A DNA stretch of 64,000 nucleotides, from NCBI GenBank assembly GCA_944376205.1, contig CALWBV010000006.1, positions 7,868 through 71,867 of the forward strand, read 5' to 3'. Numbering within the stretch: the stretch's first letter is position 1; the number at the start of each line of letters is the position of its first letter. Both the position numbers and the translations under genes were made by a program. Of the stretch, positions 1 through 64,000 are shown piece after piece. Source of the DNA: an uncultured Christensenellaceae bacterium (GTDB lineage: Bacteria > Bacillota > Clostridia > Christensenellales > UBA3700). The notes beneath the pieces were generated by a model. That model did no database searches. It saw only the letters and a list, made by a program, of their open reading frames with translations, and was not told the DNA's origin.

Positions 1-577
1 TGCCGTGAATAAATCTGATAAGGTTGTCTTTGTGTCTTATCACTACCAAAAGCCACATTATTATACAGCATACCACGACCACAACGCTTTCACCGTATGT
101 GATGCAACACGTAAGCGTGAGCGCCGTTATTGCAAGATACGAACCTATAAAACCTATCTTGCATACGAGCAGATATATGACGAGTCCTACGAGTACGCAT
201 GTCGCAACGATAGGAGAAGCAACCAAAAATACGCCTATCGACGTTGCTACGCCCTTGCCGCCTTTGAATCCCGTATATATGGGAAATATATGTCCTATCA
301 CGACTATTGTGCCGAGAATGAAAAGCCAATCTGTCGAACCGCCGTCAATGGCGAATCTTCCTATGAGTGCAAAAGCAAGACCCTTGACGCTGTCAAAAGC
401 AAAAGTAAGCGCTCCCCAGCCCTTGCCTATCGAACGGAGTACGTTCATTGTGCCGGGATTTCCGCTTCCGAGTTTTTTTATATTCTTGCCCTTGATTTTA
501 CTCACGATCGTAGCCGCGTTTATTGATCCCACAAGGTATGCGGCTATCACACAAATAACTTTTATCGCTATATCCAT
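1..577 (-). CDS. plsY: Glycerol-3-phosphate acyltransferase PlsY (C-terminus runs off the left window edge)
   Basis: Own minus-strand translation from the ATG at 577-575: MDIAIKVICVIAAYLVGSINAATIVSKIKGKNIKKLGSGNPGTMNVLRSIGKGWG...IGHIFPIYTGFKGGKGVATSIG. GSGNPGxxNVLR and FKGGKGVAT are PlsY signatures. It is absent from the ORF track because the frame is open at the edge. Confidence 0.85.
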   Translation of the reverse strand, partial: MDIAIKVICVIAAYLVGSINAATIVSKIKGKNIKKLGSGNPGTMNVLRSIGKGWGALTFAFDSVKGLAFALIGRFAIDGGSTDWLFILGTIVVIGHIFPIYTGFKGGKGVATSIGVFLVASPIVATCVLVGLVIYLLVCKIGFIGSYLAITALTLTCCITYGESVVVVVCCIIMWLLVVIRHKDNLIRFIHG

Positions 578-737
578 TTTTCACTACCTTTTCATCATTT
601 TACCATAAAAAAAGGAAGAGTACAACAAATTATTATATATAATTTAATCCCTTAACGTCCCCGTTTATCTCATGAGTCGAACAATATTACAGCCTTTGCC
701 GTATTTGATTTTAGACTTAATGCGCAAGGCTTTTGCG

Positions 738-1613
738 TCAGTATAACGGTATAGGACTTTCGTCAAAATCGGGGACATACTTGTCGTCTGCGCTGTCGGT
801 ATCCTGAACGAATGCGTTGTCAAATCCGCATTTCAATGCGTGCGATACGGCGATTTTGTATTCGATAGGCTTTAGCTTTCTGTCGAGAGGCGGATATTTT
901 TTTGCCTCGCCGAAAGGAATGTACTGTCCCATCACGGAGATGTAAGTTTTCGATGATAAGTTATCCTTTATCCAATCCAGCACTTTCAGAGTATTTGCCG
1001 TCGCACCAGGCAATACGAGATGTCTTATTATCATGCCTTTTTTCATAAGTCCGTCTTGCAATATGTCCTCGGGCTGTTGACGTCTCATCTCTTTTATAGC
1101 CCCGGCGCATACCTCGAAATAGTCGGGAGCGTTGCTGTACTTCTTTGCAAGAGCGTCGTCGGCATACTTGAAATCCGGCAGATAGACGTCGACTATTCCG
1201 TCTAATCTCGAGAGAGTCTCTTTACTCTCATAACCTCCGCAGTTGTAAACTACGGGAATAGAGGGTTTGTAAAGCTCGAACGCTTTGACGATCATATCCG
1301 AAAAGTGCGTCGCCGTAACGAGATTGACGTTATGCGCACCCGAATCCTCTATGCGTTTGAATAAGTCGGCAAGTTGTGCGACCGTGAGCTGACTGCCTTT
1401 TCCTCTCGAAATATCGTAATTCTGACAATATACGCACTTGAGGTTGCAGCCGCTGAAAAAAATCGTGCCGCTTCCTCTTGTACCCGATATAGGCGGTTCT
1501 TCCCACATATGCAGCGAAGCTCGGGCTATCTTAAGTCCTCTTTCTCCGCAATATCCTGTCGTGTTAACTCTGTCCGCTCTGCAACGTCTCGGACAGCAAT
1601 CGCAATATTCCAT
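738..1613 (-). CDS. Radical SAM protein, PflX-like (pyruvate formate-lyase activase-related)
   Basis: ORF 738..1679. CNLKCVYC (CxxxCxxC) follows GTIFFSGC. The N-terminus MEYCDCCPRRC...GYCG is typical of the family. Start set to the ATG at 1613; alternatives are 1631 and 1679. Confidence 0.85.
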   Translation of the reverse strand: MEYCDCCPRRCRADRVNTTGYCGERGLKIARASLHMWEEPPISGTRGSGTIFFSGCNLKCVYCQNYDISRGKGSQLTVAQLADLFKRIEDSGAHNVNLVTATHFSDMIVKAFELYKPSIPVVYNCGGYESKETLSRLDGIVDVYLPDFKYADDALAKKYSNAPDYFEVCAGAIKEMRRQQPEDILQDGLMKKGMIIRHLVLPGATANTLKVLDWIKDNLSSKTYISVMGQYIPFGEAKKYPPLDRKLKPIEYKIAVSHALKCGFDNAFVQDTDSADDKYVPDFDESPIPLY

Positions 1614-1705
1614 ACCACGATTATAGCACATATAAATCCGTATGCAAATCTCTTGCGTCTTTTTTGTCAAATACGCCAATCAAATGCGACGAAGCGTTTG
1701 ACATA

Positions 1706-2395
1706 ATGGCAGGAATCGAAGACCTTCTCAAAAATTACGTCAGCATATCCTCATTGCTCGGCATAATGCTTATGGGTATTCTCGTGCTCAAATTTGACAA
1801 ACCCGCCGCACAACAAGTACAAAAAGGATACAACGGACTGTGGAGCGTATTCGAGATACTTTTGTTTTTCCTCGTAGGTTGCGCAACGGACATAAGTTAC
1901 GCTTTTTCGATTCAAGGCGCAAAAGCCTTGTGTATGATAGTGCTTGCTCTATTGTTCAGAAGCGCAGGCGTGCTATTGTGCGTTGTACGCACTCGTTTTT
2001 ATGCAAAAGAAAAAATCTTTATAGTGCTGTCATATCTTCCCAAAGCCACCGTACAAGCATCGATAGGCGCTATCGCTCTCACCGAAGGATTGGCGTGCGG
2101 CAAAATAGCGCTTACCGCCGCAGTGATAGCAATCGTATTTACCGCCCCCGTAGGCGCTCTGTTGATGGATCTTACTTATAAAAAACTTCTCGAACCGCCT
2201 GTATTTGCAAAAATCGACGGCAAATGCGATTTGTCGCAAGACACAGATACGGTAAACCGTCCCGAAAAAGCAGCTTTTCCCGCAGATAACTGCGTCCTTA
2301 GTCCTTCGGCTTGCGGTTCGGCACAAGTCTCCTATTCATGCGAAAGCATGTCTTCAGCCGCCCGGAATTGCGACGGCAAGTCGTCTGACGAGTGA
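1706..2395 (+). pseudogene. Cation:proton antiporter family, C-terminal fragment only (probable 5'-truncated remnant)
   Basis: ORF 1664..2395. Only about 5 C-terminal TM helices are present, with the KEKIFIVLSYLPKATVQASIGAIAL motif typical of the distal half of Na+/H+ exchanger-type transporters. The N-terminal half is missing, and the ORF start abuts or overlaps the divergent radical SAM gene. Confidence 0.45.
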
Positions 2396-2509
2396 TGACA
2401 ACACCAGCATAAATTCTCAACAAAAAAGGACGCTTTTGCGTCCTTAAATTCATTGTCTTCATAACATGCGTAAGTCTCAAAATACGCAATATATATTTTT
2501 CTGCACGAT

Positions 2510-3139
2510 TCAACGTACGGGCAATCCTCGTTTGAGCCGCTCTATCTTTTCCGCCTTTGTAATAGTATAGTCTTCGAAACCTACCGCAACGATCTCACCT
2601 ATTATCTCCGCAAGATTTTCAAGGCTGATTTTCAACGTGCCCTTGAAAGCGTCTTCGAACATCGAACAAAATCCGTTGGTATAAAATCTCACGAGCACGC
2701 CGAAAGTCTTGAGATCCTTTATATGATTTATCTTGTCGTTATCGCCTATTACCGTATTGATAAACAATTCTTTGAGTTTGTCTATAAAGTGACTGCCGAC
2801 ATTGGCGCATATCAGTCTTTTGTAAAAATCGAAATCCTTTTGAAGAAGACTCGCTATGCTCTTCAAAAAGGGAGTGGGGTTTTCCATGACGCTCTCTTCG
2901 TATGACATAAAAGAATTGAGTATGCCGTCGGCAACCTGTTTTTCTATCTCCTCCAAAACTTCGGTCATGTTGTTGTAATGAGCATAAAACGTACTGCGGT
3001 TTATACCTGCAGCCTTGACGATTTCTGTGACGGAAATCGTCTCGAAATCCTTTTTCTGCAACAATTCGCCCAATGCGTTTTTGATGAGTTTTCTCGATTT
3101 GACCGCACTGCTGTATTCGCTTTTTTCGCCTGTTTTCAT
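2510..3139 (-). CDS. TetR/AcrR family transcriptional regulator
   Basis: N-terminal HTH ISVTEIVKAAGINRSTFYAHYNNMTEVL is the TetR-type signature. 209 aa, with AGAGGAAAA upstream of the ATG. Confidence 0.9.
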   Translation of the reverse strand: MKTGEKSEYSSAVKSRKLIKNALGELLQKKDFETISVTEIVKAAGINRSTFYAHYNNMTEVLEEIEKQVADGILNSFMSYEESVMENPTPFLKSIASLLQKDFDFYKRLICANVGSHFIDKLKELFINTVIGDNDKINHIKDLKTFGVLVRFYTNGFCSMFEDAFKGTLKISLENLAEIIGEIVAVGFEDYTITKAEKIERLKRGLPVR

Positions 3140-3168
3140 TTTTCCTCTTACCTTATCTTGATTGCTTT

Positions 3169-3984
3169 TTATCGCACTTCGATGTCAAGCGCCTCTTTGT
3201 AAACTTCATCCCTCGTAAGCGAGTTGGCTTTGGCAACCTGTTTGACGGCGCTCTTTTTATCCATACCGTTTTCAATAAGACTAATGAGCTGTTCCTTTAT
3301 GCTGCCGCAAGGCTTTTGCCGTATTTTTTCGCCGCACTCGACTATAAGCACGTATTCGCCTTTTGCTTCGCCCTCAAACCCCGCCGCCAACGTGGTGACG
3401 ATATGTTGTTCGTGAATCTTTGTAAGTTCTCTTATAATGTGCAGTTTTCTGTCGCCGAGACGTGAATACAGATAAGCGATATCCTTGTCGACGTCATAAG
3501 GAGAACTGTAAAAAACCAAAGAAGTCGTTATGTCCTTAAAGGGCAAAACAAGCGAATCTTTATCCTTGGTTTTTGACGGCAAAAAACCTATGAAAGTAAA
3601 CACGGGTTGTATTATGCCGCTCAATGCCATTGCCGTAGTCAGCGCAGTGGGTCCGGGGATAACGGTTATGTCAACTCCCTTCTCCGACAGTCCGTTGACC
3701 ACTACCGCCCCCGGATCGGAAACGGCAGGCATACCTGCGTCTGTTACAAGTGCAACGTCCTTACCCTCGCAAAGCATTGCGTATATTTTGTCTACGCTCT
3801 CCTTTTCGTTGAATTTATGGCAGGCAAACAAAGGTTTTTTTATATCGTAATAGTTGAGAAGTTTGAGCGAATGACGGGTATCTTCGCAAGCTATCGCATC
3901 CGCTTGTCGCAAAGTATCCAAAGCTCTTTGACTTATATCTCCGAGATTTCCTATAGGCGTACCTACAAGATAAAGTTTTGCCAT
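3169..3984 (-). CDS. rsmI: 16S rRNA (cytidine1402-2'-O)-methyltransferase RsmI
   Basis: KLYLVGTPIGNLGDISQRALDTL...IACEDTRHSLKLL...LVTDAGMPAVSDPG is the RsmI/tetrapyrrole-methylase-fold signature. Start chosen at the second ATG (3984), 7 nt after GGAGAG. Confidence 0.9.
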   Translation of the reverse strand: MAKLYLVGTPIGNLGDISQRALDTLRQADAIACEDTRHSLKLLNYYDIKKPLFACHKFNEKESVDKIYAMLCEGKDVALVTDAGMPAVSDPGAVVVNGLSEKGVDITVIPGPTALTTAMALSGIIQPVFTFIGFLPSKTKDKDSLVLPFKDITTSLVFYSSPYDVDKDIAYLYSRLGDRKLHIIRELTKIHEQHIVTTLAAGFEGEAKGEYVLIVECGEKIRQKPCGSIKEQLISLIENGMDKKSAVKQVAKANSLTRDEVYKEALDIEVR

Positions 3985-4181
3985 GGCCATTCTCTCCTTT
4001 TGTTGTCCATTAACAATATAACACATTATCTTATCCGAAGCAATCGCTATTAAAAGTAAAATGCAATTTTAACCGCTTTCTTTCTTTACATAATTTTGCC
4101 TTAATGTTATAATAAATTGTAATAGATACATACTGTCTTTATTGATACATTCGGAATATACTGTACACGAAAGAAACGATT

Positions 4182-4904
4182 ATGAGCGGATATTACAGAA
4201 AAATTCTTAATTCGGTTATATGTTTTTACGTCTGCGTCATCACCACAGTGATGATAATATTTTTCGTATATTACGACGCCTACGGCAATTATATGTCCAC
4301 TATGCTCAAACCCAAGACCGAAAAAGCGCAACACTATGCCGAACTCAACAAAACCGCCGAACACAACTGGACGGTCTTCTTCGGCGATTCTCTCACCGAA
4401 CTTTGCGACACACAAAAATATTATCCGGAAATTCCCAATCACAACAGAGGTATCTCGGGCGATACCACTCAAGGTATGCTCTCTCGTCTTGATGACAACG
4501 TAATCAATATCGAACCCTCGACTGTGGTGTTTCTCGGCGGTATCAACGATATAGGTCACGGCACGGCGATAGATACCTTGCTCTCAAATATAGATAAGAT
4601 ATTGGCTCGTATAACCGAATGTCTGCCCGAATGTGAGATACTCGTACAGTCGCTTTATCCCGTAAATCCGCACAAGAAACCCGCTTTTCTCAATGCGGTT
4701 GGCATTCGTACCAACGAAGCCGTACTTTCGGTCAATGCCGTATTGCCCGAAATTTGCAGTAAATACGACGCAACTTATATAAACATACATGACCTTCTTA
4801 CGGACGAAAACGGCAATCTCAACAAACATTATACCGCCGACGGATTGCATATCAATGCCGACGGCTACAAAATCGTAACCAAAGAAATAAAGCGCTATCT
4901 TTAA
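4182..4904 (+). CDS. SGNH/GDSL-family hydrolase with N-terminal membrane anchor
   Basis: The four conserved blocks are present: FFGDSLT, GISGDT, LGGINDI and DGLHIN. Confidence 0.85.
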   Translation: MSGYYRKILNSVICFYVCVITTVMIIFFVYYDAYGNYMSTMLKPKTEKAQHYAELNKTAEHNWTVFFGDSLTELCDTQKYYPEIPNHNRGISGDTTQGMLSRLDDNVINIEPSTVVFLGGINDIGHGTAIDTLLSNIDKILARITECLPECEILVQSLYPVNPHKKPAFLNAVGIRTNEAVLSVNAVLPEICSKYDATYINIHDLLTDENGNLNKHYTADGLHINADGYKIVTKEIKRYL

Positions 4905-4971
4905 TATTGACATTGCTTATCGACAAAAAAGAAAATTATAGATACGATAAAATTTTATATTAATACAACAA

Positions 4972-4992
4972 GGGAGCAATTGCTCCTTTTTT
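4972..4992 (+). terminator. Rho-independent terminator after the SGNH hydrolase gene
   Basis: GGGAGCAATTGCTCC hairpin followed by TTTTTT. Confidence 0.7.
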
Positions 4993-5164
4993 AATTCAAT
5001 CGTCAATGATAAGTTTTTATCAAAAGCCTATTGCAACAACTTACGATATGAATCCATACGCCGCATTGCATCGTTTAATTCAGGTTTTTACTTGCGACAA
5101 ACAAAAAGAAAGGGCGAAAAGAAATCTTTCCTTTCGCCTTTTCAATATTAAGGGATTGTGTTTG

Positions 5165-5692
5165 CTATTTTTTAGCTCCGCTGATTACTGCGCCCGCACC
5201 GCCGACGATACCGCCTATCATTGTCAGATAACAACCTGCTGCAAGAGTTGTGGTTGCGCTTGCGACTCCAAATAAATCACCGCTCATTTCCTTACCCATA
5301 AGAGCAGTAAATACTGCAGCGAGGATACCTGCTACTACTGCAAGAACACCGGCTATCATACCTATTGTCTTGAGAAGTTTCATCTTGAGAAGTCCGCCTA
5401 CGAGGAAACAGCCGAATGCCGCTGCCGTGGCGATAAGAGTAATCCACGCACATGTGTATGTAATGTCAAAATATTTTATCGAATAGTCCTCATCTATTTC
5501 TCTCCTATCCGCCTGACTGTCATACAAATCTTGCAAAGTCTTGCTTGATTCGGTGGAGACAATGATTGCCTCACCCTTTGTCGTAATCCAATCGGTAAAG
5601 ATACCTACAACGGATAATACGAGACCTACTGCCATAACTGCCAGCATAATCCAAGCCAACATAGTCATACCGGCTTTTTTCTTTTTTGCCAT
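5165..5692 (-). CDS. Hypothetical multi-pass membrane protein
   Basis: ORF 5165..5722. Start taken at MAKKKKAGMTMLAWIML (5692). Four predicted TM stretches and a Gly/Ala-rich C-terminal half. No family recognised. Confidence 0.6.
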   Translation of the reverse strand: MAKKKKAGMTMLAWIMLAVMAVGLVLSVVGIFTDWITTKGEAIIVSTESSKTLQDLYDSQADRREIDEDYSIKYFDITYTCAWITLIATAAAFGCFLVGGLLKMKLLKTIGMIAGVLAVVAGILAAVFTALMGKEMSGDLFGVASATTTLAAGCYLTMIGGIVGGAGAVISGAKK

Positions 5693-6068
5693 AATAAACC
5701 TCCTGAAACAGTTTGTTTTCAATTATAAGAAAAGGTGGCATACTAATAGTAGGTCCACCTAAATCCACAACTTTATTTTACCTTAAAAATATCTTAATGT
5801 CAATACCCATTTTAATTATTTTACACTTTTGAACGATTATTAAAAATTACAATATACTATATTGTATATATAAAATTTTTATTCCGTAATAAACGGTTTT
5901 CTCGTCAAAAGGGACTGATATTGAACAGCATTGTCTTTGCACTCTCTTTTGCAATACCGCATTAATATCTGATGTCGGACATAAAGACTTCTACACTAGG
6001 AATAGTCGGTTAAAACTACCCAAAACCGCTACACTAGGAATTGTTAGTCGGTTTTGTTGTCAATCTAT

Positions 6069-6116
6069 AAAAAAACCACTCTCACGTCAATACGGAGAGT
6101 GGTCGTTTTTCTTTTT
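6069..6116 (-). terminator. Terminator-like hairpin ACCACTCTC-N11-GAGAGTGGT flanked by an A-run and a T-run
   Basis: AAAAAACCACTCTCACGTCAATACGGAGAGTGGTCGTTTTTCTTTTT. This is the first convincing terminator downstream of the 832-aa gene, about 400 nt past its stop. The same hairpin type occurs at 47162-47204 and 47333-47370. Confidence 0.55.
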
Positions 6117-6118
6117 AT

Positions 6119-6515
6119 TACCCACTGCTTGCGAACACACAATGGTTTATACTTTTTTTTCGTGTGCCCCTATACAATGGTGCTTATTTATGCTAACGCA
6201 GTGTATATTACTTTTTTTCGTGCGCCCTTGGAGAAGGGTGCAGAGTTTGCTTTTTCGAGGTCGCCCGCAAAGGCGCGTACTAGATGTACGTAACTGCCGC
6301 GGGCGCACCGCTGATAAAAGCTAAATATGTGCCATTATACAAGGGCGCCTATTTATGCGAACGCAGTGTGTATTACTTTTTTTTCGTGCGCCCTTGGAGA
6401 AGGGTGCAGAGTTTGCTTTTTCGAGGTCGCCCGCAAAGGAGCGTACTAGATGTACGTAACTGCTGCGGGCGCACCGCTGATAAAAGCTAAATATGTGCCC
6501 TTATACAAGGGCGCC
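6119..6515 (+). repeat. Tandem array of the intergenic repeat family (166-bp period: two full units, one internally deleted unit and a head fragment)
   Basis: Full units are 6217-6349 and 6383-6515. They differ at 3 positions by my alignment. Each has the head TTCGTGCGCCCTTGGAGAAGGGTG and the tail GTGCCCTTATACAAGGGCGCC. The array ends 3 nt from the stop codon at 6519-6521. Confidence 0.9.
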
Positions 6516-6518
6516 TAT

Positions 6519-9017
6519 TTATCTTTTGCGCCAGATACGATATACCTCACCGCCAGCCAACGCAATCATCTTGACAGCATTGGGAGTAATCTCGTCAACA
6601 TATACTTTGAGTTTTTTGTTGACAACCTGACCGTCTTCGATAATGAGGTAGTTTGCATTCTGTACGCCGATACCGCCTTCTCTTATGGAATCGATGGTAA
6701 CAATGTCTCCGTCGTCAAACTGTCCTACGATATCGTCGAGAGAAACAGTGGTCTTGATAAATCTCATGAACTTGTTCTCTTCGGTATATACGTCAGCAAG
6801 CTGTTCTGCAAGTTCGTCGGGAAGCTGCTCTGCCTGTTCGAGAGTTATGGAATCTCTGACAAGATAGCCGTAACCTTTTCTTTCTGCAAGAGTCATTCCT
6901 TCGGGAGAGAGTTCCTCTGTAAAGTCTTTCTCTTTATATCTGGGCTTTTTCTCGAGGGCACAAGCTTCTGCAGTCTTTGCGATGAGTTCTTTTGCCTTCT
7001 TTACTGCGAGTTTGGATCTTACAGGCATGAGCGTAGGAATTTCGACAACACCTCTCTTTTCGCTCATATCCTTGTGGTGATAGTACTTCTCATCGAGAGA
7101 TGCGGGATCGAGTGCAAGGTAGAGTTTGAGAGTCTTGCCGTTGATGACTATTCTCGCCTTGGTCTCACGACTGTGATTGAAGTTTTCCTTGGTCTTGCTG
7201 ATTCTGTTTCTGAATCCGTAAGAAAGGAGTTCGTTTTTGAGTTCTGAATAGAATTTCTTGAGGTCGTCGCTTGCAAGTCTCAATTTCGTCATAAAGGTGA
7301 ATCTGGGTCTTACACTCTTGATTGCACTGATATCCTCTTCTTCCTCGTCTTCCTCATCGTCATCCTCGTCGTCTTCTTCTTTTTGCTGATTCATAAGAGC
7401 TACGATGTTGGTCTCGATATTTGCAAGTCTTTCGTTGATTTCGTCGTCGTTTCTGTTGTCCTCTACGGGCACGTAAACTGTCTGAACGATAGGCTGTTGT
7501 TGTACGGGTTCCTCAACGGGTTCGTCGACAGGTTCCTCAACAGGTTCTTCTACAGGCTCCTCGACAGGCTCGACAACTTCTTCGACTGGTTCTTCCACAG
7601 GCTCGTCAACAGGCTCCTCTATCACTTCTGCTACAGGTTCCTCAACGGGCTCTTCGACGGGTTCCTCTACAGGCTCCTCAATAGGTTCGTCAACAGGTTC
7701 CTCGATAGGCTCTTCGATATGAACTTCTTCTTGAGGTTCTTCGATTTCCTGTTGTTCCTCGGCTGCGAAAACGGGCTTGGATATAACTACGTGCGCTCTC
7801 GTATCTCTCTTGTAGATAGACATCTTGAGCGTGTACTGACAGAGTATCAACCACAATACGCCTATGATTCCGCACGCTATGGCGATATACATATACATGT
7901 AAATTTTGCCGGTAAAATAGTACAACAGCGTGCCTATCGCACCGATTATGAATATGTAAGGCATACAGTCAACAAGGTTTGCTCTGCCTCTTACGAGTCT
8001 TATGAACAAAGATACTACCATCATTACGATTGCGGCAGCCGCAAAAACGAACGTTACGACTACTTCGAGATCGGTTGCGATAAATTCGAAATTCTCAAGC
8101 ATAGGAGATTGCGTAATGATGAATATTATCATGATACCTACGAGTGCAAGCATTACGATAAATGCAGCGTACTTGGTAAATACTACCTTGAAGTACATAA
8201 GAAGCTTGTTGCTGGCACTGTAAACCGCATCGTTTGCCTTCTCTTGTATTCTTACTTTGAATATGGCAATTCTTATCGTCATGAGCACGAGCATTATTCC
8301 CGTAAGCGCAAGCGTCATGATAGCAAGTTCGTTGATAGGCGAGAAGTGTTTGAGAATGACGCATTGCAAAATCATTCCGAAACATACCAACAGTCCTATC
8401 AGCAAGAATGCGTCAAGCGAACAAACTTTCTGACTGCGCATCGTGATAAACGCCCATACGACAAGTGCCGCGCCCATTATCGATACGAGAACGATCATAG
8501 GCACTTTGTGTTCCTGGAAGAAAGAAATACCTGCGCCGTCTGCGATGTCTGCCGCAAAGAATACTACGTAAAGCAAACATGTAATAGGCAAAAACGTGAT
8601 AGGATTGTAGAATTTGAGCAACGAACCGAAGTAAAACGCAACTTTGTTACGCTTTTTCTTCTTGCTGTCGTCTTCCTCTTCTTCTTTTACCTCGTGGCTG
8701 TCGTAAGTCTCATAACGGAGTTCACCGCCGGGACCGTAAGGAAGCTCGTTTTCTTCTTCCTTTTCGGGTTCGTCGATAAAGCCTACGACGGCTTTTTTCT
8801 TCTTACCCTTTTTGCCCTTTGCCTCGGCAAAAGTATCGACGCTCTTTTTCTTCTTTTTGGACTTGTCCTTTTTACCTTCGGCCTGTACTCTGACAATAGT
8901 AGTCTGTTCGGGTTGAGGTTGTGCAACCTCCTCCTTAACTTCGGCTACATTCTCGGGTACTGCCGCAGTATCTAAAGTCTGGTCTGTGTTTTCTGCTTTT
9001 TTCTTGGCTTTTTTCAT
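6519..9017 (-). CDS. Large hypothetical membrane protein: Lys-rich N-terminus, about 8-10 TM helices, (P-V/I-E-E)n acidic repeat, globular C-terminal domain
   Basis: 832-aa ORF. Contains EEPVEEPVEEPVEEPV repeats and the acidic run EEDDEDDDEEDEEEED. The C-terminal roughly 70 aa (VSLDDIVGQFDDGDIVT...KKLKVYVDEITPNAVKMIALAGGEVYRI) resemble the C-terminal module of ribosomal protein uL15. Confidence 0.75.
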   Translation of the reverse strand: MKKAKKKAENTDQTLDTAAVPENVAEVKEEVAQPQPEQTTIVRVQAEGKKDKSKKKKKSVDTFAEAKGKKGKKKKAVVGFIDEPEKEEENELPYGPGGELRYETYDSHEVKEEEEDDSKKKKRNKVAFYFGSLLKFYNPITFLPITCLLYVVFFAADIADGAGISFFQEHKVPMIVLVSIMGAALVVWAFITMRSQKVCSLDAFLLIGLLVCFGMILQCVILKHFSPINELAIMTLALTGIMLVLMTIRIAIFKVRIQEKANDAVYSASNKLLMYFKVVFTKYAAFIVMLALVGIMIIFIITQSPMLENFEFIATDLEVVVTFVFAAAAIVMMVVSLFIRLVRGRANLVDCMPYIFIIGAIGTLLYYFTGKIYMYMYIAIACGIIGVLWLILCQYTLKMSIYKRDTRAHVVISKPVFAAEEQQEIEEPQEEVHIEEPIEEPVDEPIEEPVEEPVEEPVEEPVAEVIEEPVDEPVEEPVEEVVEPVEEPVEEPVEEPVDEPVEEPVQQQPIVQTVYVPVEDNRNDDEINERLANIETNIVALMNQQKEEDDEDDDEEDEEEEDISAIKSVRPRFTFMTKLRLASDDLKKFYSELKNELLSYGFRNRISKTKENFNHSRETKARIVINGKTLKLYLALDPASLDEKYYHHKDMSEKRGVVEIPTLMPVRSKLAVKKAKELIAKTAEACALEKKPRYKEKDFTEELSPEGMTLAERKGYGYLVRDSITLEQAEQLPDELAEQLADVYTEENKFMRFIKTTVSLDDIVGQFDDGDIVTIDSIREGGIGVQNANYLIIEDGQVVNKKLKVYVDEITPNAVKMIALAGGEVYRIWRKR
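7506..7717 (-). repeat. In-frame 12-nt-period coding repeat (PVEE/PIEE units)
   Basis: The plus strand shows repeated GGTTCCTCNACNGG / GGCTCCTCNACAGG units, which translate on the minus strand as EEPVEEPVDEPIEEP. Confidence 0.85.
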
Positions 9018-9143
9018 AAAAACCCCCTTGACCTTTAAGTATTTTTTAAGATAGTTAAATATATTATATTATATCGCACGCACTAAAATCAATGCTTTTG
9101 GCGATATTTTCATATTTTTTTAATTTTTTACATGTTTTTGTGC

Positions 9144-9166
9144 GAAAAACCCGTGTTTTTGCGGGT
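9144..9166 (-). terminator. Rho-independent terminator after the HAD hydrolase gene
   Basis: The minus strand reads ACCCGCAAAAACACGGGTTTTTCG. Confidence 0.6.
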
Positions 9167-9171
9167 ATAAT

Positions 9172-9849
9172 TCAATGCTCATCCGCTAAAATATATTCCT
9201 CTATATTCGTCTTGAGACCTTGAATATCGCTTGCAATTCTCTTTGCTCCGCTTGCGATAAGTTCCTCTTTTGTCCTGAATCCCCAGCTGACGGCTATAAA
9301 CTCCATACCGCAATTTGCGGCAAACTGTACGTCAACTTCGCTATCCCCGACATATATGCATTCTTTTGAATCGAGTCCGTTTTGCTCGCATACTTTGTCG
9401 AATATCGCCTTGTCGGGTTTTGGCGGAATGTCTTCGCAACTTCCGTAAACTCCGTCAAAAAGTTCGCCGTAAAAAGTTTTGATGAGATCTTTTGCCGCAT
9501 CGTCGTATTTATTGGATATGACGAATATTCTTATACCTCGTGCCTTGAGTGACTTTATAAGCTCGATAAGTCCCTCGTAAGGACGTGTTCTTACGGCCTT
9601 GTTTTTGTCGTAATATTCCTTGAAAATCAATCGGCAACTCTCTAAAATTTCCTGATCGTCGCATCTCATGAGATCTCTCAAAAGATTGCGTATTCCGTGA
9701 CCGATCGCTCTTCTGACGTCTTCGAAAGTCTGGGCGGGAAAACCCGATTTTACGAGTGCGTAATTTGCCGCTTCCACAAGATCGGGAAGCGTGTCGAGAA
9801 CTGTTCCGTCCAAATCGAAAAGAATGTTTTTCGCTAGTGTTTTTTCCAT
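9172..9849 (-). CDS. HAD-family hydrolase (phosphoglycolate phosphatase-like)
   Basis: Motif I is ILFDLDGTVLDT and motif IV is YVGDSEVDV. Start set at MEKTLAKN (9849) rather than the ORF start at 9894. Confidence 0.85.
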   Translation of the reverse strand: MEKTLAKNILFDLDGTVLDTLPDLVEAANYALVKSGFPAQTFEDVRRAIGHGIRNLLRDLMRCDDQEILESCRLIFKEYYDKNKAVRTRPYEGLIELIKSLKARGIRIFVISNKYDDAAKDLIKTFYGELFDGVYGSCEDIPPKPDKAIFDKVCEQNGLDSKECIYVGDSEVDVQFAANCGMEFIAVSWGFRTKEELIASGAKRIASDIQGLKTNIEEYILADEH

Positions 9850-10272
9850 AGTAATTTTCCGTGTCAAGCGCAGATCTTTGTATCTCTTACGCATTATTTT
9901 TTATCTTTCTGTTCAATTCATTGTTACACCGCAAAGACGCTGTGTCGCAAGGACCGTTTTATGCCGTTTTTCCCGTGAAATTGCAGGGAAAACGCATATT
10001 TTATGCAGACTCTTTTTAGTGCAGAATACTTTTCTTTACCATATAAATGATATAGCCCTAAAAGGTTTTTGACAAGCGTTTTTAAGCACTTGATAAATCT
10101 GCTTTTATGCCGATAGAAAAAATTTGCATCATACCACTTATTCATGCCATCGGAAAACATAAAAAATCTATATGATTTTCTTGAAAATTTTATTTTGAAA
10201 TTTGCGCCTTTAATTCGCTTATTCTTTTGAAATACTCAAACAAAACTTTTCTCAAAAGACGGTCTTCAACAA

Positions 10273-10298
10273 TAAAAAAGCTCCTTTTCAGGAGCTTA
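10273..10298 (-). terminator. Rho-independent terminator after the PNPOx-like gene
   Basis: The minus strand reads AAGCTCCTGAAAAGGAGCTTTTTTATT. Confidence 0.7.
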
Positions 10299-10308
10299 AA
10301 ATGTTTGT

Positions 10309-10779
10309 TTATTCGTGTGCTTTGCATGACAACTCGTCGACTTCGAGTCTCAATACGGTAACTTTCTCCACGCTCTTTTTATCAAACTTCCAATCGCTTT
10401 GAGACGTATAGTGTCGCATAATGCTTAAAAGCGCATAAACTTTTTCGCTCGTGTCGTCAACAAAATAGACCTTTCCCGTACCTATGACGCTGGAATATCT
10501 CGCAGTATAACCGCATGCCGAAGGCGCTTCTTTGACAGCATAATCGCAATCCAGCTCGAATCCGACGGCATTATCCGACTTGATAATGTCTGTCTTCCTG
10601 CCTTCGCCGGCGCAGTGAAAATAGAATATTTTCTTTCCGTCTGTCTCCTCGTATCCGAAACTCAAAGGCACGATATAGACCTTGCCGTTGTCGTTAAGAC
10701 CGAGTCTCAAACAATCGCACGACATTATGATTTCTTTGATTCTTTTGCAATCGGTTACTTCTCTGTCTTTTCTTCTCAT
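10309..10779 (-). CDS. Pyridoxamine 5'-phosphate oxidase family protein (NimA-like FMN-binding split barrel)
   Basis: 156 aa beginning MRRKDREVTD, the characteristic N-terminus of this family. The length also fits. Confidence 0.75.
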   Translation of the reverse strand: MRRKDREVTDCKRIKEIIMSCDCLRLGLNDNGKVYIVPLSFGYEETDGKKIFYFHCAGEGRKTDIIKSDNAVGFELDCDYAVKEAPSACGYTARYSSVIGTGKVYFVDDTSEKVYALLSIMRHYTSQSDWKFDKKSVEKVTVLRLEVDELSCKAHE

Positions 10780-10789
10780 ACCTTTAATA

Positions 10790-11401
10790 TCAGACGATTC
10801 CGCTGTCGTTGACTATCGCAAACAAAATGCCTTTTTTGACCTCGACAATACAATCCCCGTCCGTAAAAGCGTTGCTTACTCCCAAAGGATAATCGTCAAC
10901 GATTTTTGCGCCGTCAAGATTATACTGTGCGCCTTTTATAGTTACGCCCTCTGCGTCGTCCAAGGCAAACAGTGAAAAAAATCTACCCTTCTCGCCCCGC
11001 AAAACGGCTCTGTCCATTATATAAAAAGCCGTGCAGTCCTTGCCCTTAAACGTAACCTTTATGCCTCGTTTTGCAAAGGAATATCCCGTCTGGATATTTG
11101 CAAGCGTATGGTCGAGTCTTCCGCCTAAAGCACCGTATATCACAAATTCGTCCGCTCCTTTTTCCGCGGCAAATTCCATAGCAAGCTGGGTGTCCGTATA
11201 ATCTTTTACGGGGTTATGGCGAATGACCTCGACCCCCTCGGGAACATATCCCAGCGAATCGAAGTCTCCCACGGCATAGTCGACATGCACACAATCTTTG
11301 ACGTATGCATAGCCGCTGTCTGCCGTCACGAGCACGTCGCCTTTTTGAATACAGAATTTTTCTGCGGCAAATTCACCGCCGCACACAAGAATACATCTCA
11401 T
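10790..11401 (-). CDS. thiN: Thiamine diphosphokinase
   Basis: MRCILVCGGEF...LVTADSGYAY...AVGDFDSLG...LGGRLDHTLANI are TPK catalytic-domain motifs. The gene directly follows the ADH gene (stop 11403). Confidence 0.85.
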   Translation of the reverse strand: MRCILVCGGEFAAEKFCIQKGDVLVTADSGYAYVKDCVHVDYAVGDFDSLGYVPEGVEVIRHNPVKDYTDTQLAMEFAAEKGADEFVIYGALGGRLDHTLANIQTGYSFAKRGIKVTFKGKDCTAFYIMDRAVLRGEKGRFFSLFALDDAEGVTIKGAQYNLDGAKIVDDYPLGVSNAFTDGDCIVEVKKGILFAIVNDSGIV

Positions 11402-11402
11402 A

Positions 11403-12620
11403 TCAACAGGATATTTTGCGGTACATTTCCTCTAATTCTTTTTTGCCCATGAACTTGGGAACGGGATAGAGAGGATTTGCTTCTTTGTATGCTCTCTCAA
11501 CCATAACGGGGATATCTTCTTCTTTGATAATACCTTCGAATTTCTCGGGTATATCCATTTTTTTGTTCATCTCTTTGATTTTGTCGATAAACTTCTGCGC
11601 TTTTTGTGCGTCGCTGTCGCCCTCTGCGCTTATACCCGTGATATCTGCAAGACGGGCAAGTTTTTTATGAGCGCTTTTGCCGTAATATTCGAGTACGTAA
11701 GGGAGAATTACGGAATTTGCGAGTCCGTGCGCCACGTGGTAAAAACCGCCCAACGTATGCGCTATCGCATGCACGTAACCCACATAAGCCCTCGTGAATG
11801 CTACGCCCGCATAATAAGACCCCTTGAGCATGTTTTCTCTCGCCTCCAAATTGCTTCCGTCCTCGTATGCTTTGAGTATATTGTCAAAAATAAGCTTTAC
11901 GGCTTTTTCCGCCATTTCTTTTGTCTGCTTCGTATTGCTCTTGCCTATGTAAGCCTCGACTGCGTGAGTGAGCGCATCTATACCCGTAGTCGCTGTCGTC
12001 TTGGGAGGAAGTCCTACAGTCAAAGAAGCGTCGAGTATAGCGTAATGAGGTATTATGCTGTGATCGTTGATAGCGTATTTCTCGTGCGTTTCGCTGTTGG
12101 AAATAACGGCTGCAAGCGTAGTTTCGCTACCCGTGCCTGCCGTCGTGGGAATGGCTATGAACGTGGGAATTTTCTTGCGGATTTTGAGAAGTCCTTTCAT
12201 CTTGCTGACAGGCTTTTTAGGACGGGCTACTCTCGCTCCTACCACTTTTGCGCAGTCCATAGGCGAACCGCCGCCGAAAGCAACGATACATTCGCAATTG
12301 CCCTGTCGGTATAATTTGAGTGCTTCTTCGACGTTTTCGATAGTGGGATTTGCCACGGTATCGTGATATACGGTACAGTTGATTCCCCTTTCCTTAAGTC
12401 CGTCTATTATCGGCATAGGCGCACCCATCTTGTAAAGGTTGGGTCCTGTGACAAGCAAAACGCTCTTTATGCCCTTTTTCTCTATGAATTGAGGTAAGTC
12501 TTTGATACCGTTGTCGAAATCGAGAAGTTCGGGCTGTCTCCAAGGCAAAAAAGGCGAACAGACGTATATAGCTTTCTGGAAGAATCTGCACCAGCCTTTC
12601 TGAAAAATATTCATAAGCAT
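11403..12620 (-). CDS. Iron-containing (group III) alcohol dehydrogenase
   Basis: AFGGGSPMDCAK and the metal-site region HAIAHTLGGFYHVAHG. Confidence 0.9.
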   Translation of the reverse strand: MLMNIFQKGWCRFFQKAIYVCSPFLPWRQPELLDFDNGIKDLPQFIEKKGIKSVLLVTGPNLYKMGAPMPIIDGLKERGINCTVYHDTVANPTIENVEEALKLYRQGNCECIVAFGGGSPMDCAKVVGARVARPKKPVSKMKGLLKIRKKIPTFIAIPTTAGTGSETTLAAVISNSETHEKYAINDHSIIPHYAILDASLTVGLPPKTTATTGIDALTHAVEAYIGKSNTKQTKEMAEKAVKLIFDNILKAYEDGSNLEARENMLKGSYYAGVAFTRAYVGYVHAIAHTLGGFYHVAHGLANSVILPYVLEYYGKSAHKKLARLADITGISAEGDSDAQKAQKFIDKIKEMNKKMDIPEKFEGIIKEEDIPVMVERAYKEANPLYPVPKFMGKKELEEMYRKISC

Positions 12621-12870
12621 TCCTCTCTTATATTAAAATATCGCTATTATTATATATTATCCGTACTTAATAGTCAATACAAAGCAAACAAACCGCACTC
12701 GCTTCAGCGCAAAACAACTCTCGAAAATATAAAAACACATAACTGCCGACATGTTGAAATCTCAAAAAAACAAAGGCTTCAAACAATTATCCCTACATTA
12801 AGATTCAAAACCGCAATCAAAATTACCAAGACGTGTAAACAAACTTTACGCCTGCAAAAACAAGATTTTA

Positions 12871-13755
12871 TTAAATTTTATCCGTTAAAAAATCGGGGAA
12901 ACTCTCAAAACTCATACTCTCGCCCGTCACGGGATGGGTAAAGCGAAGTCTGAAACTGTGCAAAGCCTGCCTGTCCAAAACTCTGCCGTCTGCAAGAGTC
13001 AAAGGACGGCAATCGGGATTGTAAAGTCTGTCGCAACAAAGAGGATAGCCTATGCTCGCCATATGTACTCTTATCTGATGCGTCCTGCCCGTAACGGGGC
13101 GCATTTTTGCCAGAAAATAACCGTCGTACCGGCGAATAAATTCGTAATAAGTAACGGCCTCGTCTCCCTCTCCTTTTTGCGTGACGTATCTTTTCATTCC
13201 GCCGTCGGCACGGGCTATAGGCGCATCTATGACACCCGTTCTTTCGCCCTTGTATTCGCCGCTGCAAAGCGCAAGATATTCTCTCTCTGTCTTACCCGAA
13301 AGCCTGCTGTGGGCAAGCGAATTTTTTGCAACGGTCATAAGTCCCGAAGTATCTCTGTCGAGTCGGTTGACGGAACGGTAGACAAAATCTCCCCAGACTT
13401 TTGCAAGGCAGTTGACAAGGCTTCTGCCGTAATGGTTTTTGACAGGTATCACCGCAAGAGAAGGGGGCTTGTCTATGACGGCTACGTCCTCGTCTTCGTA
13501 GACGATTTTTATATCTTGGTCATACACGGGAATATGCGGGATCTCGCTGTCCTCGAGATATATGCAAAACTTATCTCCCTTATGTATCTTATCAACAAGC
13601 AACAAAGGATTCTCGATGCCGTTTTGTAAGTGTGCGACAAGTCCCGCCCTTTTTCTCAACGACGTGCGTATGCTCGACGAAACGTCGAGAGATTTGAGTA
13701 TGTCGTCGACGACCCCGTCAAAGGGCGCAACGAATTCTATGCGTCTTGTCTTCAT
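12871..13755 (-). CDS. RluA-family pseudouridine synthase
   Basis: VNRLDRDTSGLM (catalytic Asp motif) and TGRTHQIRVHM. Start set at the ATG that overlaps the upstream stop as ATGA (13752-13755). Confidence 0.9.
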   Translation of the reverse strand: MKTRRIEFVAPFDGVVDDILKSLDVSSSIRTSLRKRAGLVAHLQNGIENPLLLVDKIHKGDKFCIYLEDSEIPHIPVYDQDIKIVYEDEDVAVIDKPPSLAVIPVKNHYGRSLVNCLAKVWGDFVYRSVNRLDRDTSGLMTVAKNSLAHSRLSGKTEREYLALCSGEYKGERTGVIDAPIARADGGMKRYVTQKGEGDEAVTYYEFIRRYDGYFLAKMRPVTGRTHQIRVHMASIGYPLCCDRLYNPDCRPLTLADGRVLDRQALHSFRLRFTHPVTGESMSFESFPDFLTDKI

Positions 13756-14063
13756 AGTCCCTCTTGCCATTGATATTTTTTGAGATCGACTGTATAATTC
13801 TCATCGCATTCCACGCCTTCGGCTTTGAGAAGTTGAGCCTGTATGTCTATGCCGCCGAATGCAAAAGCAGGCGCAAGACGTCCCTCTCTGTTGACAACTC
13901 TGTGGCAAGGGATAATTCCCGGCAAAGGGTTGAAATGCAAAGCATACCCTACCGCTCTCGACGCCTTTGGCGAACATAAAAGTTTTGCTATCTGTCCGTA
14001 AGTCGCCACTTTGCCTTTGGGAATGTTTTTCACTACGCTGTAAACTTCGTCATAAAAACTCAT
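13752..14063 (-). CDS. MGMT-family protein (methylated-DNA-protein-cysteine methyltransferase DNA-binding/active-site domain only)
   Basis: 103 aa with KGKVATYGQIA and the PCHRVV active-site motif. Confidence 0.85.
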   Translation of the reverse strand: MSFYDEVYSVVKNIPKGKVATYGQIAKLLCSPKASRAVGYALHFNPLPGIIPCHRVVNREGRLAPAFAFGGIDIQAQLLKAEGVECDENYTVDLKKYQWQEGL

Positions 14064-14301
14064 ACGTCCTCCGCCTTTTATTGCTCCGTGCTTGAAAAAA
14101 ACACATCGTCAAACTCGGTATTTTATGTAAATTCGTCTTTTCAGACGGCTTTTGCAGCCGTCGTCTATATTATACCTCACCCCTATTGAAAATCCAAAGC
14201 CTTTGAGCATAGAATATACTGTTTTTTTATGTGCCCTCACGCATAATGTCTGACATGCAATCCTCATATATTTTTTATCAACTGTGTTATTATCATTATC
14301 A

Positions 14302-15219
14302 TCAATGCAAGTAGGGCGCCAAAATCTCGTCTAAAGAAAGTTTTGTTGCGTCTCTGTTCAGACGCTTGAGCAGATACAAATCGTCGGGAGAGGATATACG
14401 GTTGATACCTTCGTTGCAAGTCAGAGTCATCTTCACTCCTTTCTGTTTGAGCACCCTTTCGCTAATAGCGTTGTATTTGCCGTAAGGATAGGCATATATC
14501 TGTCTGAAGTTGCCCTTTACCCCTGCGTTGTCAAGCGCTTCTATCAGCCTGTCGGTATCTTTTGCAAAAATATCCGTGTATTCCTTGTCGCTCTCGCTTT
14601 TAAGCTGCGCTACGCCCAATCTCGGGCGCAAATTATGCATGGAATACGAGTGCAGTCCTATCTCTATATTTTCGCTTTCGCTTGCCTTCTTTATCTCCTG
14701 CCAGCCGAGATATACGAAATCGCCGCCGACTTTGGGATTGTTTTTGTCAAGCAAAGTATAATCTCCCACCACCGAGAAAAGCGCCGAATATCCGTACTTT
14801 TCGAGAAGGGGCAGCGCATAGCGGACATTGTTGAGATAGCCGTCGTCGAAAGTTATCATCACAGCTTTTTGCGGCAGGGGGTTGCCTGCATTTACGCTGT
14901 CTATTACCTGTTGGCAACTCACAACGTTGTAACCGTGATTTTTAAGATATTCGAAATCTCTGTCAAGTGCGTCTTCGCCTATACAATAAGTGCTTTCTTT
15001 TTTACCTTTTTTCAAAACGTTGTGATACATCAGTACTGTAAGAGTATCTCCGTCAATGCTTTCTTTGGACGCATTTACCGCCTGTGTAGTCGCTATTTCC
15101 CGTGAAAATCCGCTATAAGAAATTCCCGCTCTTAAAACAATAACGGCACTTACCGCCGACATAAACAACATAAAAAACAAAACAACCGCTTTTGTTCTTA
15201 ATCTGTAAAATCTTTCCAT
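14302..15219 (-). CDS. Polysaccharide deacetylase family protein (NodB domain) with N-terminal TM anchor
   Basis: VMITFDDGY motif and the later LHSYSMHN motif. Start set at MERFYRLRTKAVVLFFMLFM. Confidence 0.85.
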   Translation of the reverse strand: MERFYRLRTKAVVLFFMLFMSAVSAVIVLRAGISYSGFSREIATTQAVNASKESIDGDTLTVLMYHNVLKKGKKESTYCIGEDALDRDFEYLKNHGYNVVSCQQVIDSVNAGNPLPQKAVMITFDDGYLNNVRYALPLLEKYGYSALFSVVGDYTLLDKNNPKVGGDFVYLGWQEIKKASESENIEIGLHSYSMHNLRPRLGVAQLKSESDKEYTDIFAKDTDRLIEALDNAGVKGNFRQIYAYPYGKYNAISERVLKQKGVKMTLTCNEGINRISSPDDLYLLKRLNRDATKLSLDEILAPYLH

Positions 15220-15492
15220 ATCACACCTTGCAATTAGTGTGTATGTTATTTTTATTTTTATCCGCTTGAAATCCGTTTGACAAAAAGATATTTTCACTCC
15301 CCGAAAAGACGGCTTTTTTACCTTTATCGCACAATTACCGCCTTAAAATAATTTTCGCAAATTTTGTAATTATGCAGAATTTGTTTTCTGTATATCGTAA
15401 TCGGAACAAATACTTTGTCGTAAGCAAAAAGACCGCCCCGAGCGGAGTAAACCGCAAGAGACAGTCTTTTTCTCAATGCTTTTCAAGCCGCA

Positions 15493-16128
15493 TTATCCTT
15501 TGTCAATCCTCTTTATCTTATACCCGTCGATTTCTTGAGGAAGTACCATCTCGTCGATGTCATAACTTCCCGAATAAGAAATTATGTCTGCCGTGTTGTC
15601 TTTGAACAAGGCATACTCATACGTTTCGTCTGCCAGAGTCTTTTCGAAATTATATCTTACTTCCGTAGTGTATAAAACACTGTTGAGCCAGTCTTCTTCG
15701 AAAGTAACGCTCTTTTCTTCGCTCTCTAAAAAAACCTTGCATTTGTCGTATTCGAGACGTATTGCGTTGGTGCAAATATATTTTACACTGTCAGGAATAA
15801 TTATTTTTTGGCAATAATAACCGATGTCGAAAGCCGCAGATACTATACCGATAACGGGATACTGTGCGTTGTTATGCTCGACGACTTCGGGCAATACCAA
15901 TTCTCCTTCGTTTCCGCTATATGTTATGATTACTGCACTTTTTCCGTCTATGCCGAATATGTAGTCGCCTTGTTCGACAAACGTCATGTTTTCGGCATTA
16001 AAATTTCCTCCCATGTCTCCGATATCGTATTCGCTGTCATCTCCGCCTAAATCGCATCCGACAATAAATATACACAATATGCCGATAAGCAAAACCGCTG
16101 CAAAAAAACCGAATATTTTCTTATTCAT
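15493..16128 (-). CDS. Lipoprotein with BspA-type leucine-rich-repeat fragments
   Basis: Signal peptide plus lipobox MNKKIFGFFAAVLLIGILCIFIVGC. It contains repeated LVLPE..../MVLPQEIDGYKIKRI segments of the kind seen in LRR_5 surface proteins. It is short for the family. Confidence 0.6.
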   Translation of the reverse strand: MNKKIFGFFAAVLLIGILCIFIVGCDLGGDDSEYDIGDMGGNFNAENMTFVEQGDYIFGIDGKSAVIITYSGNEGELVLPEVVEHNNAQYPVIGIVSAAFDIGYYCQKIIIPDSVKYICTNAIRLEYDKCKVFLESEEKSVTFEEDWLNSVLYTTEVRYNFEKTLADETYEYALFKDNTADIISYSGSYDIDEMVLPQEIDGYKIKRIDKG

Positions 16129-16510
16129 AGAATTCTCCTTTTACCCCTTTTATATCTAATTCGATTGACAATGTCGGATTATTTCATATTTTTTTCTTAT
16201 ATTTTTATTTGATTTCGACACACTGAATTTGTATTCCCTATGTATTCCGTATAAACACGTAAACACGCATGCAATTCTCGCATATGTTTATAAATAAAAA
16301 TCAATCATATTATACCACCCCGGGCACGGGCAGTCAATTCTCGTCTTTACATCAAAAAACGCCCGAGATGCTCTCCCGGGAGTTTTGTATATATCGTATT
16401 TTGTTTTTACGAATCGAAAATTTATATTTGTATCAAATTTTATAAATGCTTTATTAAAAATCAATTGAATTCAGCCACCACGCATATTTTATCGAAGGTT
16501 TATATCGTTA

Positions 16511-17209
16511 TCATATCTGCGTTTGCGCACTGACTACCTCGCTTATCTTCTGACACAGATATGTGCAGAATTTGTCGTCAAGCAACAGTTTTTCGTCCTC
16601 TCTGTTGGATATGAATCCGCACTCCACGATAATTGACGGAACAGGAGCGCATTTTGTGATATACAGATCTCCTGCGATTGCCTCGTAATCGTCTCTGCCG
16701 CTATACACGGCATTTACGCTTTCGTTGAGATGTTCCTGCATGGCAACCGCAAAATCCTTGCCTCTCAACGTGTCGTCGTAAAAAACCTGTACTCCCCTTC
16801 TCGAACTGTCCGAAAATCTGTTGACGTGCAGACTTATCACTGCTATCGGCGCAGCGGCAAGGATTATCTCCTTGCGTTTTTGCATGTCTATTCTTTTGAC
16901 GTTGCTCAAAGCATTCTCATCCTCTCTCGTCATTACGACTTTGAAATTCTGCGACGTCAGTTCCTCTCTCAATATCTTGGCAAGTTTGAGATTTATGTCG
17001 CTTTCTTTCACGCCTGCCGACCCTACTACTCCGCCGTCGATACCTCCGTGTCCCGCATCGACGACTATCGTACCGCTGAAAAACTCGTCCTTGCCCGTAT
17101 ACACTGCGTGCGCAACCGTACCCGCACACGCAATTATGCAGAAAACGGGAATGAAAATACACAATAATGCGATAATTATAGATTTTTTGGAGACAACTTT
17201 AATTTTCAT
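16511..17209 (-). CDS. cwlD: N-acetylmuramoyl-L-alanine amidase, CwlD-like (germination-specific type)
   Basis: N-terminal TM segment followed by IVVDAGHGGIDGG, ISLHVN and ECGFISN motifs. The size (232 aa) and architecture match CwlD. Confidence 0.7.
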   Translation of the reverse strand: MKIKVVSKKSIIIALLCIFIPVFCIIACAGTVAHAVYTGKDEFFSGTIVVDAGHGGIDGGVVGSAGVKESDINLKLAKILREELTSQNFKVVMTREDENALSNVKRIDMQKRKEIILAAAPIAVISLHVNRFSDSSRRGVQVFYDDTLRGKDFAVAMQEHLNESVNAVYSGRDDYEAIAGDLYITKCAPVPSIIVECGFISNREDEKLLLDDKFCTYLCQKISEVVSAQTQI

Positions 17210-17271
17210 AATTTTAAGTTAAACCTTCGTCAAACCCCTCAATCTTGACCAAAACTGCTCATTAGGCGCAC

Positions 17272-17315
17272 TTATCCACAGAGTTATCCACAAAAACACT
17301 TGTTCGTGTGGATAA
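17272..17315. promoter_or_regulatory. Cluster of three perfect DnaA boxes
   Basis: TTATCCACA at 17272-17280 and 17284-17292. TGTGGATAA (inverted) at 17307-17315. An imperfect TTATCCCTT lies about 17331. Confidence 0.75.
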
Positions 17316-17392
17316 CTCGCACGCCCTTTTATCCCTTCAATTCTATGTATATGTTGTCGATTCAGCCAATATTCTCCTGTTTTTTACCCTCA

Positions 17393-17421
17393 TTGACAAC
17401 CGTTAAAGTCTGTATTATAAT
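17393..17421 (+). promoter_or_regulatory. Sigma-A type promoter for the GH20 gene
   Basis: TTGACA, 17-nt spacer, TATAAT. Confidence 0.65.
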
Positions 17422-17479
17422 GTTTATGGACAATTGAGGAAACAGCTTGACTGTTTTTTTGCTTAAAAGGAGAATTTCA

Positions 17480-19081
17480 GTGAACATTATACCTTCCCCC
17501 CTTTCCTGCGAATGTAAAGAAGGCGCTCTCCGCGTCGAAAAATTTACACTCTCGCAGGACGATTATGTCAATGATTTGCAGCGTCTTAACGCAAAGATTG
17601 AATTGAGCCCCGAATTTTTTGTAGGTCCCGACTCGACAGACCCCAAACAAAACGAAGCTTACGCTTTGGAGATAAACAAAGACGGCATCTTTATCAAGGC
17701 TCGCTCGCAAGCGGGAGTTTTTTACGCTTATACCACGCTATCTCAACTCATTGCCAATTACTCTTGCGATATACCCTATTGCTCGATAGAGGATAAACCC
17801 CGTTTTGAGTACAGAGGTTTTATGCTCGACGTGGGAAGATACTTCATGCCCGTGGACAACATAAAAAATCTCATAAGACTGTGCGCTATGCACAAAATCA
17901 ACAAATTCCGTCTGCATATCACCGAAGATCAGGGCTGGCGAATGGAAATAAAAAAATATCCTCTTCTGACACTCAAGGGCAGTATAAGAAAGGGTACGAA
18001 TTTTTCGCACAAACAACACAGCGGCTTTTATACGCAGGCACAAATCCGCCAGCTCGTGGAGTATTGCAGAAATTTCAATATCGAACTCATACCCGAAATC
18101 GATATGCCGGGTCATTCCCGTGCCGCTATTGCGTGCTATCCCTACCTCGGATGCTTTGACAGAGACCTTCCCGTCGCTACGCATTGGGGCGTAAAACACG
18201 ATATTCTCTGCGCAGGCAAGGAAAGCACTTACGAATTTGTAAAAAACGTCCTTGACGAAGTGTGCGAAGTCTTCGACAGCCGCTATGTGCATATAGGCGG
18301 AGACGAAGCACCCAAACTGCGTTGGGAAATATGCCCTCACTGCCAGAAAAAAATGGCAGAAGAAGGTCTTCAAAACGAAGAACAGCTTCAGTCCTACTTT
18401 GTCAACCGCCTTGCAGAGTACTTGCACTCAAAAGGCAAAGAAGTCATGATGTGGAATGAGTTTTCTCCCACTTTCATGACAGATAAAAGTATCGTACGTC
18501 AATTCTGGTCAAATCCCTCAAAAGACCAGACTGCCATTCAAGACGAGTTGAGACAAGGACTTAAATACGTCAATTCGGACGCAAACTGTTGTTATCTCGA
18601 TTTGCCCGAAAAAAACGTTACTCTCAAAAAAGGATATTTCTTCAATCCTGTCGTCGAAGGTGCGGAAAACGGTATACTCGGCATAGAAGCATGTCTTTGG
18701 AGCGAATACGTCCCCGACTATAAAAAAGCCGTCAGACTTACTCTTCCCCGACTTTGCGCACTCGGCGAAAACATGTGGACTGACATTCCCTCGGATAAAA
18801 AGAATTACGACGACTTCCTGCAAAGACTCGACGTACATTCCGCTTATCTTAAGAACAACGGATATAAAGTCAGCGATTATTCCGAATCACCTACCCACAA
18901 GATTAAAAAATTCTTTGAATGGATATGGTTCAACCGCCGTCCTCTGCATTGGGAAGGACTACACAACGCCGTCGATAACGCACATGTAAAACGAACTTAC
19001 GGCAAAAAATACAAAAAAATCATAGCCGATATAAAAGCCGACGTCGACAAAAATACCTCAGACAAGAGTGACTTACAATAG
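17480..19081 (+). CDS. Beta-N-acetylhexosaminidase (GH20)
   Basis: RGFMLDVGRYF, IDMPGHSRA and HIGGDEAP motifs. Start set to the GTG at 17480, 7 nt after AAGGAGA. The ORF track starts at 17447. Confidence 0.9.
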   Translation: MNIIPSPLSCECKEGALRVEKFTLSQDDYVNDLQRLNAKIELSPEFFVGPDSTDPKQNEAYALEINKDGIFIKARSQAGVFYAYTTLSQLIANYSCDIPYCSIEDKPRFEYRGFMLDVGRYFMPVDNIKNLIRLCAMHKINKFRLHITEDQGWRMEIKKYPLLTLKGSIRKGTNFSHKQHSGFYTQAQIRQLVEYCRNFNIELIPEIDMPGHSRAAIACYPYLGCFDRDLPVATHWGVKHDILCAGKESTYEFVKNVLDEVCEVFDSRYVHIGGDEAPKLRWEICPHCQKKMAEEGLQNEEQLQSYFVNRLAEYLHSKGKEVMMWNEFSPTFMTDKSIVRQFWSNPSKDQTAIQDELRQGLKYVNSDANCCYLDLPEKNVTLKKGYFFNPVVEGAENGILGIEACLWSEYVPDYKKAVRLTLPRLCALGENMWTDIPSDKKNYDDFLQRLDVHSAYLKNNGYKVSDYSESPTHKIKKFFEWIWFNRRPLHWEGLHNAVDNAHVKRTYGKKYKKIIADIKADVDKNTSDKSDLQ

Positions 19082-19111
19082 CCCGTTACCTTGCAACAAA
19101 ATCTGTACTTT

Positions 19112-20098
19112 ATGGAACAAAAAATCAAACTTCTGAAAATCTACGATATGCTTGTAAGAGAGAGTGACGAAAATCACCCTCTCTCTACTTATGATATTAT
19201 CGACAGGCTTGCAAATGAGGGTATAAAAGTCGAACGCAAAACTCTCTATGACGATATCAATCTTCTGAACGCCAACGGTTTCGAAGTCAGACAAGTACGC
19301 CGTAAAAGCAATATGTATTATGTCGAAAAACGCGCTTTCGATATAGCCGAAGTGCGCATCCTCATGGACGCCGTTCAGGCGGCAAGTTTCATCACCCCGT
19401 CAAAGACCAAAATCCTCGTGGATAAAATCGCAGATCTTGCAGGTCCCCTCAAAGGCGAAGTCATCAAACGCAATATAGCAGTTTTCGACACTACAAAGCA
19501 TACCAACGAAAATATCTATCTCAACGTCTTTACTCTCAACGAAGCAATCATCGAAGGCAAAAAGATATCCTTCGAATATTTCCGCCTCGACGCCAAAGGC
19601 AGACGAATGAGAAGCAACGCCCAAAAACGGGTTTACACGGCAAGCCCTTTGGCTACTCTCCTGTCGGGTGACAACTATTATCTCGTTTGCGTAACCGATT
19701 CTCACCCCGACAGAATTTCCCACTACCGAATCGACAGAATGGACGATGTGCTTACTCTGCCGCAAGATATTCTCCTTGACGAAAAGTTCAAAGATTTTGA
19801 CATCCGCAAACAGAAAAAGCAATTGTTCGGTATGTTTCTGGGCGAAAGACGGGACGTTACAATGCAGATAAACAAGAATCTGGTCGAAGCCGTGTATGAC
19901 AAATTCGGAAGTAAAACACGCCTCACCCCCTACGGCGATACCTATAAATTTACCGCCGAAGTACAGATAAGCGACATGTTTTTCGGCTGGTGCTTTTCTC
20001 TGGGCGGCGCTTTGCAAATCCTTGCGCCGAGAGAAGTTTGTCTTATGTATCGAAGCAGACTTTTGGAAAGGCTCAAAGAATTGCCGGAAAAAGACTGA
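19112..20098 (+). CDS. HTH plus WYL-domain transcriptional regulator
   Basis: N-terminal winged-HTH (LSTYDIIDRLANEGIKVERKTLYDDINLL). The central WYL-type segment is ISFEYFRL...GDNYYLVCVTD...ISHYRIDRMDDV. The ATG is 30 nt after the GH20 stop. Confidence 0.8.
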   Translation: MEQKIKLLKIYDMLVRESDENHPLSTYDIIDRLANEGIKVERKTLYDDINLLNANGFEVRQVRRKSNMYYVEKRAFDIAEVRILMDAVQAASFITPSKTKILVDKIADLAGPLKGEVIKRNIAVFDTTKHTNENIYLNVFTLNEAIIEGKKISFEYFRLDAKGRRMRSNAQKRVYTASPLATLLSGDNYYLVCVTDSHPDRISHYRIDRMDDVLTLPQDILLDEKFKDFDIRKQKKQLFGMFLGERRDVTMQINKNLVEAVYDKFGSKTRLTPYGDTYKFTAEVQISDMFFGWCFSLGGALQILAPREVCLMYRSRLLERLKELPEKD

Positions 20099-20114
20099 TT
20101 GCAATTTCCAAAAA

Positions 20115-20150
20115 GGCGACGCACAAAATGCGCCGCCCTTATTATTCGCT
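20115..20150. terminator. Bidirectional terminator between convergent genes
   Basis: AAAAAGGCGACGCACAAAATGCGCCGCCCTTATTATT. The hairpin has one mismatch. It is preceded by an A-run and followed by T-rich sequence. Confidence 0.6.
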
Positions 20151-20257
20151 TTTACCTTTTTGCTTTTGCGTATATACGGTTTATTTTTCAATTCTCCACA
20201 GCTTTTGCAATGATAAATCCTCTATATGATATATGATTATCTTACAATCAAACTCCT

Positions 20258-20881
20258 TCAGCCTCGGTAAAGTCTCATTACAAGACTGTGCACGCATGCG
20301 GTAGCGCCGAGATGATCCAATCTTATCTCTTTGCTGTTTTCGCTCTTGTCGTAACTCAATATTTTATTGAGAATCAACGTCTGCGTCGTCATGATATCCA
20401 ACAAATCGTAAAGCGCTTGTCTCAAAGGCGCTGTCCTTGCCTGCGCTCTTATGTCCGTCGTCATATTGCAGAGATTTTTGACGTATATTTCGTTTTTGTC
20501 CTCAACAGTATAGATATATTGCAGATAATCTTTGTACTCACGGAAAAACCGCCTGTCAAGGTTGTTGATTATCGCACCTGCAAGCTCGCACAATTCACAG
20601 AATGTATAACATTCGTTGTGCATATATACGGGATAAGGCATTGTGAAGATATGACTCTTTGCAAATTGCTTGCCGACTCCTTTCTTTTCCCCGTCTGCAT
20701 CCTCGCCTGTAAGCTTGTTTTCCGTCTCCGATCGGTCATCGCCGCTGTCTTCCTGATTTTTCAATTGCCCCCCTGACATATCCGTATCTTGCTTTGACGG
20801 CATTATCCCCAGCTTTGAATACTCCTCGTTCATCTTCTCTATCTGCTCGTCGTCGGCAATAATATCTATATCCTCTCTCAT
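20258..20881 (-). CDS. Hypothetical protein (acidic disordered N-terminal half, Cys/Tyr-rich C-terminal domain)
   Basis: 207-aa ORF. No family recognised. Coding-like composition. Confidence 0.55.
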   Translation of the reverse strand: MREDIDIIADDEQIEKMNEEYSKLGIMPSKQDTDMSGGQLKNQEDSGDDRSETENKLTGEDADGEKKGVGKQFAKSHIFTMPYPVYMHNECYTFCELCELAGAIINNLDRRFFREYKDYLQYIYTVEDKNEIYVKNLCNMTTDIRAQARTAPLRQALYDLLDIMTTQTLILNKILSYDKSENSKEIRLDHLGATACVHSLVMRLYRG

Positions 20882-21021
20882 AAGTCCTCCCGCTTGTATA
20901 TTGCGTTTTACGTCTGTTATATAATATTTTAAGCCTTTTGCCGTTATGCCCCAAGCCGCCCAAAATCACAAATTCATGCGCGGTAGTTGCTTTTTTAATA
21001 TATATTGATTATAATATCTGT

Positions 21022-22668
21022 ATGGATAACAATTTGATGTCGCCCACGCAGTTGTGGGCAAATTACAATCAGGACGCCAGACTTAAATCCAAATTCCTGA
21101 AATACGAACGTTCAGGCGACTACACCGTCTTTGAAGCTTTTGTTTCCTCTCCGGACGAAGATAACGAAGATACGCTCGTATATTGTTACGGCAGACTGCC
21201 CAAAGAAGGCAAGTCCGCAACTTTGATTTATATCAACGGTTTTAATACACAACTCGAACAAGACGTTTTCGATACTTTTTCCCAAGACGGTTACAATGTG
21301 GTTTGTTTCGATTACAAGGGCGATTCGGAAAAGCGCCGCCATACGGTCTATCCCGAAAAACTGTCTTTTGCCAACTTTTCGCATTGCGACGGACATCTGT
21401 GCGGCTTTGAAAAATCCCCCAAAGATACTTGCGTATTCGTATGGAGCCGACTGTTGAGAGACATCATCTCTTTTGTCAAAAACATGCTCGGTCAAGATGA
21501 AAAAATATACCTCCTCTCCTCTGCGGAGGGCGGAAATATCCTGTGGCAGGTCGCAGGTACCGACAAACGAGTAGATGCGATTCTCGTTACCGACAACGCA
21601 GGCTGGCAGGATTGCAAAGGAATCTTCAAATATTCCGCAAGCCCCGAAGAATACGATTTCGGCGAAGACAAAGTCAAATTCATAAGCGCTTGCGCTCCTC
21701 AATCCTATGCAAAATACGTGAGTTGCCCCGTCTTTTACGTATCGGGCACCAACAGCCGACTGACAAGTATAGACAGAGTGGAAAACACACTCTCACTCAC
21801 AAATAACGACAAAGCCAACCATACCTGTTTTTGCGCCAACTTAAGCACTGCCGTTTCGGACAGAGCACGCAAAGCCATGAGTATCTGGCTCGACAATATC
21901 TATTCTGGCACCCCTATGCCTAAATCTCCTGTCATTACGCTCGAAGAAGACGAACATACTCTCGTCGCTAAAGCCGACTTCGACAACTCGCAGGAAGCGG
22001 AAATGCTCGTATTGTTTTACAGTTACAACGAGGTCAACAGCGAACTTCGACATTGGAACAGAATTATACTTTCCACGGCTTCGCCCGTCTCCGAAATTCC
22101 CCTGCGCAGCGACGACAAGAGAGTTTTCGCTTTTTGTTCGGTATTTTATAAAGACGGTCAATACTATTCGTCTCTGCCTAAAATGTTCGATGCCTCGGAC
22201 AAAGATCTCGTCCGTATATCTCCCAAACGTTCGCATATAATCTATGAGAGAAAGATGGGCGTCAACGTATGGGCGGTGGACGACTCCACAGGCGCATACT
22301 ACGGCCCCGAACTCAAAAGCGGCGCTTTCGACATAATGGGCGTTACCGCTCCCAAAGGAAACCTCTCTACTTATATTCTCGGCGACAACAGATTCGAAAG
22401 CAACGATGACAGCATCCTGCAATTCGATTGTTATTGCGATACCGCACGTGAACTTATCGTTGAATTGTGCGTAGAAACAGGCAAAGCAACTTATGAATTT
22501 TATTCGGCAACAGCTTCGTTAAACGGCGGCGAATGGCATAAAATAGCTTTGCACCATACCGACTTCAAGACAAAAGAACTCGTACCTCTCAAAAACTGGG
22601 AACACGTCAAAAAACTTTCTTTTGTCAAAATCGACGGCACTTTGGTAAGCAATCTCATATGGATTTGA
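21022..22668 (+). CDS. Hypothetical protein, N-terminal alpha/beta-hydrolase-like region with non-canonical nucleophile elbow
   Basis: ORF 20938..22668, start set at MDNNLMSPTQLW. TLIYINGF...VVCFDYKGDS...IYLLSSAEGGNILW resembles esterase-type folds, but GxSxG is replaced by SSAEG. The C-terminal half is unrecognised. Confidence 0.55.
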   Translation: MDNNLMSPTQLWANYNQDARLKSKFLKYERSGDYTVFEAFVSSPDEDNEDTLVYCYGRLPKEGKSATLIYINGFNTQLEQDVFDTFSQDGYNVVCFDYKGDSEKRRHTVYPEKLSFANFSHCDGHLCGFEKSPKDTCVFVWSRLLRDIISFVKNMLGQDEKIYLLSSAEGGNILWQVAGTDKRVDAILVTDNAGWQDCKGIFKYSASPEEYDFGEDKVKFISACAPQSYAKYVSCPVFYVSGTNSRLTSIDRVENTLSLTNNDKANHTCFCANLSTAVSDRARKAMSIWLDNIYSGTPMPKSPVITLEEDEHTLVAKADFDNSQEAEMLVLFYSYNEVNSELRHWNRIILSTASPVSEIPLRSDDKRVFAFCSVFYKDGQYYSSLPKMFDASDKDLVRISPKRSHIIYERKMGVNVWAVDDSTGAYYGPELKSGAFDIMGVTAPKGNLSTYILGDNRFESNDDSILQFDCYCDTARELIVELCVETGKATYEFYSATASLNGGEWHKIALHHTDFKTKELVPLKNWEHVKKLSFVKIDGTLVSNLIWI

Positions 22669-22672
22669 CTTT

Positions 22673-22882
22673 ATGATAAAATTGAGCGAACTCAAACAGA
22701 ACGATACAGTCGTCACAAAGAAAAATCACCCCTGCGGCAACAACCGCTGGAAAATCGTATCAACGGGCGTAGACTTCAAACTGTGTTGCACTAAATGTGC
22801 GCACACCGTCATTATGCCCGCCGAAACACTCCGTAAATCTATAAAATCAGTAGAGTCTTCGGGCTCCGACAGCGAGGCGTGA
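22673..22882 (+). CDS. DUF951 family protein
   Basis: 69 aa. KKNHPCGNNRWKIVSTGVDFKLCCTKCAHTVIMP matches the DUF951 pattern (HPCG...W...G.D..L.C..C...V). Confidence 0.8.
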   Translation: MIKLSELKQNDTVVTKKNHPCGNNRWKIVSTGVDFKLCCTKCAHTVIMPAETLRKSIKSVESSGSDSEA

Positions 22883-23476
22883 ATGCAAGAAGAGATTGAG
22901 AAATACTCGTATATCCCCGACGATAAAAAGCAGAAAAAATATACCGCACTCAATATTTTTCTCATTGTCGTCATAATAATTCTCTTTATACTTCTGATAG
23001 TGTTTTCCACTGCTTTTACAACTATGGTAGTGGAAGGCGAAAGCATGTACCCTACACTCGTCGACGACGACAAAGTGTTTTTGCAGACTTACGGCTACAA
23101 GCTCAACCGAGGGGATTTGATCGTTTTTGCCCGTCCCAACGATAAAAACGCCATCAAACGCATAATTGCCGTCGGCGGCGATACCGTCGCTTGCGACATC
23201 GAAAACAAAGTCTGGATAATCAACGGCACTCCGCTCGAAGAACCCTACTTCAACGGCGAGTACAGCGACAATTATTTTGATAAAATGTATGACAAAGAAG
23301 CCATCTGCGGCGAAGGCATTACCGTCCCTCAAGGCTATCTTTTCGTACTCGGCGACAACAGAAACATTAAAAAGACCAATGAAAGCGATGAGCAAAATCC
23401 TATCTCTGTCGACAGCCACATTTACGGTCCTATATCGGTTGACAGCGTAATAGGCAAGGTGTTGAGCGTGTACTGA
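22883..23476 (+). CDS. lepB: Signal peptidase I
   Basis: VVEGESMYPTL (catalytic Ser), GDLIVF, IKRIIAVGGDTV (catalytic Lys) and VLGDNRN boxes. Confidence 0.9.
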   Translation: MQEEIEKYSYIPDDKKQKKYTALNIFLIVVIIILFILLIVFSTAFTTMVVEGESMYPTLVDDDKVFLQTYGYKLNRGDLIVFARPNDKNAIKRIIAVGGDTVACDIENKVWIINGTPLEEPYFNGEYSDNYFDKMYDKEAICGEGITVPQGYLFVLGDNRNIKKTNESDEQNPISVDSHIYGPISVDSVIGKVLSVY

Positions 23477-23724
23477 CATAAGAAAAACTTGCGTCGCAAG
23501 CAAACCGATAAAAAGTTTGTGCATGCGGCTTTCCCTATTGCCCGTTTCGCATTACTGAATGATTATAAAAATCATAGCCGTTTTATCGCAGCCTGTACGA
23601 TAACTTTTATTTCACAGGTAAGCGAAACATACCGTGTGACGGTTTGTAACCCTTACGGCATACAAAACAAAATACAATTTTATTACGTCGGACAAGCTCC
23701 GATCACACTTTAAGGAGAAATTCT

Positions 23725-24015
23725 ATGAAAGCAATAGTTTCCGTTATCGGCAAGGACAAACGCGGCATTATCGCAAAAGTCTCTGCCTGCCTCTATGAGA
23801 TGGATATCAATATCGAAAACATCTCCCAGACTATCATGCAGGACTATTTTACGATGATAATGGCTGTCGACCTCGCCCAGAGTCAACTCAAATTCGACGC
23901 CATCAAAGACAAACTCAACTCTCTCGGCAACGATATGGGTCTCGAAATCCACATCCAGCTGCAAAGCATATTCGACAGTATGCACCAGTTAGACACAACG
24001 TCAAAGGGGCTTTGA
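23725..24015 (+). CDS. ACT domain-containing protein (UPF0237 type)
   Basis: [47 protein letters not shown]. It has the classic pairing with the following UPF0210 gene. Confidence 0.85.
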
Positions 24016-24016
24016 T

Positions 24017-25366
24017 ATGTACTCAAGCAACGAAATTATAGAAACTATAAATATGATATCCCAACAGCACCTCGACGTACGTACGATTACGCTCGGGATA
24101 TCCCTTTTGGACTGTATTACGGACAGTAAAAAACGTACTGCCGATAAGATCTACGATAAGATCATGTCCAAAGCCAAAAATCTCGTCAAAATCGGCAACG
24201 ACATCTCTAGCGAAATAGGCGTGCCTATCGTCAACAAACGTATATCAGTTACGCCCGTAAGCCTCGTCGCAGCCGCCAGCAAAGGACATCTCGAAATTAT
24301 CCGTACTCTCGACAAGATAGCCGACGAAACGGGTATAGACTTTTTGGGCGGCTACTCCGCTCTCGTACATAAGGCAATGACGCCCTATGAAAAAGAATTT
24401 ATACTCTCCATTCCCGAAGCGCTTTCGACGACGGGTAAAATCTGTTCGTCCGTCAACGTCGCAACTTCAAAAGCAGGCATAAATATGGACGCCGTCGCTC
24501 TCATGGGTAAAATCGTCAAGGACTGCGCTTACCGCACAAAAGACAACGATTCCCTCGCTTGCGCAAAACTCGTCGTATTCGCAAACGCCGTAGAGGATAA
24601 CCCCTTCATGGCAGGCGCTTTCCTCGGTACGGGTGAAGACGATACCGTCGTCAACGTAGGCGTATCCGGTCCCGGCGTGGTAAAAACAGCTCTCGAAAAA
24701 GTCGACGGAGACCTCACTGAAGTCGCAGAATGCATCAAACAGACAGCATTCAAAATCACCCGTGTAGGTCAGCTCGTCGCAAAAGAGGCAAGCAAACGTC
24801 TTAATGCAAGTTTCGGTATTGTCGACCTCTCCCTTGCTCCCACTCCCGTAGTAGGCGACAGCGTGGCTCACATACTCGAAGAAATAGGTCTCGAAAGCGT
24901 TGGCGCTTGCGGTACTACCGCTTGTCTCGCCATGCTCAACGACGCCGTCAAAAAAGGCGGTATCATGGCTTGTAGCAGCGTAGGCGGATTGTCTGGCGCA
25001 TTTATACCCGTATCGGAAGACGCAGGCATGATAAGAGCTGCCGAAACAGGTGCGCTCAATATCGAAAAACTCGAAGCCATGACTGCCGTATGCTCGGTCG
25101 GTCTGGATATGATAGCTATACCGGGAGATACTCCCGCAGAAGTTATCTCGGGAATTATTGCAGACGAAATCGCTATCGGCGTGGTAAATACCAAGACGAC
25201 TGCCGTAAGAGTTATTCCCGTATACGGCAAGAAAGCGGGCGAATATGCAGAATTCGGCGGACTTTTGGGACGTGCTCCTATCATGAACGTAAATACCAAT
25301 TCTCCTCTGAAATTCATATCGAGAGGCGGAAGGATTCCGGCGCCTTTGCACAGCAACAAAAACTAA
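24017..25366 (+). CDS. UPF0210 / DUF711 (PFL4669-type) protein
   Basis: 449 aa. The N-terminus [27 protein letters not shown] is typical of UPF0210. Confidence 0.85.
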
Positions 25367-25369
25367 ATA

Positions 25370-25613
25370 TGCGAACGCATATAGCGGCGCATATTTGCGA
25401 TTTTGCGCAAGCAGTTGCGCTCGGTTACGTACGCCTAGTACGCTCCGCTCGCGAACTCTCTTCAAAACCGCAACTCTACACCACTCTCCGCGCTCGCACG
25501 AAGTGGGTAATATAATGACGCTTGCGCACTTACGTATATACAATATGCGCCTTTACGGGCGACCTTGAAAAAGCCAACTCTACATCCTTCTCCAAGGTCG
25601 CACGAAGTGGGTA
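25370..25613 (-). repeat. Intergenic repeat family, two units read tail-to-head on the plus strand
   Basis: ...GTTACGTACGCCTAGTACGCTCCGCTCGCGAACTCTCTTCAAAACCGCAACTCTACACCACTCTCCGCGCTCGCACGAAGTGGGT, then ...GGGCGACCTTGAAAAAGCCAACTCTACATCCTTCTCCAAGGTCGCACGAAGTGGGT. It begins right after the UPF0210 stop. Confidence 0.85.
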
Positions 25614-25700
25614 AAAAATTCAAAAGCCCTATTGCAAATCAATGTATGCAGCTGCATTATTGACAAGCGAGGTGCACGACTTATACACGAAGCAACTTTT

Positions 25701-25739
25701 AATTTATACAATTTAAGCCTTAAGTAAATTGTATAAATT
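25701..25739. repeat. 39-nt AT-rich perfect hairpin (copy 1 of 3)
   Basis: AATTTATACAATTTA-AGCCTTAAG-TAAATTGTATAAATT. 15-bp arms and a 9-nt loop. Confidence 0.9.
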
Positions 25740-25761
25740 ATTTTATATAAGAAATATATAT

Positions 25762-26114
25762 AGGAAGCCAAGCCATTGGAGAGTGCTGTGATTTTGTGAA
25801 TTTTCAGCGGTTGTCCCAATCATAAGCGTAACTAATACGTGCTTGTATACAAACAATAGAAAGTAACTCTAAATCTAAAAAGGAAGAGCCGTCGGAGATT
25901 GGTGCGATTTTTGCTTTTCTAAGACCGAGTGCGACAGGAGCGTACTTGTCAGAAAAGACACACTAATATAAAAATATAAAGGAAGTAAAGCCCTTGGAGA
26001 TTGGTGCAGAGTTGCGGTTTTGAAGAGAGTTCACGAGGGAGCGTACTTCTAGTACGTGACCGAGCGTAACTACTCGCACAAAACCGCAAATATGTGCCGA
26101 TATACAAGGGCGCA
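25762..26114 (+). repeat. Intergenic repeat family, three units (two degenerate) read head-to-tail on the plus strand
   Basis: The heads are CCATTGGAGAGTGCTGTG, CGTCGGAGATTGGTGCG and CCCTTGGAGATTGGTGCAGAG. The last unit ends ...AAATATGTGCCGATATACAAGGGCGC, 8 nt before the rlmB ATG. Confidence 0.75.
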
Positions 26115-26121
26115 CAAGAAT

Positions 26122-26847
26122 ATGAAAATAGAAGGAAGAAACCCCCTAACCGAAGCCCTCGATTCTGACATCAAAATATCGAGGATCTACGTATCGAAGA
26201 CTGCACACGATTTGCAGCCTTTGATTGACAAGGCAAAAAACAAAAAGATCCGCATAGACTTTGTGGACAGAGCTTTCCTGGACAAAATGAGCGAAAGCAA
26301 ACGCCATCAAGGAATTATCGCTGTGAGCGAAGAATACAGCTACGCAACTATTGAAGACATTCAGCAAGTCGCAAAACAAAAGGGCGAAAAACTCTTTGTG
26401 CTTATTCTCGATTCTATCGAAGACCCTCACAATCTCGGCAGTATCATAAGAGTAGCTGAATGCGCAGGCGCACACGGTATTATCATACCTTCACGCAGAA
26501 GCGCAAGCGTAAACGCTACCGTTTTGCGCACCTCGGCAGGCGCAGCTAACCATATAAAAGTCGCTATGGTCGGCAATATCAACGACGCTATCCGACAGCT
26601 CAAGGACGACTTCGTCAATGTCTATTGCGCCGATATGCAAGGCACTACCCTGTACGACTGCCGTTTTGACGAAGACGTGGCAATCGTCATAGGCAACGAG
26701 GGCGACGGCGTAAAAGCACTTACCGCCAAACTCTGCAATCACGTGGTATCTATACCCCAATTCGGCAAAGTAAATTCACTCAATGCGTCGGTGGCTTGCG
26801 GGATTATTTGTTATGAAGTCATCCGTCAAAGGCGCAACCTTGTATAA
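26122..26847 (+). CDS. rlmB: 23S rRNA (guanosine-2'-O)-methyltransferase RlmB (SpoU/TrmH family)
   Basis: MKIEGRNPLTEAL..., DPHNLGSIIR, IGNEGDGV and SLNASVACGIICYE motifs. The upstream extension of the ORF to 26056 lies in repeat sequence and is rejected. Confidence 0.9.
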   Translation: MKIEGRNPLTEALDSDIKISRIYVSKTAHDLQPLIDKAKNKKIRIDFVDRAFLDKMSESKRHQGIIAVSEEYSYATIEDIQQVAKQKGEKLFVLILDSIEDPHNLGSIIRVAECAGAHGIIIPSRRSASVNATVLRTSAGAANHIKVAMVGNINDAIRQLKDDFVNVYCADMQGTTLYDCRFDEDVAIVIGNEGDGVKALTAKLCNHVVSIPQFGKVNSLNASVACGIICYEVIRQRRNLV

Positions 26848-27180
26848 GGGCGTGCCTTTGACTTTTTCTGCGACACTTCTGCTTAGTCACGTACGGCTAG
26901 TACGCTCCTTTCGCAGTCGGTCTGGAAAAAATAAAAATCACACTCTTCTCCAAGGTCGCATGAAGTAAACGATATAGCTGTGCGCTTTTGCGTGTGACCT
27001 AGAAAAAGAAAAATCACCCCGCTCTCTGTACTTGCGAAATACTTATAAAAAATTAGGTCGCATAAAGCAAACGATATAGCTGTGTGCTTTTGTGTGTGAC
27101 CTAGAAAAAGAAAAAATCACACCACTCTCCGCACTTGCAAGAAGTACAAAACGCACACTCTTCTCCACGGTCGTATAGTT
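26831..27180 (-). repeat. Intergenic repeat family, one full and about three partial units
   Basis: GGCGCAACCTTGTATAAGGGCGTGCC...AGTCACGTACGGCTAGTACGCTCCTTTCGCAGTCGGTCTGGAAAAAATAAAAATCACACTCTTCTCCAAGGTCGCATGAAGT, followed by partial units. The terminal palindrome contains the rlmB stop codon (26845-26847). Confidence 0.85.
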
Positions 27181-27316
27181 AATGTAATATCGACGGCTTA
27201 TGCAAGATAAAAAATAAATACTTAAAAACAAAAGTCGGCTGATGCCGACTATTATTTGCTTTGTAGTGTTTGTCTGTAAAGCTGAATATGCGAAAAATGC
27301 ACTTTGCAAACAATAA

Positions 27317-27874
27317 TTATTTATCCAAATCTTTTTTGAGTTTTCTTTTGATTTTTTGAAGGACGTTGTCTACGTATTTGGTGTTTTTGCCGAGACGGTC
27401 GGCTATCTCTTTGTAACTTATTCCTTCATAATAGCAATCTAGTATTTGCTTTTCCGAAGACGTAAGTCCCTTTTCTATAAGCTCGTGAAGGCTTTCGTCC
27501 TCCTCGGCTTTTATGGCTATTTCCTCGGGAGATTGTTCTGCCATTTTTCTGTCGTCAAGCACGCTGATAGGCACACTGTCCGTCAAAGGTTTGTGTTTGT
27601 TACGCTTGCTGTTGCGTCCGCAGTCCTTGATCCTGTTGCGAATACAACTCGTGGCATAAGTAGTAAATGCTATATTACTCGTCGTGTCGTAAGTCAGCAC
27701 GGCGTTGTAAAGCGCAATCATGCCCTCTTGTGCTATATCCTCGATATCCACTCCTTTTATAAAATACACTCTGGACAGCTTGTTGACCAACGCTTTGTAT
27801 TTTTCCATAAGCGTTTCAACGGCATTGACGTCGCCTTTGCGTATTCTCTCTATAAGCTGAATATCGTCGGTCAT
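27317..27874 (-). CDS. sigH: RNA polymerase sigma factor SigH-like (sporulation/stationary-phase sigma-70 family)
   Basis: IEDIAQEGMIALYNAV... and the C-terminal SYKEIADRLGKNTKYVDNVLQKIKRKL closely parallel Bacillus SigH. The start at 27874 overlaps the thyX stop as ATGA. Confidence 0.8.
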   Translation of the reverse strand: MTDDIQLIERIRKGDVNAVETLMEKYKALVNKLSRVYFIKGVDIEDIAQEGMIALYNAVLTYDTTSNIAFTTYATSCIRNRIKDCGRNSKRNKHKPLTDSVPISVLDDRKMAEQSPEEIAIKAEEDESLHELIEKGLTSSEKQILDCYYEGISYKEIADRLGKNTKYVDNVLQKIKRKLKKDLDK

Positions 27875-28620
27875 TTCTCGTACTTTGCAAGGATTTGTTT
27901 TTGTTTTGCTCTGACTTCTGCCGCCTTGCCGCAGGTCATCTTGCCTTCGCTGCACGCACCCGATACGCATGAAGCGCCGCAATCCGCAAATACGCTGGGA
28001 GCCACTTCGAGAACAAGTTCGAGCATTCTCCACGCAACCTCTCGTATTTCCCACTGCGCACGGTTGCAACATCTCAACTTGAAGAAATTGAAAAGTTCTC
28101 TTGCGTTCATGGTCACGATCATTTTAGTTTCGGCAGCGTTGGGAAGCACGAATCTGGCGTCCTCATTGGATTTTTCACACGCACCGCCTAGAAGAGTCTG
28201 CCACTCCGTGTACCAACCGTGCATGGTGTCCATCTGCTTTTTGAATTTGTCCACATATTCCTCGCCAAGCGCCTCAATGCTTTCGGGGATAACGTAATTG
28301 AACGTTTCGCCCGACTTATTGGCGTCGACGTATCTTTGGGACTTAACGCTGAAAGAAGCTATTCTGTGCCTCGTAATCTGCGCAAGCAAACTTCTGGATA
28401 CTCCCTCGATGCCGAAAGTGAAGTTGGCATGTTCGAAGGGAGAAGCGTGTCCGAACGATCTCAAACGTGCAATAAATTTTGCGATATTGGTTTCGTCGAG
28501 TCCCTCTTTGAGATTGGCTATCGTCGCATCGCTGTAACATAGCTTTGCAGCAAGTGCAATCGTACGTTCGGGATTGGGTGTATATTCCAAAAGCGTTACG
28601 CTGGGTTTTACCTGTGCCAT
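27871..28620 (-). CDS. thyX: FAD-dependent thymidylate synthase ThyX
   Basis: The ThyX motif RHRIASFSVKSQRY (RHRxxSxxxxSxR) is present. 249 aa. Confidence 0.92.
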   Translation of the reverse strand: MAQVKPSVTLLEYTPNPERTIALAAKLCYSDATIANLKEGLDETNIAKFIARLRSFGHASPFEHANFTFGIEGVSRSLLAQITRHRIASFSVKSQRYVDANKSGETFNYVIPESIEALGEEYVDKFKKQMDTMHGWYTEWQTLLGGACEKSNEDARFVLPNAAETKMIVTMNARELFNFFKLRCCNRAQWEIREVAWRMLELVLEVAPSVFADCGASCVSGACSEGKMTCGKAAEVRAKQKQILAKYEK

Positions 28621-28739
28621 AGTTTCCTCCGCTGTATGTGGTCTTTAATGCCTTTATATTCTACTTCATCGGGCAGGCTTTGTCAATCCTTTGCCGACTG
28701 TCATGCTCTACTTGTAAGTACTTGTGTTGTCTGTTGGTT

Positions 28740-29162
28740 TTATTGGCGAGCGACGTTGCCCGTTTCGCAAAGTCCCAAAATCTCGCCTAGTCTTTGGTTT
28801 TGCCCCGTCAGATACAAATAACCTATAACGGCTTCAAAACCGCTTGCCGCCTTATAATCCGCAACGCTTGCGTTTTTTGCCATGGAATGCTGATGAGAAT
28901 TGCGTGCACGTCTGAATATGTCCTGCTCGTCCTCGTTGAGCATTGCCTCGATTTTTCTCATGCACTCCGCCTGAGCACCTGCATTTACTCTGGCGGTCAC
29001 GTACTTATGAAGCTTGTCCGCCTTGCCCGTCGTTTCGTTGAGCGCTTTGAGTCTGATATACAAAGTATGCACGCCGTCACCGACATAAGCAAGCACGAGA
29101 GGGTTTAGCTCCCGTGCCTGTTTTAAGGTCATAATATCGTTGTTTTGCGGTAAAAAATTCAT
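28740..29162 (-). CDS. mrnC: Mini-ribonuclease 3
   Basis: LNPLVLAYVGDGVHTLYIR signature. 140 aa. Confidence 0.85.
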   Translation of the reverse strand: MNFLPQNNDIMTLKQARELNPLVLAYVGDGVHTLYIRLKALNETTGKADKLHKYVTARVNAGAQAECMRKIEAMLNEDEQDIFRRARNSHQHSMAKNASVADYKAASGFEAVIGYLYLTGQNQRLGEILGLCETGNVARQ

Positions 29163-29192
29163 TGAATCCTACGCCTTTATTTATCTGCCGTG

Positions 29193-29891
29193 TCAGGCTT
29201 TTTTCTGCTTTTTGTTGCCCTTGATCTTTCTGCCTTTTTCGTCGAATTGCGATACGAAATAATCAAAGAGAAGTTCGTCGCTGTAAGTCGTCTCGCCCGT
29301 AGCTTTCAACGTGCACTGCTTGATATACTCGTAACAGCTCTTTTCCATAATTCTGATTATCTCGAAAGCTTCGTCCATATCCTTGCCTGCGCAGAAAACG
29401 CCGTGGTTTGCCATGAAGCAAGCATTGCGGCCTTCCATTGCGGCAACCGTACCGTTTTTAAGCTTCTTGGTGCCGGGCAAGCCGTATGCGCCTACTCTGC
29501 ATTCTCCGCCGACGAGTTTTTCCATCTCCTCGCTCATAACGGGCAAAGGTATTCTTGCCGACGCAAGTATCGAACAATAAAGAGGATGCGAGTGAATGGT
29601 TGCGTTGATTTCGGGACGTGCCTGCATGATAGCCGCATGGATTTTTCTCTCGCTGGTAGGTTTTTTGCCGTCGCTCCATACCGAAGGATCGCTTATCTGT
29701 ACGACGGGCATATCCTCGGGAGTGAGAGATATGTAGTCGAGTCCCGTAGGAGTAACGAGCATATGATCCTCGTCGAGTCTTACTGCGGTATTTCCCCAGG
29801 TTCCCTGTACGAGATTTTCCTTGAGAAGCGCAACGCCGCTGTCCTTGATAACCTGTCTCAATTTCAATTCTGTTTCTTTATCCCAAGCCAT
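29193..29891 (-). CDS. Class II aldolase/adducin-family protein with an intact metal site (fuculose-phosphate-aldolase-like)
   Basis: GNTAVR, PTSERKIH, IHSHP (HxH) and MANHGVFCAG are all present. Confidence 0.85.
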   Translation of the reverse strand: MAWDKETELKLRQVIKDSGVALLKENLVQGTWGNTAVRLDEDHMLVTPTGLDYISLTPEDMPVVQISDPSVWSDGKKPTSERKIHAAIMQARPEINATIHSHPLYCSILASARIPLPVMSEEMEKLVGGECRVGAYGLPGTKKLKNGTVAAMEGRNACFMANHGVFCAGKDMDEAFEIIRIMEKSCYEYIKQCTLKATGETTYSDELLFDYFVSQFDEKGRKIKGNKKQKKA

Positions 29892-29893
29892 AA

Positions 29894-30559
29894 TTAAGCC
29901 TCCCCTTCTTCTTTTGCAGAAGATTCTTTTTGTGCCTCGCCCTCTTCGAGTTGGGAAAGGTTTTGCTGATTTTTCTTGCTGTATTTCTTCTTATAAACAA
30001 ATCTCATAAGTCTTGCTTCGAAGCCGTTGATGATCTTGTTTTCGCCTATAACGCTGCTTGCTACGAAACATCTGCTTGCCTTGTCAAGTACCAATACGCA
30101 AGTGTATGCTTCGTCAAGCGTACGACCCGACGTAATGCATCCGCTGTTTTTGACGAGGCAGGAATTTCTGCCTTTCAAAGTCTTGAGTATGCTGTGAACG
30201 TCGTCGTCTGCCGTCTTGCAGGAAGGTCCCACGATCTGTGCCATATCGTCGAGAACCGCAGGAATGGTAGCGCCTGCTTTTGCGACAGGCATAACCCACT
30301 TGGGATAGCACTGGCATATAGCGTGAATATCTGCTCTCTCTTTATAGATTTCTGCGTGATAGAGATATTCCTTGTCAACTTTGAATATAAGAAGTTTGAT
30401 GACGTCTTCTTCTTTGAGATCAGCGAGTTTAACTCCCGCTTTGGTGACATACATATAATTGAGTCCCGATCTCATGCTTATCATATCTTTGTCGCCGACT
30501 ACGCCTTCCGCAACAAGTTTCTGTGCGTATTGCAAAATGGTTTCCACGATTTTTTCCAT
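29894..30559 (-). CDS. Class II aldolase-like paralogue with altered metal ligands
   Basis: It has the same fold signature (MISMRSG...YVTKAG...). The HxH position reads ICQCYP and the NHG position reads KNSGC. The start overlaps the kinase stop by 1 nt. The stop lies 2 nt before the next aldolase start. Confidence 0.7.
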   Translation of the reverse strand: MEKIVETILQYAQKLVAEGVVGDKDMISMRSGLNYMYVTKAGVKLADLKEEDVIKLLIFKVDKEYLYHAEIYKERADIHAICQCYPKWVMPVAKAGATIPAVLDDMAQIVGPSCKTADDDVHSILKTLKGRNSCLVKNSGCITSGRTLDEAYTCVLVLDKASRCFVASSVIGENKIINGFEARLMRFVYKKKYSKKNQQNLSQLEEGEAQKESSAKEEGEA

Positions 30560-32094
30560 TATTCTTCTCCTCCTTCAAATCTCTTCGAGTTAGCGTGTCT
30601 GTATGTCTTTTCAAGGCTGTAATAGATTTGCTTGTAGCTCTTGAACAGTTCATCGTAAATATATTTGTTCTGGGGATTGGGACGGTATGTCTTGCTCTCC
30701 TGAACAAAGTTTTTAGCATCGGCAAAACTGTTGAGCTCGCCGAGACCGATAAGCGCAATTATAGCTGCGCCGAGTGCGCCTGCGTTTCGGGGATTTTCGA
30801 CTATTGCAAACTCACTTCCCGTTATGTCGGCAATTATCTGCATCCATGCGTTGTCAAGTGCGCCGCCGCCGATAATTCTGAATTGTCTGCAATGGAATTT
30901 GTAATCCTTTCTGAAATTTTCGAGAATCCAACGCAAGTTGTATCCTATACCTTCGTAAAGCGCACGCATGATGTGTTCTCTGGTGTGAGAAGGAGTAACG
31001 TTCCAAAGCGTAGCTCTCGTCGTCGTCGAGGATACCGGACATCTCTCACCCAACATCCAAGGCGTACAAATCAGGTGATCCGAGCCTGCGGGAATGGACT
31101 CGATAACCTTGTCCATATATGCGTAAATACCGTCTCCGAGTTCTTTCTGCTCGCTGGAGAAGAACTGGTCGCACAGCCACTGAATATTGCTGCCCGCCGC
31201 CTCGGTAATACCTACTATAAGATTCATATCGGGATCCGCAGATTGTATTGCCGCTGCACCGTGCTTGAATTTCGTCTTGTTTCTGCTGGAAGCCGCAACC
31301 CATGCCGAAGTACCGAGGTAAATATGTATTTCGCCGTCGCCGTTCATGCCGCTGCCGATTGCCGCTGCCTGCGTATCGTCACAACCGCCGAATACCGCCG
31401 TGCCTTCGCACAAGCCCATTTTCTTTGCCGCTTCTTCGGTAAGTCCGTTGCCTATTTTGTCGGTACTCTTGACAAGAGGAGGAAGTTTTGACATGTCGAT
31501 GCCGATAAGTTTCAAAGCGCTGAGCCATGTCTTCTTCTTAAGGTCGAGACCGTAACTCGACGCACCCGAAAGTTCGGCTACCATTTCGCCCGTACATTTA
31601 TACTTGAGATAACCGTTTACGTCGAGGAAATACTTGGTGTTGTTGTAAACGTCGGGACGCTCTTCTTTGAGCCACTGAATTTTTGCTACGACGTCCTTAC
31701 CCATGATAGGTGTACCCGCAACAAGAGTAAATATCTTTTTGCCGCCGACTTTGTTCATAAGTGTCTGCGCCTGCCTTTCTGCTCTTCCGTCCACCCATGT
31801 TATATTGGGATGTAAAACTCTGCCTTTGGCATCCACGGGAATAATACCCATAGCCTGCGTAGAGAATACGACGCCCTCTACGTCATGAGGGTCAATGCCC
31901 GTATCCTCAATCAAAGTACGAGATGCGAGACAAACAGCTTCCCAGTACTCGTCGGGGTCTTGCTCGACGAAAGCGGGAGCGGGATAATAGGTGGGATAGG
32001 GTACGGCTTTAGATGCAACGATTTTGCCTTCGAAGTCGATAAGTACAGCCTTATCCGAACTGGTACCCATGTCGTGGGCTACAACGTATTTCAT
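30559..32094 (-). CDS. FGGY-family carbohydrate kinase (xylulokinase-like)
   Basis: MKYVVAHDMGTSSDKAVLIDFEGKIV...FVEQDPDEYWEAVC. The C-terminal block is RIIGGGALDNAWMQIIADI. Confidence 0.88.
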   Translation of the reverse strand: MKYVVAHDMGTSSDKAVLIDFEGKIVASKAVPYPTYYPAPAFVEQDPDEYWEAVCLASRTLIEDTGIDPHDVEGVVFSTQAMGIIPVDAKGRVLHPNITWVDGRAERQAQTLMNKVGGKKIFTLVAGTPIMGKDVVAKIQWLKEERPDVYNNTKYFLDVNGYLKYKCTGEMVAELSGASSYGLDLKKKTWLSALKLIGIDMSKLPPLVKSTDKIGNGLTEEAAKKMGLCEGTAVFGGCDDTQAAAIGSGMNGDGEIHIYLGTSAWVAASSRNKTKFKHGAAAIQSADPDMNLIVGITEAAGSNIQWLCDQFFSSEQKELGDGIYAYMDKVIESIPAGSDHLICTPWMLGERCPVSSTTTRATLWNVTPSHTREHIMRALYEGIGYNLRWILENFRKDYKFHCRQFRIIGGGALDNAWMQIIADITGSEFAIVENPRNAGALGAAIIALIGLGELNSFADAKNFVQESKTYRPNPQNKYIYDELFKSYKQIYYSLEKTYRHANSKRFEGGEE

Positions 32095-32106
32095 TTTTCC
32101 TCCTTT

Positions 32107-32243
32107 AAGTCGCCGTTGTATATCAGCGTATCTTTTCCTTTTGTCTGCGACGCTCGCCCTCAGTCACGTACGATAAGTACGCTCCTTTCGCGCTCGGTCT
32201 TGAAAAAGAAAAATCTGCACTAATCTCCAACGGCTCCACATTT
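32107..32243 (-). repeat. Intergenic repeat family, one unit abutting the RBS of the FGGY kinase gene
   Basis: AGTCGCCGTTGTATATCAGCG...CTCAGTCACGTACGATAAGTACGCTCCTTTCGCGCTCGGTCTTGAAAAAGAAAAATCTGCACTAATCTCCAACGGCTCC. Confidence 0.8.
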
Positions 32244-32394
32244 CTGTGTGAGTATTAAATTTTTCAATTTTTTGAAGTCCGTAATTATATCGGCTTCGGG
32301 TTTATGTGTTTTTCGTTTTATCAATTACGATATCCGCATCAAAGGGATTATCTCATATCAGAAAGATAGAATCTCCGTCATGATTTTGAGGAGC

Positions 32395-32433
32395 AATTTA
32401 TACAATTTAAGTCTTGGATAAATTGTATAAATT
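32395..32433. repeat. 39-nt AT-rich perfect hairpin (copy 2 of 3)
   Basis: AATTTATACAATTTA-AGTCTTGGA-TAAATTGTATAAATT. Confidence 0.9.
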
Positions 32434-32547
32434 ATCTTCTTATGCGTACACGTATATGTGCGCAAAATAAGTAAAACAAAATCAATATTATCCCCTTTTG
32501 CTCCGCCATTGGAACACTAGGCTGTGAATAATATTGAAATATCTTCA

Positions 32548-32587
32548 CCGACTGCCGCAAAGCTGCGGCAATCGGTATTTTTATTTT
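32548..32587 (+). terminator. Strong plus-strand intrinsic terminator with no upstream plus-strand CDS
   Basis: CCGACTGCCGCA-AAGC-TGCGGCAATCGG (12-bp stem, one mismatch) followed by TATTTTTATTTT. The U-tract exists only on the plus strand. Confidence 0.6.
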
Positions 32588-32662
32588 GTAGCTTTGTTCC
32601 CCTCTCAAACCGCAAAAGAAACACTTTTTATTTGTACCCTATCTGATTAAGATAGTACCGAT

Positions 32663-34309
32663 TTATTTATTAGCAGCCTTTTCCTGCGCCTTCTTTGCGG
32701 CTTTGAGCATCTTTTCGGCTTTTGCGAGTTTCTTCTCGTTGCCTGCCGATTTATACTTGTTGATCTTGTATTCTGCTACCTGTACGTCGATAGAATCCGT
32801 TCTCTCCTTGACGAGTTTGAATACGTCTTCGAATCTGTTGAGTGACTCGTCGATGATTTCGTCGGTGTCTGCCATAGAGGTATAGAGTCTCGAACCTGCA
32901 AGGGTAACGATACCGTTAGCCATATAAGCCGCACCCATGTGTTCCATAGCGACTTTACGTACCATGATCTTGTCTTTCATCTTGAGAACCTTGAGCAAGT
33001 TGAGCATATTCTTGGATGAGAAGTCATAGCTCATTGCGCCCGTACACTCGAGGTGAACGATGGAACCTTGGTTGTAAGCTACGTAAGGAAGCTCATACTT
33101 GCCGATAAGCTCTACGAGACCGTCGGTAAGTCTGTTACCTGCTTTACCTGCTTTTACGCAAGCGTCTGTCTTTGCGATTTCCTTGATTGCCGTGTAACCT
33201 GCAAGAGCGGACAGAGGGTTAGCTGCCAAAGTACCGCCGCAGTATGCCTTCTTTGCACCGCCTGCAACACCTGCTGCCAACAGCGAAACGTATTCTTTCT
33301 TACCGCCTACGCCGCCTGCTGCGGGATAGCCGCCTGCAACGATCTTACCGAAGATGGTGAGGTCAGGCTTAACGTCGAAAAAGCCTTGTGCGCCGCCGAG
33401 ACCTACTCTGAAGCCGGTAACGACTTCATCGAAGATGAAGAGTGCGCCGTATGCGTGAGCAAGTTCAAGCGCCTTCTTGTTGTAGTCAAGGTCAACGGGA
33501 CGGGTACCTGATTCGGGACCTACGGGTTCAACGATGACTGCAGCCGTGCCGCCTCTTCTCTTGTTGATCTTGAGGTAATCTTCGAGCATGTTGAGGTCAT
33601 TGGGTCTTACCTCGTCGATAACGCTGAATATAACATTAGGAATACCGAAAGATTCGAGGAATTGTCTTGTGCCGGGAACTTTCAAACCGTAAACCATCTG
33701 ATCGGACCAACCGTGATATGCACCGCCTATCTTGATGATTCTCTTGTTTTTGGTCTGACATCTTGCGATACGCAATGCAGCCATAACAGATTCGGTACCG
33801 GAACCTAACATTCTGAACATTTCTACATTGGGCATATGCTTGTTGATTTCCTTGGCAATAAGAAGTTCTGCCTCATGGAAAAGACCTGTTACGGGACCGC
33901 ACTCTTTGATCAACTTGATAGCTTCGTTCTGAACGGGCTTGTAGTTGCTGCCGAGAATAGTGGGGCCGCCTGCCTGCAAAAAGTCAATGTACTGATTGCC
34001 GTCGATATCGGTCAGATACGCTCCGTCTGCCTTAACCATACACATGGGGAAAGGTTTGTTGAAAGCGAGATTGTGCTGCACGCCGCCGGGGATGTACTTC
34101 TTTGCTTCTGTGGTAATCTCTTTGGACTTTGCGCACTTGACATCGTAATAATTTTTGCAGATGTCATTATAAACATCCATAGGAATCGAATAGATGTTTT
34201 TTGAAGTAAGTTCTCTGAGACTTGCGTTGATTTCTGACGCATTAGCCCAACGGTTGATACCGTAGCCTTGTTTCTCCTTTTCGGGGAGTTGTGTATAAGT
34301 GACTTTCAT
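32663..34309 (-). CDS. Class III aminotransferase-fold PLP enzyme (glutamate-1-semialdehyde aminomutase-like) with N- and C-terminal extensions
   Basis: GGVQHN..., GSGTESVMAALRIAR, FIFDEVVTGFRVG and the PLP-lysine block TIFGKIVAGGYP. It carries a Lys-rich tail of about 60 aa (KKLAKAEKMLKAAKKAQEKAANK). Confidence 0.85.
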   Translation of the reverse strand: MKVTYTQLPEKEKQGYGINRWANASEINASLRELTSKNIYSIPMDVYNDICKNYYDVKCAKSKEITTEAKKYIPGGVQHNLAFNKPFPMCMVKADGAYLTDIDGNQYIDFLQAGGPTILGSNYKPVQNEAIKLIKECGPVTGLFHEAELLIAKEINKHMPNVEMFRMLGSGTESVMAALRIARCQTKNKRIIKIGGAYHGWSDQMVYGLKVPGTRQFLESFGIPNVIFSVIDEVRPNDLNMLEDYLKINKRRGGTAAVIVEPVGPESGTRPVDLDYNKKALELAHAYGALFIFDEVVTGFRVGLGGAQGFFDVKPDLTIFGKIVAGGYPAAGGVGGKKEYVSLLAAGVAGGAKKAYCGGTLAANPLSALAGYTAIKEIAKTDACVKAGKAGNRLTDGLVELIGKYELPYVAYNQGSIVHLECTGAMSYDFSSKNMLNLLKVLKMKDKIMVRKVAMEHMGAAYMANGIVTLAGSRLYTSMADTDEIIDESLNRFEDVFKLVKERTDSIDVQVAEYKINKYKSAGNEKKLAKAEKMLKAAKKAQEKAANK

Positions 34310-34532
34310 TGATATGCCTCCTTAATGTATAAATCTCTAACATCTTCAATTTTATCACACTTAATTGATTGTTGTCAATATTGAATTTAAGTAATAATTA
34401 AGCAATAATACTACTATTATATGTTTGGTTAAGTTTTTGAAGTATTTTTTAATTGACAAATGTCTACAAAAATGTCGATATTTTACAAAGAAGAAAAATG
34501 TGTAAATTAAATAAAAATTTTGCGCATTTGTG

Positions 34533-34562
34533 TTGAATATCGAAATATTCCCATGGTATAAT
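34533..34562 (+). promoter_or_regulatory. Sigma-A type promoter for the M28 peptidase gene
   Basis: TTGAAT, 18-nt spacer ending in TGG, TATAAT. Confidence 0.55.
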
Positions 34563-34593
34563 GATTGAGGATTTATTTATTAAGGAGACGCTT

Positions 34594-35883
34594 ATGCAAA
34601 ATCAACAATTCACAAAAGGTCAACAGGTCTTTGACCTCGTCAAAGAAGTCATTGACGTGACCGGCCCCCGACTTCCCGGCAGCGAAGAAGAACGCAAGGG
34701 AGCGGAAATTATTGCAAACCAAATCGAAAGAGAACTCGGTACGCCTACGATTACCGAACAGTTCAAGACCCCCAGGCACGCTTGCATAAGCGCGATACCT
34801 TGGTTGGGATGGGGCATGTTTATAGCTTTTTGTCTTTTCTATCTCAGCCCGATAGCTTCGCTTGTAGTGAGCACTGCGCTGTTGCTCTTTGCTCTTACGC
34901 ACATTTTCTACTATTCGCACATGCTTGACAAGCTGTTCAAAAAAGATATCTCGCAAAACGTGTATTCCACGCTCGAACCACGCTCGGGCAATAAAAAATA
35001 CACGGTAATGCTTACTGCGCATATGGACAGCAGCTGGTGTTGGATGCATTCCTACAAAAACCCTAAAACCATGATGATCAAAACGGGTATCGGCGTTATA
35101 AGCGGAGTGGCGCTTCTCGTCGTTTCCGTTATCACAATCATACTCGAAGCGGTATCTAGCGGAAAAGTTTCTTTTATGGGTCTGTCGTCGGTATTCGCAA
35201 ATCTTTCTACCGGCGTTGCTACCAAAACAGATATCGCCGTACTCGTAATGTACTGCCTGCCCGTGCTGTTCTTGCCCGGTTTTTACTGGCTGTCGACGTA
35301 TCTGTCTTATGACAAGGCAAAAGCCGCACCCGGCGCAATGGATAATCTGAGCGGCGTAGCAACGGCAATCGCTGTCGCAAAACACTTCAAAGACAACCCC
35401 GACGACTGCGGCGACGCACGTATTATCGTTATGGGCGCAGGCGCAGAAGAAAGCGGACTCGTGGGAGCTTTGGACTTTGTGAAAAAGCATAAAGACGATA
35501 AAAACATCTTCGACGAACATACATACGTACTCAATCTCGACTCTTTCAGAGATTACGACAACTTCAACGTAGTCAAAAAGGATACTCTTCAATTCAAACC
35601 CTTTGACAAAGAACTCGTCGAACTCTCTCAAAAGGCTATCGCAAACTGCGGACTCGAAGTCCATACGATAGAAAACCCCGTCGGCGGAAGCGACTCCACT
35701 GCATTTGCAAAAGCCGGAATCAAAACCGTTACGCTCAATGCGCAGGATCCCCGTCCTACCGACTATTACCATACCACGAGAGACACCCTCGACAATCTCA
35801 ATCTCAATACCCTTGACAAGGGCTTCGAAGTCGTAAGAGAGGTCGTAAGACTCATCGACGCAAAATACAGAGAAAACAACTGA
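34594..35883 (+). CDS. M28-family metallopeptidase with internal TM segments
   Basis: LPGSEEERKGAE, LTAHMDS, AMDNLSGVA and GAGAEESGLVGA motifs. Start at the ATG 5 nt after AAGGAGA. Confidence 0.85.
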   Translation: MQNQQFTKGQQVFDLVKEVIDVTGPRLPGSEEERKGAEIIANQIERELGTPTITEQFKTPRHACISAIPWLGWGMFIAFCLFYLSPIASLVVSTALLLFALTHIFYYSHMLDKLFKKDISQNVYSTLEPRSGNKKYTVMLTAHMDSSWCWMHSYKNPKTMMIKTGIGVISGVALLVVSVITIILEAVSSGKVSFMGLSSVFANLSTGVATKTDIAVLVMYCLPVLFLPGFYWLSTYLSYDKAKAAPGAMDNLSGVATAIAVAKHFKDNPDDCGDARIIVMGAGAEESGLVGALDFVKKHKDDKNIFDEHTYVLNLDSFRDYDNFNVVKKDTLQFKPFDKELVELSQKAIANCGLEVHTIENPVGGSDSTAFAKAGIKTVTLNAQDPRPTDYYHTTRDTLDNLNLNTLDKGFEVVREVVRLIDAKYRENN

Positions 35884-35912
35884 CATCTTTATCTCTATAT
35901 CGCTATAATTTA

Positions 35913-35940
35913 CCGACGTCTTAATCGACGTCGGTTTTTT
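35913..35940 (+). terminator. Rho-independent terminator after the M28 peptidase gene
   Basis: CCGACGTCTTAATCGACGTCGG followed by TTTTTT. Confidence 0.8.
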
Positions 35941-36153
35941 CGTTGTCCGCCCGAAAATACTCTATTCCTTACAAGGCACCCGGGTATATCATCAACATTC
36001 AAACTTTGTAATTACCGTATTTGAAAAAGTAATTCAATCCGTTTTTCCCTTTTGACTTTTACTGGAGATTTTCAGGTTTTTAAGTGCATATTTTCGAATC
36101 GTATTTCGTTATCGCACATGAGCGTCGTTTTTCTTCTAAACCGCACCTGTGTA

Positions 36154-36182
36154 TTGACTTAATAAATAATCTTTGATATAAT
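36154..36182 (+). promoter_or_regulatory. Sigma-A type promoter for the lipoprotein pair
   Basis: TTGACT, 17-nt spacer, TATAAT. Confidence 0.6.
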
Positions 36183-36214
36183 CAAAGTGTATATAAAATA
36201 TAGGAGGATATTTT

Positions 36215-37816
36215 ATGAAAAATAAAACGATAATAACAGTTATCAGTATTGTGATAATAATATCCGTACTCGTAATGTTGTTGTTGGGTTGCGACAAGTC
36301 CCTAAACATATCGGACCTGTCAAATAAATCACAGTTGTATGAATACAATTCCACTGTGCGTCAACTCAACACTCTGTCCGGATGGCAATACGAAACTAGC
36401 GGCAGCAACTTTGTCGTACTCAACAAGTATGACGCCGAAAACGTTCTGTCTTCAAAAATGCTCTACAGTCTTTTGAGCGACAAATCGCTTCTGACTCTTA
36501 CGGAGAATTTTGAAGAATACGAAATAAGTTTTGAAGCCAATTATCTGGCTATCGTTAAGAATACCGTCGCCAACCGCATCGACGTCTATGACGCCAACGG
36601 TATAGTATTCTCCGCCGACAACGTAAACTATACGACTCAGTCGGAAGGCGGTATATACGAAATGTTTTTCTCCAACGGAAAATGCATTACGGTTTCGGCA
36701 GAAGACGGCACAGTAAAAGTAGGAGATACTTCTTTCTTCGCTCAGCCCGATTCTTCATACTATGAAAAACTCGGAGATTATTACATCGGCAACGAAGGTC
36801 TCAGTTATTGCCTTTATGACAAGAATTTCAAAAAGATCTCTTCTGTCAATGTATCCGACTATTTGTACTCCAACTCAATGCCGCTAAGCTTTGCTCTCCT
36901 CAAAGACTACACATTCGTTATGCAGACGATCGAACTCCTCGATAAGAAGGCTACGAGTTATGACCTCAAGATGGGAGAAGAAAAATACAATATCCATAAC
37001 CATGTGTACGATATGCTCAAGGGCAAAACCAAAAAGCTCGAACTCGGCAACGTTATCTTCGAGACGGCTTCGTTTGACGACCGCTTCAATTACAATCTTT
37101 TGACTTATACAGAGATAACTTCCGATAAGGAACTCGGTGCAGAAAAGCTCGGTATTTTCAACAACGATATGGAACTTCTCGCAGATTTGTCCGGTTATCT
37201 GCCTTCTCTTGACAGCGCAGACAATATAGAAGTATTGGCAAACGGCGATCTCCGTCTCTCTGACGATTATACGACCGTTATCGTGGGCGGCGACGGAACT
37301 GTTAAAAACGTATTTGACGAGTCTTCTCTCACCGCTATACCCGGTACCGAATTGTATGTGCTCGATTCCGCAAATATGATTTACGACGCATACGGTCAAT
37401 TCCTGATGGAACTTCCCGAAGACGCTTCTCTCGTATCATCATTCTCTCCTTCTGACTATATCTACTATTTGGCTCCCGAAGTTACGACAGACGAAGGCGG
37501 TATCGAACAGACTACCGAATATTACTATTCTTTTAATATCGATACCAAAACTACCGTCAAAATAGGCGAAAAGTCCGAAGTTTACTTTAAGTCGACATCT
37601 TATACCGTATCGAAAACAGACAGCGAAGGCAAAACAACTACTTCGTGCTATCTCATTCTCGACGGCAAAGAAGTATATAAAGACATCGCTTCCGACGTAT
37701 CTGTCAGAGAATTCAACGTATCCGTAGAATCCGGTGCTTTCCTCGTACAACTCACCGACGCCGAAGGCAATACCGTATTCTATCTGTATACGATCACTTA
37801 CGATAAAAAGGCTTGA
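36215..37816 (+). CDS. Hypothetical lipoprotein (paralogue A)
   Basis: Lipobox VMLLLGC after a hydrophobic signal, with an AGGAGG RBS. It is clearly similar to the next gene (for example YNIHNHVYDMLKGKTKKLE versus YNIRQYLLDVKTGNVTKLS, and GIFNNDMELLADLSGYL versus GIFDKNLNLTANLSEYV). Confidence 0.75.
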   Translation: MKNKTIITVISIVIIISVLVMLLLGCDKSLNISDLSNKSQLYEYNSTVRQLNTLSGWQYETSGSNFVVLNKYDAENVLSSKMLYSLLSDKSLLTLTENFEEYEISFEANYLAIVKNTVANRIDVYDANGIVFSADNVNYTTQSEGGIYEMFFSNGKCITVSAEDGTVKVGDTSFFAQPDSSYYEKLGDYYIGNEGLSYCLYDKNFKKISSVNVSDYLYSNSMPLSFALLKDYTFVMQTIELLDKKATSYDLKMGEEKYNIHNHVYDMLKGKTKKLELGNVIFETASFDDRFNYNLLTYTEITSDKELGAEKLGIFNNDMELLADLSGYLPSLDSADNIEVLANGDLRLSDDYTTVIVGGDGTVKNVFDESSLTAIPGTELYVLDSANMIYDAYGQFLMELPEDASLVSSFSPSDYIYYLAPEVTTDEGGIEQTTEYYYSFNIDTKTTVKIGEKSEVYFKSTSYTVSKTDSEGKTTTSCYLILDGKEVYKDIASDVSVREFNVSVESGAFLVQLTDAEGNTVFYLYTITYDKKA

Positions 37817-37833
37817 GCAAGGAGGACATGACA

Positions 37834-39414
37834 ATGAAAAACAAAAAAATCGTTCTTACAATTACCGTTGTATTGCTCCTGTCGGTAACCTTGCTTTCTC
37901 TTACCGCCTGCAACAAGGATAACGGATTCAATATCAACACTATCGCAAAAGGGGCTGAAAACAATTTCCCCACTCAATTCGCAGTTCAGGATTTGAGCGC
38001 ATATTCAGAATATTCTAATATGATATCTTCAGGCAATTATCTCTTCTTCTCCGATACCGACGAAGAAACGGGTGCTTACAAATATTGTCTGTACAGTCTC
38101 GAACAGCAAAAAGTTCTCACAACAGGTACGTCAGATTCTGCTGTAAACGTATCGACTTCGTTTTTCAGTGACATCTTCTCGATTTGCGTACCCTCCGATT
38201 CCGTGAACTTTATGACTACTTTCTACGATTACTACGGAGAAATAACTTCGTTCCCCGAGAAAAAAGAAGTCATCAACTGGTCTTACGAAAGCGACTTGAA
38301 ATATATCGTCTTTGAAGACAACAGCACTATACTTCTCGATAAGGAAAACAAGGGACGATATATCTCCTATTCTCCCAATCATCAAGTAAAAGACATGACA
38401 AAAGCGGGAGACTTGTTCCTTTACAACCAAAACGGCGTTACATACGTATATGACGAAAACCTCTATTTCCTCACGAGCTATATCGTCTCCGATAAAATCA
38501 GCGCACCTTCGGGCTACACGCAGTCGGCAGTAATAAATTTGACGGAAAAGAAAATCTATCAATATACACAGGAAGTAACCGATGAAGAAGAACCCTACGA
38601 TTTCGTAGACTCCGACGGCAACAGATACAATATCCGTCAATATCTTCTTGACGTAAAGACAGGCAACGTAACAAAGCTCTCCAACGAAAAACTTTTTATC
38701 AGCGCTTCCGCTTCGTCGCTGTCTGCTTCGGATTACTATGTGCTTGAGTATCAGAAAACAAGCGGCAAAGGACTCTCTTTGTCAACGACGACGGGTATCT
38801 TTGACAAAAACCTTAACCTTACGGCAAACCTTTCTGAATATGTAGATTACGAAACCGTTTCTTCCATAGATGCATTCGGTGATTATCTTATTATCATAAC
38901 CTCCCAACACATCTATTTCTATAAGGACGGAAAGCTTGCTTACAAAATGAGTGCTTCTTATGCTACCAATCCCGTATACGGCCGTTATTTCTACGGCAAT
39001 CTCATCTACTTCGATGCGCTTACGCTCAAAAACGTCGTAGGCATTCCTGCCGATGCGGTTTTGCAAGAAACAAACTCTTACACCGACGGTCTGATGTATT
39101 ACAAGAGCGTCAAGGAAGTTACAGGTGAGAACGGCTCAACAGAATACGTCAACGAAGCTTATGTTTTCGACACGGAAACGATGCAGGCAACTCTCCTCGA
39201 CGATACGGGAAATATCCGTTTCTACACCATGTTCTATTCTACCTACAATGAAGAAGCAAATACGTACAGCGCATACGCTCTCTACAACAACCAGGCAATC
39301 TTCGAGAACAAAACTCTCAGCAGTCTCTCCTCTGAGGCTACCGGCGATTATACCGTAATCACCGCAACGCAAGAAGACGGCAGCGCTTTGAGATACGCAA
39401 TCTCTCTGAAGTAA
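37834..39414 (+). CDS. Hypothetical lipoprotein (paralogue B)
   Basis: MKNKKIVLTITVVLLLSVTLLSLTAC lipobox. AGGAGG lies 8 nt upstream. It is collinear in similarity with paralogue A. Confidence 0.75.
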   Translation: MKNKKIVLTITVVLLLSVTLLSLTACNKDNGFNINTIAKGAENNFPTQFAVQDLSAYSEYSNMISSGNYLFFSDTDEETGAYKYCLYSLEQQKVLTTGTSDSAVNVSTSFFSDIFSICVPSDSVNFMTTFYDYYGEITSFPEKKEVINWSYESDLKYIVFEDNSTILLDKENKGRYISYSPNHQVKDMTKAGDLFLYNQNGVTYVYDENLYFLTSYIVSDKISAPSGYTQSAVINLTEKKIYQYTQEVTDEEEPYDFVDSDGNRYNIRQYLLDVKTGNVTKLSNEKLFISASASSLSASDYYVLEYQKTSGKGLSLSTTTGIFDKNLNLTANLSEYVDYETVSSIDAFGDYLIIITSQHIYFYKDGKLAYKMSASYATNPVYGRYFYGNLIYFDALTLKNVVGIPADAVLQETNSYTDGLMYYKSVKEVTGENGSTEYVNEAYVFDTETMQATLLDDTGNIRFYTMFYSTYNEEANTYSAYALYNNQAIFENKTLSSLSSEATGDYTVITATQEDGSALRYAISLK

Positions 39415-39440
39415 TTGAAAACGGGCTACTCTGCCCGACA

Positions 39441-39476
39441 AAAAAAGATGACGGCTCAACCCGTCATCTTTTTTTC
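39441..39476. terminator. Bidirectional terminator between the lipoprotein pair and pnuC
   Basis: AAAAAAAGATGACGGCTCAACCCGTCATCTTTTTTT. Confidence 0.8.
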
Positions 39477-39583
39477 TGCCCGTGACACTAGCGTCTTAAG
39501 TATTCAATTAGCCAATAATCTTTCTCAATCTAAAATAAGGTTTATTATAAAATTTATTCAATATAAAAATATTGCTTTGATTG

Positions 39584-40297
39584 CTATGCACTGATATCCT
39601 CTCTCTCGGATAAATCGGATTGTCTCTTCTTCATTCTTCTCCAATTGAAATATCCGTATAAATCGTTGATTAGAAAAACTGCAAAACACGTGATTACAGA
39701 TATATATCTTATCTCTTTGTATGCCGCCACAGACCACAAAGTTATGAGAACGATATCGTTGGCGGCGTAACCGATAGCAAAATATTCGCTGCGTCTTGCC
39801 GTAAGGTAAACCGCTATAAAACTCGTCGCCACGGAAATTGTGCTCAATATCAGATTGGCAGTATTGAAATATGCAAGTATATAATAAAAAATCCATGCGA
39901 CAATAATCGTCAATGCAATCATTATAAAATATTCGCAAGACTTGAGCTTGTTTATTTTTACTTGGGAAACGTTGCCGTTGAAGGGATGACGCAGCCAAGA
40001 GATAAGCGCATATACCGCCATAGGCGCAGTCATGCCGAGATACGTTATCATCTCGCCGTAATATGCCGTCTTAAACGAAATAATGCCGTATAGCACGCTG
40101 AAAACTATAATCATGACTTGCCCGACAGGATTTCCCTTTGCGTTGAAAATTAGCGACGTTATGCCCGTAAGCGACGCTGCCAGCGTAACATAGCTTTGCC
40201 TGTCAAACACGGCAAATGCAATTATCACCGCAACTACCGAAACAGCCCACAATATTATCTCGCCCTTGGTAAAATAGTTTTTTAATAATTTTATCAT
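39584..40297 (-). CDS. pnuC: PnuC-family nicotinamide riboside (or related vitamin) transporter
   Basis: NAKGNPVGQVMIIVFSVLYGIISF, ISWLRHPF and the C-terminal FLINDLYGYFNWRRM are PnuC-like. Start set at MIKLLKNY (40297). Confidence 0.8.
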   Translation of the reverse strand: MIKLLKNYFTKGEIILWAVSVVAVIIAFAVFDRQSYVTLAASLTGITSLIFNAKGNPVGQVMIIVFSVLYGIISFKTAYYGEMITYLGMTAPMAVYALISWLRHPFNGNVSQVKINKLKSCEYFIMIALTIIVAWIFYYILAYFNTANLILSTISVATSFIAVYLTARRSEYFAIGYAANDIVLITLWSVAAYKEIRYISVITCFAVFLINDLYGYFNWRRMKKRQSDLSEREDISA

Positions 40298-40428
40298 TTT
40301 ATTCCTTAAAAAAGGCACTCGCATCACATCTTCAAAGACCTAACGATGTGAAACGAATGCCTGTGCATTCATACCCGGTGGCATATCTGATTTTTGTCCA
40401 TTTTACCATAAAAATTTGCCCTTGTCAA
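40298..40428 (-). promoter_or_regulatory. pnuC promoter plus a roughly 100-nt leader with terminator/antiterminator alternative hairpins
   Basis: On the minus strand: TTGACA, 17 nt, TAAAAT (40428-40400). The leader then contains GAATGC-ACAG-GCATTC. This competes with the long hairpin GGCATTCG...CGAGTGCC, which is followed by TTTTTT and the RBS AAGGAA. Confidence 0.55.
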
Positions 40429-40475
40429 CAAATCCACGGCATCATGCGATACTGATTAAAAATTGCACATTCGTT

Positions 40476-40506
40476 AAAAAAAGCCGCTCTGCTTTCGCAA
40501 AGCGGC
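40476..40506 (-). terminator. Rho-independent terminator after gap
   Basis: The minus strand reads GCCGCTTTGCGAAAGCAGAGCGGCTTTTTTT. Confidence 0.75.
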
Positions 40507-40530
40507 GTTTAATACTCTTTGATCCGTCAA

Positions 40531-41595
40531 TTACTTGAGAAGTTCTGCAAAGTACTTGATAGTTCTTACCATCTGGCTGGTGTAAGAGTTCTCGTTGTCA
40601 TACCAAGATACAACCTGTACTTGATAAGTGTCATCGTCGATCTTGGAAACCATCGTCTGGGTAGCATCGAACAAAGAACCGTACTTCATACCGATAACGT
40701 CGGAAGAAACGATTTCGTCGGTGTTGTAGCCGAAGGATTCGGTAGCCTGTGCCTTCATAGCAGCGTTGATACCTTCCTTGGTAACGTCCTTACCCTTAAC
40801 TACTGCGATAAGGATAGTCGTAGAACCGGTAGCGGTAGGAACTCTTTGAGCTGCACCGATGAGCTTGCCGTTGAGTTCAGGGATAACGAGACCGATTGCC
40901 TTTGCAGCGCCGGTGCTGTTAGGAACGATATTCTGTGCGCCTGCTCTGGATCTTCTGAGGTCACCCTTTCTTTGAGGTCCGTCGAGGATCATCTGGTCGC
41001 CGGTGTATGCGTGAACGGTGGTCATGATACCGCTTACGATAGGAGCGTAGTCGTTGAGGGCTTTAGCCATAGGAGCGAGACAGTTGGTCGTGCAGGAAGC
41101 TGCAGAGATGATGTTGTCGTCCTTGGTAAGAGTCTTGTGGTTTACATTGTAAACGATTGTAGGAAGATCGTTGCCTGCGGGAGCGGAGATAACGACTTTC
41201 TTTGCACCTGCGTCGATGTGAGCCTGTGCCTTTGCCTTGCTGGTGTAGAAGCCTGTGCATTCGAGAACTACGTCAACCTTGAGTTCTTTCCAAGGGAGTT
41301 CTGCTGCGTTAGCCTTTGCGTAAATCGTGATTTCCTTGCCGTCTACGATGATAGAACCGGGAGTAACAACGGTCTTGCCGTCTTCTGCAAGAACTGCATC
41401 CTTGTAATCTACAGTGTGACCCATAGCTACATAGTTACCCTGCATAGTGTCGTACTTGAGAAGATGAGCGAGCATCTTGGGGCTGGTAAGGTCGTTGATT
41501 GCGACTACGTCGTAACCTGCGGCACCGAACATTTGTCTGAAAGCCAATCTACCGATACGGCCGAAACCGTTGATAGCAACTCTAACATTTGCCAT
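40531..41595 (-). CDS. gap: Type I glyceraldehyde-3-phosphate dehydrogenase
   Basis: [20 protein letters not shown] and the active site [10 protein letters not shown]. Confidence 0.95.
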
Positions 41596-41979
41596 AATAT
41601 ATTATTCCTCCAAAAAAAAATTATATTTCTAGGTTTGCTTTATAGCAATACTATTTTATCAACATTTTGCGCTAATAGCAAGCAATTTTTATAAAATTCC
41701 ATGTCTTGGGTACAATTTTGTGATTTTTTTGACGAAAATGTACATAAAGCTTACAAAAACCCGAGCTTTTATCCTTACAGGATAATTTATTGACGTGTAT
41801 ATTATATCCCCGCACACCCCAAACATACCTCTTAAGGCTTGATACATTGCGATTTTTTGTCAGATATCTTTGCAAAAATCGAGTCTTATTAGTCTGACGC
41901 ATTAATGCACCTATACCAAATTGACCGCATGTATATTATATTCTTTCCGTCGTACTCCGTGCTCAAATTCTCCCCTTCA

Positions 41980-42012
41980 GAAATAATAAAACAGGGAGAG
42001 AAAATCCCCCTG
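41980..42012 (-). terminator. Rho-independent terminator after the 753-aa repeat protein gene
   Basis: The minus strand reads CAGGGGGATTTTCTCTCCCTG followed by TTTTATTATTT. Confidence 0.6.
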
Positions 42013-42093
42013 CTTGTATTTTGTATCAACTTATTTTTAAGATTAACGCACTGTGTTTGCGTACGCCGTATTATAACCGCATGTCCGCAAATC

Positions 42094-44355
42094 TCAACTT
42101 ACAATACCTGCCGTCTCCGCACCGCCGCCGGTATCCTGTCCTGACGATGGTTGTTTTTCCTCTCCGCCCAGCGCTCCTACTATGGCATTACGTATAGGCA
42201 ATATTTTATCTTCGCCTATCATGTCGGCAAGCATATCGCATGCTTTATCCACGCCGTATATCAGAACTTCGTTGATAGTTTGCGCTCCGACTTCCGCCTT
42301 TGCCTGTTGGGCAAGGAAATAATATCCAACTCCGAGTGCCGCAACTAAAATTATTGTAAGTATCAACCACATAACGACAATACTTCTTATAAGCGCTGTC
42401 CTTGACTTGTTGCCCACGCCGAAAAACCAGCATATGCACGCAAATAAGTTAATAAGCGGTATTGCAAGAACTATAATAGTGCCTATCCATTTGCCTACCG
42501 TCATCGGATAGTTGCGCAAATCCATTTCGTCAAAACGCGACGCTTTTTTTGCTATCTTGCGCTGTTTTCTCGTCATGTTTTCTTTTTCAGGCAACGTAAC
42601 GACTACCGTCTGTCTGTCGCTGCTGACAAATCTAGGGACAAAAGGCTGCTCGGAATTATCATTCGACGCTTGTGTTTTGTCCTGCGAAGCGTTGACCGCC
42701 GTCTGTGCTACCGCACCGCCGTAAACGGCATTCACAAAGTCTCCGCCGAGCATATCCGTCTCCTCGGGAATAGCTTTGCGCTCCTCTTTGTATTCTGTCA
42801 TATCGACAAAACCGTCTGCTTCGTTTGTCTCTGCGTTTTTCGACTTTTTGTTCTTTTTGTCGAGTTTTGCCTGTTCTTTATCGGCAAGCGCCTGCTTTTT
42901 CTTATCGAGTTTGTCTTGCTTTGCCTGCTCTTTTTGATTCTGCTTTTCAAACTTGGCTTGCGCCTTATCCTGCTTGGCTTGCTCTTTGGCATTAAGCTTA
43001 TCTTGCTTTGCCTGTTCCTTGGCTTGCTTGTCTGCCGCCTTCTTTTCTTCTGCTTCTTTTATCTTTTGCTGCTTTAAGTCGGCAAGCTCTTGTTTTTGTC
43101 TCTCTTTCTCGTCAAGCTGCGCTTGTTTGTCGGCAAGTTTTTGTTGTTTTTCCTGCTCTTTGGCATTCAACTTGTCTTGCTTTGCCTGTTCTTTTTGATT
43201 GAGCTTGTCTTGTTTTGCTTGCTCTTTAAGCTGTCTCTCCTGTTCTTTTTTGAGCAAAGCGTCGTGTTTTTGCTGTCTTTTGATCTCGTCTTTTGTCAAA
43301 GGTATCTGTTGAGGCGCTTCGTTTGCGTTGAAATCGTATTCGTTTCCGCCCTGCAATTGTCCGTATTGGGGCACGCCGTAATTATCCTGTGCGCCTGAAT
43401 AAGCGTAATTCTGCGCACCGTAGTTGTCGTATGCGTTAGCGCCTGCATAGCCGTCCGAAGCTTGGGTATAACGGGGTCTCGCTTCCTGCTCGGGTTGAGC
43501 GTATCCGCCGTATTGTGCAGGCTGGCTGTATTGAGGTCTCGCTTCCTGCTTGGGTTGAGCGTATCCGCCGAATTGCGCAGGCTGGCTGTATTGAGGTCTC
43601 ACTTCCTGCTTGGGTTGAGCGTATCCGCCGAATTGCGCAGACTGACTGTATTGAGGTCTTGCCTCCTGCTCGGGTTGAGCGTATCCGCCGTATTGTGCAG
43701 GCTGACTGTATTGAGGTCTTGCCTCCTGCTCGGGTTGAGCGTATCCGCCGTATTGTGCAGGCTGACTGTATTGAGATGCGATATTCTGTTGTGTTTGATT
43801 GGGTTGAGTATAGGGAGACTGCACAGACTGTCTGTCTCCGTTAAAAGGTCTGTCTCCCGATAAAGCCTTATTGTCGGGTTGAGAATTTGTTCTGTCGGCT
43901 ACCGGCTTATTGAAAGCATAATTGCCCGTTTGTGCAGGACGAGGTTTCTGCTCCTTCTGATGAGCAGATTTTGCAAACCCGAACGAACTCGTTCCGAGAT
44001 ACTTCTTCTCGTTTGACGAGGCAGGTTTTTCTGTAGACTGATGCTTGGGAAATTTTTGTTTGGACGGAATAGGATTGTTGTGACTTGCGGGTTGCTGCTC
44101 GTTGAGTCCCGAAAGCGCATTGGCAAAACTGTTGCCGAAATTGTTAGAATACGTATTATCCACATATGCGGGAGCGTAGTCGTCCTCTCTTTCTTCCTTT
44201 TGCGGTATGCCGTACTCATCCGCAGCCCATACCGATTTAGGAGTAGACGACTGCCATTGAGATGCGTTATCCTGCTGTGCAGATTTATCCGCTTTACCGT
44301 CAAAGCCGCCCTGATATGCCTTATAATCCTTGTCGTTGTCGTTGTTGTTGAACAT
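42094..44355 (-). CDS. Large hypothetical protein: Gln/Pro/Tyr-rich 20-aa repeats, Lys/Gln/Glu coiled-coil-like repeats, C-terminal TM domain
   Basis: Start at the ATG 5 nt after GAGGGG (MFNNNDND). It has five RPQYSQPAQ(Y/F)GGYAQP(E/K)QE(A/V) units. A long (A/E)KQDKLN(A/Q)KEQ run follows. At least three TM helices lie near the C-terminus. Confidence 0.75.
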   Translation of the reverse strand: MFNNNDNDKDYKAYQGGFDGKADKSAQQDNASQWQSSTPKSVWAADEYGIPQKEEREDDYAPAYVDNTYSNNFGNSFANALSGLNEQQPASHNNPIPSKQKFPKHQSTEKPASSNEKKYLGTSSFGFAKSAHQKEQKPRPAQTGNYAFNKPVADRTNSQPDNKALSGDRPFNGDRQSVQSPYTQPNQTQQNIASQYSQPAQYGGYAQPEQEARPQYSQPAQYGGYAQPEQEARPQYSQSAQFGGYAQPKQEVRPQYSQPAQFGGYAQPKQEARPQYSQPAQYGGYAQPEQEARPRYTQASDGYAGANAYDNYGAQNYAYSGAQDNYGVPQYGQLQGGNEYDFNANEAPQQIPLTKDEIKRQQKHDALLKKEQERQLKEQAKQDKLNQKEQAKQDKLNAKEQEKQQKLADKQAQLDEKERQKQELADLKQQKIKEAEEKKAADKQAKEQAKQDKLNAKEQAKQDKAQAKFEKQNQKEQAKQDKLDKKKQALADKEQAKLDKKNKKSKNAETNEADGFVDMTEYKEERKAIPEETDMLGGDFVNAVYGGAVAQTAVNASQDKTQASNDNSEQPFVPRFVSSDRQTVVVTLPEKENMTRKQRKIAKKASRFDEMDLRNYPMTVGKWIGTIIVLAIPLINLFACICWFFGVGNKSRTALIRSIVVMWLILTIILVAALGVGYYFLAQQAKAEVGAQTINEVLIYGVDKACDMLADMIGEDKILPIRNAIVGALGGEEKQPSSGQDTGGGAETAGIVS
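43473..43775 (-). repeat. Five tandem 60-bp near-identical coding repeats
   Basis: Plus-strand unit: GTATTGAGGTCTCGCTTCCTGCTYGGGTTGAGCGTATCCGCCGWATTGYGCAGGCTGRCT, repeated 5 times in phase. Confidence 0.9.
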
Positions 44356-44705
44356 CTTTCCCCTCAATTTGTCCTTAAGGACCTGTAAAATAAACTTTCA
44401 CTTTCACACACAATACGTCTTTTGTCAGGCAATTGCACTCCGTAATGCAAAATATCCGCCTAACGACGCATTATGATTTTACTACAAATATGAATATCTG
44501 TCAATTAAAGTCAATGAGAGGTTTTGAAGGATTTTTTTGCCATATATGACATTTATGCGCCTTTTCCCGAAGAAAAAAGCGCATATCGTCCATAAAAAAT
44601 TCAACATTTTCATATTTTGCGCATGCTGTAAAAACACACATGCCGCCCCGCCCGAGTTGAGCTTGCTATATTGCCGCAAAATTCTTAAGCGTAATCGTCT
44701 AAAAT

Positions 44706-45824
44706 CTATTTAAGATTTTCGGGATTGAGGGCTTTTAGTTCGTCGATTACGAAAATTCCGTTTTTGCGAATAAGCACGTCGTCAAAATAAATTTCTCCGC
44801 CGCCGAATTCCTCTGTCTGAACAAGCACGAGATCCCAGTGGATAGCCGAGTTGTTGCCGTTGTATGCGTCATCGTAACATGCGCCGGGCGTAAAGTGTAT
44901 AGAACCGCTTATCTTCTCGTCAAAGAGAATATCTCCCATTGCTTTGGTGATATAGGGATTTACGCCGATAGCAAATTCTCCCACGTATCTCGCCCCCTCG
45001 TCCGTGTCAAACACCTTGTTGATAGCCTCGTTGTCATTGGATGTGGCTTTGACGATTTTTCCGTCCTTGAATTCGAGAGATATATTTTCGAATTTCATAC
45101 CGTTGGCAGTAGACGGAACATTGTAGGTTATCTTGCCGTTTACGCTGTTTTTGACGGGCGCCGTATAAACTTCGCCGTCGGGTATATTGCGCTTCCCTGC
45201 ACATTTTACGCCGCCGATGCCTTTTATCGAAAATGTAAGGTCGGTACCTTTGCCTACGATACGCACTTTGTCTGTCTTGTTCATGAGATCGACAAGAGGA
45301 GTCATGGCCTTTTCCATCTTCGAATAGTCGAGATTGCATACGTTGAAATACAAATCTTCAAACGCTTCGGTACTCATTGCCGACATGGCGCTCATGCCCT
45401 GCGTAGGATATCTCAATACGCACCACTTCGTATTCGCAACTCTCCTCTCGTGATGTACGGGATGGGAATAATATACGTTGTAAAAGTTTCTCTTTTCGGC
45501 AGGTACGTCTCCGAGTTCGTAAGCGTTTTCGCCGCCTCTTATGCCGAGATATGCCTGCATCTTGTCCATCTGATATGCGTCAAACTCGCACATTCTCTCG
45601 GCAAGTTCCTTGTCCATTCCGAGCATGAGCCGGCGCTGGATTCTGTTGTCGTAAATTTTCACAAAAGGATATGCTCCCGCTTTGCGGGTTTCTTCGATGA
45701 GCGCATTGACAAGCTGATAGTCAACTCCCGTCGCCTCTATGAGTATGTTTTCGCCTTTTTTCAGTTCACATGAAAAATTGATAAGATTTTTTGCAAGCGT
45801 ACGTATTCTTCCGTCCACCAACAT
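44706..45824 (-). CDS. M29-family aminopeptidase (AmpS/PepS type)
   Basis: 372 aa. The N-terminus LAKNLINFSCELKKGENILIEA and the later EFAIGVNP / HFTPG blocks are typical of Peptidase_M29. Confidence 0.8.
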   Translation of the reverse strand: MLVDGRIRTLAKNLINFSCELKKGENILIEATGVDYQLVNALIEETRKAGAYPFVKIYDNRIQRRLMLGMDKELAERMCEFDAYQMDKMQAYLGIRGGENAYELGDVPAEKRNFYNVYYSHPVHHERRVANTKWCVLRYPTQGMSAMSAMSTEAFEDLYFNVCNLDYSKMEKAMTPLVDLMNKTDKVRIVGKGTDLTFSIKGIGGVKCAGKRNIPDGEVYTAPVKNSVNGKITYNVPSTANGMKFENISLEFKDGKIVKATSNDNEAINKVFDTDEGARYVGEFAIGVNPYITKAMGDILFDEKISGSIHFTPGACYDDAYNGNNSAIHWDLVLVQTEEFGGGEIYFDDVLIRKNGIFVIDELKALNPENLK

Positions 45825-46057
45825 TTATAGCCTCCTTACGGAAAAGACCTTCTTTCTTTTCCATCGCAATTTGTCGATATAATATATTATATCCCTTTGC
45901 AACCGTTTTGTAAAAGTAATTTTTGCATAAGCTTATCTTATAACAATTATTTTTTGCAAAACGTGCCCTTATCGACTCAAAAACTTCGCCAAACCCTTGT
46001 CAAACAATTTTAAGTGTGCTAAAATCTATTTGATAAATTTATTTTGGAGGTAATGTT

Positions 46058-47011
46058 ATGCCACTCGTAACATCTAAAGAAATGTTCAAAAAAGCATACG
46101 CAGGCAAATACGCTATCGGTGCTTTTAACGTAAACAATATGGAAATCATCCAAGGTATCGTCGAAGCCGCTACCGAAGAAAACGCTCCTCTTATTTTGCA
46201 AGTTTCTTCCGGCGCTCGTAAATACGCTAACCCCGTATATCTCCGTAAAATGGTTGAAGCTGCAGAAGAAGTAAGCCACTTGCCTATCTGCTTGCACCTC
46301 GACCACGGCGATACTTTCGAACTCTGCAAAAGCTGTATCGACGGCGGTTTTAACTCCGTAATGATCGACGGCAGCCACCACTCTTTCAAGGATAACATCG
46401 CTCTTACCAAGCAGGTCGTTGAATACGCTCACGATCACGGCGTTACCGTAGAAGGCGAACTCGGACGTCTCGCAGGCGTTGAGGACGACGTTAAGGTTTC
46501 CGCAGAGGACAGCTCCTATACCCGCCCCGAAGAAGTAGAAGAATTCGTTACAAAGACGGGCGTTGACTCCCTCGCTATCGCTATCGGTACTTCCCACGGC
46601 GCTTACAAGTTCAAGCCCGGTACGAAGCCCCAACTCCGTTTCGATATCCTCGAAGAAGTAAGCAAGAGACTTCCTGAATTCCCTATCGTATTGCACGGCG
46701 CTTCTTCCGTACCTCAAGAATTCGTAAAGATCATCAACGAGAACGGCGGAAAGCTTCAGGATGCTATCGGCGTACCCGAAGATATGTTGCGTAAGGCTGC
46801 AAGCATGGCAGTATGTAAGATCAACATCGACTCCGACCTCAGAATGGCTTGCACCGCAGGTATCCGTAAGCACTTTATGGAGCATCCCGATCACTTCGAT
46901 CCCAGACAATACCTCGGCGACGCTAGAGCTAACATCAAGTATATCGTAAAGCATAAGCTCGTAAACGTACTCGGTTGTGCTGGTAAGGCTGACGAGATTC
47001 TCGGTAAATAA
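46058..47011 (+). CDS. fba: Class II fructose-1,6-bisphosphate aldolase
   Basis: YAIGAFNVNNMEIIQGIVEAA, LHLDHG and AIAIGTSHGAYKF motifs. Confidence 0.95.
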   Translation: MPLVTSKEMFKKAYAGKYAIGAFNVNNMEIIQGIVEAATEENAPLILQVSSGARKYANPVYLRKMVEAAEEVSHLPICLHLDHGDTFELCKSCIDGGFNSVMIDGSHHSFKDNIALTKQVVEYAHDHGVTVEGELGRLAGVEDDVKVSAEDSSYTRPEEVEEFVTKTGVDSLAIAIGTSHGAYKFKPGTKPQLRFDILEEVSKRLPEFPIVLHGASSVPQEFVKIINENGGKLQDAIGVPEDMLRKAASMAVCKINIDSDLRMACTAGIRKHFMEHPDHFDPRQYLGDARANIKYIVKHKLVNVLGCAGKADEILGK

Positions 47012-47161
47012 TAGGCGACCTTGTATAAGGGCGCACCTTTTCCTTTTATCTTCGACGCTCCTACTCAGTCACGTACGGCAAGTACGCTCCTATCGTAGTC
47101 GGTCTTGAAAAAGAAAAATTCACACTCTTCTCCAAGGTCGCACGAAATGGGGCAATAAAAG

Positions 47162-47204
47162 AAAAAACGACCACTCTCTGCAATAGCACGAGAGTGGTTT
47201 TTTC
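47162..47204 (+). terminator. Hairpin terminator GACCACTCTC-N11-GAGAGTGGT plus T-run
   Basis: AAAAAACGACCACTCTCTGCAATAGCACGAGAGTGGTTTTTTC. This is the likely fba terminator, lying after the first repeat unit. Confidence 0.7.
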
Positions 47205-47332
47205 ACCTTTCTTTATGCAAGAGTTGCCTCTCTCGGTTAAATAAGATATTATGCGCCTTTGCGGGTGACCTCGAAAAAGAAAAAACTGCACTAATCTCTG
47301 CGGTTGCACAGAGTTTGCAATAACCAAAAACT

Positions 47333-47370
47333 AAAACCACTCTCCTTACTAATGTGAGAGTGGTTTTTTT
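47333..47370 (+). terminator. Second hairpin terminator of the same type
   Basis: AAAACCACTCTCCTTACTAATGTGAGAGTGGTTTTTTT. Confidence 0.65.
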
Positions 47371-47583
47371 ATAGAATAATATTTAATTATTGTAGATAAT
47401 AAAATACAAGTCAGTTTTACTATGCCGTCAATATCCGTTTTCTTCCTTATTCTACTTATCATCGACATAGTCTATCTATGCCTTGAGCGCAAGTATCTTA
47501 AAAAAGTAAACGCAGAAAATGTAATTAGCGAAAAAGAAAATCTCAAAACTGACTGACTATATTATTATACTTAAATATTAAAA

Positions 47584-47622
47584 CAATTTATACAATTTAA
47601 GTCTTGGGTAAATTGTATAAAT
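47584..47622. repeat. 39-nt AT-rich perfect hairpin (copy 3 of 3)
   Basis: AATTTATACAATTTA-AGTCTTGGG-TAAATTGTATAAATT. Confidence 0.9.
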
Positions 47623-47748
47623 TAGCTTTTCCCCTTACGCACGTATGTACATGCAAAAAGCCGCTTAAAATGCGGCTGATAAATTTCATATATTTTTATA
47701 TTACGCCCTCTGTATAATTCTCATAAAGGACAATCTTTTTATTATATT

Positions 47749-48233
47749 ACCGACTCCGTGCGACCTTGGAGAAGAGTGTGAATTTTTCTTTTTCAAGACC
47801 GACTACGACAGGATAGCATATAATACAATATCCGCTTGGAAAAAAGTACCGACAAACGGTTTTATTCGCTTGTTGAATATATACCGTTTCGTTTGGTCGG
47901 TATGGACAAACCCGACATTTTGTCTTACGCTTTCGACACCTCGGAAGCGTAGGTATTTTGTCGTGGTGAGCGAACCGTGACCGAGCGTAACTGCTTAAAA
48001 AAATTCGCAAAGGCGCACCACCATATTACCCACTTCGTGCGACCTTGGAGAAGGGTGTGATTTTGCAAATTATAGAAATTTATCAATTTAATATTACTCA
48101 CTCCTTGCAAGTGCGGAGAGTGGTGCAGAGTTTGTCTTTTCAAGACCGAGTGCGACAGGCGCATACTTTGCGTATGTAACTGAGCGCGAGCGTCGCAGAC
48201 AAAGGCAAAATATGCGCCGCTATACGCACTTGC
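47749..48233 (+). repeat. Intergenic repeat family, about three units read head-to-tail, ending at the stop codon of the 245-aa gene
   Basis: CCGTGCGACCTTGGAGAAGAGTGTGAATTTTTCTTTTTCAAGACCGACTACGACAGG..., then CACTTCGTGCGACCTTGGAGAAGGGTGTG..., then CTCCTTGCAAGTGCGGAGAGTGGTGCAGAGTTTGTCTTTTCAAGACCGAGTGCGACAGGCGCATACTTTGCGTATGTAACTGAGCG... Confidence 0.85.
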
Positions 48234-48971
48234 CTATTTGAAGAAGTCAACAATCTTCTGTTTAATAACCTGCAACTTCCCTTCTATAAACTGTTTGATT
48301 TCACTCTTCTTGGTCTTTTTGAATTCGTCACGCAGTTTGTCGATAAGTTCCTTTTGAATGACCCGATTATTAGCAAATATCTGCTCGGTATTGCCCTTAA
48401 TTTCTATATAGCTTTCTGCGACAAGTTCGCAATAGGCGAGGATGCCCTGCTGAATTTCCGCATCGTACATGCCTTTTTCGAGACTAGCAAAAGCGCACAG
48501 AAGTTCGACGATATTGTCGCTTACCTTGTCATAGAAGTTCTTGCCCGAAATATACTCGGCAATCGCCATATATGCGGCGGTGTCACGGGTGTATTCCTTG
48601 CAAAAGTCTCTGATACATTCCTCAACTTTGGCAAACATGTCTTCGTCGAGCGAAAATACGTTGTCCCAAGTGATTTTCTCAACAACCGTTGCGCCTGAAG
48701 AATAGAGTTTTTTGTTGACAAGTTCGAGAATGTCGGCTTCGCCTGCGACTCCGCTTAAAAACTGGATTTCTTTGGGATAAAGATTGTGATTGGCTTTGCT
48801 CTGGAAAAAGAGTATGGCCTGCAATATCCTGTCAAACATGCGTATGCGATTCTGCGTACTCAAATTGGGATCGACGTTGCGTGCGATATCGCATATCTCG
48901 ACGAGATACTTTGTGATCGCAGAATAGCGCTTATAAAGTTTGAGCCAGATTTTTTCTTTAGCTACTGCCAT
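48234..48971 (-). CDS. Hypothetical all-alpha protein
   Basis: 245-aa ORF with coding-like composition and a GGAG RBS (GGAGGAGTTATG on the minus strand). No family recognised. Confidence 0.6.
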   Translation of the reverse strand: MAVAKEKIWLKLYKRYSAITKYLVEICDIARNVDPNLSTQNRIRMFDRILQAILFFQSKANHNLYPKEIQFLSGVAGEADILELVNKKLYSSGATVVEKITWDNVFSLDEDMFAKVEECIRDFCKEYTRDTAAYMAIAEYISGKNFYDKVSDNIVELLCAFASLEKGMYDAEIQQGILAYCELVAESYIEIKGNTEQIFANNRVIQKELIDKLRDEFKKTKKSEIKQFIEGKLQVIKQKIVDFFK

Positions 48972-49093
48972 AACTCCTCCGTGTATAATTATTTTAATAC
49001 CTCATGAGGTTTTTAGTCAATACCCTTTGAGGTTTTTTAACATTATATTATAACTAAACGCTAAAATAAGCCTAAAAAAGCACACCGTCGGAA

Positions 49094-49138
49094 TTTTGTA
49101 CAAAATTATTCTACATCATTCGATATTTTTGTACAAAA
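49094..49138. promoter_or_regulatory. Pair of perfect TTTTGTACAAAA palindromes (33 bp centre to centre)
   Basis: Perfect 12-mers at 49094-49105 and 49127-49138, upstream of the minus-strand 245-aa gene. Confidence 0.6.
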
Positions 49139-49239
49139 TTCGCCAAGGGGTCAATTTAATGCACAAAATAAGCTTTTTAGAAGTGTACAGTCTAGCCGTA
49201 ATCCTAATATTTTGTAACATTTTATACGATATGTGTCGG

Positions 49240-49280
49240 TTTTGTATAAAAATTGAAATCTTTTGGAATTTTGTACAAAA
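49240..49280. promoter_or_regulatory. Pair of TTTTGTAYAAAA palindromes (29 bp centre to centre)
   Basis: TTTTGTATAAAA at 49240-49251 (one mismatch) and a perfect TTTTGTACAAAA at 49269-49280. They lie about 115-155 nt upstream of the 130-aa ORF. Confidence 0.55.
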
Positions 49281-49394
49281 ATAGCCTCAAAACGCTTGTG
49301 TATTCACAAATGTTATGATATTATTTTAACAGTGAAAGTAAAAAATTATTAATTTTCTTGCAATCCCAAAATAAAAAGGTTATGGAGGTCAAAA

Positions 49395-49787
49395 ATGCAA
49401 ACCGCTGAAGGTGTCAATTTGCATTTTTTAGCAAAAAGAGCCAAGACCCACTTGTGCCAAAAGCCTCAATTTGCGCAGGTATGCGCAGAACATTATTGTC
49501 CTTGTTGTAGCTGTGAAAAAGAATTCGAAAGCTACTATAAGGTGGTAAAACTCCTCGTCAGCGAAGAGACCGTTTACGATCCGATAGCACGACTTGCAGG
49601 CAGAGAACTGGCAGAATTACCCAATTCGTCCGAAAAACAACGTATTATTCTGCAAACTTGCAATATGTATGCTACCATGCGAAACAGATTGAGACGTGAT
49701 TTGCTGTCTGCAATGCGCCAGAACAAGCTTTTGTCTGTAGGAGATATCTGCGTAAATCCACAATACGTACTTAAAAAGCTCGGATAA
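49395..49787 (+). CDS. Hypothetical small Cys-rich protein
   Basis: 130-aa ORF with RBS GGAGG 7 nt upstream (ATGGAGGTCAAAAATG). It has a C-x8-C-x4-CPCCSC cluster and a basic C-terminal half. No family recognised. Confidence 0.55.
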   Translation: MQTAEGVNLHFLAKRAKTHLCQKPQFAQVCAEHYCPCCSCEKEFESYYKVVKLLVSEETVYDPIARLAGRELAELPNSSEKQRIILQTCNMYATMRNRLRRDLLSAMRQNKLLSVGDICVNPQYVLKKLG

Positions 49788-49908
49788 TCGTTCAATATTA
49801 TCCTGTTTGTCTTAACCGCCTTAAGGGGGGCTGAATTTTTATACGAATTTTTAGCTTGAATGCGACAAATTTCGACTGTCTTTTACACGATTTTGTCGTT
49901 TATGCTGT

Positions 49909-49953
49909 TTTTGCACAAAATTCGAGTGCAAAAACCGCTATTTTTGTACAAAA
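49909..49953. promoter_or_regulatory. Pair of TTTTGYACAAAA palindromes (33 bp centre to centre) abutting the queT promoter
   Basis: TTTTGCACAAAA at 49909-49920 (one mismatch) and a perfect TTTTGTACAAAA at 49942-49953, 5 nt upstream of the -35 element. Confidence 0.55.
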
Positions 49954-49958
49954 ATCGC

Positions 49959-49987
49959 TTGTCAAATCTTAATGCAGATGATATAGT
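49959..49987 (+). promoter_or_regulatory. Putative queT promoter
   Basis: TTGTCA, 17-nt spacer, TATAGT. Confidence 0.5.
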
Positions 49988-49994
49988 TGCGTAT

Positions 49995-50035
49995 GGAAGG
50001 TTTTCGGAAAACACTTCCAAATAAAAAAACCGAGG
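49995..50035 (+). promoter_or_regulatory. Candidate preQ1-I riboswitch
   Basis: GGAAG-GUUUUCGGAAAACA-CUUCC hairpin followed by the A-rich tail AAAUAAAAAAACCGAGG. The loop UCGG can pair with the tail CCGA (H-type pseudoknot) and sequester the RBS GAGG. The layout matches Bacillus preQ1-I (AGAGGUUCUAGCUACACCCUCUAUAAAAAACUAAGG). It sits directly upstream of queT, a classic preQ1-regulated gene. Confidence 0.6.
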
Positions 50036-50041
50036 TATTTT

Positions 50042-50890
50042 ATGAATAGTTTTTCAACCAAAATGCTGGCTCGTGCCGGCATTATCGCCGCTCTTTATGC
50101 GGCATTGACGCTAACTCTCCCTGCATTATCATTCAACAGTATTTTGCAATTCAGACCCGCCGAAGCGCTTACGCTTTTGCCGCTTTTGTACTCTGACAGC
50201 ATAATAGGACTGTTTTTAGGTTGTTTTATAGCCAACCTTCTCTCGCCGTACGGCGTACCCGATCTGGTTGTGGGAAGTCTGGCAACTCTTATTGCCGCAA
50301 TCTGCACTTATTTTGTGGGCAAACTTATCAAAAACCAAAAACTCAAAGTCTTTGTCGGCGGTCTTTTCCCCGTGCTCATCAATGCGATATTCCTGCCTCT
50401 CATGTGGTTTTTAATGGACAGCGAAGCGGGTTATTGGGCAAGTTTCGGCTCCATGCTCCTCACGCAGGCTATCTACGTGTACGTGCTGGGCATACCTTTC
50501 TATATGCTCTTGAAAAAACTTCAGTCAAGCGGCGTTGCCATTTTGCAAGAGAAAATCGCAGGCAACGTTACGGAATTTTCAAGGACAGAAAAATTCATGG
50601 CTTTTCTCTCGTCCGTAATCCCCGTATTCGGCGTCGTGCTTACTCTCAAGACAAAACAGTCGTGTAAAAACGTTCTCCTTGCCCAAAACGCAAACACCGA
50701 CTCTGTCGATTCGACTACCGAATGCGAAAATGATCAGACTCAAGCCGTTGCACACGCCAAAGAGCTCGGCTCTTTCTTCGGCACCGCTACTGCGATATGC
50801 GCTTTTTTATGGACGATAGTCATTGCGTTTGTCGTCTATACGCTTATGGTCAAGTACGGCTATGCGTCCGCTCCGTTTTTTATTCAGTAA
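50042..50890 (+). CDS. queT: QueT queuosine-precursor transporter family protein with a C-terminal extension of about 110 aa
   Basis: ARAGIIAALYAALTLTLPALSFNSILQFRPAEALTLLPLLY...GLFLGCFIANLLS...GSLATLIAA...VLINAIFLP...QAIYVYVLGIPFYMLLKKL matches QueT end to end. Two further hydrophobic segments follow. Confidence 0.85.
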   Translation: MNSFSTKMLARAGIIAALYAALTLTLPALSFNSILQFRPAEALTLLPLLYSDSIIGLFLGCFIANLLSPYGVPDLVVGSLATLIAAICTYFVGKLIKNQKLKVFVGGLFPVLINAIFLPLMWFLMDSEAGYWASFGSMLLTQAIYVYVLGIPFYMLLKKLQSSGVAILQEKIAGNVTEFSRTEKFMAFLSSVIPVFGVVLTLKTKQSCKNVLLAQNANTDSVDSTTECENDQTQAVAHAKELGSFFGTATAICAFLWTIVIAFVVYTLMVKYGYASAPFFIQ

Positions 50891-51004
50891 ATAATCGACA
50901 AGGCTCATGCATCAAAGAGTATACGGTCGATATGCCGATAAACCGCATACTCTTTGCCCGAAGCCTCGACAATACGCAAAGTCTTAATACAGTGCTAAAA
51001 ACAA

Positions 51005-51036
51005 GTCCGCAACAAAACGTTGCGGACTTTTCTCTT
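51005..51036. terminator. Bidirectional terminator between queT and bioY
   Basis: GTCCGCAACAAAACGTTGCGGAC followed by TTTTCTCTT. The reverse reading is followed by TTGTTTTT. Confidence 0.75.
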
Positions 51037-51054
51037 GTATATATGACTTTTCTT

Positions 51055-51768
51055 TTATTTTCTCGGCAATTTGACGAATTTGTAAAGACGGTTGCAAAGT
51101 ACGGATGACAAGGCGCATTTTGCTATGTCGATAGGGATAAATGGCAACAAAAACGCTACGAGGAATTTCCATACGCTCATTGCCGAGTGCATATAGCCGT
51201 ACATAATTATCGCACCGTAGACTACGCCTATGACGTCGAGTACCAAAAGACCTATGAGCGAAGATACGAAATATGCCAGATACGTATCCTTGCCGATTTT
51301 TTCTCTGACAAATGCGGCTATCTGTCCGCCTACGGCAAATCCTATCAAAAATCCGAAAGAGGGCTGAAGCACATAGGATAGTCCGCCCGCAAACTGCGAG
51401 AAGATAGGCAAGCCCACCAATCCCATAAGAATGTATATCCATACCGACAGTCCGCCCCACTTTTTGCCGAGCAACAGACATACGGTATTTGTGACGAGAA
51501 ACTGCAACGTTATCTTTATCGTGCCTATCGGGATGCTGATATATGCACCTATCGTAGTCATAGCGATAGAAAGCGCCATCATCGATATGGCATAAAGATA
51601 TTCTCTGCGTTTTGCGTGCGCATCACGCACTTTTACTTCGTCCGTAACCGCTCCGTCCGCTTGCTCCGCAACCTGTGTATCCGCCGTCTCTTTGACGTCG
51701 TCGATACTCTCCTTAAAAGTTTCGACGTCCGTATTTTTACCCTCTTGTATCGTGTCTTTTTCTTCCAT
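51055..51768 (-). CDS. bioY: Biotin transporter BioY (ECF S component) with an acidic N-terminal extension of about 55 aa
   Basis: TTIGAYISIPIGTIKITLQFLVTNTVCLLLGKKWGGLSV...GLPIFSQFAGG...PSFGFLIGF is BioY-like. Confidence 0.88.
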   Translation of the reverse strand: MEEKDTIQEGKNTDVETFKESIDDVKETADTQVAEQADGAVTDEVKVRDAHAKRREYLYAISMMALSIAMTTIGAYISIPIGTIKITLQFLVTNTVCLLLGKKWGGLSVWIYILMGLVGLPIFSQFAGGLSYVLQPSFGFLIGFAVGGQIAAFVREKIGKDTYLAYFVSSLIGLLVLDVIGVVYGAIIMYGYMHSAMSVWKFLVAFLLPFIPIDIAKCALSSVLCNRLYKFVKLPRK

Positions 51769-51807
51769 ACCTTTTTCCTTTTATAAACTTTTTTTTATTT
51801 CTGTCAA

Positions 51808-52791
51808 TCAAATCCAACTGCCGTCAGCACTCTTTATAGATATTTCTCCGCAAGTAAGAGTACGTTTTTTCCCGTCCTCGTCTATGATAAGTCCGCCGCT
51901 AGAATCTATATCCTCGACGATACCCGTCTTTTGCTCGTTGTTAATGGCATAGCTTATCCTGTTGCCTATCACGAGAGAATATTTTTTATACTCGTCCATA
52001 AAGCCGTGATTTGTAATATCGTCAGTCAATTCCATAAGCTGCGTATAAATCTCTGCAATCATTTCGCTTCTCGTAATTGTCGGCTTGTCCTCAAAAAGCG
52101 CACACGCCATGTCCTTTATTTCGTCGGGAAAATGCTGATTTACGAAATTCACGCCTATACCGACGATAAACGTTCCTGCCTTGCCGCTTTCGAAATCTAT
52201 ATCCGCCTGCGTAAGGATTCCGCATACCTTTTTCTTGCCTATATACACGTCATTGACCCACTTTATCCTTGCATCCCTGTCAGTAAACTTGGCTATTGCC
52301 CGCCTGACCGCTACCGCCGCCGCAGGAGTTATGATCATTACGTCGGACAAATTTTCTATTCTCTTGCAGAGACATACGCTCATATAAATTCCGCTCTTGG
52401 GCGAAAAAAACGTCTTGCCCATTCTGCCTCTGCCCTGCGTCTGCTCGTCGGATACTATAAGTGCGCCGTGCTCGATTTTACCGTCCTGCAACATTTTCAT
52501 TGCCTCGGCATTAGTAGACGACGTTGTCGCAAACACCGTAATCTGCTTGTCTGAATACCTGCCGTCGAGTCTGGCTTTTATACTCTCGGGCGAAAGAATG
52601 TCGTTGCTTTCGTCGAGAATGTAACCTTTGTTTGTAGTAGCCACAATCTTGTATCCGTCCTGCTGAAGGGCTTTTACCGCCTTCCAGACGCTGTTGCGCG
52701 AAACGCCTAAAGTATCGGCTATCTGCTGTCCTGACAAAGCTTTGCCTCTGTCCGTTTCGAATAAAGTCAAAATATCTTTTTTGAGCGTCAT
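51808..52791 (-). CDS. birA: Bifunctional biotin-[acetyl-CoA-carboxylase] ligase / biotin operon repressor BirA
   Basis: N-terminal HTH (LSGQQIADTLGVSRNSVWKAVKALQQDGYKI) and the ligase motif QTQGRGRMGKTFFSP. Confidence 0.92.
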   Translation of the reverse strand: MTLKKDILTLFETDRGKALSGQQIADTLGVSRNSVWKAVKALQQDGYKIVATTNKGYILDESNDILSPESIKARLDGRYSDKQITVFATTSSTNAEAMKMLQDGKIEHGALIVSDEQTQGRGRMGKTFFSPKSGIYMSVCLCKRIENLSDVMIITPAAAVAVRRAIAKFTDRDARIKWVNDVYIGKKKVCGILTQADIDFESGKAGTFIVGIGVNFVNQHFPDEIKDMACALFEDKPTITRSEMIAEIYTQLMELTDDITNHGFMDEYKKYSLVIGNRISYAINNEQKTGIVEDIDSSGGLIIDEDGKKRTLTCGEISIKSADGSWI

Positions 52792-52830
52792 AAACTTATC
52801 TCCTTGCTAAAGTATAAAGGTATAAAAGAC

Positions 52831-52866
52831 AATTGTCAACCATTTTTGTAAATTTGGTTGACAATT
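52831..52866. promoter_or_regulatory. BirA operator (bioO) overlapping the birA-bioY promoter
   Basis: Perfect inverted repeat AATTGTCAACC-N14-GGTTGACAATT, matching the Firmicute BirA site pattern TGTnAACC-N14/15-GGTTnACA. On the minus strand, TTGACA (within the operator arm), a 17-nt spacer and TATACT form the promoter. Confidence 0.8.
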
Positions 52867-52882
52867 GAGAGTTTAATATTTT

Positions 52883-54475
52883 TTATTGCAAATTATTTTC
52901 AGATTGCGTATTCTGTATTTCCCTATAACGTTTCTCTGCATTTTTGTTCTCTCTGTTTATAAAGCTTTTGTATATTACTTTATGCAGCCACTGTCTAAAT
53001 CTGAAAAACGCAGGCTTTTTGTTGACGTAACCGTTGTCTTCGTATGCGCCTATAAATTCAATATAAGGTTTGCGCCTTACCTGTTCGAATACGACCTCTA
53101 CGCAATCAGTCGATACGGGGCTAAACACTGCTATACGGTTGTATCCTATCGTGGTGCCGTCGTAGACTTTTTTTAATTTCCCGTTGACTTTAGCGTATAT
53201 GGAATACTTTTCCACTCTTTGTGAATATGCCGTATTTTCGACAAGTCGCAATCTGTTGATTTTATACGTTTTTTTGAAATTCAACACAACTTTATAGCTA
53301 TCGCTCTCGTCTTTAGGCGTATAGTACGACAAAGGATCGTAAGTCTTCTCGTCAAAAGAATACTCTGTCATATTCTCCGCCTCGCAACCCTGTTCGCTCT
53401 CGGGCGCACTTACAGAAACAGGCGTGATAAGCTGTAATTGCGACTTACGGATATGTTCTCCCAATCTCCTTGCCGCCTCTACGTCGTTTTCGTGTATGAG
53501 TCCCCGTCTGTCGGGCGGAAGATTGAGAAGAAGCATGGAATTGCCGCCTACAGAATCGTAATAAATCTTCAGAAGCCGAGAGTGACTTTTGAGCATGTTA
53601 TCCTGTGAAGCGTGATAAAACCAACCCGGACGGATAGACACGTCCACTTCGGCAGGATACCACATGAATTTATCGAAGTTCGCCAAAAATTTGCGGCTTC
53701 CCAAATCGCTGTAAACTATGTCTGCGCCTTTTTGAGCAAACTTGCCGTCGTCCTTTTGCTGACTGTTTGCCTGTATAGTCTGTATGTCGCACGCAAACTC
53801 GGGAACTACGTTCCACTCGCTCTCTCTTGCAAAGCCTCCCTCGTTGCCCACCCATCTTATATCGGGCGCACAACCCGATATGCAGATATCTGACTGAAGC
53901 CTGCGAATAAGTTCATAGTATCTCGTCCAATCGTACTCTTGTCTGGGTTTTCCGTCCATATACGAACCGCACGCACCGTCAAGCCATACGCACCAAACTT
54001 TGCCGTAATTGGTCAACAATTCCTCAAGCTGGGCGCAATATACGTCGTTATATTCAGGCGTTGAATATGCCTTGTGATTTCTGTCCCAAGGCGAAAGATA
54101 TACCCCGAACTTTATGCCGTATTTTTTACAACTGTCGGATACCTCTCGCACTATATCTCCCTTTCCGTCTTTATACGGCGAAGCCGCTATGCTGTAATCG
54201 GTAGTTTTTGTCTGCCACAGACAAAATCCGTCATGATGCTTGCAAGTCAATATCACACCGTATGCGCCCGCCTCTTTGGCTGTCTGTATCCACTGATCGG
54301 TATTTTGCGCAGACGGATTGAACAAAGACGGATCGGCTTTGCCGTCACCCCATTCTCTGCCCGTAAAGGTATTGAGCCCGTAATGCAAGAATATATTGAA
54401 ATTTTCTCTCTGCGCTTTCTTCTGCGCCTTTGTGGGCACATACGATAAATATAAATCGAGTCTGTCCTTGTCCAT
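52883..54475 (-). CDS. Alpha-L-fucosidase (GH29) with a C-terminal discoidin-like domain
   Basis: FLHYGLNTFTGREWG, GVILTCKHHDGFCLWQT and YLSPWD motifs. Confidence 0.88.
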   Translation of the reverse strand: MDKDRLDLYLSYVPTKAQKKAQRENFNIFLHYGLNTFTGREWGDGKADPSLFNPSAQNTDQWIQTAKEAGAYGVILTCKHHDGFCLWQTKTTDYSIAASPYKDGKGDIVREVSDSCKKYGIKFGVYLSPWDRNHKAYSTPEYNDVYCAQLEELLTNYGKVWCVWLDGACGSYMDGKPRQEYDWTRYYELIRRLQSDICISGCAPDIRWVGNEGGFARESEWNVVPEFACDIQTIQANSQQKDDGKFAQKGADIVYSDLGSRKFLANFDKFMWYPAEVDVSIRPGWFYHASQDNMLKSHSRLLKIYYDSVGGNSMLLLNLPPDRRGLIHENDVEAARRLGEHIRKSQLQLITPVSVSAPESEQGCEAENMTEYSFDEKTYDPLSYYTPKDESDSYKVVLNFKKTYKINRLRLVENTAYSQRVEKYSIYAKVNGKLKKVYDGTTIGYNRIAVFSPVSTDCVEVVFEQVRRKPYIEFIGAYEDNGYVNKKPAFFRFRQWLHKVIYKSFINRENKNAEKRYREIQNTQSENNLQ

Positions 54476-54661
54476 TCTTCCCCCGAATATGCGGTCTGCC
54501 GCCTTAATTTTTTATGCGGGATAGTTTCCCTTACTGTTTTATCTTAACACACCCACAAGTATTTTGCCATAGACAAAATCAATAGCTTGAATAATGTTTA
54601 TCACATAATTACCGCATCGGACATATCATATAAAAAATACGCTTTATTCGGAGCCTATACT

Positions 54662-55297
54662 ATGAATTATTACCTGCCTTGTAACCCTAATTCCCGTCAA
54701 TCGTGTTCTTGCTATCGTCCTGCTTGTATTCCGAGATGTATTCCGTGCTGTCCCTGTCCCTCTCCCGTAAAAGGCGCTACGGGAGCAACCGGCGCCACCG
54801 GTGCTACGGGGGCGACAGGACCTGCCGGCACAGCACAAAGCGCATACGGCGGATTGTACAATTCCCTGCCTCAACAAATAATCGCTCAAACTGCGCCCGA
54901 CGAAGTGCAACTCAATATAGATACCCCTATGCCGCTCAAGGGCATTACCGCAGCAAACAATTCTTTAATAATCAACGAAAGCGGCGTATATCAGGTGTTT
55001 TATTCTTTCAACGGCTCGTCGAAAGTACAAGGCGAAATCCAGACTTTGGTAAGAAAAAATCAAACCGACGCTTTCCCTTACAGCGTAATAAACACACAGT
55101 TTATGGTCAATACTCTCCCCAACTCGTCCGAACGCATATCTTATTCAGTCGATACTCAAAACAGCTTTATAGCAAATCTCAACAGCGGAGACGTACTCGA
55201 TCTCGTACTCTTTTTCCCCAATCTGTCTTTCTACCCCAATCTCGTAGTAAGCGTGTACCGTTACGGTGCCGTACTCTACGCAATAAAAATAGGATAA
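54662..55297 (+). CDS. BclA-like collagen-repeat protein with a Cys-rich N-terminus and C1q/TNF-like C-terminal domain
   Basis: MNYYLPCNPNSRQSCSCYRPACIPRCIPCCPCPSP, then GATGATGATGATGATGPAG. A beta-rich domain of about 150 aa follows (GVYQVFYSF...LNSGDVLDLVL), as in exosporium BclA C-terminal domains. The RBS GGAGCC lies 6 nt upstream. CATATCATA (54622-54630) resembles a sigma-K -10 element. Confidence 0.7.
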   Translation: MNYYLPCNPNSRQSCSCYRPACIPRCIPCCPCPSPVKGATGATGATGATGATGPAGTAQSAYGGLYNSLPQQIIAQTAPDEVQLNIDTPMPLKGITAANNSLIINESGVYQVFYSFNGSSKVQGEIQTLVRKNQTDAFPYSVINTQFMVNTLPNSSERISYSVDTQNSFIANLNSGDVLDLVLFFPNLSFYPNLVVSVYRYGAVLYAIKIG

Positions 55298-55419
55298 CGC
55301 AATAATTTTGCGTGCAAAAAATAATACTAAACCGTATAAATTATACCTACCTTTTTCTCCCGTATTGACAACAATTAGCTCTTATGCTAAATTAAAGTTG
55401 TCGAAAATAATTTGCATCG

Positions 55420-55960
55420 ACAATATCCGCTTGTCTTTGTAGGCAAGTCGGTAAGAATAACAAAATAAATTATAGTGCTGTCGGCTTGTAAAAAATTCAG
55501 CTGCGTACTGGGAATTTTTCGAAGATTTGTTCGTACCGCTATTCAACGGCGCAGATAAGATTTGAGAGGCACATCTTATGTCTGTTATTTTGTTGAGGCG
55601 CTTGACAATACGGCAAGTATTGCCGTCGCACCTCGCCGCATAACAGACGCAATCTGCACTTCTCAAATTGCAAGCCCCGTATAATACGGCTTATCCTTGC
55701 CGTTTCGTATCGGTAGTTGAGAAGGAAGAAGTAATACTTGCTGTATTACGATGACAACGAAACAAAAAACATAAAGCTTTAATGAATAAATCCGATTGCC
55801 TTTGTAGGCAAGTCGGTAAGAATAACAAAATAAATTATAGTGCTGTCGGCTTGTAAAAAATTCAGCTGCGGGCAGAGAATTTTTCGAATATTTTTGTTGA
55901 GAAGGACGAAGTAATACTGGATGTATTTCGAGGACGACGAAACAAAAAGACCGGAAAAGG
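55420..55960 (+). repeat. Direct duplication (365-bp offset) in the region upstream of the GH27 gene
   Basis: A module of about 105 nt, ...TTTGTAGGCAAGTCGGTAAGAATAACAAAATAAATTATAGTGCTGTCGGCTTGTAAAAAATTCAGCTGCG..GAATTTTTCGAA, occurs at about 55426-55530 and about 55791-55895. A second module, GTTGAGAAGGA(A/C)GAAGTAATACT...ACGAAACAAAAA, occurs at about 55706-55770 and about 55895-55950. Confidence 0.85.
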
Positions 55961-56010
55961 CACGTCCGCAACAAATTTTTTCGCAAGCCGACGGCACGGG
56001 GAGAAAAACA

Positions 56011-57633
56011 ATGAAAAGGAACGGTATGTGTCCTGCGTGCTATCTCAAGATGCTTTTGACACCCGGCAAAAGAACGGCTACGCTTGACCTCGGAGAAAAG
56101 TATGACAACGGCGTTGCGCTCACTCCGCCTATGGGCTGGGCAAGCTGGAATACTTTCCGCAACAATATAGACGAGGATCTTATTCTCGACACGGCTAAAG
56201 CCATGGTTGAAAAAGGACTGAAAGACGCAGGCTACGTATATGTAAATATGGACGACTGCTGGCAATCCAATCTGCGTGACGAAAACGGCGAAATGCAAGG
56301 CGATATGGTACGTTTCCGCCACGGCATTCCCGCACTTGTCAACAAGATAAACGACCTCGGTCTCAAAGCGGGTATTTATTCTTCCAACGGTACTCTTACC
56401 TGCGAGGACTTGCCTGCAAGTCTCAACAACGAAGAACGAGACGCAATGACCTTTGCAAAATGGGGTATAGAATACTTCAAGTACGATTTCTGCCACAACG
56501 AGAGAATGAGTTCGTATGCGCCTTTGGTATATGCGATAAGTATCGCTCCTCAAGGAGAAAGCGAAAGTCAAGTCATTCCCTGCAAACAGGCGAAACTCGA
56601 CGGACTTGCAAAATTCATGCCCGACGACAAGCTTGAGGGCGGATACTATATTTCCGGTCTCGATAAGGCAAGAGGTACTGCCGTATTCGACAACGTTTAC
56701 GCCGAAGAAGACGGCGAATACGTGCTTACGATTTGCGTCAAGAAAAAGGGCTGGTACAAGAAAACTCTCGTCGTCAAAGTCAACGGCAAAAACTATATTT
56801 ATGATTTCCCCCAGCAAAAGTGGTTCAACCTTACCGCACGTTTCCAACAGACCGTAACGCTCAAAAAAGGTATCAATACCGTGGAGCTTTGCAATCCTGT
56901 CGCAACACGTGCAGACTCGTCGGCTCTTCAATACTACAAGATGGGACAAGCCCTCAAAAAAGCTACGGCGAAAGTCGCAAAGGACAGCGGACAAAAAGAA
57001 AAGCCCATCGTATTTTCTATCTGCGAATGGGGTTTCAACAAGCCTTACAAGTGGGGCGCAAAAGCCGGCAATCTCTGGCGTACAACTCCCGACATACGCC
57101 CTATATGGCCTTGGATAGTAATACTCTATAAACACACTTCCAAGCTCTATAAATACTCTTCTGTCGGCGCATGGAACGATCCCGACATGTTGGAGGTCGG
57201 CAACGGCAAACTCACCTATGATCAAAACAAGTCTCACTTCAGTGTATGGTGTATGCTCAATGCGCCTTTGATTCTCGGCAACGATTTGAGAAGCATGAAG
57301 CAGGACGTAATAGACATCATTACGAACAAAAACATGATAGCCATCAATCAGGATCCCTTGGGAAAACAGGCAAAAGTCCTCAAACGCGGACGTGTAGACG
57401 TACTTGCAAAACCTCTCGCAAACGGCAAAACCGCAATCTGTTTCTTCAACAAATCCAAAGGCAAAAAGACTGTTGCGTTCAACCTGCAAAAAGCCGTGGA
57501 CGACGAATACGTAGCTATGAACAGAAAAGACAAATATACCCTTACCGAACAGTGGACAGGCGAAACTCTCGAAACAGACGGCAAAGTAAAAGTCAAACTC
57601 AACAGCTATCAGGTACTCGTTTATATAGTATAG
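56011..57633 (+). CDS. Alpha-galactosidase (GH27)
   Basis: LTPPMGWASWNTF, YVNMDDCWQ and FKYDFC motifs. Start at the ATG 6 nt after GGGGAGA. The ORF track starts at 55921. Confidence 0.9.
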   Translation: MKRNGMCPACYLKMLLTPGKRTATLDLGEKYDNGVALTPPMGWASWNTFRNNIDEDLILDTAKAMVEKGLKDAGYVYVNMDDCWQSNLRDENGEMQGDMVRFRHGIPALVNKINDLGLKAGIYSSNGTLTCEDLPASLNNEERDAMTFAKWGIEYFKYDFCHNERMSSYAPLVYAISIAPQGESESQVIPCKQAKLDGLAKFMPDDKLEGGYYISGLDKARGTAVFDNVYAEEDGEYVLTICVKKKGWYKKTLVVKVNGKNYIYDFPQQKWFNLTARFQQTVTLKKGINTVELCNPVATRADSSALQYYKMGQALKKATAKVAKDSGQKEKPIVFSICEWGFNKPYKWGAKAGNLWRTTPDIRPIWPWIVILYKHTSKLYKYSSVGAWNDPDMLEVGNGKLTYDQNKSHFSVWCMLNAPLILGNDLRSMKQDVIDIITNKNMIAINQDPLGKQAKVLKRGRVDVLAKPLANGKTAICFFNKSKGKKTVAFNLQKAVDDEYVAMNRKDKYTLTEQWTGETLETDGKVKVKLNSYQVLVYIV

Positions 57634-57667
57634 TCTATAGCTTAAGAAAAGAGAAATTACCGACAAA

Positions 57668-57696
57668 AAGGCTTGCAAAAACGCAAGCCTTTTTTG
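57668..57696 (+). terminator. Rho-independent terminator after the GH27 gene
   Basis: AAGGCTTGCAAAAACGCAAGCCTT followed by TTTTT. Confidence 0.85.
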
Positions 57697-57787
57697 ATTT
57701 TATATAAACTGCCACAAGAAATATCAATGGCTGTTTTTCCCTTACCTTTCCTCGCAGAGAATAAATATGCCCCGCAATAATACATAC

Positions 57788-58277
57788 TTCTTGCAAGCAC
57801 AGAATAGTTGCAGAATAGCGACTTTGAAGAGAGTTCGTGAGCGGAGCTTACTAGACAAAATCGCAAATATGCACCGCTACATTAACAACTTCGTGCGACC
57901 TTGGAGAAGGGGGCGATTTTTTCTTTTTCAAGACCGACTACGACAGGAGCGTACTTGCCGTACGTGACTGAGTAGGAGCGTCGAAGATAAAAGGAAAAGG
58001 CGTGCCACTAAATTACCAACTTTGTGCAAGCACGGAGAGTGGTGTGATTTTGCGAATTTTAAGAGAGTTCGCGAGCGGAGCATACTTTGCGTATGTAACT
58101 GAGCGCAAGCGTCGCAGATAAAGGCAAAAGATGTACTTACCCACTTCGTGCGACCTTGGAGAAAGGTGTAGAGTTGGCTTTTTCAAGGTCGCCCGTAAAG
58201 GAGCGTACTAGACGTACGTGACTGCAGCGGGCGTACCGCTGACAAAAGTCAAATATGCGCCCTTATACAAGGTCGCC
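57788..58277 (+). repeat. Intergenic repeat family, four tandem units alternating two head subtypes and ending at the gdh stop codon
   Basis: The heads are TTCTTGCAAGCACAGAATAGTTG (subtype 2), AACTTCGTGCGACCTTGGAGAAGGGGG (subtype 1), AACTTTGTGCAAGCACGGAGAGTGGTG (subtype 2) and CACTTCGTGCGACCTTGGAGAAAGGTG (subtype 1). The last unit ends ...AAATATGCGCCCTTATACAAGGTCGCC at 58277. Confidence 0.9.
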
Positions 58278-59531
58278 TTAAGGGAAGAGACCACGCTTCC
58301 TCTTCGCAGTACAAATCCTCTCGATAGCAACGGCGTAAGCCGCAATACGGTAACTCAATTTATGCTCTTTTGCTTTGTTGTAGACATCGTCGAACGCACG
58401 GGACATAACTTTGTAGAGAGTATTGTTGACGTCGTTTTCGTCCCAGGTCAGCGACTGGAGATTCTGCACCCATTCGCAATAAGAAACTACTACGCCGCCG
58501 GCATTGGAAAGAACGTCGGGAAGCACCGTAATATTGCGCTCGGCAAGTATCTTATCCGCATCGACCGTCGTGGGACCGTTGGCGGCTTCGATGACTATTT
58601 TACACTTCAAGTCGGAAGCTATCTCCGCCGTGATCTGATTTTCGAGTGCTGCGGGAATAAGTATGTCGCAAGGCGCTGTAAGCACTTCTCTGTTGGTGAC
58701 GTGACGAGCGTCATTATCGGTATAATCTTTCAAAAGATTTTTAGCTTTTACAAACTTGTATATCTTGGGTATGTCGAGTCCGTCGGGATTATACAGTCCG
58801 CCCGATACATCGGCAACCGCTACGATTTTGCAACCTTTTTGATAGAGCAGTTTCGCTGCCGTCGAGCCTACGTTTCCCATACCCTGTATGCTTATCTTCA
58901 CATCCTTTGGAGAGATGTTGTTTTTCTCGAGCATTTTGAGCGTAACTATCATTATGCCTCTGCCCGTCGCCTCGGGTCTTCCAAGCGAGCCGCCTACTTC
59001 GAGGGACTTGCCCGTAACGACTCCGTGCACGGTGTATCCTCTCGTCATCGAATAGGTATCCATTATCCAATCCATGACCTGTGCATTGGTGCCTACGTCG
59101 GGTGCAGGTATATCCTTTTCCGGTCCGAGAATAGGAAAAATCATTGCGGTATAACGTCTTGTAAGCCTTTCGAGTTCGCTCACGGACAGCGTCGAAGGAT
59201 TGACCTTGATTGCGCCCTTGGCTCCGCCGTAAGGAATATTGACGACGGCACACTTAAAACTCATCCATGCGGCAAGCGCCTTGACTTCGTCAATGTTGAC
59301 GTCCTGATGATATCTTATACCGCCCTTGCAAGGACCTCTCGATGTGCTGTGTTGCACTCTGTACCCTTCAAAAACTCTTATCGAACCGTCGTCCATTCTG
59401 ATAGGTACGCTGACTTTGAGTTCTCTCTCGGGATACTTGATAAGCACGTAGTCTTCTTCACGCATGCCTATGGATTTTGCGGCTTGATCGAGTACCGCAA
59501 GAAAGTTGTCATAGGGATTGTACTTTGCCAT
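58278..59531 (-). CDS. gdh: Glutamate dehydrogenase (Glu/Leu/Phe/Val dehydrogenase family)
   Basis: CKGGIRYHQDVNIDEVKALAAWMSFKCAVVNIPYGGAKGAI (catalytic Lys region) and the Rossmann motif IQGMGNVG. Confidence 0.93.
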   Translation of the reverse strand: MAKYNPYDNFLAVLDQAAKSIGMREEDYVLIKYPERELKVSVPIRMDDGSIRVFEGYRVQHSTSRGPCKGGIRYHQDVNIDEVKALAAWMSFKCAVVNIPYGGAKGAIKVNPSTLSVSELERLTRRYTAMIFPILGPEKDIPAPDVGTNAQVMDWIMDTYSMTRGYTVHGVVTGKSLEVGGSLGRPEATGRGIMIVTLKMLEKNNISPKDVKISIQGMGNVGSTAAKLLYQKGCKIVAVADVSGGLYNPDGLDIPKIYKFVKAKNLLKDYTDNDARHVTNREVLTAPCDILIPAALENQITAEIASDLKCKIVIEAANGPTTVDADKILAERNITVLPDVLSNAGGVVVSYCEWVQNLQSLTWDENDVNNTLYKVMSRAFDDVYNKAKEHKLSYRIAAYAVAIERICTAKRKRGLFP

Positions 59532-59724
59532 ATGTGCCTCCTTATCATATATTCAATTCAAGTTTAGCACATAAAAATCCGCCTTTCAACAGTCATTTGC
59601 GATAATAGACAAAAGCGGCAAAATAGTATTGCAAATAGGTGCGTTTGTTAAATTTTTTGCGTATAAGCCGCTTAATCGAATATGCGTTAATATATGCGAG
59701 ACTTTGAGCAATAGGAAATCTTAA

Positions 59725-59756
59725 CAAAAAAATACCGCCGCATAATGCGGCGGCGC
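59725..59756 (-). terminator. Rho-independent terminator after the 211-aa gene
   Basis: The minus strand reads CGCCGCCGCATTATGCGGCGG followed by TATTTTTT. Confidence 0.8.
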
Positions 59757-59779
59757 TTATCTGCACATTGACGATTATA

Positions 59780-60415
59780 TTATGCGATATTGTCCAATAT
59801 CAACTGAACGGCGTCTTTAGCGGCGCTGTCGATTTGCGACATAGTCGCATCGTCGAGAATAAGAATATACATATTGGCCCAAAGCCCGCCTTTTCCGTTC
59901 TCGTTTTGACGTACAAACAAGGATATATCGGCAACTCCTGCCGTAGTCGTATCCAAAGCGTAAGAATATTTGTATGCCCCGTATTCTTTCAATGTACCGT
60001 ATTGCTTATAAGAGTTTTTGTCATACTCTGCTTTTACGTCCGTCAAGGTCATATTGTCGGCAAGTTCGGTTTGAGGTTTCAGCTCGATATGATAGCGTAC
60101 CGCTACCTCGTCGTAGCCCGTAACTTTACCTTCTTTTTGCGTCTTATTCGGCGCCTTGCCGAAGTCTATAAACTTGTAATCCTGTATATAGTTTTCCTCG
60201 ATAAATGAATCCTTGAGATACATTGCGTCGTCGCCGAATACCGTCTTGATTTCAGAATAGTCGGCAACTTCGAAAATACCGTCTCCGTAAGTCGTTGCGT
60301 AAACACTTCGCTGATAAACCGATATGCCTATTGCAATTGCCGCTATAAACAAAATACCGACTATACATACGGGTACGGCAATTGCTATCTTTTTCTTGGT
60401 AGTTAAATTGCTCAT
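59780..60415 (-). CDS. Hypothetical membrane-anchored extracytoplasmic protein
   Basis: 211 aa. Single N-terminal TM segment (IAIAVPVCIVGILFIAAIAIGISVY). No family recognised. Confidence 0.6.
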   Translation of the reverse strand: MSNLTTKKKIAIAVPVCIVGILFIAAIAIGISVYQRSVYATTYGDGIFEVADYSEIKTVFGDDAMYLKDSFIEENYIQDYKFIDFGKAPNKTQKEGKVTGYDEVAVRYHIELKPQTELADNMTLTDVKAEYDKNSYKQYGTLKEYGAYKYSYALDTTTAGVADISLFVRQNENGKGGLWANMYILILDDATMSQIDSAAKDAVQLILDNIA

Positions 60416-60620
60416 AATCAGGCTCCTTCAAAGTCGTTTTTCTTCTGTAATAATTATACAGGATAAATTACGGTTGTACAATACGCTCTCTGAATAAAAG
60501 TGATATTAACCTAAAATCGCCGTAAGTTTTGAACGATGAATTGTATTTTTTATAAATTACCTAACAAGAGTTGCTTTCGCAAAAAGCAAAAACAACTCTT
60601 CGATTTATCTGTCTGTGACC

Positions 60621-62963
60621 TTATCTGCAAATTCTTCTCAATTCTTTTATCGGGCCCGACATATCTTCACTCATATGCGGTATATGCGCCTCTCTGTCCT
60701 TTAACAATCCCTTGAAAAGCTTTGTCTTTACATGAGTCTTGAGCTGATACTTGGATATAAGATTGACAAGTTCTTCAAAGTATTCGCCGTTTTGTTTATG
60801 CTCGCATTTTTCAAGTACGACTTTGACGGGGTTGCCGTCATACTCTATCTCTACGCAGTCGGGATTTGCCTTTTCCCGTTTGCCGTCAACAAAAACTTTT
60901 GCACTTTCTATATCCCTGAATACGAGAGAGAATTTGCGGGGTTTGGCAATAAGTTTTGTATCACCTGTAGAGGATATTACCAAGGTGATTTTGTCTCCTT
61001 CTTCTTTCATTCTGAACGTCGTAAAACACTGTTTGCCATTGAGGTACTTCAAGGTCTCTCCGTCGTCCTCGTAAAGAGTAAATTCGCCGTCCCCTCTATA
61101 AAACCATACCTCCAAAGGCTGATTGAGAGAAACGTCGTTGCTCTCGCAGTCAAGATACATAGGAATTACGGCGCCTGCTTTTGCGAATACGGGAATATCC
61201 TCTATATCACGGTAAACCGTGTACGATCCGCTCTCGTATATCCTGCCCGTGAAAATGTCCGTATATCTTTCCCCTTCGGGTACAAAAAGTTTTGCACCCG
61301 CAAGTTTGGTCTTTGCGCTCGTATGTGAGGTTATCGGAGCGCAAACGAGTTGAGTGCCGAACGAATACTGATTTTTGACTTCGTAAGCCTCTTTGCAGTC
61401 GTATGAATAATACATAGGCTCGCAAAGCGCTCTGCCCTCGGTATGCGTAAGATAATTTATAGAATACAAATAGGGTATGAGTTTGTGTCTCAAACGCAAA
61501 TAGTTCCCGGCGCAACGCTCGGTTTCTTTGGAGCATTTCCAAGGCTCTTTCCCCATAAATTCGTTGCTTGTAGAATGCAGTCTGTTGATAGGACTGAATA
61601 CTCCGAACTCAAGCCATCTCAAATACAATTCGTCATCCTTGTAACCCATATGATGTCCGCCTATATCGTGACTCCACCAACTGTAACCTACGTTTGTCGC
61701 AGTCGAGGTCATATACGGCTGAAAATCGAGTACCTGCCAATTGATTGCGCTGTCTCCGCTGAAGCCGAGAGGATAACGGTGACTTCCTATACCCGCATAT
61801 CTGGACAGTATGAGCGCACGCTTGCCCTCGTCGCATTGGTCCAAGGTATGGTAATGATTGAGCGCCCACAATGGGTCAAGACCTTGTATATCGCTGCGTG
61901 TGCCCTGTTGCCAGTCTATCCACCAAAAACGCACTCCCTCGTCCTCGTAAGGGCGCAAAAGCACGTCAAAATACGCTTTGGTGTATTCCTTGCTCTTGAG
62001 CGAAAACTTTACTGGCGCTTTGTCGGAGGGGTCTTGCCCTACCGCTTTGCAAAACTCGTCGTACTTGTCCTCAAAAAATCTCACTCCCTGCGCAGGATGC
62101 AAGTTGAGCGTAACCTTGAAGTTTCTGTCGTTGAGCCACTTCAAAAGCTCTTTGTAATCGGGAAACAATTCCGTATTCCAACTGTAACCAGTCCAACCGG
62201 GCATACCGCCGTAAATGAGTTTGTCTTTTAAGCTGTTAAAATAGAATACGCCCGCTTCTTTGCCGAATCTTTCAACGACTTTTACCCAGTGCCAATCCAT
62301 ATCTATCGTCGCTACCGTAACAGGGATTTTTCTGTCGATAAACTCCTGCATGAGTTTGCGGTATTCTTCCTGCGTATAAGCCTTGTATCTGCTCCACCAG
62401 TTGCCGAGTGCAAACCTCGGTATAAGCGGAGTATATCCCGTCAATTCGTAAAGCGCACGAATACATTCTCTGTAATTGTTGCCGTATGCAAAATAATAGA
62501 TATCTTTGCACTTTGCTCTGGGCAGAATGTCATCGCCTTTCAATATGAGAGATTTTGAATCGTCGAATACAGCAACGCCGTTTTTGGAGACGAGTCCTCG
62601 AGACAGTTTCACCGCACCGAAAGTCATATCGAGAGTACGTCTCGTCCCCCTCAAATTGCCCTTGTGAAAATTTTTAATCTCTCTGCCGTCGGCAAGAATT
62701 ATTTTGATTATCTTCTTTGCTTTAACGTCAAAAAAGAATGTCGTTTTCTCGGTGACTATTCGCCATATTTTACCATTTTTTTCCACCTTGAAAGAAGGCT
62801 CATCCCATGCTCTGTACCACACGCTTTGTGTCGCTTCGTCACATGTCTCGCCCCTCTCCACTCTCACCAGATAAGGCGTTAAAACGCTGATGCGAAAGCC
62901 CTCTCCCGAAATAATCTGCGACTCTTTGCTTTTGCTCTTTGTCTCAACAAAAAATCTGTCCAT
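60621..62963 (-). CDS. Glycoside hydrolase family 31
   Basis: IPVTVATIDMDWH, VRFWWIDWQQG (nucleophile region), GFSGDSAINWQVL and WWSHDIGGH blocks. Start at the ATG 4 nt after GGGAGGG (MDRFFVE). Confidence 0.85.
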   Translation of the reverse strand: MDRFFVETKSKSKESQIISGEGFRISVLTPYLVRVERGETCDEATQSVWYRAWDEPSFKVEKNGKIWRIVTEKTTFFFDVKAKKIIKIILADGREIKNFHKGNLRGTRRTLDMTFGAVKLSRGLVSKNGVAVFDDSKSLILKGDDILPRAKCKDIYYFAYGNNYRECIRALYELTGYTPLIPRFALGNWWSRYKAYTQEEYRKLMQEFIDRKIPVTVATIDMDWHWVKVVERFGKEAGVFYFNSLKDKLIYGGMPGWTGYSWNTELFPDYKELLKWLNDRNFKVTLNLHPAQGVRFFEDKYDEFCKAVGQDPSDKAPVKFSLKSKEYTKAYFDVLLRPYEDEGVRFWWIDWQQGTRSDIQGLDPLWALNHYHTLDQCDEGKRALILSRYAGIGSHRYPLGFSGDSAINWQVLDFQPYMTSTATNVGYSWWSHDIGGHHMGYKDDELYLRWLEFGVFSPINRLHSTSNEFMGKEPWKCSKETERCAGNYLRLRHKLIPYLYSINYLTHTEGRALCEPMYYSYDCKEAYEVKNQYSFGTQLVCAPITSHTSAKTKLAGAKLFVPEGERYTDIFTGRIYESGSYTVYRDIEDIPVFAKAGAVIPMYLDCESNDVSLNQPLEVWFYRGDGEFTLYEDDGETLKYLNGKQCFTTFRMKEEGDKITLVISSTGDTKLIAKPRKFSLVFRDIESAKVFVDGKREKANPDCVEIEYDGNPVKVVLEKCEHKQNGEYFEELVNLISKYQLKTHVKTKLFKGLLKDREAHIPHMSEDMSGPIKELRRICR

Positions 62964-62991
62964 GAATCCCTCCCTATCATGATGTTTCATA

Positions 62992-63426
62992 TCATATCTT
63001 CTTTACAAAACATATTATCCTGTTTGCTTCGTCAAAACCTGTCGCCATGTGAAAACGCCTGCTTTCTTCGTTATGCAATTCGCAGTCGCTCGCAAATTCT
63101 TTGCATCCCTTTTCCTTTGCCCATTCTTCACACGCTTTTATCAACTCTCTTGCCAGGCCTTTATTTCTATATTCGGGCTTTATGAAAATTCCTTCGAGAT
63201 ACCCCACGGGACTCGTAGCGGTTCCCTCGACATAATCGCTCCTTAACGAACATTCCGCAAAGCCTGCGGCTTGCCCCTGTAAGCTCGCTAAAAAAATAGT
63301 TACGTTTTTACCCCTCAAGCTATGCGAAAATATTTCTTCCAATTCTCCCTCGTCCGCATCTTGCCAAAGCGCTTTATACAAGCTCAACGTTATTTCTTTA
63401 TCCTTTGTTTCTGCCTTTCTTACCAT
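62992..63426 (-). CDS. GNAT N-acetyltransferase, AAC(6')-like
   Basis: YLEGIFIKPEYRNKGLARELIKACEEWAKEKGCKEFASDCELHNEESRRFHMATGFDE resembles the aminoglycoside 6'-N-acetyltransferase subgroup. The substrate is not established. Confidence 0.75.
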   Translation of the reverse strand: MVRKAETKDKEITLSLYKALWQDADEGELEEIFSHSLRGKNVTIFLASLQGQAAGFAECSLRSDYVEGTATSPVGYLEGIFIKPEYRNKGLARELIKACEEWAKEKGCKEFASDCELHNEESRRFHMATGFDEANRIICFVKKI

Positions 63427-63433
63427 GATATTA

Positions 63434-64000
63434 TCAGATTGCATTCTTCTTGCCTTTTTTCTTTTTGATAAATATGATCACTGCGGCTATCGCTCCCCCC
63501 GTCAGCAATACCCCTGCCGTTATGCCCGTAGCCAAAAGCGCAGTATATGTTTTTTCGTAATCCTTGAATTCAGATGGATCTTGAATGTAAGGTGAATAAT
63601 TTTCGTTTTGCCATACCTCAACGCTCTTTATTCTGAAATCCGTCGAGCCGTCGTCTGCGTTTTCAAAAGTGCCTATCTTCTGCCCGTACGGACCGTATGT
63701 TGTATCTCTTATTTCGACGGTCAGTCTCAAAAACTCCTCTACTCTCGACACTCCGCCCGCATCTGTAGTCCATACCGCATTGTCGTCTACGTAAAATACG
63801 TAATGTTCGGGAGTCCAAAGCAACGCATATTTGTGATATTCCCCGTCGTATAAATCGTATCCCACGTCCGTCACATGGTCGACACAGCGGTACCACGGCG
63901 CATCGTAGGCGTCGTAATGCAATGCGTTGCCCGTCTCGGTACGGTTTTTCTGATGGAAAGACGATTCGTATATGTCTATCTCGGTAGTGTCTTTTCCGCC
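63434..64000 (-). CDS. GH16-like glycoside hydrolase, C-terminal part with a C-terminal TM anchor (N-terminus beyond the right window edge)
   Basis: The frame is open to position 64000. My translation of the last 78 nt gives GGKDTTEIDIYESSFHQ, which contains the GH16 catalytic E-x-D-x-x-E motif (EIDIYE). The protein ends with a hydrophobic anchor and KKKKGKKNAI. Confidence 0.7.
   Translation of the reverse strand, partial: GGKDTTEIDIYESSFHQKNRTETGNALHYDAYDAPWYRCVDHVTDVGYDLYDGEYHKYALLWTPEHYVFYVDDNAVWTTDAGGVSRVEEFLRLTVEIRDTTYGPYGQKIGTFENADDGSTDFRIKSVEVWQNENYSPYIQDPSEFKDYEKTYTALLATGITAGVLLTGGAIAAVIIFIKKKKGKKNAI

Follow-up and report, generated by a model that had tools for sequence, protein, structure and literature searches.

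The question raised by this locus is why a perfect, A/T-rich palindrome of 39 nt should recur between the genes of an uncultured Christensenellaceae bacterium, and whether it works as DNA, as RNA, or not at all. A search of the window (the whole 64,000-nt stretch of DNA analyzed here) with ≤3 mismatches allowed recovered three copies, each with 0 mismatches (Table 1), while 100 dinucleotide-preserving shuffles of the window yielded 0 matches; with none expected, three perfect copies are not attributable to chance. The sequence-only reading that had pointed to these copies placed the first two correctly and the third 1 nt too far to the left (47584–47622 instead of 47585–47623), and its description of identical 15-bp arms around a varying 9-nt loop holds, with 0 mismatches in the arms and AGCCTTAAG, AGTCTTGGA, and AGTCTTGGG as loops. 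Each window copy is predicted to fold into a 15-bp stem with a 9-nt loop, at −10.3 kcal/mol as RNA (z about −5 to −6) and −9.6 to −9.8 kcal/mol as DNA (z about −8). Our preferred answer, to which we assign a probability of roughly 0.45, is that the 39-mer would be a locus-fixed member of a clade-restricted, REP-like family of extragenic DNA palindromes that is vertically inherited and acts as DNA rather than RNA.

Table 1. Coordinates of the hairpin copies, repeat units, and flanking features in the window.
Feature	Position	Strand	Remarks
127-nt units (one full, one partial), left of copy 1	25370..25602	-	
Hairpin copy 1	25701..25739	none	+ strand loop AGCCTTAAG; perfect inverted repeat reaches 16 bp at 25700-25740
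(TA)n run (ATATATATA)	25754..25762	none	14 nt away from copy 1; belongs to the A/T-rich module side
127-nt units (one partial, one full), right of copy 1	25888..26114	+	adjoin SpoU/RlmB-like methylase gene
127-nt unit, left of copy 2	32111..32233	-	adjoins FGGY kinase gene start
Hairpin copy 2 (subject of the sequence-only reading)	32395..32433	none	loop AGTCTTGGA; orthologues in L023, L051
Alternating purine/pyrimidine tract, perfect, 24 nt (TATGCGTACACGTATATGTGCGCA)	32441..32464	none	7 nt from copy 2
127-nt units, left of copy 3	47015..47308	-	adjoin class II aldolase gene end; 2 to 5 units depending on strain
A/T-rich tail, left of copy 3	47558..47584	none	hairpin-proximal ~21 nt kept in orthologues along with the hairpin
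Hairpin copy 3	47585..47623	none	loop AGTCTTGGG; orthologues in L048, L053
Alternating purine/pyrimidine tract, 20 nt (TACGCACGTATGTACATGCA)	47636..47655	none	12 nt from copy 3
Intrinsic terminator (GCCGC...GCGGC, then U-run)	47655..47677	-	stops transcription arriving from the right just before the alternating tract and copy 3
127-nt units, right of copy 3	47759..48233	+	1 to 3 units depending on strain

Counting and mapping the palindrome beyond the window, a check already proposed from the sequence alone, delineated a family of 75 non-redundant copies, distributed over three related MAG species of Christensenellaceae and the window, with ~25 per genome. Matches in the other genomes searched have unrelated loops and loop lengths and include no family members, IMG/VR viral contigs gave 0 matches, and JGI metagenomes gave four chance matches only, again with no family member among them. 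We found no description of such an element in Christensenellaceae in the literature. Within about 0.6 Mb, the hairpin is the sole recurrent perfect inverted repeat, the remaining ones being one-off terminators.

Across the family, the consensus is an A/T-only stem of 15–16 bp with one invariant C:G pair, enclosing a 9-nt loop (AGYCTTRKG) in which CTT is invariant, and stem positions 2–15 along with five loop positions are alike in ~75 copies. Each arm is internally a direct duplication (AATTTA-TAC-AATTTA), a pyrimidine-rich ‘...YCTT’ lies ahead of the stem, and the stem-adjacent position is a T in 61 of the 75 copies, with mixed A/T sequence downstream. No stem position is unpaired in 72 of 75 copies, and the outer stem varies symmetrically (AATT/AATT in 38 copies, TATT/AATA in 16, TATA/TATA in 18), alongside compensated changes further in; hybrid half-sites occur in three copies out of 75. 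Apart from two single cases of G.U-type intermediates (L009 and L081), every stem change exchanges A:T for T:A. Because all stem variants are thus swaps between A and T, pairing alone is insufficient to account for the stem constraint.

The position of the hairpin is conserved as well. It was present in 64 of the 68 comparisons between species in which a match was available for each flank, a proportion that is biased upward since the loci were fetched through hairpins. Proteins flanking orthologous hairpins are 65–92% identical across species, and in most orthologous pairs the arms differ at 0–2 of 30 positions, whereas the adjoining 80-nt flanks are only 45–63% identical. Within the species of the window, the hairpin was found at every locus in every strain examined (six strains for copies 1 and 2, ten for copy 3), even though the spacers that hold it accumulate 20–47 mismatches per 250 nt, against 0–5 in genes. 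Conspecific strains can be sharply different on one side of the hairpin and identical on the other; no donor was found for the divergent left flank of copy 2.

What does change at these fixed sites is the direction of the loop. In-place inversions separate species in four orthologous pairs (L005 vs L066, L064 vs L027, L071 vs L006, and L032 vs L059), and at copy 1, whose orthologues are L010 (CASERZ) and L028 (CALWHJ), they also separate conspecific strains, the loop being inverted (CTTAAGGCT) in five of six. All six conspecific strains have copy 2, L081 with a single G.T mismatch, and copy 3 is unchanged across 10. Loop direction was compared with replication direction by way of GC skew, and the two did not correlate. 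Template switching at short inverted repeats leads to both arm homogenization and spacer inversion (PMC8604942, PMC8794818). Under our preferred reading, the arms would fold back on each other during replication, and template switching would then keep their complementarity perfect and flip the loop. The cruciform or DNA-hairpin role raised by the sequence-only reading gains indirect support here, as arm co-variation and in-place loop flips are both known products of template switching (PMC8604942). Strict conservation of the sequence itself would be imposed by a host factor that reads either the duplex or its extruded form (hairpin or cruciform), for which a topology-related or chromosome-organizing protein is a candidate. 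Counter to the DNA reading, perfect arms would also be expected of an RNA or of the substrate of a single-stranded-DNA enzyme.

All family copies are intergenic without exception. Among the 46 classifiable copies, 18 lie between convergent genes, 21 between tandem genes, and seven between divergent genes, while the genes on the A/T side point toward the hairpin in 26 cases and away from it in 23. Genes beside hairpins share no common function, the neighbors being housekeeping genes and the copies not being set in arrays. A canonical terminator is present in 44 of 82 gene-end-to-hairpin intervals, often ending 27–34 nt from the stem. By contrast with this pattern, some copies lie 14–70 nt past a stop codon with no intervening terminator, so that the hairpin may be transcribed there, which would count against a DNA-only reading. 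One recurrent protein family in these neighborhoods resembles, on reading of the translations, paralogous multi-pass transporters of the sugar/cation-symporter type, and its members are not adjacent to hairpins. Two short ORFs were considered as small proteins and rejected: a hydrophobic one of 33 aa left of copy 3, which lies within an insertion missing from the other two species, and one of 21 aa left of copy 2, the reading frame of which is not kept in other species according to by-hand translation.

The immediate flanks usually follow one layout, with an alternating purine–pyrimidine tract of 12–24 nt on one side and a (TA)n run on the other. G/C-containing alternating tracts of at least 12 nt accompany 40 of 72 copies at a distance of up to 70 nt, compared to 3.3% of control windows, and the similar segment that had been noticed after copies 2 and 3 is real and corresponds to two such tracts. 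The tract at copy 3 differs among strains, with alternation preserved in those differences that were checked. Hairpin-bearing contigs total about 0.61–0.67 Mb per MAG, and the size-ordered numbering of contigs suggests hairpin-free contigs of at least 0.7–0.9 Mb in two MAGs; judging from contig names and sizes only, the copies appear restricted to a chromosomal region of about 0.6 Mb. The genes near hairpins are origin-proximal in other Firmicutes. The retrieved DNA contained neither a parS site nor a DnaA-box cluster. Taken together, one could picture the hairpin as the core of a non-B-DNA module, in which a Z-DNA-prone tract, an A/T-only cruciform-prone palindrome, and (TA)n would be repeated ~25 times in untranscribed spacers of roughly the origin-proximal third of the chromosome, and a dedicated protein would read them to organize or topologically insulate that domain. 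Its logic would parallel that of matS, ram, or strong gyrase sites, with DNA structure as the basis; we regard this composite picture as rather unlikely.

Among the other explanations, the one that fares best, and the leading idea of the sequence-only reading, is a REP-type non-autonomous mobile element, the single-stranded hairpin of which would be bound, cut, and copied around the genome by a single-copy, domesticated Y1/HUH transposase (RAYT). REP/REPIN systems are described as short extragenic palindromes that are clade-restricted, vertically inherited, and long-lived, and a short extragenic palindrome with tens of copies in one clade fits that description. Subfamilies within one genome have ~35-nt A/T-rich tails in common, so the elements must once have spread by duplication or transposition, and their preference for spacers at gene 3′ ends points the same way. 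RAYTs cut at CT dinucleotides and group 3 REPs may be perfect palindromes (PMC8266576), which would suit both the YCTT ahead of the stem and the invariant CTT of the loop, and the apparent limitation of copies to some contigs recalls Marinomonas REPtrons, for which such confinement has been reported (PMC8266576). However, the hallmark of REP/RAYT systems, a GTAG tetranucleotide conserved where the palindrome begins on its 5′ side (PMC8266576), was found within 8 nt of the stem (as GTAG, or as CTAC on the opposite side) for only four of 75 copies. The signature chosen for Y1 transposases in our HUH motif screen (P[NDEST]-H-hydrophobic-H-hydrophobic) was carried by no ORF of at least 80 aa in ~0.75 Mb surrounding the copies, made up of the window, the loci, and the strain contigs, nor by any ORF ≤2.5 kb from a hairpin. 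RAYT genes are normally flanked by their own REPs. Pfam searches revealed no transposase or integrase domain in the 46 window ORFs, nor among the top 25 families listed for 131 representative ORFs near hairpins. Moreover, nearly all sites are syntenic and strain-fixed, no clean pair of filled and empty sites was found (the sole close-species presence/absence case is a ~530-nt indel), and tolerated in-place loop flips are unexpected for a strand- and loop-specific enzyme. We consider a RAYT-driven element unlikely: of the proposal of a protein-binding or recombination site, the generic form is the best-supported one, with invariant arms and five invariant loop positions, diverged flanks, and spacers beyond terminators, whereas its HUH form is unsupported.

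Related element types were rejected on their own grounds. A MITE does not fit, since variation in the outer 4 bp comes in inverted (TATT...AATA) rather than direct pairs, which leaves no target-site duplication. An IS200/IS605-derived PATE would have two differing subterminal hairpins instead of one symmetric hairpin per element, along with a TnpA/TnpB gene, and no ORF with the HUH motif was found in the ~0.75 Mb scanned. Integron attC sites, which are imperfect palindromes bearing extrahelical bases and lying beside an integrase, are excluded by the perfect arms, the lack of GTTRRRY, and the lack of cassette arrays, the copies flanking housekeeping genes.

The 127-nt repeat units around the hairpins, each itself an imperfect long palindrome (−65 kcal/mol), bear on another alternative, namely a site of site-specific recombination or targeted insertion, either a lox/FRT-like core or a landing pad for these units. 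Such a site would account for the 15-bp inverted arms around a conserved, asymmetric 9-bp center, and in each of the four genomes hairpin spacers show a strong excess of units (odds ratio at least 17, p from 1e-5 to 6e-3). At copy 3, they are mirror-oriented across the hairpin and the hairpin-nearest ones are the strain-variable ones, the distance between unit end and stem is exactly 5 nt at L010 and L031 (as it also is, judged from the sequence, at L004 and L057), the 8-mer TTATACAA is common to the unit terminus and the hairpin arm by eye, and the one-sided differences between conspecific strains would also be in keeping with recombination at the hairpin. On the other hand, ~half of the copies have no nearby unit, no recombinase gene was seen among the neighbor ORFs in a non-exhaustive scan, ~25 active sites would scramble a chromosome the synteny of which is high, and an enzyme could not invert a spacer as short as 9 bp between the arms that enclose it. 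A recombination site is therefore improbable in our judgment, and, under the preferred DNA reading, the hairpin site or the untranscribed A/T-rich spacer would be a place where the 127-nt palindromic repeats preferentially accumulate. The same data qualify what had been said of the units from the window alone. Oriented units were described on both sides of the hairpin, degenerate to the right of copy 2, and minus-strand units do lie left of all three copies and plus-strand units right of copies 1 and 3, but the repeat model detects none right of copy 2. Similarly, the hairpin sits at the core of the repeat locus in three of three window copies, but not generally, ~half of the copies in related genomes being without a nearby unit; co-occurrence of the two repeats is hence real as an enrichment, while many hairpins, about half of the family, are unlinked to any unit. 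Right of copy 2, a faint resemblance to the unit start can be made out by eye only.

An action as RNA appears less probable again, be it to stabilize a 3′ UTR, to mark a site of processing, or to form the hairpin at the 5′ end of a small RNA running from the A/T side toward a bidirectional terminator. The fold is stable for its composition, stem variation is perfectly compensatory, and some copies directly follow stop codons. In addition, a strong, conserved plus-strand terminator (32547–32588) lies ~115 nt downstream of copy 2 and both neighboring genes are on the minus strand, so a transcript could start at or run through this hairpin, and TATAAT-like boxes are visible by eye in many A/T tails. 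Yet the complement takes the place of the loop both at orthologous sites and among strains, which disfavors a sequence-specific RNA loop, G.U-type intermediates are nearly absent, and a terminator usually parts the gene from the hairpin. No conserved RNA structure with covariation support extends beyond the hairpin in the copy-2 flank on either strand, a promoter consensus scan at copy 2 returned 0 sites, and a tRNA/tmRNA scan found nothing. Rfam gave 0 matches for the whole window at the gathering threshold and, for two of the three loci at an E-value threshold, chance-level matches only (E about 0.04 to 4), far below gathering scores. The earlier suggestion of a terminator or processing site of a small transcript is unsupported on the same evidence, i.e., the A/T-only stem, the lack of a consistent U-tract, the terminators that usually precede the hairpin, the replaceable loop, and the lack of an Rfam match. 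As an intrinsic terminator, specifically, the hairpin was rejected for having one G:C pair in 15, mixed A/T downstream, and canonical terminators already between gene and hairpin in the 44 of 82 cases given above.

A further possibility, which we rate as very unlikely, is that a dimeric transcription factor uses the palindrome as an operator or activator site, or that the palindrome belongs to a special promoter, in control of a regulon of ~25 operons. The palindrome with its invariant half-sites and a copy number like that of a global regulon would suit this role, and for ~half of the copies a gene start lies opposite the A/T-rich side at no more than about 30–220 nt. However, the copies between convergent genes have no promoter there, the A/T-side genes show nearly as many departures as approaches, and neighboring genes are functionally unrelated. 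Independent recognition of half-sites also does not predict that hybrids should be so scarce, and near-invariance over 39 bp far exceeds known operators. A promoter role was likewise rejected, as no consistent −35/−10 geometry was recognizable by eye and the orientation of the A/T-side genes is mixed. Finally, a functionless relic of an old burst of small elements, kept by palindrome self-correction and by neutrality of deletion in untranscribed spacers, is hardly probable: template switching can hold arms perfect without selection (PMC8604942), but self-correction equalizes arms rather than maintaining a family consensus, and the hairpin stays intact within spacers that are hypervariable inside species.

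The family extends to uncultured gut Clostridia a theme of dispersed extragenic palindromes that has so far been mainly Proteobacterial, G+C-rich, and tied to RAYTs. It does so in an unusual form, combining a perfect stem made of A/T only, a conserved loop with in-place flips that occur even among strains of one species, flanking alternating purine–pyrimidine tracts, nearly complete conservation of position, and an apparently regional distribution. The family offers a natural system for studying the maintenance of palindromes by template switching, and the hairpin is a candidate structure-based DNA site for topology, chromosome organization, or repeat targeting; in these MAGs, it also flags spacers in which variation between strains is concentrated. 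Should the composite module be true, it would constitute a new kind of chromosome-structuring site, while for an inert relic the main value would lie in a well-documented example of palindrome self-correction.

Set against known systems, the hairpin family is REP-like in its lifestyle, yet a family of its own. With the REP/BIME elements of Enterobacteria and Pseudomonas, which have a RAYT (TnpA-REP) transposase, it shares short length, an extragenic, clade-specific, and vertically inherited occurrence, a presence in spacers at gene 3′ ends, and clustering with other repeats. REPs are many lineage-specific extragenic palindromes per genome, and the hairpin, with its ~25 copies in three related species only, falls under that description, although REP/BIME copy numbers range from tens to hundreds. 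It differs in having no GTAG, no RAYT gene seen in the scanned DNA, an A/T-only instead of a G+C-rich stem, a larger stem (15–16 bp), a conserved 9-nt loop, fewer copies (~25), a location mostly outside transcripts (REPs lie in 3′ UTRs), and near-complete positional conservation across species. REP/BIME elements have been reported to bind gyrase, IHF, and Pol I as DNA. REPINs, i.e., two inverted REPs forming a long hairpin, are also long-lived, vertically inherited, hairpin-forming repeats, but their description fits the 127-nt units better than the 39-mer, the arms of which are not palindromic REPs and for which, again, no RAYT gene was seen in the scanned DNA.

Other systems resemble the hairpin in architecture. 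CIRCE, the HrcA operator (TTAGCACTC-N9-GAGTGCTAA), is an inverted repeat with a 9-bp spacer too, but it has another sequence and occurs in two to three copies only upstream of chaperone operons, while the hairpin is not promoter-linked. The loxP and FRT cores have inverted arms of 13–15 bp around an asymmetric center of 8–9 bp, for a total of 34–39 bp, close to the 15 + 9 + 15 of the hairpin; unlike them, the hairpin has ~25 chromosomal copies, no recombinase seen near these, and no evidence of exchange between copies. Tyrosine-recombinase cores of the lox/FRT/dif type typically combine inverted arms, an asymmetric crossover region of 6–8 bp, and a cognate recombinase. Sites of the matS/MatP, RacA ram, and parS type share with it tens of copies of one palindrome in what, from contig names and sizes, seems a regional distribution (~0.6 Mb here); for matS, about 23 sites are spread over about 800 kb, and for ram the corresponding figures are about 25 and about 612 kb. 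These sites are 13–16 bp long, often intragenic, and loopless, and have identified binding proteins. Plastid non-coding hairpins, for their part, undergo small inversions and arm homogenization of the same type as seen here. A parallel for perfect arms and spacer flips between orthologues and conspecifics is found in template-switch inversions, described for yeast inverted repeats (PMC8604942) and RNA hairpins (PMC8794818); these represent a mutational process rather than a function, which in this case acts on a multi-copy family conserved in sequence.

The window was searched with the pattern AATTTATACAATTTA-N9-TAAATTGTATAAATT, allowing ≤3 mismatches. Exactly three matches were detected, each with 0 mismatches and on a common strand as judged by the loop, while shuffled window sequence yielded 0 matches. 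Each copy forms a 15-bp stem with a 9-nt loop, and the folding energies (−10.3 kcal/mol as RNA, ~−9.7 kcal/mol as DNA) are in both cases much better than those of shuffled controls. This confirms and extends the sequence-only reading, whose three perfect copies held up in number and perfection but whose third coordinate was 1 base too low; the similar segment it had noticed 3′ of copies 2 and 3 (numbered left to right) consists of perfectly alternating purine/pyrimidine tracts. A scan of the window for tRNA and Rfam families returned neither. Overall, we give a probability of roughly 45% to the hairpin being an extragenic DNA palindrome that is specific to its clade, inherited vertically, self-folding, and strongly constrained in sequence, lying in untranscribed spacers beside tracts prone to non-B-DNA and most likely serving a structural or protein-recognition purpose there. 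No description of this family was found in the literature searches made.

Coordinates of the hairpin copies and of other features in the window
Feature	Position (strand)	Remarks
Hairpin copy 1	25701-25739	loop AGCCTTAAG
Hairpin copy 2	32395-32433	loop AGTCTTGGA
Hairpin copy 3	47585-47623	loop AGTCTTGGG
Alternating tract beside copy 2	32441-32464	24 nt, perfect alternation
Alternating tract beside copy 3	47636-47655	20 nt, perfect alternation
Repeat-unit site	6221-6514	
Repeat-unit site	25370-25602	
Repeat-unit site	25888-26114	
Repeat-unit site	26834-27138	
Repeat-unit site	32111-32233	
Repeat-unit site	47015-47308	
Repeat-unit site	47759-48233	
Repeat-unit site	57894-58276	
Two-haplotype segment left of copy 2	32236-32394	strain loci L076-L081
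Segment with intrinsic terminator	32434-32592 (+)	stem 32547-32576, −20.3 kcal/mol, then U-run
Methylase/sigma/thyX/Mini-RNase III cluster	26056-29162	
Insertion left of copy 3	47380-47560	
33-aa hydrophobic ORF	47423-47524 (+)	MPSISVFFLILLIIDIVYLCLERKYLKKVNAENV
Inverted repeat	52830-52867	perfect, 13 bp, 12-nt spacer; CAATTGTCAACCA...TGGTTGACAATTG
832-aa ORF	6519-9017 (−)	
Tandem repeat in 832-aa ORF	7479-7748	in frame, 12-nt period
757-aa ORF	42094-44367 (−)	
Repeat in 757-aa ORF	43396-43798	in frame, 60-nt period, ~5 copies

One genome per prokaryotic species was scanned with the inner 11-nt arms as query and a gap of 5–13 nt, yielding 75 stretches. Every match with a 9-nt AGYCTTRKG-type loop came from 'uncultured Christensenellaceae / Christensenella' MAGs (CASERZ01, CALWHJ01, and CALWKW01); matches from other taxa had loops that were unrelated or of different length, and we take them to be chance. 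The IMG/VR viral collection contained no family member, and the JGI metagenome collection gave four matches only, all judged to be chance. The window shares 72–88% nucleotide identity with CASERZ and CALWHJ loci, and therefore represents a further related species. After deduplication, 75 hairpin copies were available in ~0.5 Mb of fetched DNA, where the hairpin was the sole recurrent perfect inverted repeat, the remaining perfect ones being single bidirectional terminators. Across these copies, stem positions 2–3, 6–8, 10, and 12–15 were invariant, positions 5, 9, and 11 changed once each, and the lone C:G pair was kept in 74. Stems without any unpaired position made up 72 of the 75, and in most copies a T:A pair outside the 39-mer extended the stem to 16 bp. 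The outer four pairs were AATT/AATT (38 copies), TATT/AATA (16), or TATA/TATA (18), with hybrids between two arm types nearly absent (3/75). Apart from one G:C replacement and two single G·T cases (loci L009 and L081), all stem variants were A<->T, and the rare inner changes (T5A, A11T) were matched by a compensating change in the opposite arm. The loop consensus was A-G-Y-C-T-T-R-K-G, with five positions nearly invariant.

All three window copies were orthologous to copies in both close species, with unchanged stems in only partly alignable spacers. In cross-species comparisons, which include the more distant CALWKW (flanking proteins 65–92% identical), the hairpin was present in 64 of the 68 cases with both flanks found, a figure inflated by the use of hairpins to fetch the loci. 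Between distant pairs, arms mostly differed at 0–2 of 30 positions and 80-nt flanks were 45–63% identical, i.e., close to noise; stem subtype was generally locus-specific and common to orthologues. Contigs of conspecific strains were picked by their identical DUF711 and aldolase proteins. In all strains examined (copies 1 and 2, 6 strains; copy 3, 10 strains), every locus had the hairpin, and one A-to-G was the sole stem change. Hairpin spacers were hypervariable within species, with 20–47 mismatches per 250 nt plus indels, vs 0–5 in adjacent genes. The one clear presence/absence difference between close species (L047 vs L024, an indel of ~530 nt with a convergent terminator on either side) showed neither duplication nor clean element boundary, and there is therefore no sign of current mobility; ~35-nt A/T tails common to paralogous copies indicate that the elements formerly spread as larger units. 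Left of copy 2, ~110 nt exist in two very different haplotypes among strains with nearly identical flanking genes. The window's haplotype resembles that of other species, and no donor for the divergent one was found; right of copy 2 the sequence is identical in all strains, so that similarity breaks at the hairpin.

Relative to the flanking genes, the loop runs in opposite directions at orthologous sites in at least four pairs (L005/L066, L064/L027, L071/L006, and L032/L059). At copy 1, the loop reads CTTAAGGCT in 5 of 6 conspecific strains and AGCCTTAAG in the window and the remaining strain; the right flank is the same in all of them. From arm co-variation and loop flips, we infer in vivo pairing between the two arms at the DNA level. 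Polymerase template switching at short inverted repeats leads to arm homogenisation and spacer inversion (PMC8604942; also PMC8794818), and switching between the hairpin arms would produce both the perfect symmetry and the loop flips. However, this would leave the family-consensus arms and the five loop positions across species unexplained, so that purifying selection on arms and loop would be needed, most simply via a factor recognising the sequence.

All copies of each MAG lay on few contigs summing to ~0.61–0.67 Mb, at about one per 27–30 kb, and larger contigs of the same bins had none. Record numbers in two MAGs follow SPAdes length order, by which the hairpin-free contigs amount to at least ~0.70 Mb (CALWHJ) and at least ~0.87 Mb (CALWKW), including each bin's largest contig; at the density of the positive contigs, such hairpin-free DNA is very unlikely to arise by chance. 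Judging from contig numbering, the family appears restricted to a single chromosomal region. Genes near copies include rpsF-ssb-rpsR, gltX, S10-operon proteins, ksgA, and tatD, and in the window the cluster of Mini-RNase III, thyX, sigma-factor, and rlmB, genes that are origin-proximal in other Firmicutes. The window cluster (thyX, Mini-RNase III, an SpoU/RlmB-like methylase, and a small factor of the sigma-70 family) resembles mrnC-rlmB-sigH, a neighbourhood located near the origin in other Firmicutes, and this analogy suggests that the window lies fairly close to the replication origin. GC skew was negative throughout the window, and the fetched DNA yielded neither a parS site nor a DnaA-box cluster. 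That the hairpin is a chromosome-domain or topology site based on DNA structure is, in our estimate, improbable.

Every copy was intergenic (convergent spacers, 18; tandem, 21; divergent, 7), without consistent relation to any promoter. Of 82 intervals from gene end to hairpin, 44 held a canonical terminator, whose end was very often 27–34 nt from the stem; the typical copy therefore lies in a spacer past terminators. Flanks were asymmetric, one containing G+C and the other A/T-rich. A G/C-containing alternating tract of ≥12 nt was found ≤70 nt from 40 of 72 hairpins vs 3.3% of control windows, and one of ≥18 nt near 19 of 72 vs 0.6%. Tracts are 12–24 nt long, mix CG, CA, TG, and TA steps, and usually start 7–16 nt from the stem; the opposite flank typically has a (TA)4–5 run 11–15 nt from it. 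Tract sequence varies between copies and even between strains, with alternation retained in the strain differences checked. The tracts are predicted to be Z-DNA-prone, and their alternation may reflect either selection or transition-only decay of an ancestral tract. Of 52 tract-side genes, 38 pointed at the hairpin, whereas A/T-side genes pointed at it in 26 cases and away in 23; module polarity tracks the prevailing transcription/replication direction, whereas loop direction does not. Some copies come right after stop codons, and a strong conserved plus-strand terminator lies ~115 nt downstream of copy 2, between two minus-strand genes, both of which would suit a minor rival reading in which the hairpin acts as RNA; tolerated loop flips, nearly absent G·U intermediates, and the position past terminators make a sequence-specific RNA hairpin unlikely. 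The remaining candidates were rejected: a classical operator, as convergent spacers are second only to the tandem class and neighbouring genes are functionally unrelated; a MITE, without target-site duplication or filled/empty site pairs; and a terminator, a role proposed earlier, with a single G:C pair in the stem and no U-run.

The 127-nt repeat unit is an imperfect palindrome whose profile matches both strands (one copy folds at −65 kcal/mol, z = −7.3), with small GCGACCTTGKAKAAGGG-like hairpins as termini; related DNA totalling 0.63 Mb has ~100 copies of it. The hairpin had been placed always at the core of repeat loci; units are indeed enriched in hairpin spacers, being far commoner there than in neighbouring spacers in all four genomes (p 1e-5 to 6e-3; odds ratio 17–22 in the two close MAGs and, owing to empty cells, undefined in the other two), but about half of the copies have none nearby, especially in CALWKW, so that the hairpin does not depend on them. 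At copy 3, all ten strains have units in mirror orientation on both sides, the outermost constant and those nearer the hairpin variable in number. The distance from unit end to stem is exactly 5 nt at loci L010 and L031, and their sequences indicate the same for L004 and L057; TTATACAA is, by eye, common to unit terminus and hairpin arm. Units may thus enter or accumulate preferentially at the hairpin or in its spacer; no transposase was seen in association with them.

Several further features were noted in the window. The ~120 nt upstream of the plus-strand terminator near copy 2 are more conserved across three species than adjacent coding sequence, and an unannotated small transcript heading away from copy 2 is possible there. 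The insertion left of copy 3, missing from the other two species compared, encodes an ORF whose predicted product is similar to small membrane peptides such as type I toxins; a 44-aa gene is called at about the same place in strain contig L088. The inverted repeat just upstream of birA-like (HTH plus biotin ligase) and bioY genes is probably a BirA operator. Neither repeat-containing ORF has an informative Pfam domain, the 832-aa one showing a marginal Ribosomal_L27A-like C-terminal match only and the 757-aa one varying in called protein length among strains.

In lifestyle, the hairpin is similar to REP elements, but their defining sequence is rare beside it and their defining gene was not seen around its copies. 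GTAG, a feature of the REP definition (PMC8266576), occurs in only 4 of 75 copies, and ~0.75 Mb around the copies contained no ORF bearing the Y1/HUH signature used, leaving the idea of a hairpin recognised by such an enzyme without support there; the window ORFs scanned had housekeeping functions only. The 127-nt units differ in number per spacer among conspecific strains, and so look like active or recently active REPIN- or MITE-like elements.

Follow-up and report, generated by a model that had tools for sequence, protein, structure and literature searches.

Between the convergent genes fba (46058-47011, plus strand; Pfam F_bP_aldolase) and a 245-aa ORF without a Pfam match (48234-48971, minus strand), the 64-kb window, by which we mean the whole stretch of DNA analysed, holds 1.2 kb in which we found no credible gene (47012-48233), in agreement with the preliminary description of this locus. 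The space is filled by two opposed arrays of an imperfect-hairpin unit of ~125 nt. The opposed arrays that had been described are real: left-hand units lie on the minus strand (full at 47015-47154, truncated at 47202-47320) and right-hand units on the plus strand (47744-47797, 48026-48068 and 48094-48233). No tRNA was found in the 64-kb window, and a promoter scan of the locus was not informative (7 sites, 3.8 expected).

The full left-hand unit (47015-47154) spans positions 1-134 of R2, a covariance model built without ERIC or window sequences, at 109.4 bits. Its 3' end abuts the fba stop, and it consists of a hairpin (47015-47141) with basal helix GCGACCTTG / CAAGGTCGC and a 13-nt 5' tail (47142-47154), forming 37 of 39 pairs. 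In the sequence, the fba stop TAA and the TAG that follows it (47009-47014, plus strand) read on the unit strand as the unit's 3' tail, CTATTA; an AAATAG or TAAATAG junction like the one at fba recurs at 6516-6521, at 48234-48239 and in locus L096. Next to the full unit lies an inverted repeat, the terminator-like hairpin family C (47158-47210; CCACTCTC-N11-GAGAGTGG, flanked by an A-run and a T-run), with other copies at 6076 and 47337, the latter (47333-47367) having 12-nt arms that are 100% complementary. The truncated left-hand unit (47202-47320; nhmmer 43.8-57 bits) keeps its 5' end, approximately model positions 1-106. The AT-rich centre contains another inverted repeat, the perfect 15-bp palindrome of family D (47585-47623; AATTTATACAATTTA-N9-TAAATTGTATAAATT), which is also present at 25704 and 32398, every time on the units' 5' side.

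The right-hand array begins with the 5' half of a plus-strand unit (47744-47797; nhmmer 54.8 bits, positions 2-63, with a partial R2 match) that is broken at the hairpin tip, ending in CGACAGGA. At this broken tip the sequence continues into family B, a two-hairpin repeat unrelated to the unit (47798-47972, plus strand), which occurs once in the window and also in loci L131, L134 and L135; in L137, family B is inserted at a unit tip. There follow a 3' half from a different subfamily (GTGACCGAGCGTAACTGC...GGCGCACCACC; 47973-48022, plus strand), recognized from a weak nhmmer match to positions 77-121 and from reading the sequence, and a truncated unit comprising positions 1-40 (48026-48068, plus strand; nhmmer 27.6 bits), 92% complementary to 47116-47151. 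The array closes with a full unit (48094-48233, plus strand; R2 109.3 bits) whose basal helix pairs GCAAGTGCG (48107-48115) with CGCACTTGC (48225-48233), whose tip is a compensated variant, GCAUAC...GUAUGU, and whose end falls exactly at the stop codon of the 245-aa gene (CTA, 48234-48236).

The unit folds as one long hairpin

The unit is a single long hairpin of 123-127 nt and 39 pairs. Its internal loops are conserved, and so is its tip, GGAGC-GUAC-loop-GUAC-GUGAC, in which tandem G.A/A.G adjoins a G.U pair. Compensatory changes were found at 19/39 pairs among the window copies and at 26/39 among 36 distinct copies; the basal pairs covary at 4/4. In the 36 distinct copies, 95% of cells are paired, compared with 78% after shuffling and 29-53% after sliding, and among 47 sequences drawn from several phyla the paired fraction is 87.9% of cells, compared with 56.7% shuffled. 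MAFFT alone gave the multi-phylum set a consensus fold at the tip only, and model-guided alignments were used instead. Conservation along the unit is highest at the tip and lowest at the base. A K-turn was considered for the tip and set aside, there being no 3-nt bulge and the helix running unbroken through the tandem GA. Searched at gathering as well as permissive thresholds, Rfam gave no match on the window, none at the locus with E values up to 10, and none at the elements in 18 loci of other phyla.

The preliminary description drew attention to a near-identical copy 10 kb away, and this copy is borne out: the unit at 47030-47146 matches the inverted unit at 57885-58015 at 94% over 117 nt (E 5e-48), in two identical blocks separated by one mismatch. 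The same description held that the blocks are followed by a 9-nt segment that differs almost completely, lies in the loop of a CGGTCTTG/CAAGGTCG stem and may be hypervariable. The two versions, TTCACACTC and ATCGCCCCC, differ at only 4/9 positions, the covariation-supported fold puts the segment in the 5' arm of helix 2, and the copies that carry them differ again at the positions with which the segment pairs (alignment columns 129, 131, 135 and 136). The conserved fold differs from the CGGTCTTG/CAAGGTCG stem: in it, CAAGGTCGC and GCGACCTTG (47015-47023) together form the ~125-nt hairpin's basal helix. The 36 distinct copies vary over all helices, and the block is not their most variable stretch. 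We therefore reject a hypervariable loop, as the segment is in a stem and variation is spread over the helices. What holds is the broader suggestion that the copies differ in ways beyond simple decay: the differences are of a subfamily or mosaic kind and are compatible with pairing.

This spread over all helices is essentially the pattern, variation even over the unit, that had been named beforehand as speaking against a hypervariable block.

Copies across the window sit at gene ends

As had been proposed, the unit is dispersed. About 20 full or partial copies occupy six loci of the 64-kb window, a density of ~1 per 3 kb, and chance is excluded because ten full copies score 86-110 bits with a model built from other organisms only. 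Four loci were delimited with R2 and by reading the sequence, the second of them also with nhmmer. Two tandem full units at 6209-6509 (plus strand; 98.6 and 108 bits) abut the stop (6519-6521) of a minus-strand gene (6519-9017). A second head-to-head locus (25376-26108) has minus-strand units at 25376-25510 and 25512-25614, abutting the stop of a plus-strand gene (24017-25366), and plus-strand units at 25880-25965 and 25975-26108, just upstream of an ATG at 26123. A minus-strand array lies at 26839-27145 (105.9 bits), and a single minus-strand unit at 32115-32249 (108.1 bits) stands immediately before the ribosome-binding site of an FGGY kinase gene (30559-32094, minus strand), in the sense orientation. 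The near-identical distant copy (57882-58016, plus strand; BLAST 94%, R2 86-91 bits) belongs to a group of four plus-strand units in tandem (57786-58271); the 3' arm of its basal helix is missing, and 31/39 pairs are formed.

The 3' end of the unit sits against a gene boundary, usually the stop codon of an opposite-strand gene. On our reading of the window, there are six gene-proximal units that abut or overlap the stop codon of a gene to which they are antisense, and two that lie against a start. In the wider family described below, a stop codon abuts in antisense orientation 53 times compared with 5 (p 3e-11); the flanking genes in these orientation counts are our own ORF calls. At the locus studied here the arrays are mirror images because fba and the 245-aa gene converge and the 3' ends of the units face their stops, and this convergence suffices to explain the heads facing a core. 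Since the units abut opposite-strand stops, the mRNA of the gene would carry the complement of the well-folding strand.

Unit arrays turn over between strains

Among strains with an identical fba protein, the intergenic region ranges from 809 to 1627 nt in length while its polarity is constant; eight strain variants share the same polarity and differ in copy number. Copy number and unit identity change fast between strains, and unit arrays are hot spots of strain-level length variation. The strain indels are bounded by the terminator-like hairpins of family C, and a unit interior can be replaced as a block between strains. The changes arise by unequal recombination between units and between the accompanying terminator-like hairpins, and block replacement of unit interiors also contributes; together these processes produce mosaic copies, of which the 47030-47146 / 57885-58015 pair is an example. 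Loci L130 and L132 differ by the presence or absence of a unit after an aminotransferase stop, with no TA duplication, in diverged strains whose junction is possibly old; nowhere in the strain comparison was a transposition seen as a clean event.

Viewed alone, the fba locus could be a one-off inverted duplication, a cruciform or an invertible switch. It has long imperfect inverted arms of 124 nt, 72% complementary and 981 nt apart, and the ~60-nt inverted recurrence reported earlier is confirmed as a 64-nt match (47088-47151 / 47750-47813, 94% complementary). We give this reading almost no credence. The unit is found at five other window loci and in other genomes, the same head-to-head layout occurs at 25376-26108, and the arms, 598-981 nt apart, are made of units of different subfamilies. 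Arms with just 72% complementarity at such a distance speak against the single long foldback that had been envisaged. The inversion or excision switch suggested with it is contradicted by eight distinct strain haplotypes, which are collinear in the centre with polarity unchanged; the centre is inverted in no strain. With imperfect, distant arms and no inverted centre among the strain haplotypes, we reject inversion and cruciform formation as accounts of the locus.

The unit is probably related to ERIC

We consider it likely that copies of a dispersed, non-coding, imperfect-palindrome repeat of ~125 nt have accumulated at the locus, and that this repeat belongs to the same structural family as ERIC/IRU. 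ERIC, a MITE-like element of 127 bp, is co-transcribed, and its effect on mRNA, exerted via RNase E, depends on orientation (PMC2229807, PMC10969869). In the literature examined it is reported only from Enterobacteriaceae and Vibrionaceae (PMC10969869), within Gammaproteobacteria according to Zo 2011. As its Christensenellaceae host falls outside the range of Enterobacteriaceae and Vibrionaceae, we class the window unit as ERIC-like: it belongs to a wider superfamily without being ERIC proper.

The relationship is visible from both sides. R2 matched a Citrobacter ERIC at 38.4 bits (E 1e-7) and an E. coli ERIC at 22.7 bits (E 1e-3), both over the full length and with the correct strand and place. 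R3, a covariance model built from ERICs only, matched Bacteroidales locus L024 at 41 bits (E 4e-8), locus L045 at 28.7 bits and the window at 25997-26103 at 28.4 bits (E 1e-4); eight further window units scored 14-18 bits in the right strand and register, each of them marginal (E 0.08-0.6). Much of the signal that ERIC and the window share is located in the 23-nt tip.

ERIC and the window unit are alike in size, both being imperfect palindromes of ~125-127 nt that form one long hairpin, and the E. coli ERIC copy between ybhJ and ybhI has the same geometry as a window unit. They have a common centre, AGGAGC-xUAC-loop-GUAx-GUGAC(U/C)G. The ERIC core, of which a 44-mer is exact in 5424/5426 E. 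coli genomes, reads CCAGGAGCTTAC-N4-GTAAGTGACTGG, compared with (A/C)AGGAGCGTAC-N5-GTACGTGAC(T/C)G in the window. One compensated pair differs, CUUAC/GUAAG in ERIC versus CGUAC/GUACG in the window family, and a Citrobacter ERIC (L115) has the CGTAC form. Internal-loop motifs are similar (5' ..AAGGCG.. and 3' ..CAACGCA..), as are the 5' termini, TA-T(T)ACCC (TA-TTACCC in the window, TA-TACCC in ERIC). Both elements are intergenic, dispersed and multi-copy, and both show a strand-specific fold advantage of ~12-13 kcal/mol, the GGAGC strand folding better by 12.2 kcal/mol in 107/107 ERICs. Both take internal insertions at specific sites, which for ERIC were reportedly noted by Hulton in 1991 and by Wilson & Sharp in 2006. 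Both favour the gene-antisense orientation beside stop codons, a bias that is weak in the ERIC sample (17 antisense stop-abutting vs 8; p 0.11, not significant alone); an orientation rule for Yersinia ERICs is said to have been given by De Gregorio et al. in 2005.

The differences are equally clear. Unlike the hosts of ERIC, the window host belongs to the Christensenellales (Bacillota), and the arms of ERIC share almost no sequence with those of window units. The latter are without the 3' half (GGGTA) of the outermost TACCC/GGGTA repeat and have the 5' TTACCC tail only. TA duplication, an ERIC hallmark, is absent from the single empty/filled site of the window family (L130/L132). Density is ~1 per 3 kb here, compared with ~1 per 150-200 kb in E. 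coli K-12 (estimated from the copy numbers in PMC10969869), and tandem arrays with truncated units set the window locus apart.

A structured element family in many phyla

The tip pattern occurs at more than 118 genome loci in many phyla, where ~0.5 would be expected by chance; these wider-family loci were retrieved by that pattern, and the conservation of their tips is partly by construction. The family covers Clostridia, Bacteroidota, Delta- and Epsilonproteobacteria, Myxococcota, Verrucomicrobiota and Gammaproteobacteria, at least six phyla, with a modal hairpin length of 120-129 nt and an element GC content that follows the host (0.36-0.71); its members have in common their size, the conserved tip, the strand-specific fold and the preference for stop codons. 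Full-length relatives of the window unit come from Christensenellaceae MAGs, and a model built from the window only gave full-length matches in Bacteroidales (66 bits), Sulfurovum (55), Deltaproteobacteria (46) and others. The tip was not found in 2.9 million viral contigs. The literature searched held no record of a repeat of this type in many bacterial phyla, and the tip sequence returned irrelevant matches only. What stands out is how widely the family extends, together with its single-strand signature. A family-specific curiosity, ERIC, becomes a broadly conserved structured element, and the same kind of element is present at very high density in a gut Clostridia lineage.

Other MITE-like hairpin repeats (Correia/NEMIS, RUP, BOX, bcr1, RPE) are non-coding long stem-loops of 100-200 nt (PMC2229807, PMC3184786). 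They are co-transcribed with neighbouring genes and, like window units, may overlap the ends of ORFs and vary among strains (PMC2229807, PMC3184786). Each of them is restricted to one genus or family, with terminal inverted repeats as its defining feature, whereas the window family reaches across phyla and is recognised by a conserved apical hairpin. The defining features of CRISPR, retrons, TnpB omega-RNA, group II intron domain V and single-strand origins (sso) are absent from the sequence.

Propagation and function

The units may have spread as mobile or copied DNA, with propagating copies selected for the fold of the GGAGC strand, which is the better-folding strand by 13.3 kcal/mol in 119/120 wider-family elements. 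Such selection would imply a single-stranded intermediate of that polarity, ssDNA or RNA, in propagation or function. We tentatively propose, as a possibility somewhat on the unlikely side, that ERIC is a branch of an ancient cross-phylum class of ~125-nt elements that propagate by way of a strand-specific ssDNA or RNA intermediate, which a conserved protein partner would recognise by its tandem-G.A tip, stop placement coming from the insertion mechanism as well as from selection. We know of no transposase for ERIC/IRU elements. Clustering of 749 ORFs from 118 loci revealed no linked protein gene; only housekeeping families recur, among them an ABC ATPase, EF-G, a PLP enzyme, a histidine kinase and DnaX, and no transposase or recombinase was present among the recurrent neighbour families scanned at these loci.

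These neighbourhoods bear on the idea that the units are ssDNA hairpin sites for a dedicated recombinase or HUH transposase, comparable to attC or REP/RAYT, with stop placement being mechanistic. The likeness to attC is considerable. Both are imperfect palindromes of similar size (~125 nt) starting at the stop codon of an upstream ORF, in both it is the complement of the coding strand that adopts the functional fold, structure is conserved above sequence, and strand asymmetry suits an ssDNA intermediate as well as an RNA. Vibrio cholerae repeats measure 123-126 nt. REP/BIME/REPIN elements, too, are intergenic palindromes downstream of genes, often clustered in alternating or opposed orientation, and their single-strand hairpin is thought to be the mobilised form. 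We nevertheless regard a dedicated site of this kind as improbable. In attC the tip is variable and the base conserved, and the ends of REPINs are conserved; the window family, with its tip most and its base least conserved, runs opposite to attC, to the inverted repeats of MITEs and to REP. A REP measures 20-40 nt and has a GTAG or CGTC head (PMC3733652), whereas the window unit is a single hairpin of 125 nt. Near the 118 loci neither a recombinase nor a transposase recurs, nor does a RAYT-like gene among their neighbour families; there is no integrase and no cassette array, the flanking genes being housekeeping genes, and no attC core sites (RYYYAAC / GTTRRRY) were seen at unit ends in the copies inspected by eye. 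Unit orientation does not follow the direction of replication, because it flips inside one intergenic region.

The strand signature would also fit structured small-RNA genes, transcribed outward from the AT-rich centre in the GGAGC orientation. Their products would act as RNA, for example by regulating the convergent genes' 3' ends in antisense or by binding a protein. Consistent with this, R2 scores window units at 90-110 bits on the sense strand vs 15-29 on the antisense strand, the sense fold is more stable by 13 kcal/mol, covariation is plentiful and the tandem-GA tip conserved. Both head-to-head loci and the site at 32398 have, 5' of the units, a palindrome whose arms are TATAAA-like, and terminator-like hairpins lie between units. 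Against such genes, no shared promoter at a fixed upstream distance was apparent when 67 elements were inspected by eye, truncated or broken copies mostly retain only the 5' end, copy number and identity differ between strains whose flanking proteins are identical, the units keep to the stop codons of genes that are unrelated to one another, and no Rfam family matches. We think small-RNA genes an unlikely explanation.

For the ERIC-like repeat that we favour, a function at gene ends can be proposed by analogy: stop-proximal units could act as 3'-UTR elements that modulate the stability of upstream mRNA, as has been reported of Yersinia ERICs, and such a role in upstream mRNA stability is, on this analogy, probable. 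Strain typing has made use of ERIC/IRU repeats for 35 years. Profiling the presence and absence of the element with covariance models offers a handle on what copies or binds it; if there is indeed a single-stranded intermediate with a partner, the ERIC partner sought since 1990 could be found by comparing R2/R3 presence with protein families. Unit arrays are also hot spots of artefacts in assembly and annotation, among them spurious ORFs and ORFs that are prolonged into a repeat. Upstream of the array at 26839-27145, an ORF ending at 26847 runs 17 nt into the first unit and takes the unit's TAA as its stop.

A dispersed hairpin repeat fills the locus

The region at 47012-48233 lies between fba (46058..47011, plus strand; Pfam F_bP_aldolase) and a 245-aa ORF (48234..48971, minus strand) with no Pfam match. 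In nhmmer and covariance-model searches, we found it to be made of a repeated unit. A full unit (47020-47154) and a truncated one (47202-47320) lie on the minus strand, followed on the plus strand by a half unit (47744-47797), a 40-nt stub (48026-48068) and a second full unit (48094-48233). Across the window, approximately 20 full or partial copies occupy six intergenic loci (6209-6509, 25376-26108, 26839-27145, 32115-32249, 47012-48233 and 57786-58271). The inverted match and the distant near-copy reported in the preliminary description both hold: the 64-nt segments 47088-47151 and 47750-47813 are 94% complementary, and the left unit matches 57885-58015 at 94%.

Each unit consists of a 13-nt 5' tail (TTACCCACTTCGT) followed by one imperfect hairpin of approximately 125 nt. 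From 11 window copies, RNAalifold predicted a fold with 39 pairs, and compensatory changes were present at 19 of these. Among 36 distinct copies from the species group, 95% of cells were paired, compared to 78% after shuffling and 29-53% when the partner was slid, and both-sided changes occurred at 26 of the 39 pairs. The better-folding strand, here termed the sense strand, on which the apical hairpin, or tip, reads GGAGC-GUAC-loop-GUAC-GUGAC with a tandem G.A/A.G flanked by G-C and a G.U pair, contains many G-U pairs, so its complement would carry C-A mismatches. In the covariance model, window units score 90-110 bits on the sense strand versus 15-29 bits on the opposite strand. These data show that the hairpins form a dispersed family whose fold covaries and is specific to one strand.

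Units are placed by polarity at gene ends

The sense 3' end of a terminal unit adjoins the neighboring gene. The left hairpin ends at 47015, immediately past the fba TAA TAG, and the right hairpin ends at 48233, where the CTA (TAG) closing the 245-aa gene follows directly. Unit ends likewise adjoin genes at 6509/6519, 25376/25366 and 58271/58278, and the unit edge nearest the gene contains stop codons (TAAATAG; GTATAAG). At 26839, the ORF upstream enters the unit by 17 nt and terminates at the unit's TAA, an example of a repeat supplying a protein C-terminus. This ORF, whose product is tentatively SpoU/TrmH-like judging by its sequence, draws its last five codons and stop (26830-26847, …AGG CGC AAC CTT GTA TAA) from the unit. 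Two units (32115-32249 and 25975-26108) are instead sense-oriented just upstream of a start codon. The data thus establish a rule of polarity relative to gene ends. Because the flanking genes are convergent and the unit 3' end adjoins the gene end, the arrays lie head to head, a layout also seen at 25376-26108. The striking geometry therefore has an ordinary cause, namely ERIC-like repeats stacked against two convergent gene ends.

Copies turn over by recombination

Ten metagenome contigs carry an identical fba protein and the same gene order, with an intergenic region of 809-1627 nt. In all eight distinct versions of this region (8/8), the left-hand units are on the minus strand and the right-hand units on the plus strand, while unit number and the gene-adjacent subfamily members differ among them. 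The center is collinear in all versions compared, which excludes its inversion. Strain indels are bounded by repeats, either other units or terminator-like hairpins (CCACTCTC-N11-GAGAGTGG), and this points to unequal recombination. At the FGGY-kinase locus, eight other strains have a unit directly after the aminotransferase stop that the window strain lacks, and no TA duplication is visible at this presence/absence junction. Away from the fba locus, one unit has a basal helix and flanks identical in all strains and an interior that differs throughout between strains. Together, these comparisons demonstrate rapid recombinational turnover of copies.

A 9-nt patch distinguishing the left unit from its distant copy had been proposed as a hypervariable loop in which the two sequences differ almost completely. 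TTCACACTC and ATCGCCCCC mismatch at only 4 of 9 positions, and the conserved fold puts these bases in the 5' arm of helix 2. The same two copies also mismatch at the 3'-arm pairing partners (columns 129, 131, 135 and 136), partly compensating. Per-column entropy over the 36 distinct copies spreads variation through all helices and the 5' tail, essentially the even spread that the preliminary description had named as refuting its idea; the 9-nt block does not stand out as the most variable, and GGAGA, some U-runs and the tip form invariant islands. The helix-2 placement and the variation across all helices rule out a hypervariable loop, and the patch is best interpreted as a difference of subfamily or mosaic origin.

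The hairpin family spans bacterial phyla

A pattern describing the tip (GGAGCGTACTNNNNGTACGTRAC; 21 specified bases), for which approximately 0.5 chance matches are expected in 596 Gb, matches more than 118 genome loci at the least. With taxa assigned by record title, hosts among the matches listed include Christensenellales and other Clostridia, Selenomonadales, Rikenellaceae, Bacteroidales, Muribaculaceae, Prevotellaceae, Deltaproteobacteria, Desulfobacterales, Sandaracinaceae, Nannocystaceae, Sulfurovum and another Epsilonproteobacterium, Woeseiaceae, Moraxellaceae, Opitutales and Citrobacter. The tip was absent from 2.9 million viral contigs. Outside the tip, the listed matches differ in sequence and share the same architecture, with a modal hairpin length of 120-129 nt (50/122). 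When only the 11 window units were used to build a model, it gave matches over the full length in Bacteroidales (66 bits), Muribaculaceae (62), Sulfurovum (55), Alistipes (53), Deltaproteobacteria (46) and others. Element GC content ranges from 0.36 to 0.71 and tracks the host.

In an alignment of 47 multi-phylum sequences, 87.9% of cells were paired versus 56.7% after shuffling, with both-sided changes in 543 cells versus 178, counts that are biased towards structure as the alignment was fitted to the model. In 119 of 120 elements, the GGAGC strand is the more stable of the two, by 13.3 kcal/mol. Counting ORFs of at least 80 codons, stop codons located 55-72 nt from the tip center, which is the hairpin base, were antisense to GGAGC in 53 cases and on the same strand in 5 (p 3e-11). 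All three stop codons are used, and some ORFs enter the element by 8-20 nt. Only housekeeping protein families recur as neighbors among the matches listed, and no common promoter was found upstream of the elements. In a Woeseiaceae MAG (L040), an element at 3400-3495 lies inside an rRNA operon, between spacer tRNAs (end 3130) and 23S rRNA (start 3539).

ERIC belongs to the same family

The unit tip resembles the center of ERIC/IRU. The ERIC core, known from the standard PCR primers, was confirmed as a 44-mer that 5424 of 5426 E. coli genomes carry exactly. At ybhJ-ybhI in E. coli, ERIC is a palindrome of approximately 127 nt whose 3' end on the GGAGC strand is 3 nt away from the convergent ybhI stop, and one tip-pattern match (L115) is itself a Citrobacter ERIC with a CGTAC tip. 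The ERIC 5' end, TA-TACCC, resembles the 5' tail of the window units, TA-TTACCC.

Covariance models link the two in both directions. R2, built from the 47 multi-phylum sequences with ERIC and window units left out, detected the ERICs of Citrobacter (38.4 bits, E 1e-7) and E. coli (22.7 bits, E 1e-3), in each case over the full length and on the correct strand. R3 was built from 34 aligned enterobacterial ERICs gathered from metagenomes. It detected one element in Bacteroidales (41.1 bits, E 4e-8), one in Firmicutes (28.7 bits) and, in the window, unit 25997-26103 (28.4 bits, E 1e-4). Eight further window units scored 14-18 bits in the right place and strand, each marginal and jointly far beyond chance. 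The GGAGC strand is 12.2 kcal/mol more stable in 107 of 107 ERICs, and their stop-codon orientation bias runs in the same direction as in the wider family and is weaker (17 vs 8). De Gregorio et al. (2005) reportedly observed that ERICs adjoining or overlapping stop codons are preferentially in one orientation.

These results demonstrate kinship between the units and ERIC. The locus feature is real and is itself an ERIC-like repeat accumulation; more widely, ERIC falls within a family that crosses phyla and is marked by a conserved apical motif and a single-strand signature, a result open to testing. Reviews describe ERIC as MITE-like and 127 bp in length, flanked by a TA duplication and having terminal inverted repeats, co-transcribed with adjacent genes and hosted by Enterobacteriaceae and Vibrionaceae; in Yersinia, it has an orientation-dependent effect on mRNA stability involving a ribosome-exposed RNase E site (PMC2229807, PMC3184786, PMC10969869, PMC2267715). 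A limited literature search found no report of ERIC relatives outside Gammaproteobacteria.

By analogy to Yersinia, it is plausible that units modulate upstream mRNA stability, with the caveat that Clostridia RNases may differ. Because turnover is fast and most copies sit where the mRNA would contain the complement, which folds poorly, the compensatory changes accumulated over the long term on the GGAGC strand probably reflect the needs of propagating copies, and selection on each resident 3' UTR is probably not its source. Such needs would imply either a single-stranded intermediate of GGAGC polarity or a function exerted when units are sense-oriented. Stop-codon placement could come about through targeting or selection.

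Accompanying repeats and minor observations

The terminator-like hairpins (6076-6102, 47171-47197 and 47337-47363) accompany units and are flanked by an A-run and, on the opposite side, a T-run. Their stem matches the GGAGAGTGGT segment found within the units themselves, and they bound strain indels of approximately 166 nt. A perfect 15-bp palindrome, AATTTATACAATTTA-N9-TAAATTGTATAAATT, occurs at 47585-47623, 25701-25739 and 32395-32433, each time in a unit-bearing intergenic region approximately 130-150 nt 5' of units and adjoined by the motif GCGCAC(A/G)TAT(A/G)..GTACA..GCA. One strain (L137) has it in duplicate. The palindrome could serve as an operator or a divergent promoter, or could belong to another mobile module.

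A second repeat family, approximately 130-175 nt long, contains a pair of hairpins (TACCGACAAACGG...CCGTTTCGTTTGGTCGGTA and CTTACGCTTTCG...CGGAAGCGTAGG) and is found at 47798-47972 and in the FGGY-kinase intergenic region of L131, L134, L135 and L137. The window copy is located at the broken tip of an ERIC-like unit, and the L137 copy is inserted after GGAGCGTACT, an arrangement reminiscent of the site-specific internal insertions of ERIC.

One metagenome assembly (L003) annotates as a gene a 44-aa hydrophobic ORF at 47422-47556 (plus strand; MPSISVFFLILLIIDIVYLCLERKYLKK...). This ORF is unlikely to be a conserved gene, since a 28-nt deletion removes its start in several other strains. Upstream of an M29 peptidase, a large protein without a Pfam match (42094-44367, minus strand; about 1000-3298 in L001-L010) is 692, 694, 712, 714, 733, 753 or 773 aa long among strains with identical fba, and these steps of approximately 20 aa suggest a variable internal tandem repeat. 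Finally, several ERIC copies on enterobacterial metagenome contigs (L140, L147, L155:12683-12826, L167 and L193) have their 5' half swapped for a GC-rich hairpin (GCGCTGGCCCCGTAGGGGCGAGGCC...), which makes them chimeric ERICs and a parallel to the mosaic window units.

Follow-up and report, generated by a model that had tools for sequence, protein, structure and literature searches.

The window, i.e., the entire stretch of 64,000 nucleotides of DNA that was analyzed, harbors a locus at which three genes are found side by side: the gene of p130, a small protein of an uncharacterized family, the divergently oriented gene of p245, and queT (Table 1). The last of these encodes the S component of an ECF-type queuosine-precursor transporter (PF06177; E = 4.8e-36, 124.6 bits at a cut-off of 33.7), and full-length homologues are found in the genomes G011 and G015. 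The genus to which the window belongs consists of uncultured chicken-gut Clostridia, and the sequence is present in DNA metagenome runs only, mostly from chicken gut.

Sigma-70-type promoters are predicted at all three flanking genes. At p245, both hexamers are conserved in four species, and at queT, an alignment revealed that both hexamers are conserved and that the spacer differs. The p130 promoter was missed by a consensus scan (the -35 box matches at 3 of 6 positions); the call rests on conservation, i.e., AAAAC(G/A)CTTG and TG-n-TAT-n-AT are kept in the majority of the 22 genus genomes compared.

Table 1. Features of the p130 locus in window coordinates. Sites 1a to 3b are the palindromes discussed in the text; G numbers denote genomes.
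Feature	Position	Strand	Remarks
p245, 245 residues	48234..48971	-	all-helical, divergent from p130; function not assigned
p245 promoter (predicted)	48991..49020	-	TTGACT, 18 nt, TAAAAT; scan 10/12
Site 1a, AATTTTGTACAAAATT	49092..49107		p245 side; perfect 16-bp palindrome; invariant in G011, G015, G009
Site 1b, ATTTTTGTACAAAATT	49125..49140		33 bp from 1a; invariant with TTCGCCAA flank in G011, G015, G009
Possible weak third site, TAATGCACAAAA	49157..49168		3 mismatches; 30 bp past 1b
Site 2a, core TTTTGTATAAAA	49238..49253		candidate distal p130 operator; 1 mismatch
Site 2b, AATTTTGTACAAAAAT	49267..49282		candidate proximal p130 operator; core element of the system
p130 promoter (predicted)	49296..49324	+	-35 TTGTGT (49296-49301), 17-nt spacer, TG-extended -10 TATTAT (49319-49324)
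p130, 130 residues	49395..49787	+	basic (pI 8.9), mostly helical; uncharacterized family
Terminator-like hairpin and T run	49818..49841	+	follows p130; GGGGGGCTGA-TTTTTAT part conserved in G011, G015
Site 3a, core TTTTGCACAAAA	49907..49922		1 mismatch here; exact in G011, G015
Site 3b, ATTTTTGTACAAAAAT	49940..49955		perfect 16-bp palindrome
queT promoter (predicted)	49959..49987	+	TTGTCA, 17 nt, TATAGT, TG before -10; scan 10/12
queT leader	49994..50041	+	GGAAG...CTTCC hairpin, A-rich tract, CCGAGG including the ribosome-binding site
queT, 282 residues	50042..50890	+	QueT domain at residues 9-159, C-terminal extension

The intergenic regions carry copies of TTTTGTACAAAA, a 12-bp perfect palindrome, which is found exactly at 49094, 49127, 49269 and 49942 and with one mismatch at 49240 and 49909. 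The original prediction had described these six copies, all within 860 bp, and a scan of the window at up to one mismatch bore this out; it returned no other copy. The sites form three pairs with start-to-start distances of 33, 29 and 33 bp, as claimed, and the third pair had been correctly placed 5 nt from the -35 box of queT (the pair ends at 49953 and TTGTCA starts at 49959). The conserved element is a 16-mer, A-W-TTTTGTACAAAA-W-T, with the symmetrized profile AWTTTTGTACAAAAWT, and dyad symmetry extends to the complete 16-mers at 49092 and 49940. Part of the possible weak third site (GCA-AAAA) is conserved in alignment A4.

Every site is located upstream of a -35 box, and none overlaps a -35 box, a -10 box or a predicted start site. 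The centers of sites 2a and 2b are found 50.5 and 21.5 bp, respectively, upstream of the p130 -35 box, and that of site 3b is found 11.5 bp upstream of the queT -35 box, i.e., the proximal sites of p130 and queT are offset by exactly one helical turn. On the p245 side, the nearest palindrome center is located 79.5 bp upstream of the -35 box.

A genome-wide motif scan, which had been proposed together with the original prediction, identified the exact 12-mer four times in 1,788,128 bp, at the p130 locus only. The probability that four random copies fall within 860 bp is ~4 x (860/1.79e6)^3, i.e., roughly 5e-10 (our own arithmetic). Pairs of near-sites at distances of 27-36 bp are also restricted to this locus, except for one weak pair (one plus three mismatches) on contig C4. 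With the locus left out, the genome contains 34 one-mismatch and 369 two-mismatch copies, which is not more than for ten control palindromes (8-111 and 213-746 copies, respectively) of the TTTTnnnnAAAA / AAAAnnnnTTTT type, eight with equal base composition and two with a longer T/A run. A global regulon of degenerate sites was rejected on the basis of this comparison and the pair scan. Restriction-site avoidance was also considered as a cause of the rarity elsewhere and was rejected, because GTAC and TGTACA are not depleted (for TGTACA, 328 copies observed and 304 expected). A literature search for the 12-mer returned primers and unrelated sequences only.

The sites are conserved across the genus together with p130, which is a single-copy gene in 22 of 23 genomes. 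The linkage test was unbiased in that p130 was searched first and the upstream sites were examined thereafter; a site pair was found upstream of p130 in 21 of the 22 p130-bearing genomes, about 131 and 161 nt before the ATG. The proximal site is listed, with up to two mismatches, at -124 to -153 from the ATG in 20 of these 22 genomes, and the distal site, which is often degenerate, is found 29-30 bp further upstream in 21 of them. Throughout the genus, a gap of 13-15 nt separates the end of the proximal site from the conserved CTTG in the predicted -35 box. Phylogenetic footprinting, which had been proposed as well, revealed divergence of the spacers and flanks around sites and promoter hexamers that have remained invariant (alignments A3 and A4). 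The pair is retained even at ~30% p130 identity and with differing neighbor genes. Three gene neighborhoods harbor it, defined by the FBA-p245 side, an ABC-FtsX transporter with CysS, and a p245-like gene. Exact copies were found in 16 genus genomes, where 35 of the 39 reside at p130 loci, and p130 is the sole gene that always accompanies the motif. In G004, no p130 was detected and a single exact site (L012) is found, unpaired and in a different context, probably by chance.

The original prediction had assigned one pair to each of three transcription units. The pair in front of p130 is the core of the system; those facing p245 and queT are additions that are limited to the small clade of the window, and 17 of the 22 species harbor one pair only. 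In G009 and G010, an equivalent of the queT-side pair is perfectly conserved past p130, but queT is missing there and no gene follows; a role as a queT operator alone therefore does not account for this pair. In G010, the pair that precedes p130 is destroyed, and the perfect downstream pair is retained.

In a sample of 401 genomes of the order, site pairs were found in 6 of 6 genus genomes and in 7 of about 395 non-genus genomes, for which the chance estimate is ~5 and a reversed-pattern control gave 2. In G122, the only one of these seven that was compared, the pair resides on another contig than the p130-like gene. These counts indicate that the site pairs are essentially confined to the genus.

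The queT leader had been suggested to contain a preQ1 riboswitch, a call that is supported by no Rfam model. Scanning of positions 49950-50060 with all Rfam models (cmscan, E up to 10) gave no preQ1 match, and a whole-genome search with RF00522 (gathering cut-off 39 bits) yielded six sub-threshold matches, none at the queT leader; this model cannot score the pseudoknot, such that a divergent preQ1 variant may escape. By eye, a GGAAG/CTTCC stem is seen with a loop, UCGG, that is able to pair with CCGA beside GAGG, and with an 11-nt A-rich linker. In three species (this one, G011 and G015), the leader sequence is 100% identical and thus displays no covariation, and its fold is not better than that of shuffled sequences (z = -1.3).

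The p130 proteins are basic (pI 8.9-9.75) and diverge to about 30-31% identity while the 12-bp core remains invariant. Their N-terminal helix is conserved (H-LAK-AK-R), and a further helix comprises residues 79-108. The Cys-rich character that had been noted for the 130-residue protein applies to the window's clade, in which a Cys-rich loop spans residues 21-40; as a family feature, the Cys-rich stretch is absent. Searches of Pfam, NCBIfam, PHROG and PADLOC with p130 gave no match at the thresholds used. A sequence-profile search of the PDB, fold and feature searches of the ESM Atlas, and a profile-profile comparison with the Spo0A_C family were negative or returned noise, and Foldseek against the PDB returned nothing at E <= 0.001. 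Using VIA-align, the best Z was 5.4, and the weak matches included the winged helices of E2F-DP and ScpB at Z 4.6-4.7, which the tool assigns to its noise range and regards as uninformative; the structure model of p130 has a mean pLDDT of only 75. The all-helical model of p245 (pLDDT 81) gave no fold match. Both proteins had been put forward as the possible regulator or its cargo, and a DNA-binding fold was recognized in neither model. Because p245 is found in only 10 of the 23 genus genomes, it is excluded as a general binder or regulator. p130 is still a candidate, but displays no recognizable DNA-binding domain or fold.

An operator array for a dedicated regulator is the most likely reading of the sites. 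More specifically, the palindromes would be operators of one dimer-binding factor, for which we tentatively propose p130, as part of an autoregulatory module, although with somewhat less than even confidence. Each 16-bp site would take one dimer; at a distance of 29-30 or 33-34 bp within a pair, i.e., about three helical turns, two dimers would face the same side of the helix and could cooperate. The pair just upstream of the p130 -35 box would be the unit that is ancestral and universal. To this unit the window's clade would have added one pair facing the divergent p245 and another downstream of p130, which in this species abuts the queT promoter. By binding to its own operators, p130 would thus define an autoregulatory module that captured two neighboring promoters. 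The location of all sites upstream of the -35 boxes and the one-turn offset between p130 and queT suggest activation (or its relief) rather than classical occlusion. The data establish that the sites are unique, conserved, fixed in geometry and linked to p130, and from this we infer that a protein binds, that p130 is this protein and in which direction it acts. What had originally been predicted, i.e., an operator set of a dimeric regulator with a small local regulon, agrees with the conserved sites, the fixed promoter geometry and the lack of a genome-wide regulon, and is less consistent with the data in the roles given to the queT-side and p245 pairs. A downstream pair that is followed by no gene (G009 and G010) is not explained by simple promoter activation, and the loss of the upstream pair in G010 while the downstream pair stays also speaks against the autoregulatory module. 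With respect to p130 itself, a core that is invariant despite the divergence of the protein would better fit a more conserved, trans-encoded factor.

Such a factor, encoded elsewhere and with p130 merely as its main target, may bind the same operator array, a possibility that we regard as real but doubtful. One example is an orphan paralog of 113 residues that consists of the Spo0A DNA-binding domain only (Spo0A_C; G000:C2:58254-58592) and is encoded in addition to Spo0A itself. This paralog would read a variant of the Spo0A box, TGTACAA for TGTCGAA, set as a palindrome; the half-site TTTGTACAAA differs at two central bases from the extended Spo0A box, for which the consensus is TTTGTCGAAA. 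Within the genus, 21 of 23 genomes encode the paralog, at 65-95% identity, and the core motif is invariant over p130 proteins that are 30-46% identical. Outside the genus, exact Spo0A boxes are found upstream of p130-family genes at 12 of 28 loci (1.2 expected), compared with 2 of 22 inside the genus, and the palindromes therefore sit where the relatives have Spo0A boxes. Furthermore, among non-genus genomes, the paralog is found in 4 of 5 in which TTGTACAAAA precedes the p130-like gene and in 5 of 23 in which it does not (Fisher p ~0.03 by our own arithmetic, with non-independent genomes). However, a sample of 201 genomes includes 33 from outside the genus that have the paralog as well, and the recognition helix of the paralog is conserved across the order, yet the site pairs are essentially genus-confined. 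The paralog's own gene has no palindrome upstream, and the paralog was not found in G008 and G221 despite perfect sites, which is weak evidence because these genomes are 91-92% complete. A regulator with one distant locus as its sole target is less common than one that is locally encoded, and any other conserved regulator would suit equally well. A literature search on stand-alone Spo0A DNA-binding domains returned nothing relevant. The paralog is a weaker alternative to p130 as the binder.

Protein-bound sites could also have a structural role, e.g., as loop anchors around p130, as a 3' roadblock or as a centromere-like or nucleoid-protein cluster. Such a role would be compatible with the perfect pairs downstream of p130, past the terminator, in five species (with no following gene in the two genomes discussed above), with the pairs about 640-700 bp apart that bracket p130 in the window's clade, and with the distance of 80 bp or more between the p245-side pair and the only clear p245 promoter. 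Yet, the single pair of most species, at a fixed distance from the p130 -35 box, is a signature of promoter control. In addition, there is no partition ATPase, recombinase or replication gene near the locus, which is chromosomal with neighboring housekeeping genes in conserved order, and we therefore find a structural role improbable. It is barely conceivable that the sites are recent duplicates or neutral AT-rich repeats without function. The motif is AT-rich and resides in AT-rich intergenic DNA, and its genome count of four is near the Markov expectation of 3.1, but all exact copies are bunched within 860 bp, and exact conservation of the sites is seen between species in which the flanks and p130 have strongly diverged. 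The lack of conservation in the intervening spacers shows that the pairs did not arise by recent duplication of a longer segment, and the conservation data effectively refute the neutral reading.

The array resembles several known systems in part. NrdR, which controls nrd genes in most bacteria, binds to tandem 16-bp palindromes (NrdR boxes, consensus acaCwAtATaTwGtgt) upstream of ribonucleotide reductase operons. Here as there, a promoter region contains two strongly conserved 16-bp palindromes at a distance of about three helical turns, and the binding of NrdR is cooperative. In contrast to NrdR boxes, the present sites have another sequence, accompany no nrd gene, are confined to a single locus in a single genus, and are found before the -35 box instead of covering the promoter. 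The Spo0A box (0A box, TGTCGAA) shares with the sites a T-rich flank, the TGT start (TTTGTCGAAA vs TTTGTACAAA) and a position just upstream of a sigma-A-type -35 box, and p130 relatives outside the genus bear true 0A boxes just upstream of their -35 box. However, the 0A-box core (TGNCGAA) is absent from all six sites, which read TGTACAA, i.e., the central CG is replaced by AC; moreover, a perfect palindrome is found instead of a directional 7-mer, and there is no genome-wide set. The CodY box, AATTTTCWGAAAATT, is a 15-bp sequence with a large and degenerate regulon. It is also an AT-rich palindrome with AATTTT / AAAATT arms, but the present sites comprise 16 bp, the inner C and G are swapped (TTTTC-W-GAAAA in CodY, TTTTG-TA-CAAAA here), and the many degenerate copies expected for such a global regulator are not seen. 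The AraR operator of Bacillus, ATTTGTACGTACAAAT, has TTTGTAC / GTACAAA arms as well, but includes four more central bases, so that the half-site spacing differs; among the genes of the locus there is no GntR/LacI-type regulator and no arabinose gene. Small autoregulated repressor or activator genes, e.g., of phage or Xre type, also travel with paired palindromic operators in a divergent region and have a regulon limited to neighbors. Unlike these switches, p130 lacks a helix-turn-helix or other known DNA-binding signature, and the sites are located upstream of the promoters, not over them.

If p130 is the binder, it would represent a new DNA-binding family in uncultured Christensenellaceae-like gut Clostridia. 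It would be an unlikely extension of this proposal that p130 founded a family of DNA-binding autoregulators with a fold unseen in solved structures. Here, a shorter ancestral form would be controlled by Spo0A in most of the order, with its gene often beside pcrA. In the genus, p130 would have been extended by a C-terminal hairpin and helix, and the Spo0A boxes of its promoter would have given way to the pair of 16-bp palindromes to which p130 binds. In the window's clade, a Cys/His-rich loop, which may sense metal or redox state, and the extra operator pairs would then have been acquired, and the queuosine-precursor transporter, already behind a riboswitch-like leader, would have been put under p130 control. 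In evolutionary terms, control of a promoter would have passed from Spo0A, the master regulator of sporulation, to a dedicated factor. For queT of this species, a protein-level input would be added to the leader, such that uptake of queuosine precursors would answer two signals. The site pair is in any case a candidate orphan operator that is perfectly conserved, unique in the genome and defined in geometry, and that is tied to one family of small, uncharacterized proteins that is absent from the Pfam, NCBIfam and PHROGs descriptions. Even if the binder is encoded elsewhere, the sites would offer an exact bait for finding it. The shorter p130 relatives beyond the genus match the first ~100 profile positions only, and the form of p130 that has the additional hairpin and helix at its C-terminus was detected in the genus and on two unplaced metagenome contigs. 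These two contigs, which encode divergent full-length homologues, also bear a good site, at -148 or -161.

Within the 64-kb window, a pattern scan recovered the four exact and two one-mismatch copies of the 12-mer TTTTGTACAAAA described in the original prediction, with pair spacings of 33, 29 and 33 bp (see the table), and no further copy at ≤1 mismatch. A scan of the whole assembly (1.79 Mb, 41% G+C, 28 contigs; the window is C6:7868-71867, where C denotes contig) bears this out, i.e., the exact copies genome-wide are four, all at this locus, and near-site pairs 27-36 bp apart are found at this locus only, except for one weak pair on contig C4. Outside the locus there are 34 near-matches with one mismatch and 369 with two; both counts are within what ten control palindromes of the TTTT/AAAA-arm type gave, and avoidance of TGTACA, looked for in the genome, was not found. 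Therefore, the motif is a genome-unique, clustered element outside any diffuse regulon, and the original observation of its clustering is real and statistically strong.

An exact-pattern search of 30 relatives located the motif mostly in same-genus genomes, usually as pairs 30 or 33 bp apart, each of which adjoins a homologue of the 130-aa protein (p130). To guard against ascertainment bias, p130 was searched first in a second round. The gene is single-copy in 22 of the 23 genus genomes, and a site pair is found upstream of its start codon in 21 of these 22, with the proximal site usually at about -131 and the distal one a further 29-30 bp upstream; 35 of the 39 exact motif copies (16 genus genomes) are at p130 loci. 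Identity of p130 between clades is as low as 31-46%, and its neighbors vary: it lies between FBA-p245 and queT-bioY-birA in the window's clade, with a fused ABC-FtsX transporter and CysS in a second clade, and with a p245-like gene in a third. The genus is made up of MAGs from uncultured organisms, with the labels Christensenellaceae, Christensenella sp. or Clostridia, and the metagenomes that contain the window's sequence are mainly from chicken gut.

Of the three pairs, the one preceding p130 alone is universal in the genus. The pair on the side of the divergent 245-aa gene (p245) is limited to the window's own genome (G000) and three relatives (G011, G015 and G009), while the pair downstream of p130 (33-34 bp) is found in these four and in G010. 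The original prediction assigned one pair to each of three transcription units; instead, the system is centered on p130, and the pairs facing queT and p245 were added in one clade only.

Features of the p245-p130-queT region (distances are from site centers to the -35 box)
Feature	Position in window	Sequence or spacing	Distance or remark
p245 gene (-)	48234-48971		245 aa
p245 promoter		TTGACT, 18 nt, TAAAAT	conserved in four species
p245-side pair	49094, 49127 (both exact)	33 bp	proximal 79.5 bp; distal 112.5 bp
p130 pair	49240 (one mismatch), 49269 (exact)	29 bp	proximal 21.5 bp; distal 50.5 bp
p130 promoter	-35 at 49296; -10 at 49319	TTGTGT; TATTAT	genus alignment
p130 gene (+)	49395-49787		130 aa
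Terminator-like hairpin	49818-49841		between p130 and third pair
queT-side pair	49909 (one mismatch), 49942 (exact)	33 bp	proximal 11.5 bp; distal 44.5 bp
queT promoter		TTGTCA, 17 nt, TATAGT	promoter scan
queT leader	49994-50041
queT gene (+)	50042-50890		282 aa

When the 200-nt regions preceding p130 were aligned genus-wide, a conserved promoter emerged, with a -35 region, AAAAC(G/A)CTTG, and a TG-extended -10 box, TG-n-TAT-n-AT; in nearly all species 13-15 nt separate the end of the proximal site from CTTG. The queT proximal site is one helical turn nearer its -35 box than that of p130. On the p245 side, a weaker, poorly conserved -10-like element, read from the sequence and alignment, is found nearer the sites. 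At the three promoters no site overlaps the -35 box, the -10 box or the predicted start. In alignments of close relatives the sites and hexamers are invariant while the spacers have diverged, a classical phylogenetic footprint. The original proposal, in which these operators serve one dimeric regulator whose regulon is small and local, is supported. In the favored mechanism, two dimers of a dedicated factor would bind cooperatively to the same-face palindromes upstream of the -35 box, and the bound factor would act positively on sigma-A-type promoters. Such paired-operator control is a familiar class; what makes this module interesting is its binder and that it appears to have replaced control by Spo0A. 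With a profile built from 36 sites in related genomes, the consensus widened to the 16-mer A-W-TTTTGTACAAAA-W-T. A conserved TTTTG(G/T)-n-AA also flanks each proximal site on the side away from the promoter (window 49260-49282; L016:4960-5015 in a related locus), so that what functions may be an asymmetric unit of ~22 bp (TTTTGGnAATTTTGTACAAAA), directly repeated every 29-30 bp.

The 245-aa protein, originally put forward as a possible regulator, is excluded as a general factor because only 10 of the 23 genus genomes have it; its predicted model is an all-helical bundle for which a fold search gave no match. The protein p130 is basic (pI 8.9-9.75), and its AlphaFold model (mean pLDDT 75) is composed of an N-terminal basic helix with an invariant H-LAK-AK-R motif, a disordered loop, three helices, of which one is long and arginine-rich (residues 79-108), and a C-terminal β-hairpin and last helix. 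The Cys-rich character originally noted is present in the loop (window 49455-49514, residues 21-40; C21, H33, C35, C37 and C40, to which the window adds C30 and C38), but is limited to the window's clade, i.e., the four species that also bear the extra operator pairs; the loop, which is modelled with low confidence, may constitute a metal or redox site. Family-profile searches of sequence libraries did not recognize p130, Foldseek with the model gave no match, and VIA-align returned Z ≤5.4, including a few winged-helix domains (E2F-DP, ScpB), a level that the tool rates as uninformative. An exhaustive profile search identified 46 relatives, most of them 100-135 aa long and aligned to no more than the first ~100 positions of the profile. 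The C-terminal hairpin and helix are found in the genus and on two unplaced metagenome contigs, both of which carry a divergent full-length homologue with a good site at -148 or -161, and the site pairs are essentially restricted to the genus. Because the full-length form and the sites share this distribution, p130 is favored, short of proof, and is tentatively the most likely binder.

Nearly as likely, if somewhat doubtful in itself, is a trans-encoded factor, and the lead here is Spo0A. In other genera of the order, 28 distant p130-family genes, of the shorter kind (about 90-140 aa; loci L023-L050), have exact Spo0A boxes (TGTCGAA or TTCGACA) upstream in 12 cases vs 1.2 expected (P < 1/2000, Markov simulation), and 14 adjoin a UvrD/PcrA helicase gene; this uncharacterized family of small proteins probably belongs to the Spo0A regulon. 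Within the genus, p130 is preceded by an exact 0A box in just 2 of 22 genomes, and the sister genus has the 0A box where the palindromes sit, relative to a recognizably homologous -35 region. The genome encodes a canonical 262-aa Spo0A (contig C7) with a standard recognition helix. A further gene outside the window specifies a 113-aa protein made up of the Spo0A C-terminal DNA-binding domain alone (PF08769, 64.9 bits; G000:C2:58254-58592, L078:1489-1830); this protein is found in 21 of the 23 genus genomes at 65-95% identity, and has the recognition helix IDKNIQN-IS-AW vs VERAIRHAIEVAW in Spo0A. This paralog is a candidate trans-acting binder of a 0A-like variant box. However, it is also found outside the genus, in 33 genomes of a sample of 201 from the order, and its recognition helix is conserved order-wide, yet the site pairs are essentially genus-restricted; it is weakly associated with TTGTACAAAA upstream of non-genus p130-like genes (4/5 vs 5/23, p about 0.03, the genomes being non-independent). 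At its gene, a CATACAT element with ATATAT about 17 nt farther upstream presumably resembles a sigma-E-type promoter.

G009 lacks queT and its promoter, and no more than about 45 nt beyond the downstream pair (locus L014:4225-4270) a convergent bioY ends; in G010 nothing but a terminator and the end of a convergent RsgI-like gene comes after the pair (L019:5015-5059). Both pairs consist of perfect palindromes spaced 33-34 bp, despite having no gene after them, and the downstream pair is therefore retained for some reason besides starting queT; it may loop to the upstream pair or serve as a 3' roadblock. Upstream of p130 in G010, the pair has decayed and the region is occupied by two Xre-type HTH genes (L019, about 3662-4268). 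An inverted repeat, CGACAAA ... TTTGTCG, is located between the p130 terminator and the third pair (window 49863-49898); in G011 and G015 a different repeat, CGTGCA ... TGCACG, takes its place, a compensatory pattern. The loop of the window's repeat contains a Spo0A-box-like TTCGACT, which is an exact TTCGACA in G011, G015 and G009.

The queT leader is identical in three species (window, G011 and G015), while the promoter spacer just upstream differs. By eye, it could fold into a short hairpin followed by an A-rich linker, with the loop pairing to the tail so as to cover the ribosome-binding site. The candidate preQ1 riboswitch of the original prediction fell below the reporting level with every Rfam model, RF00522 included, and the fold energy of the leader is not unusual; it may be a divergent preQ1-type element. 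Beyond its Pfam domain, QueT has a C-terminal extension of about 120 aa (residues 160-282). G011 and G015 retain this extension in full (78% identity over 282 aa), and it is therefore a genuine part of the protein in this clade.
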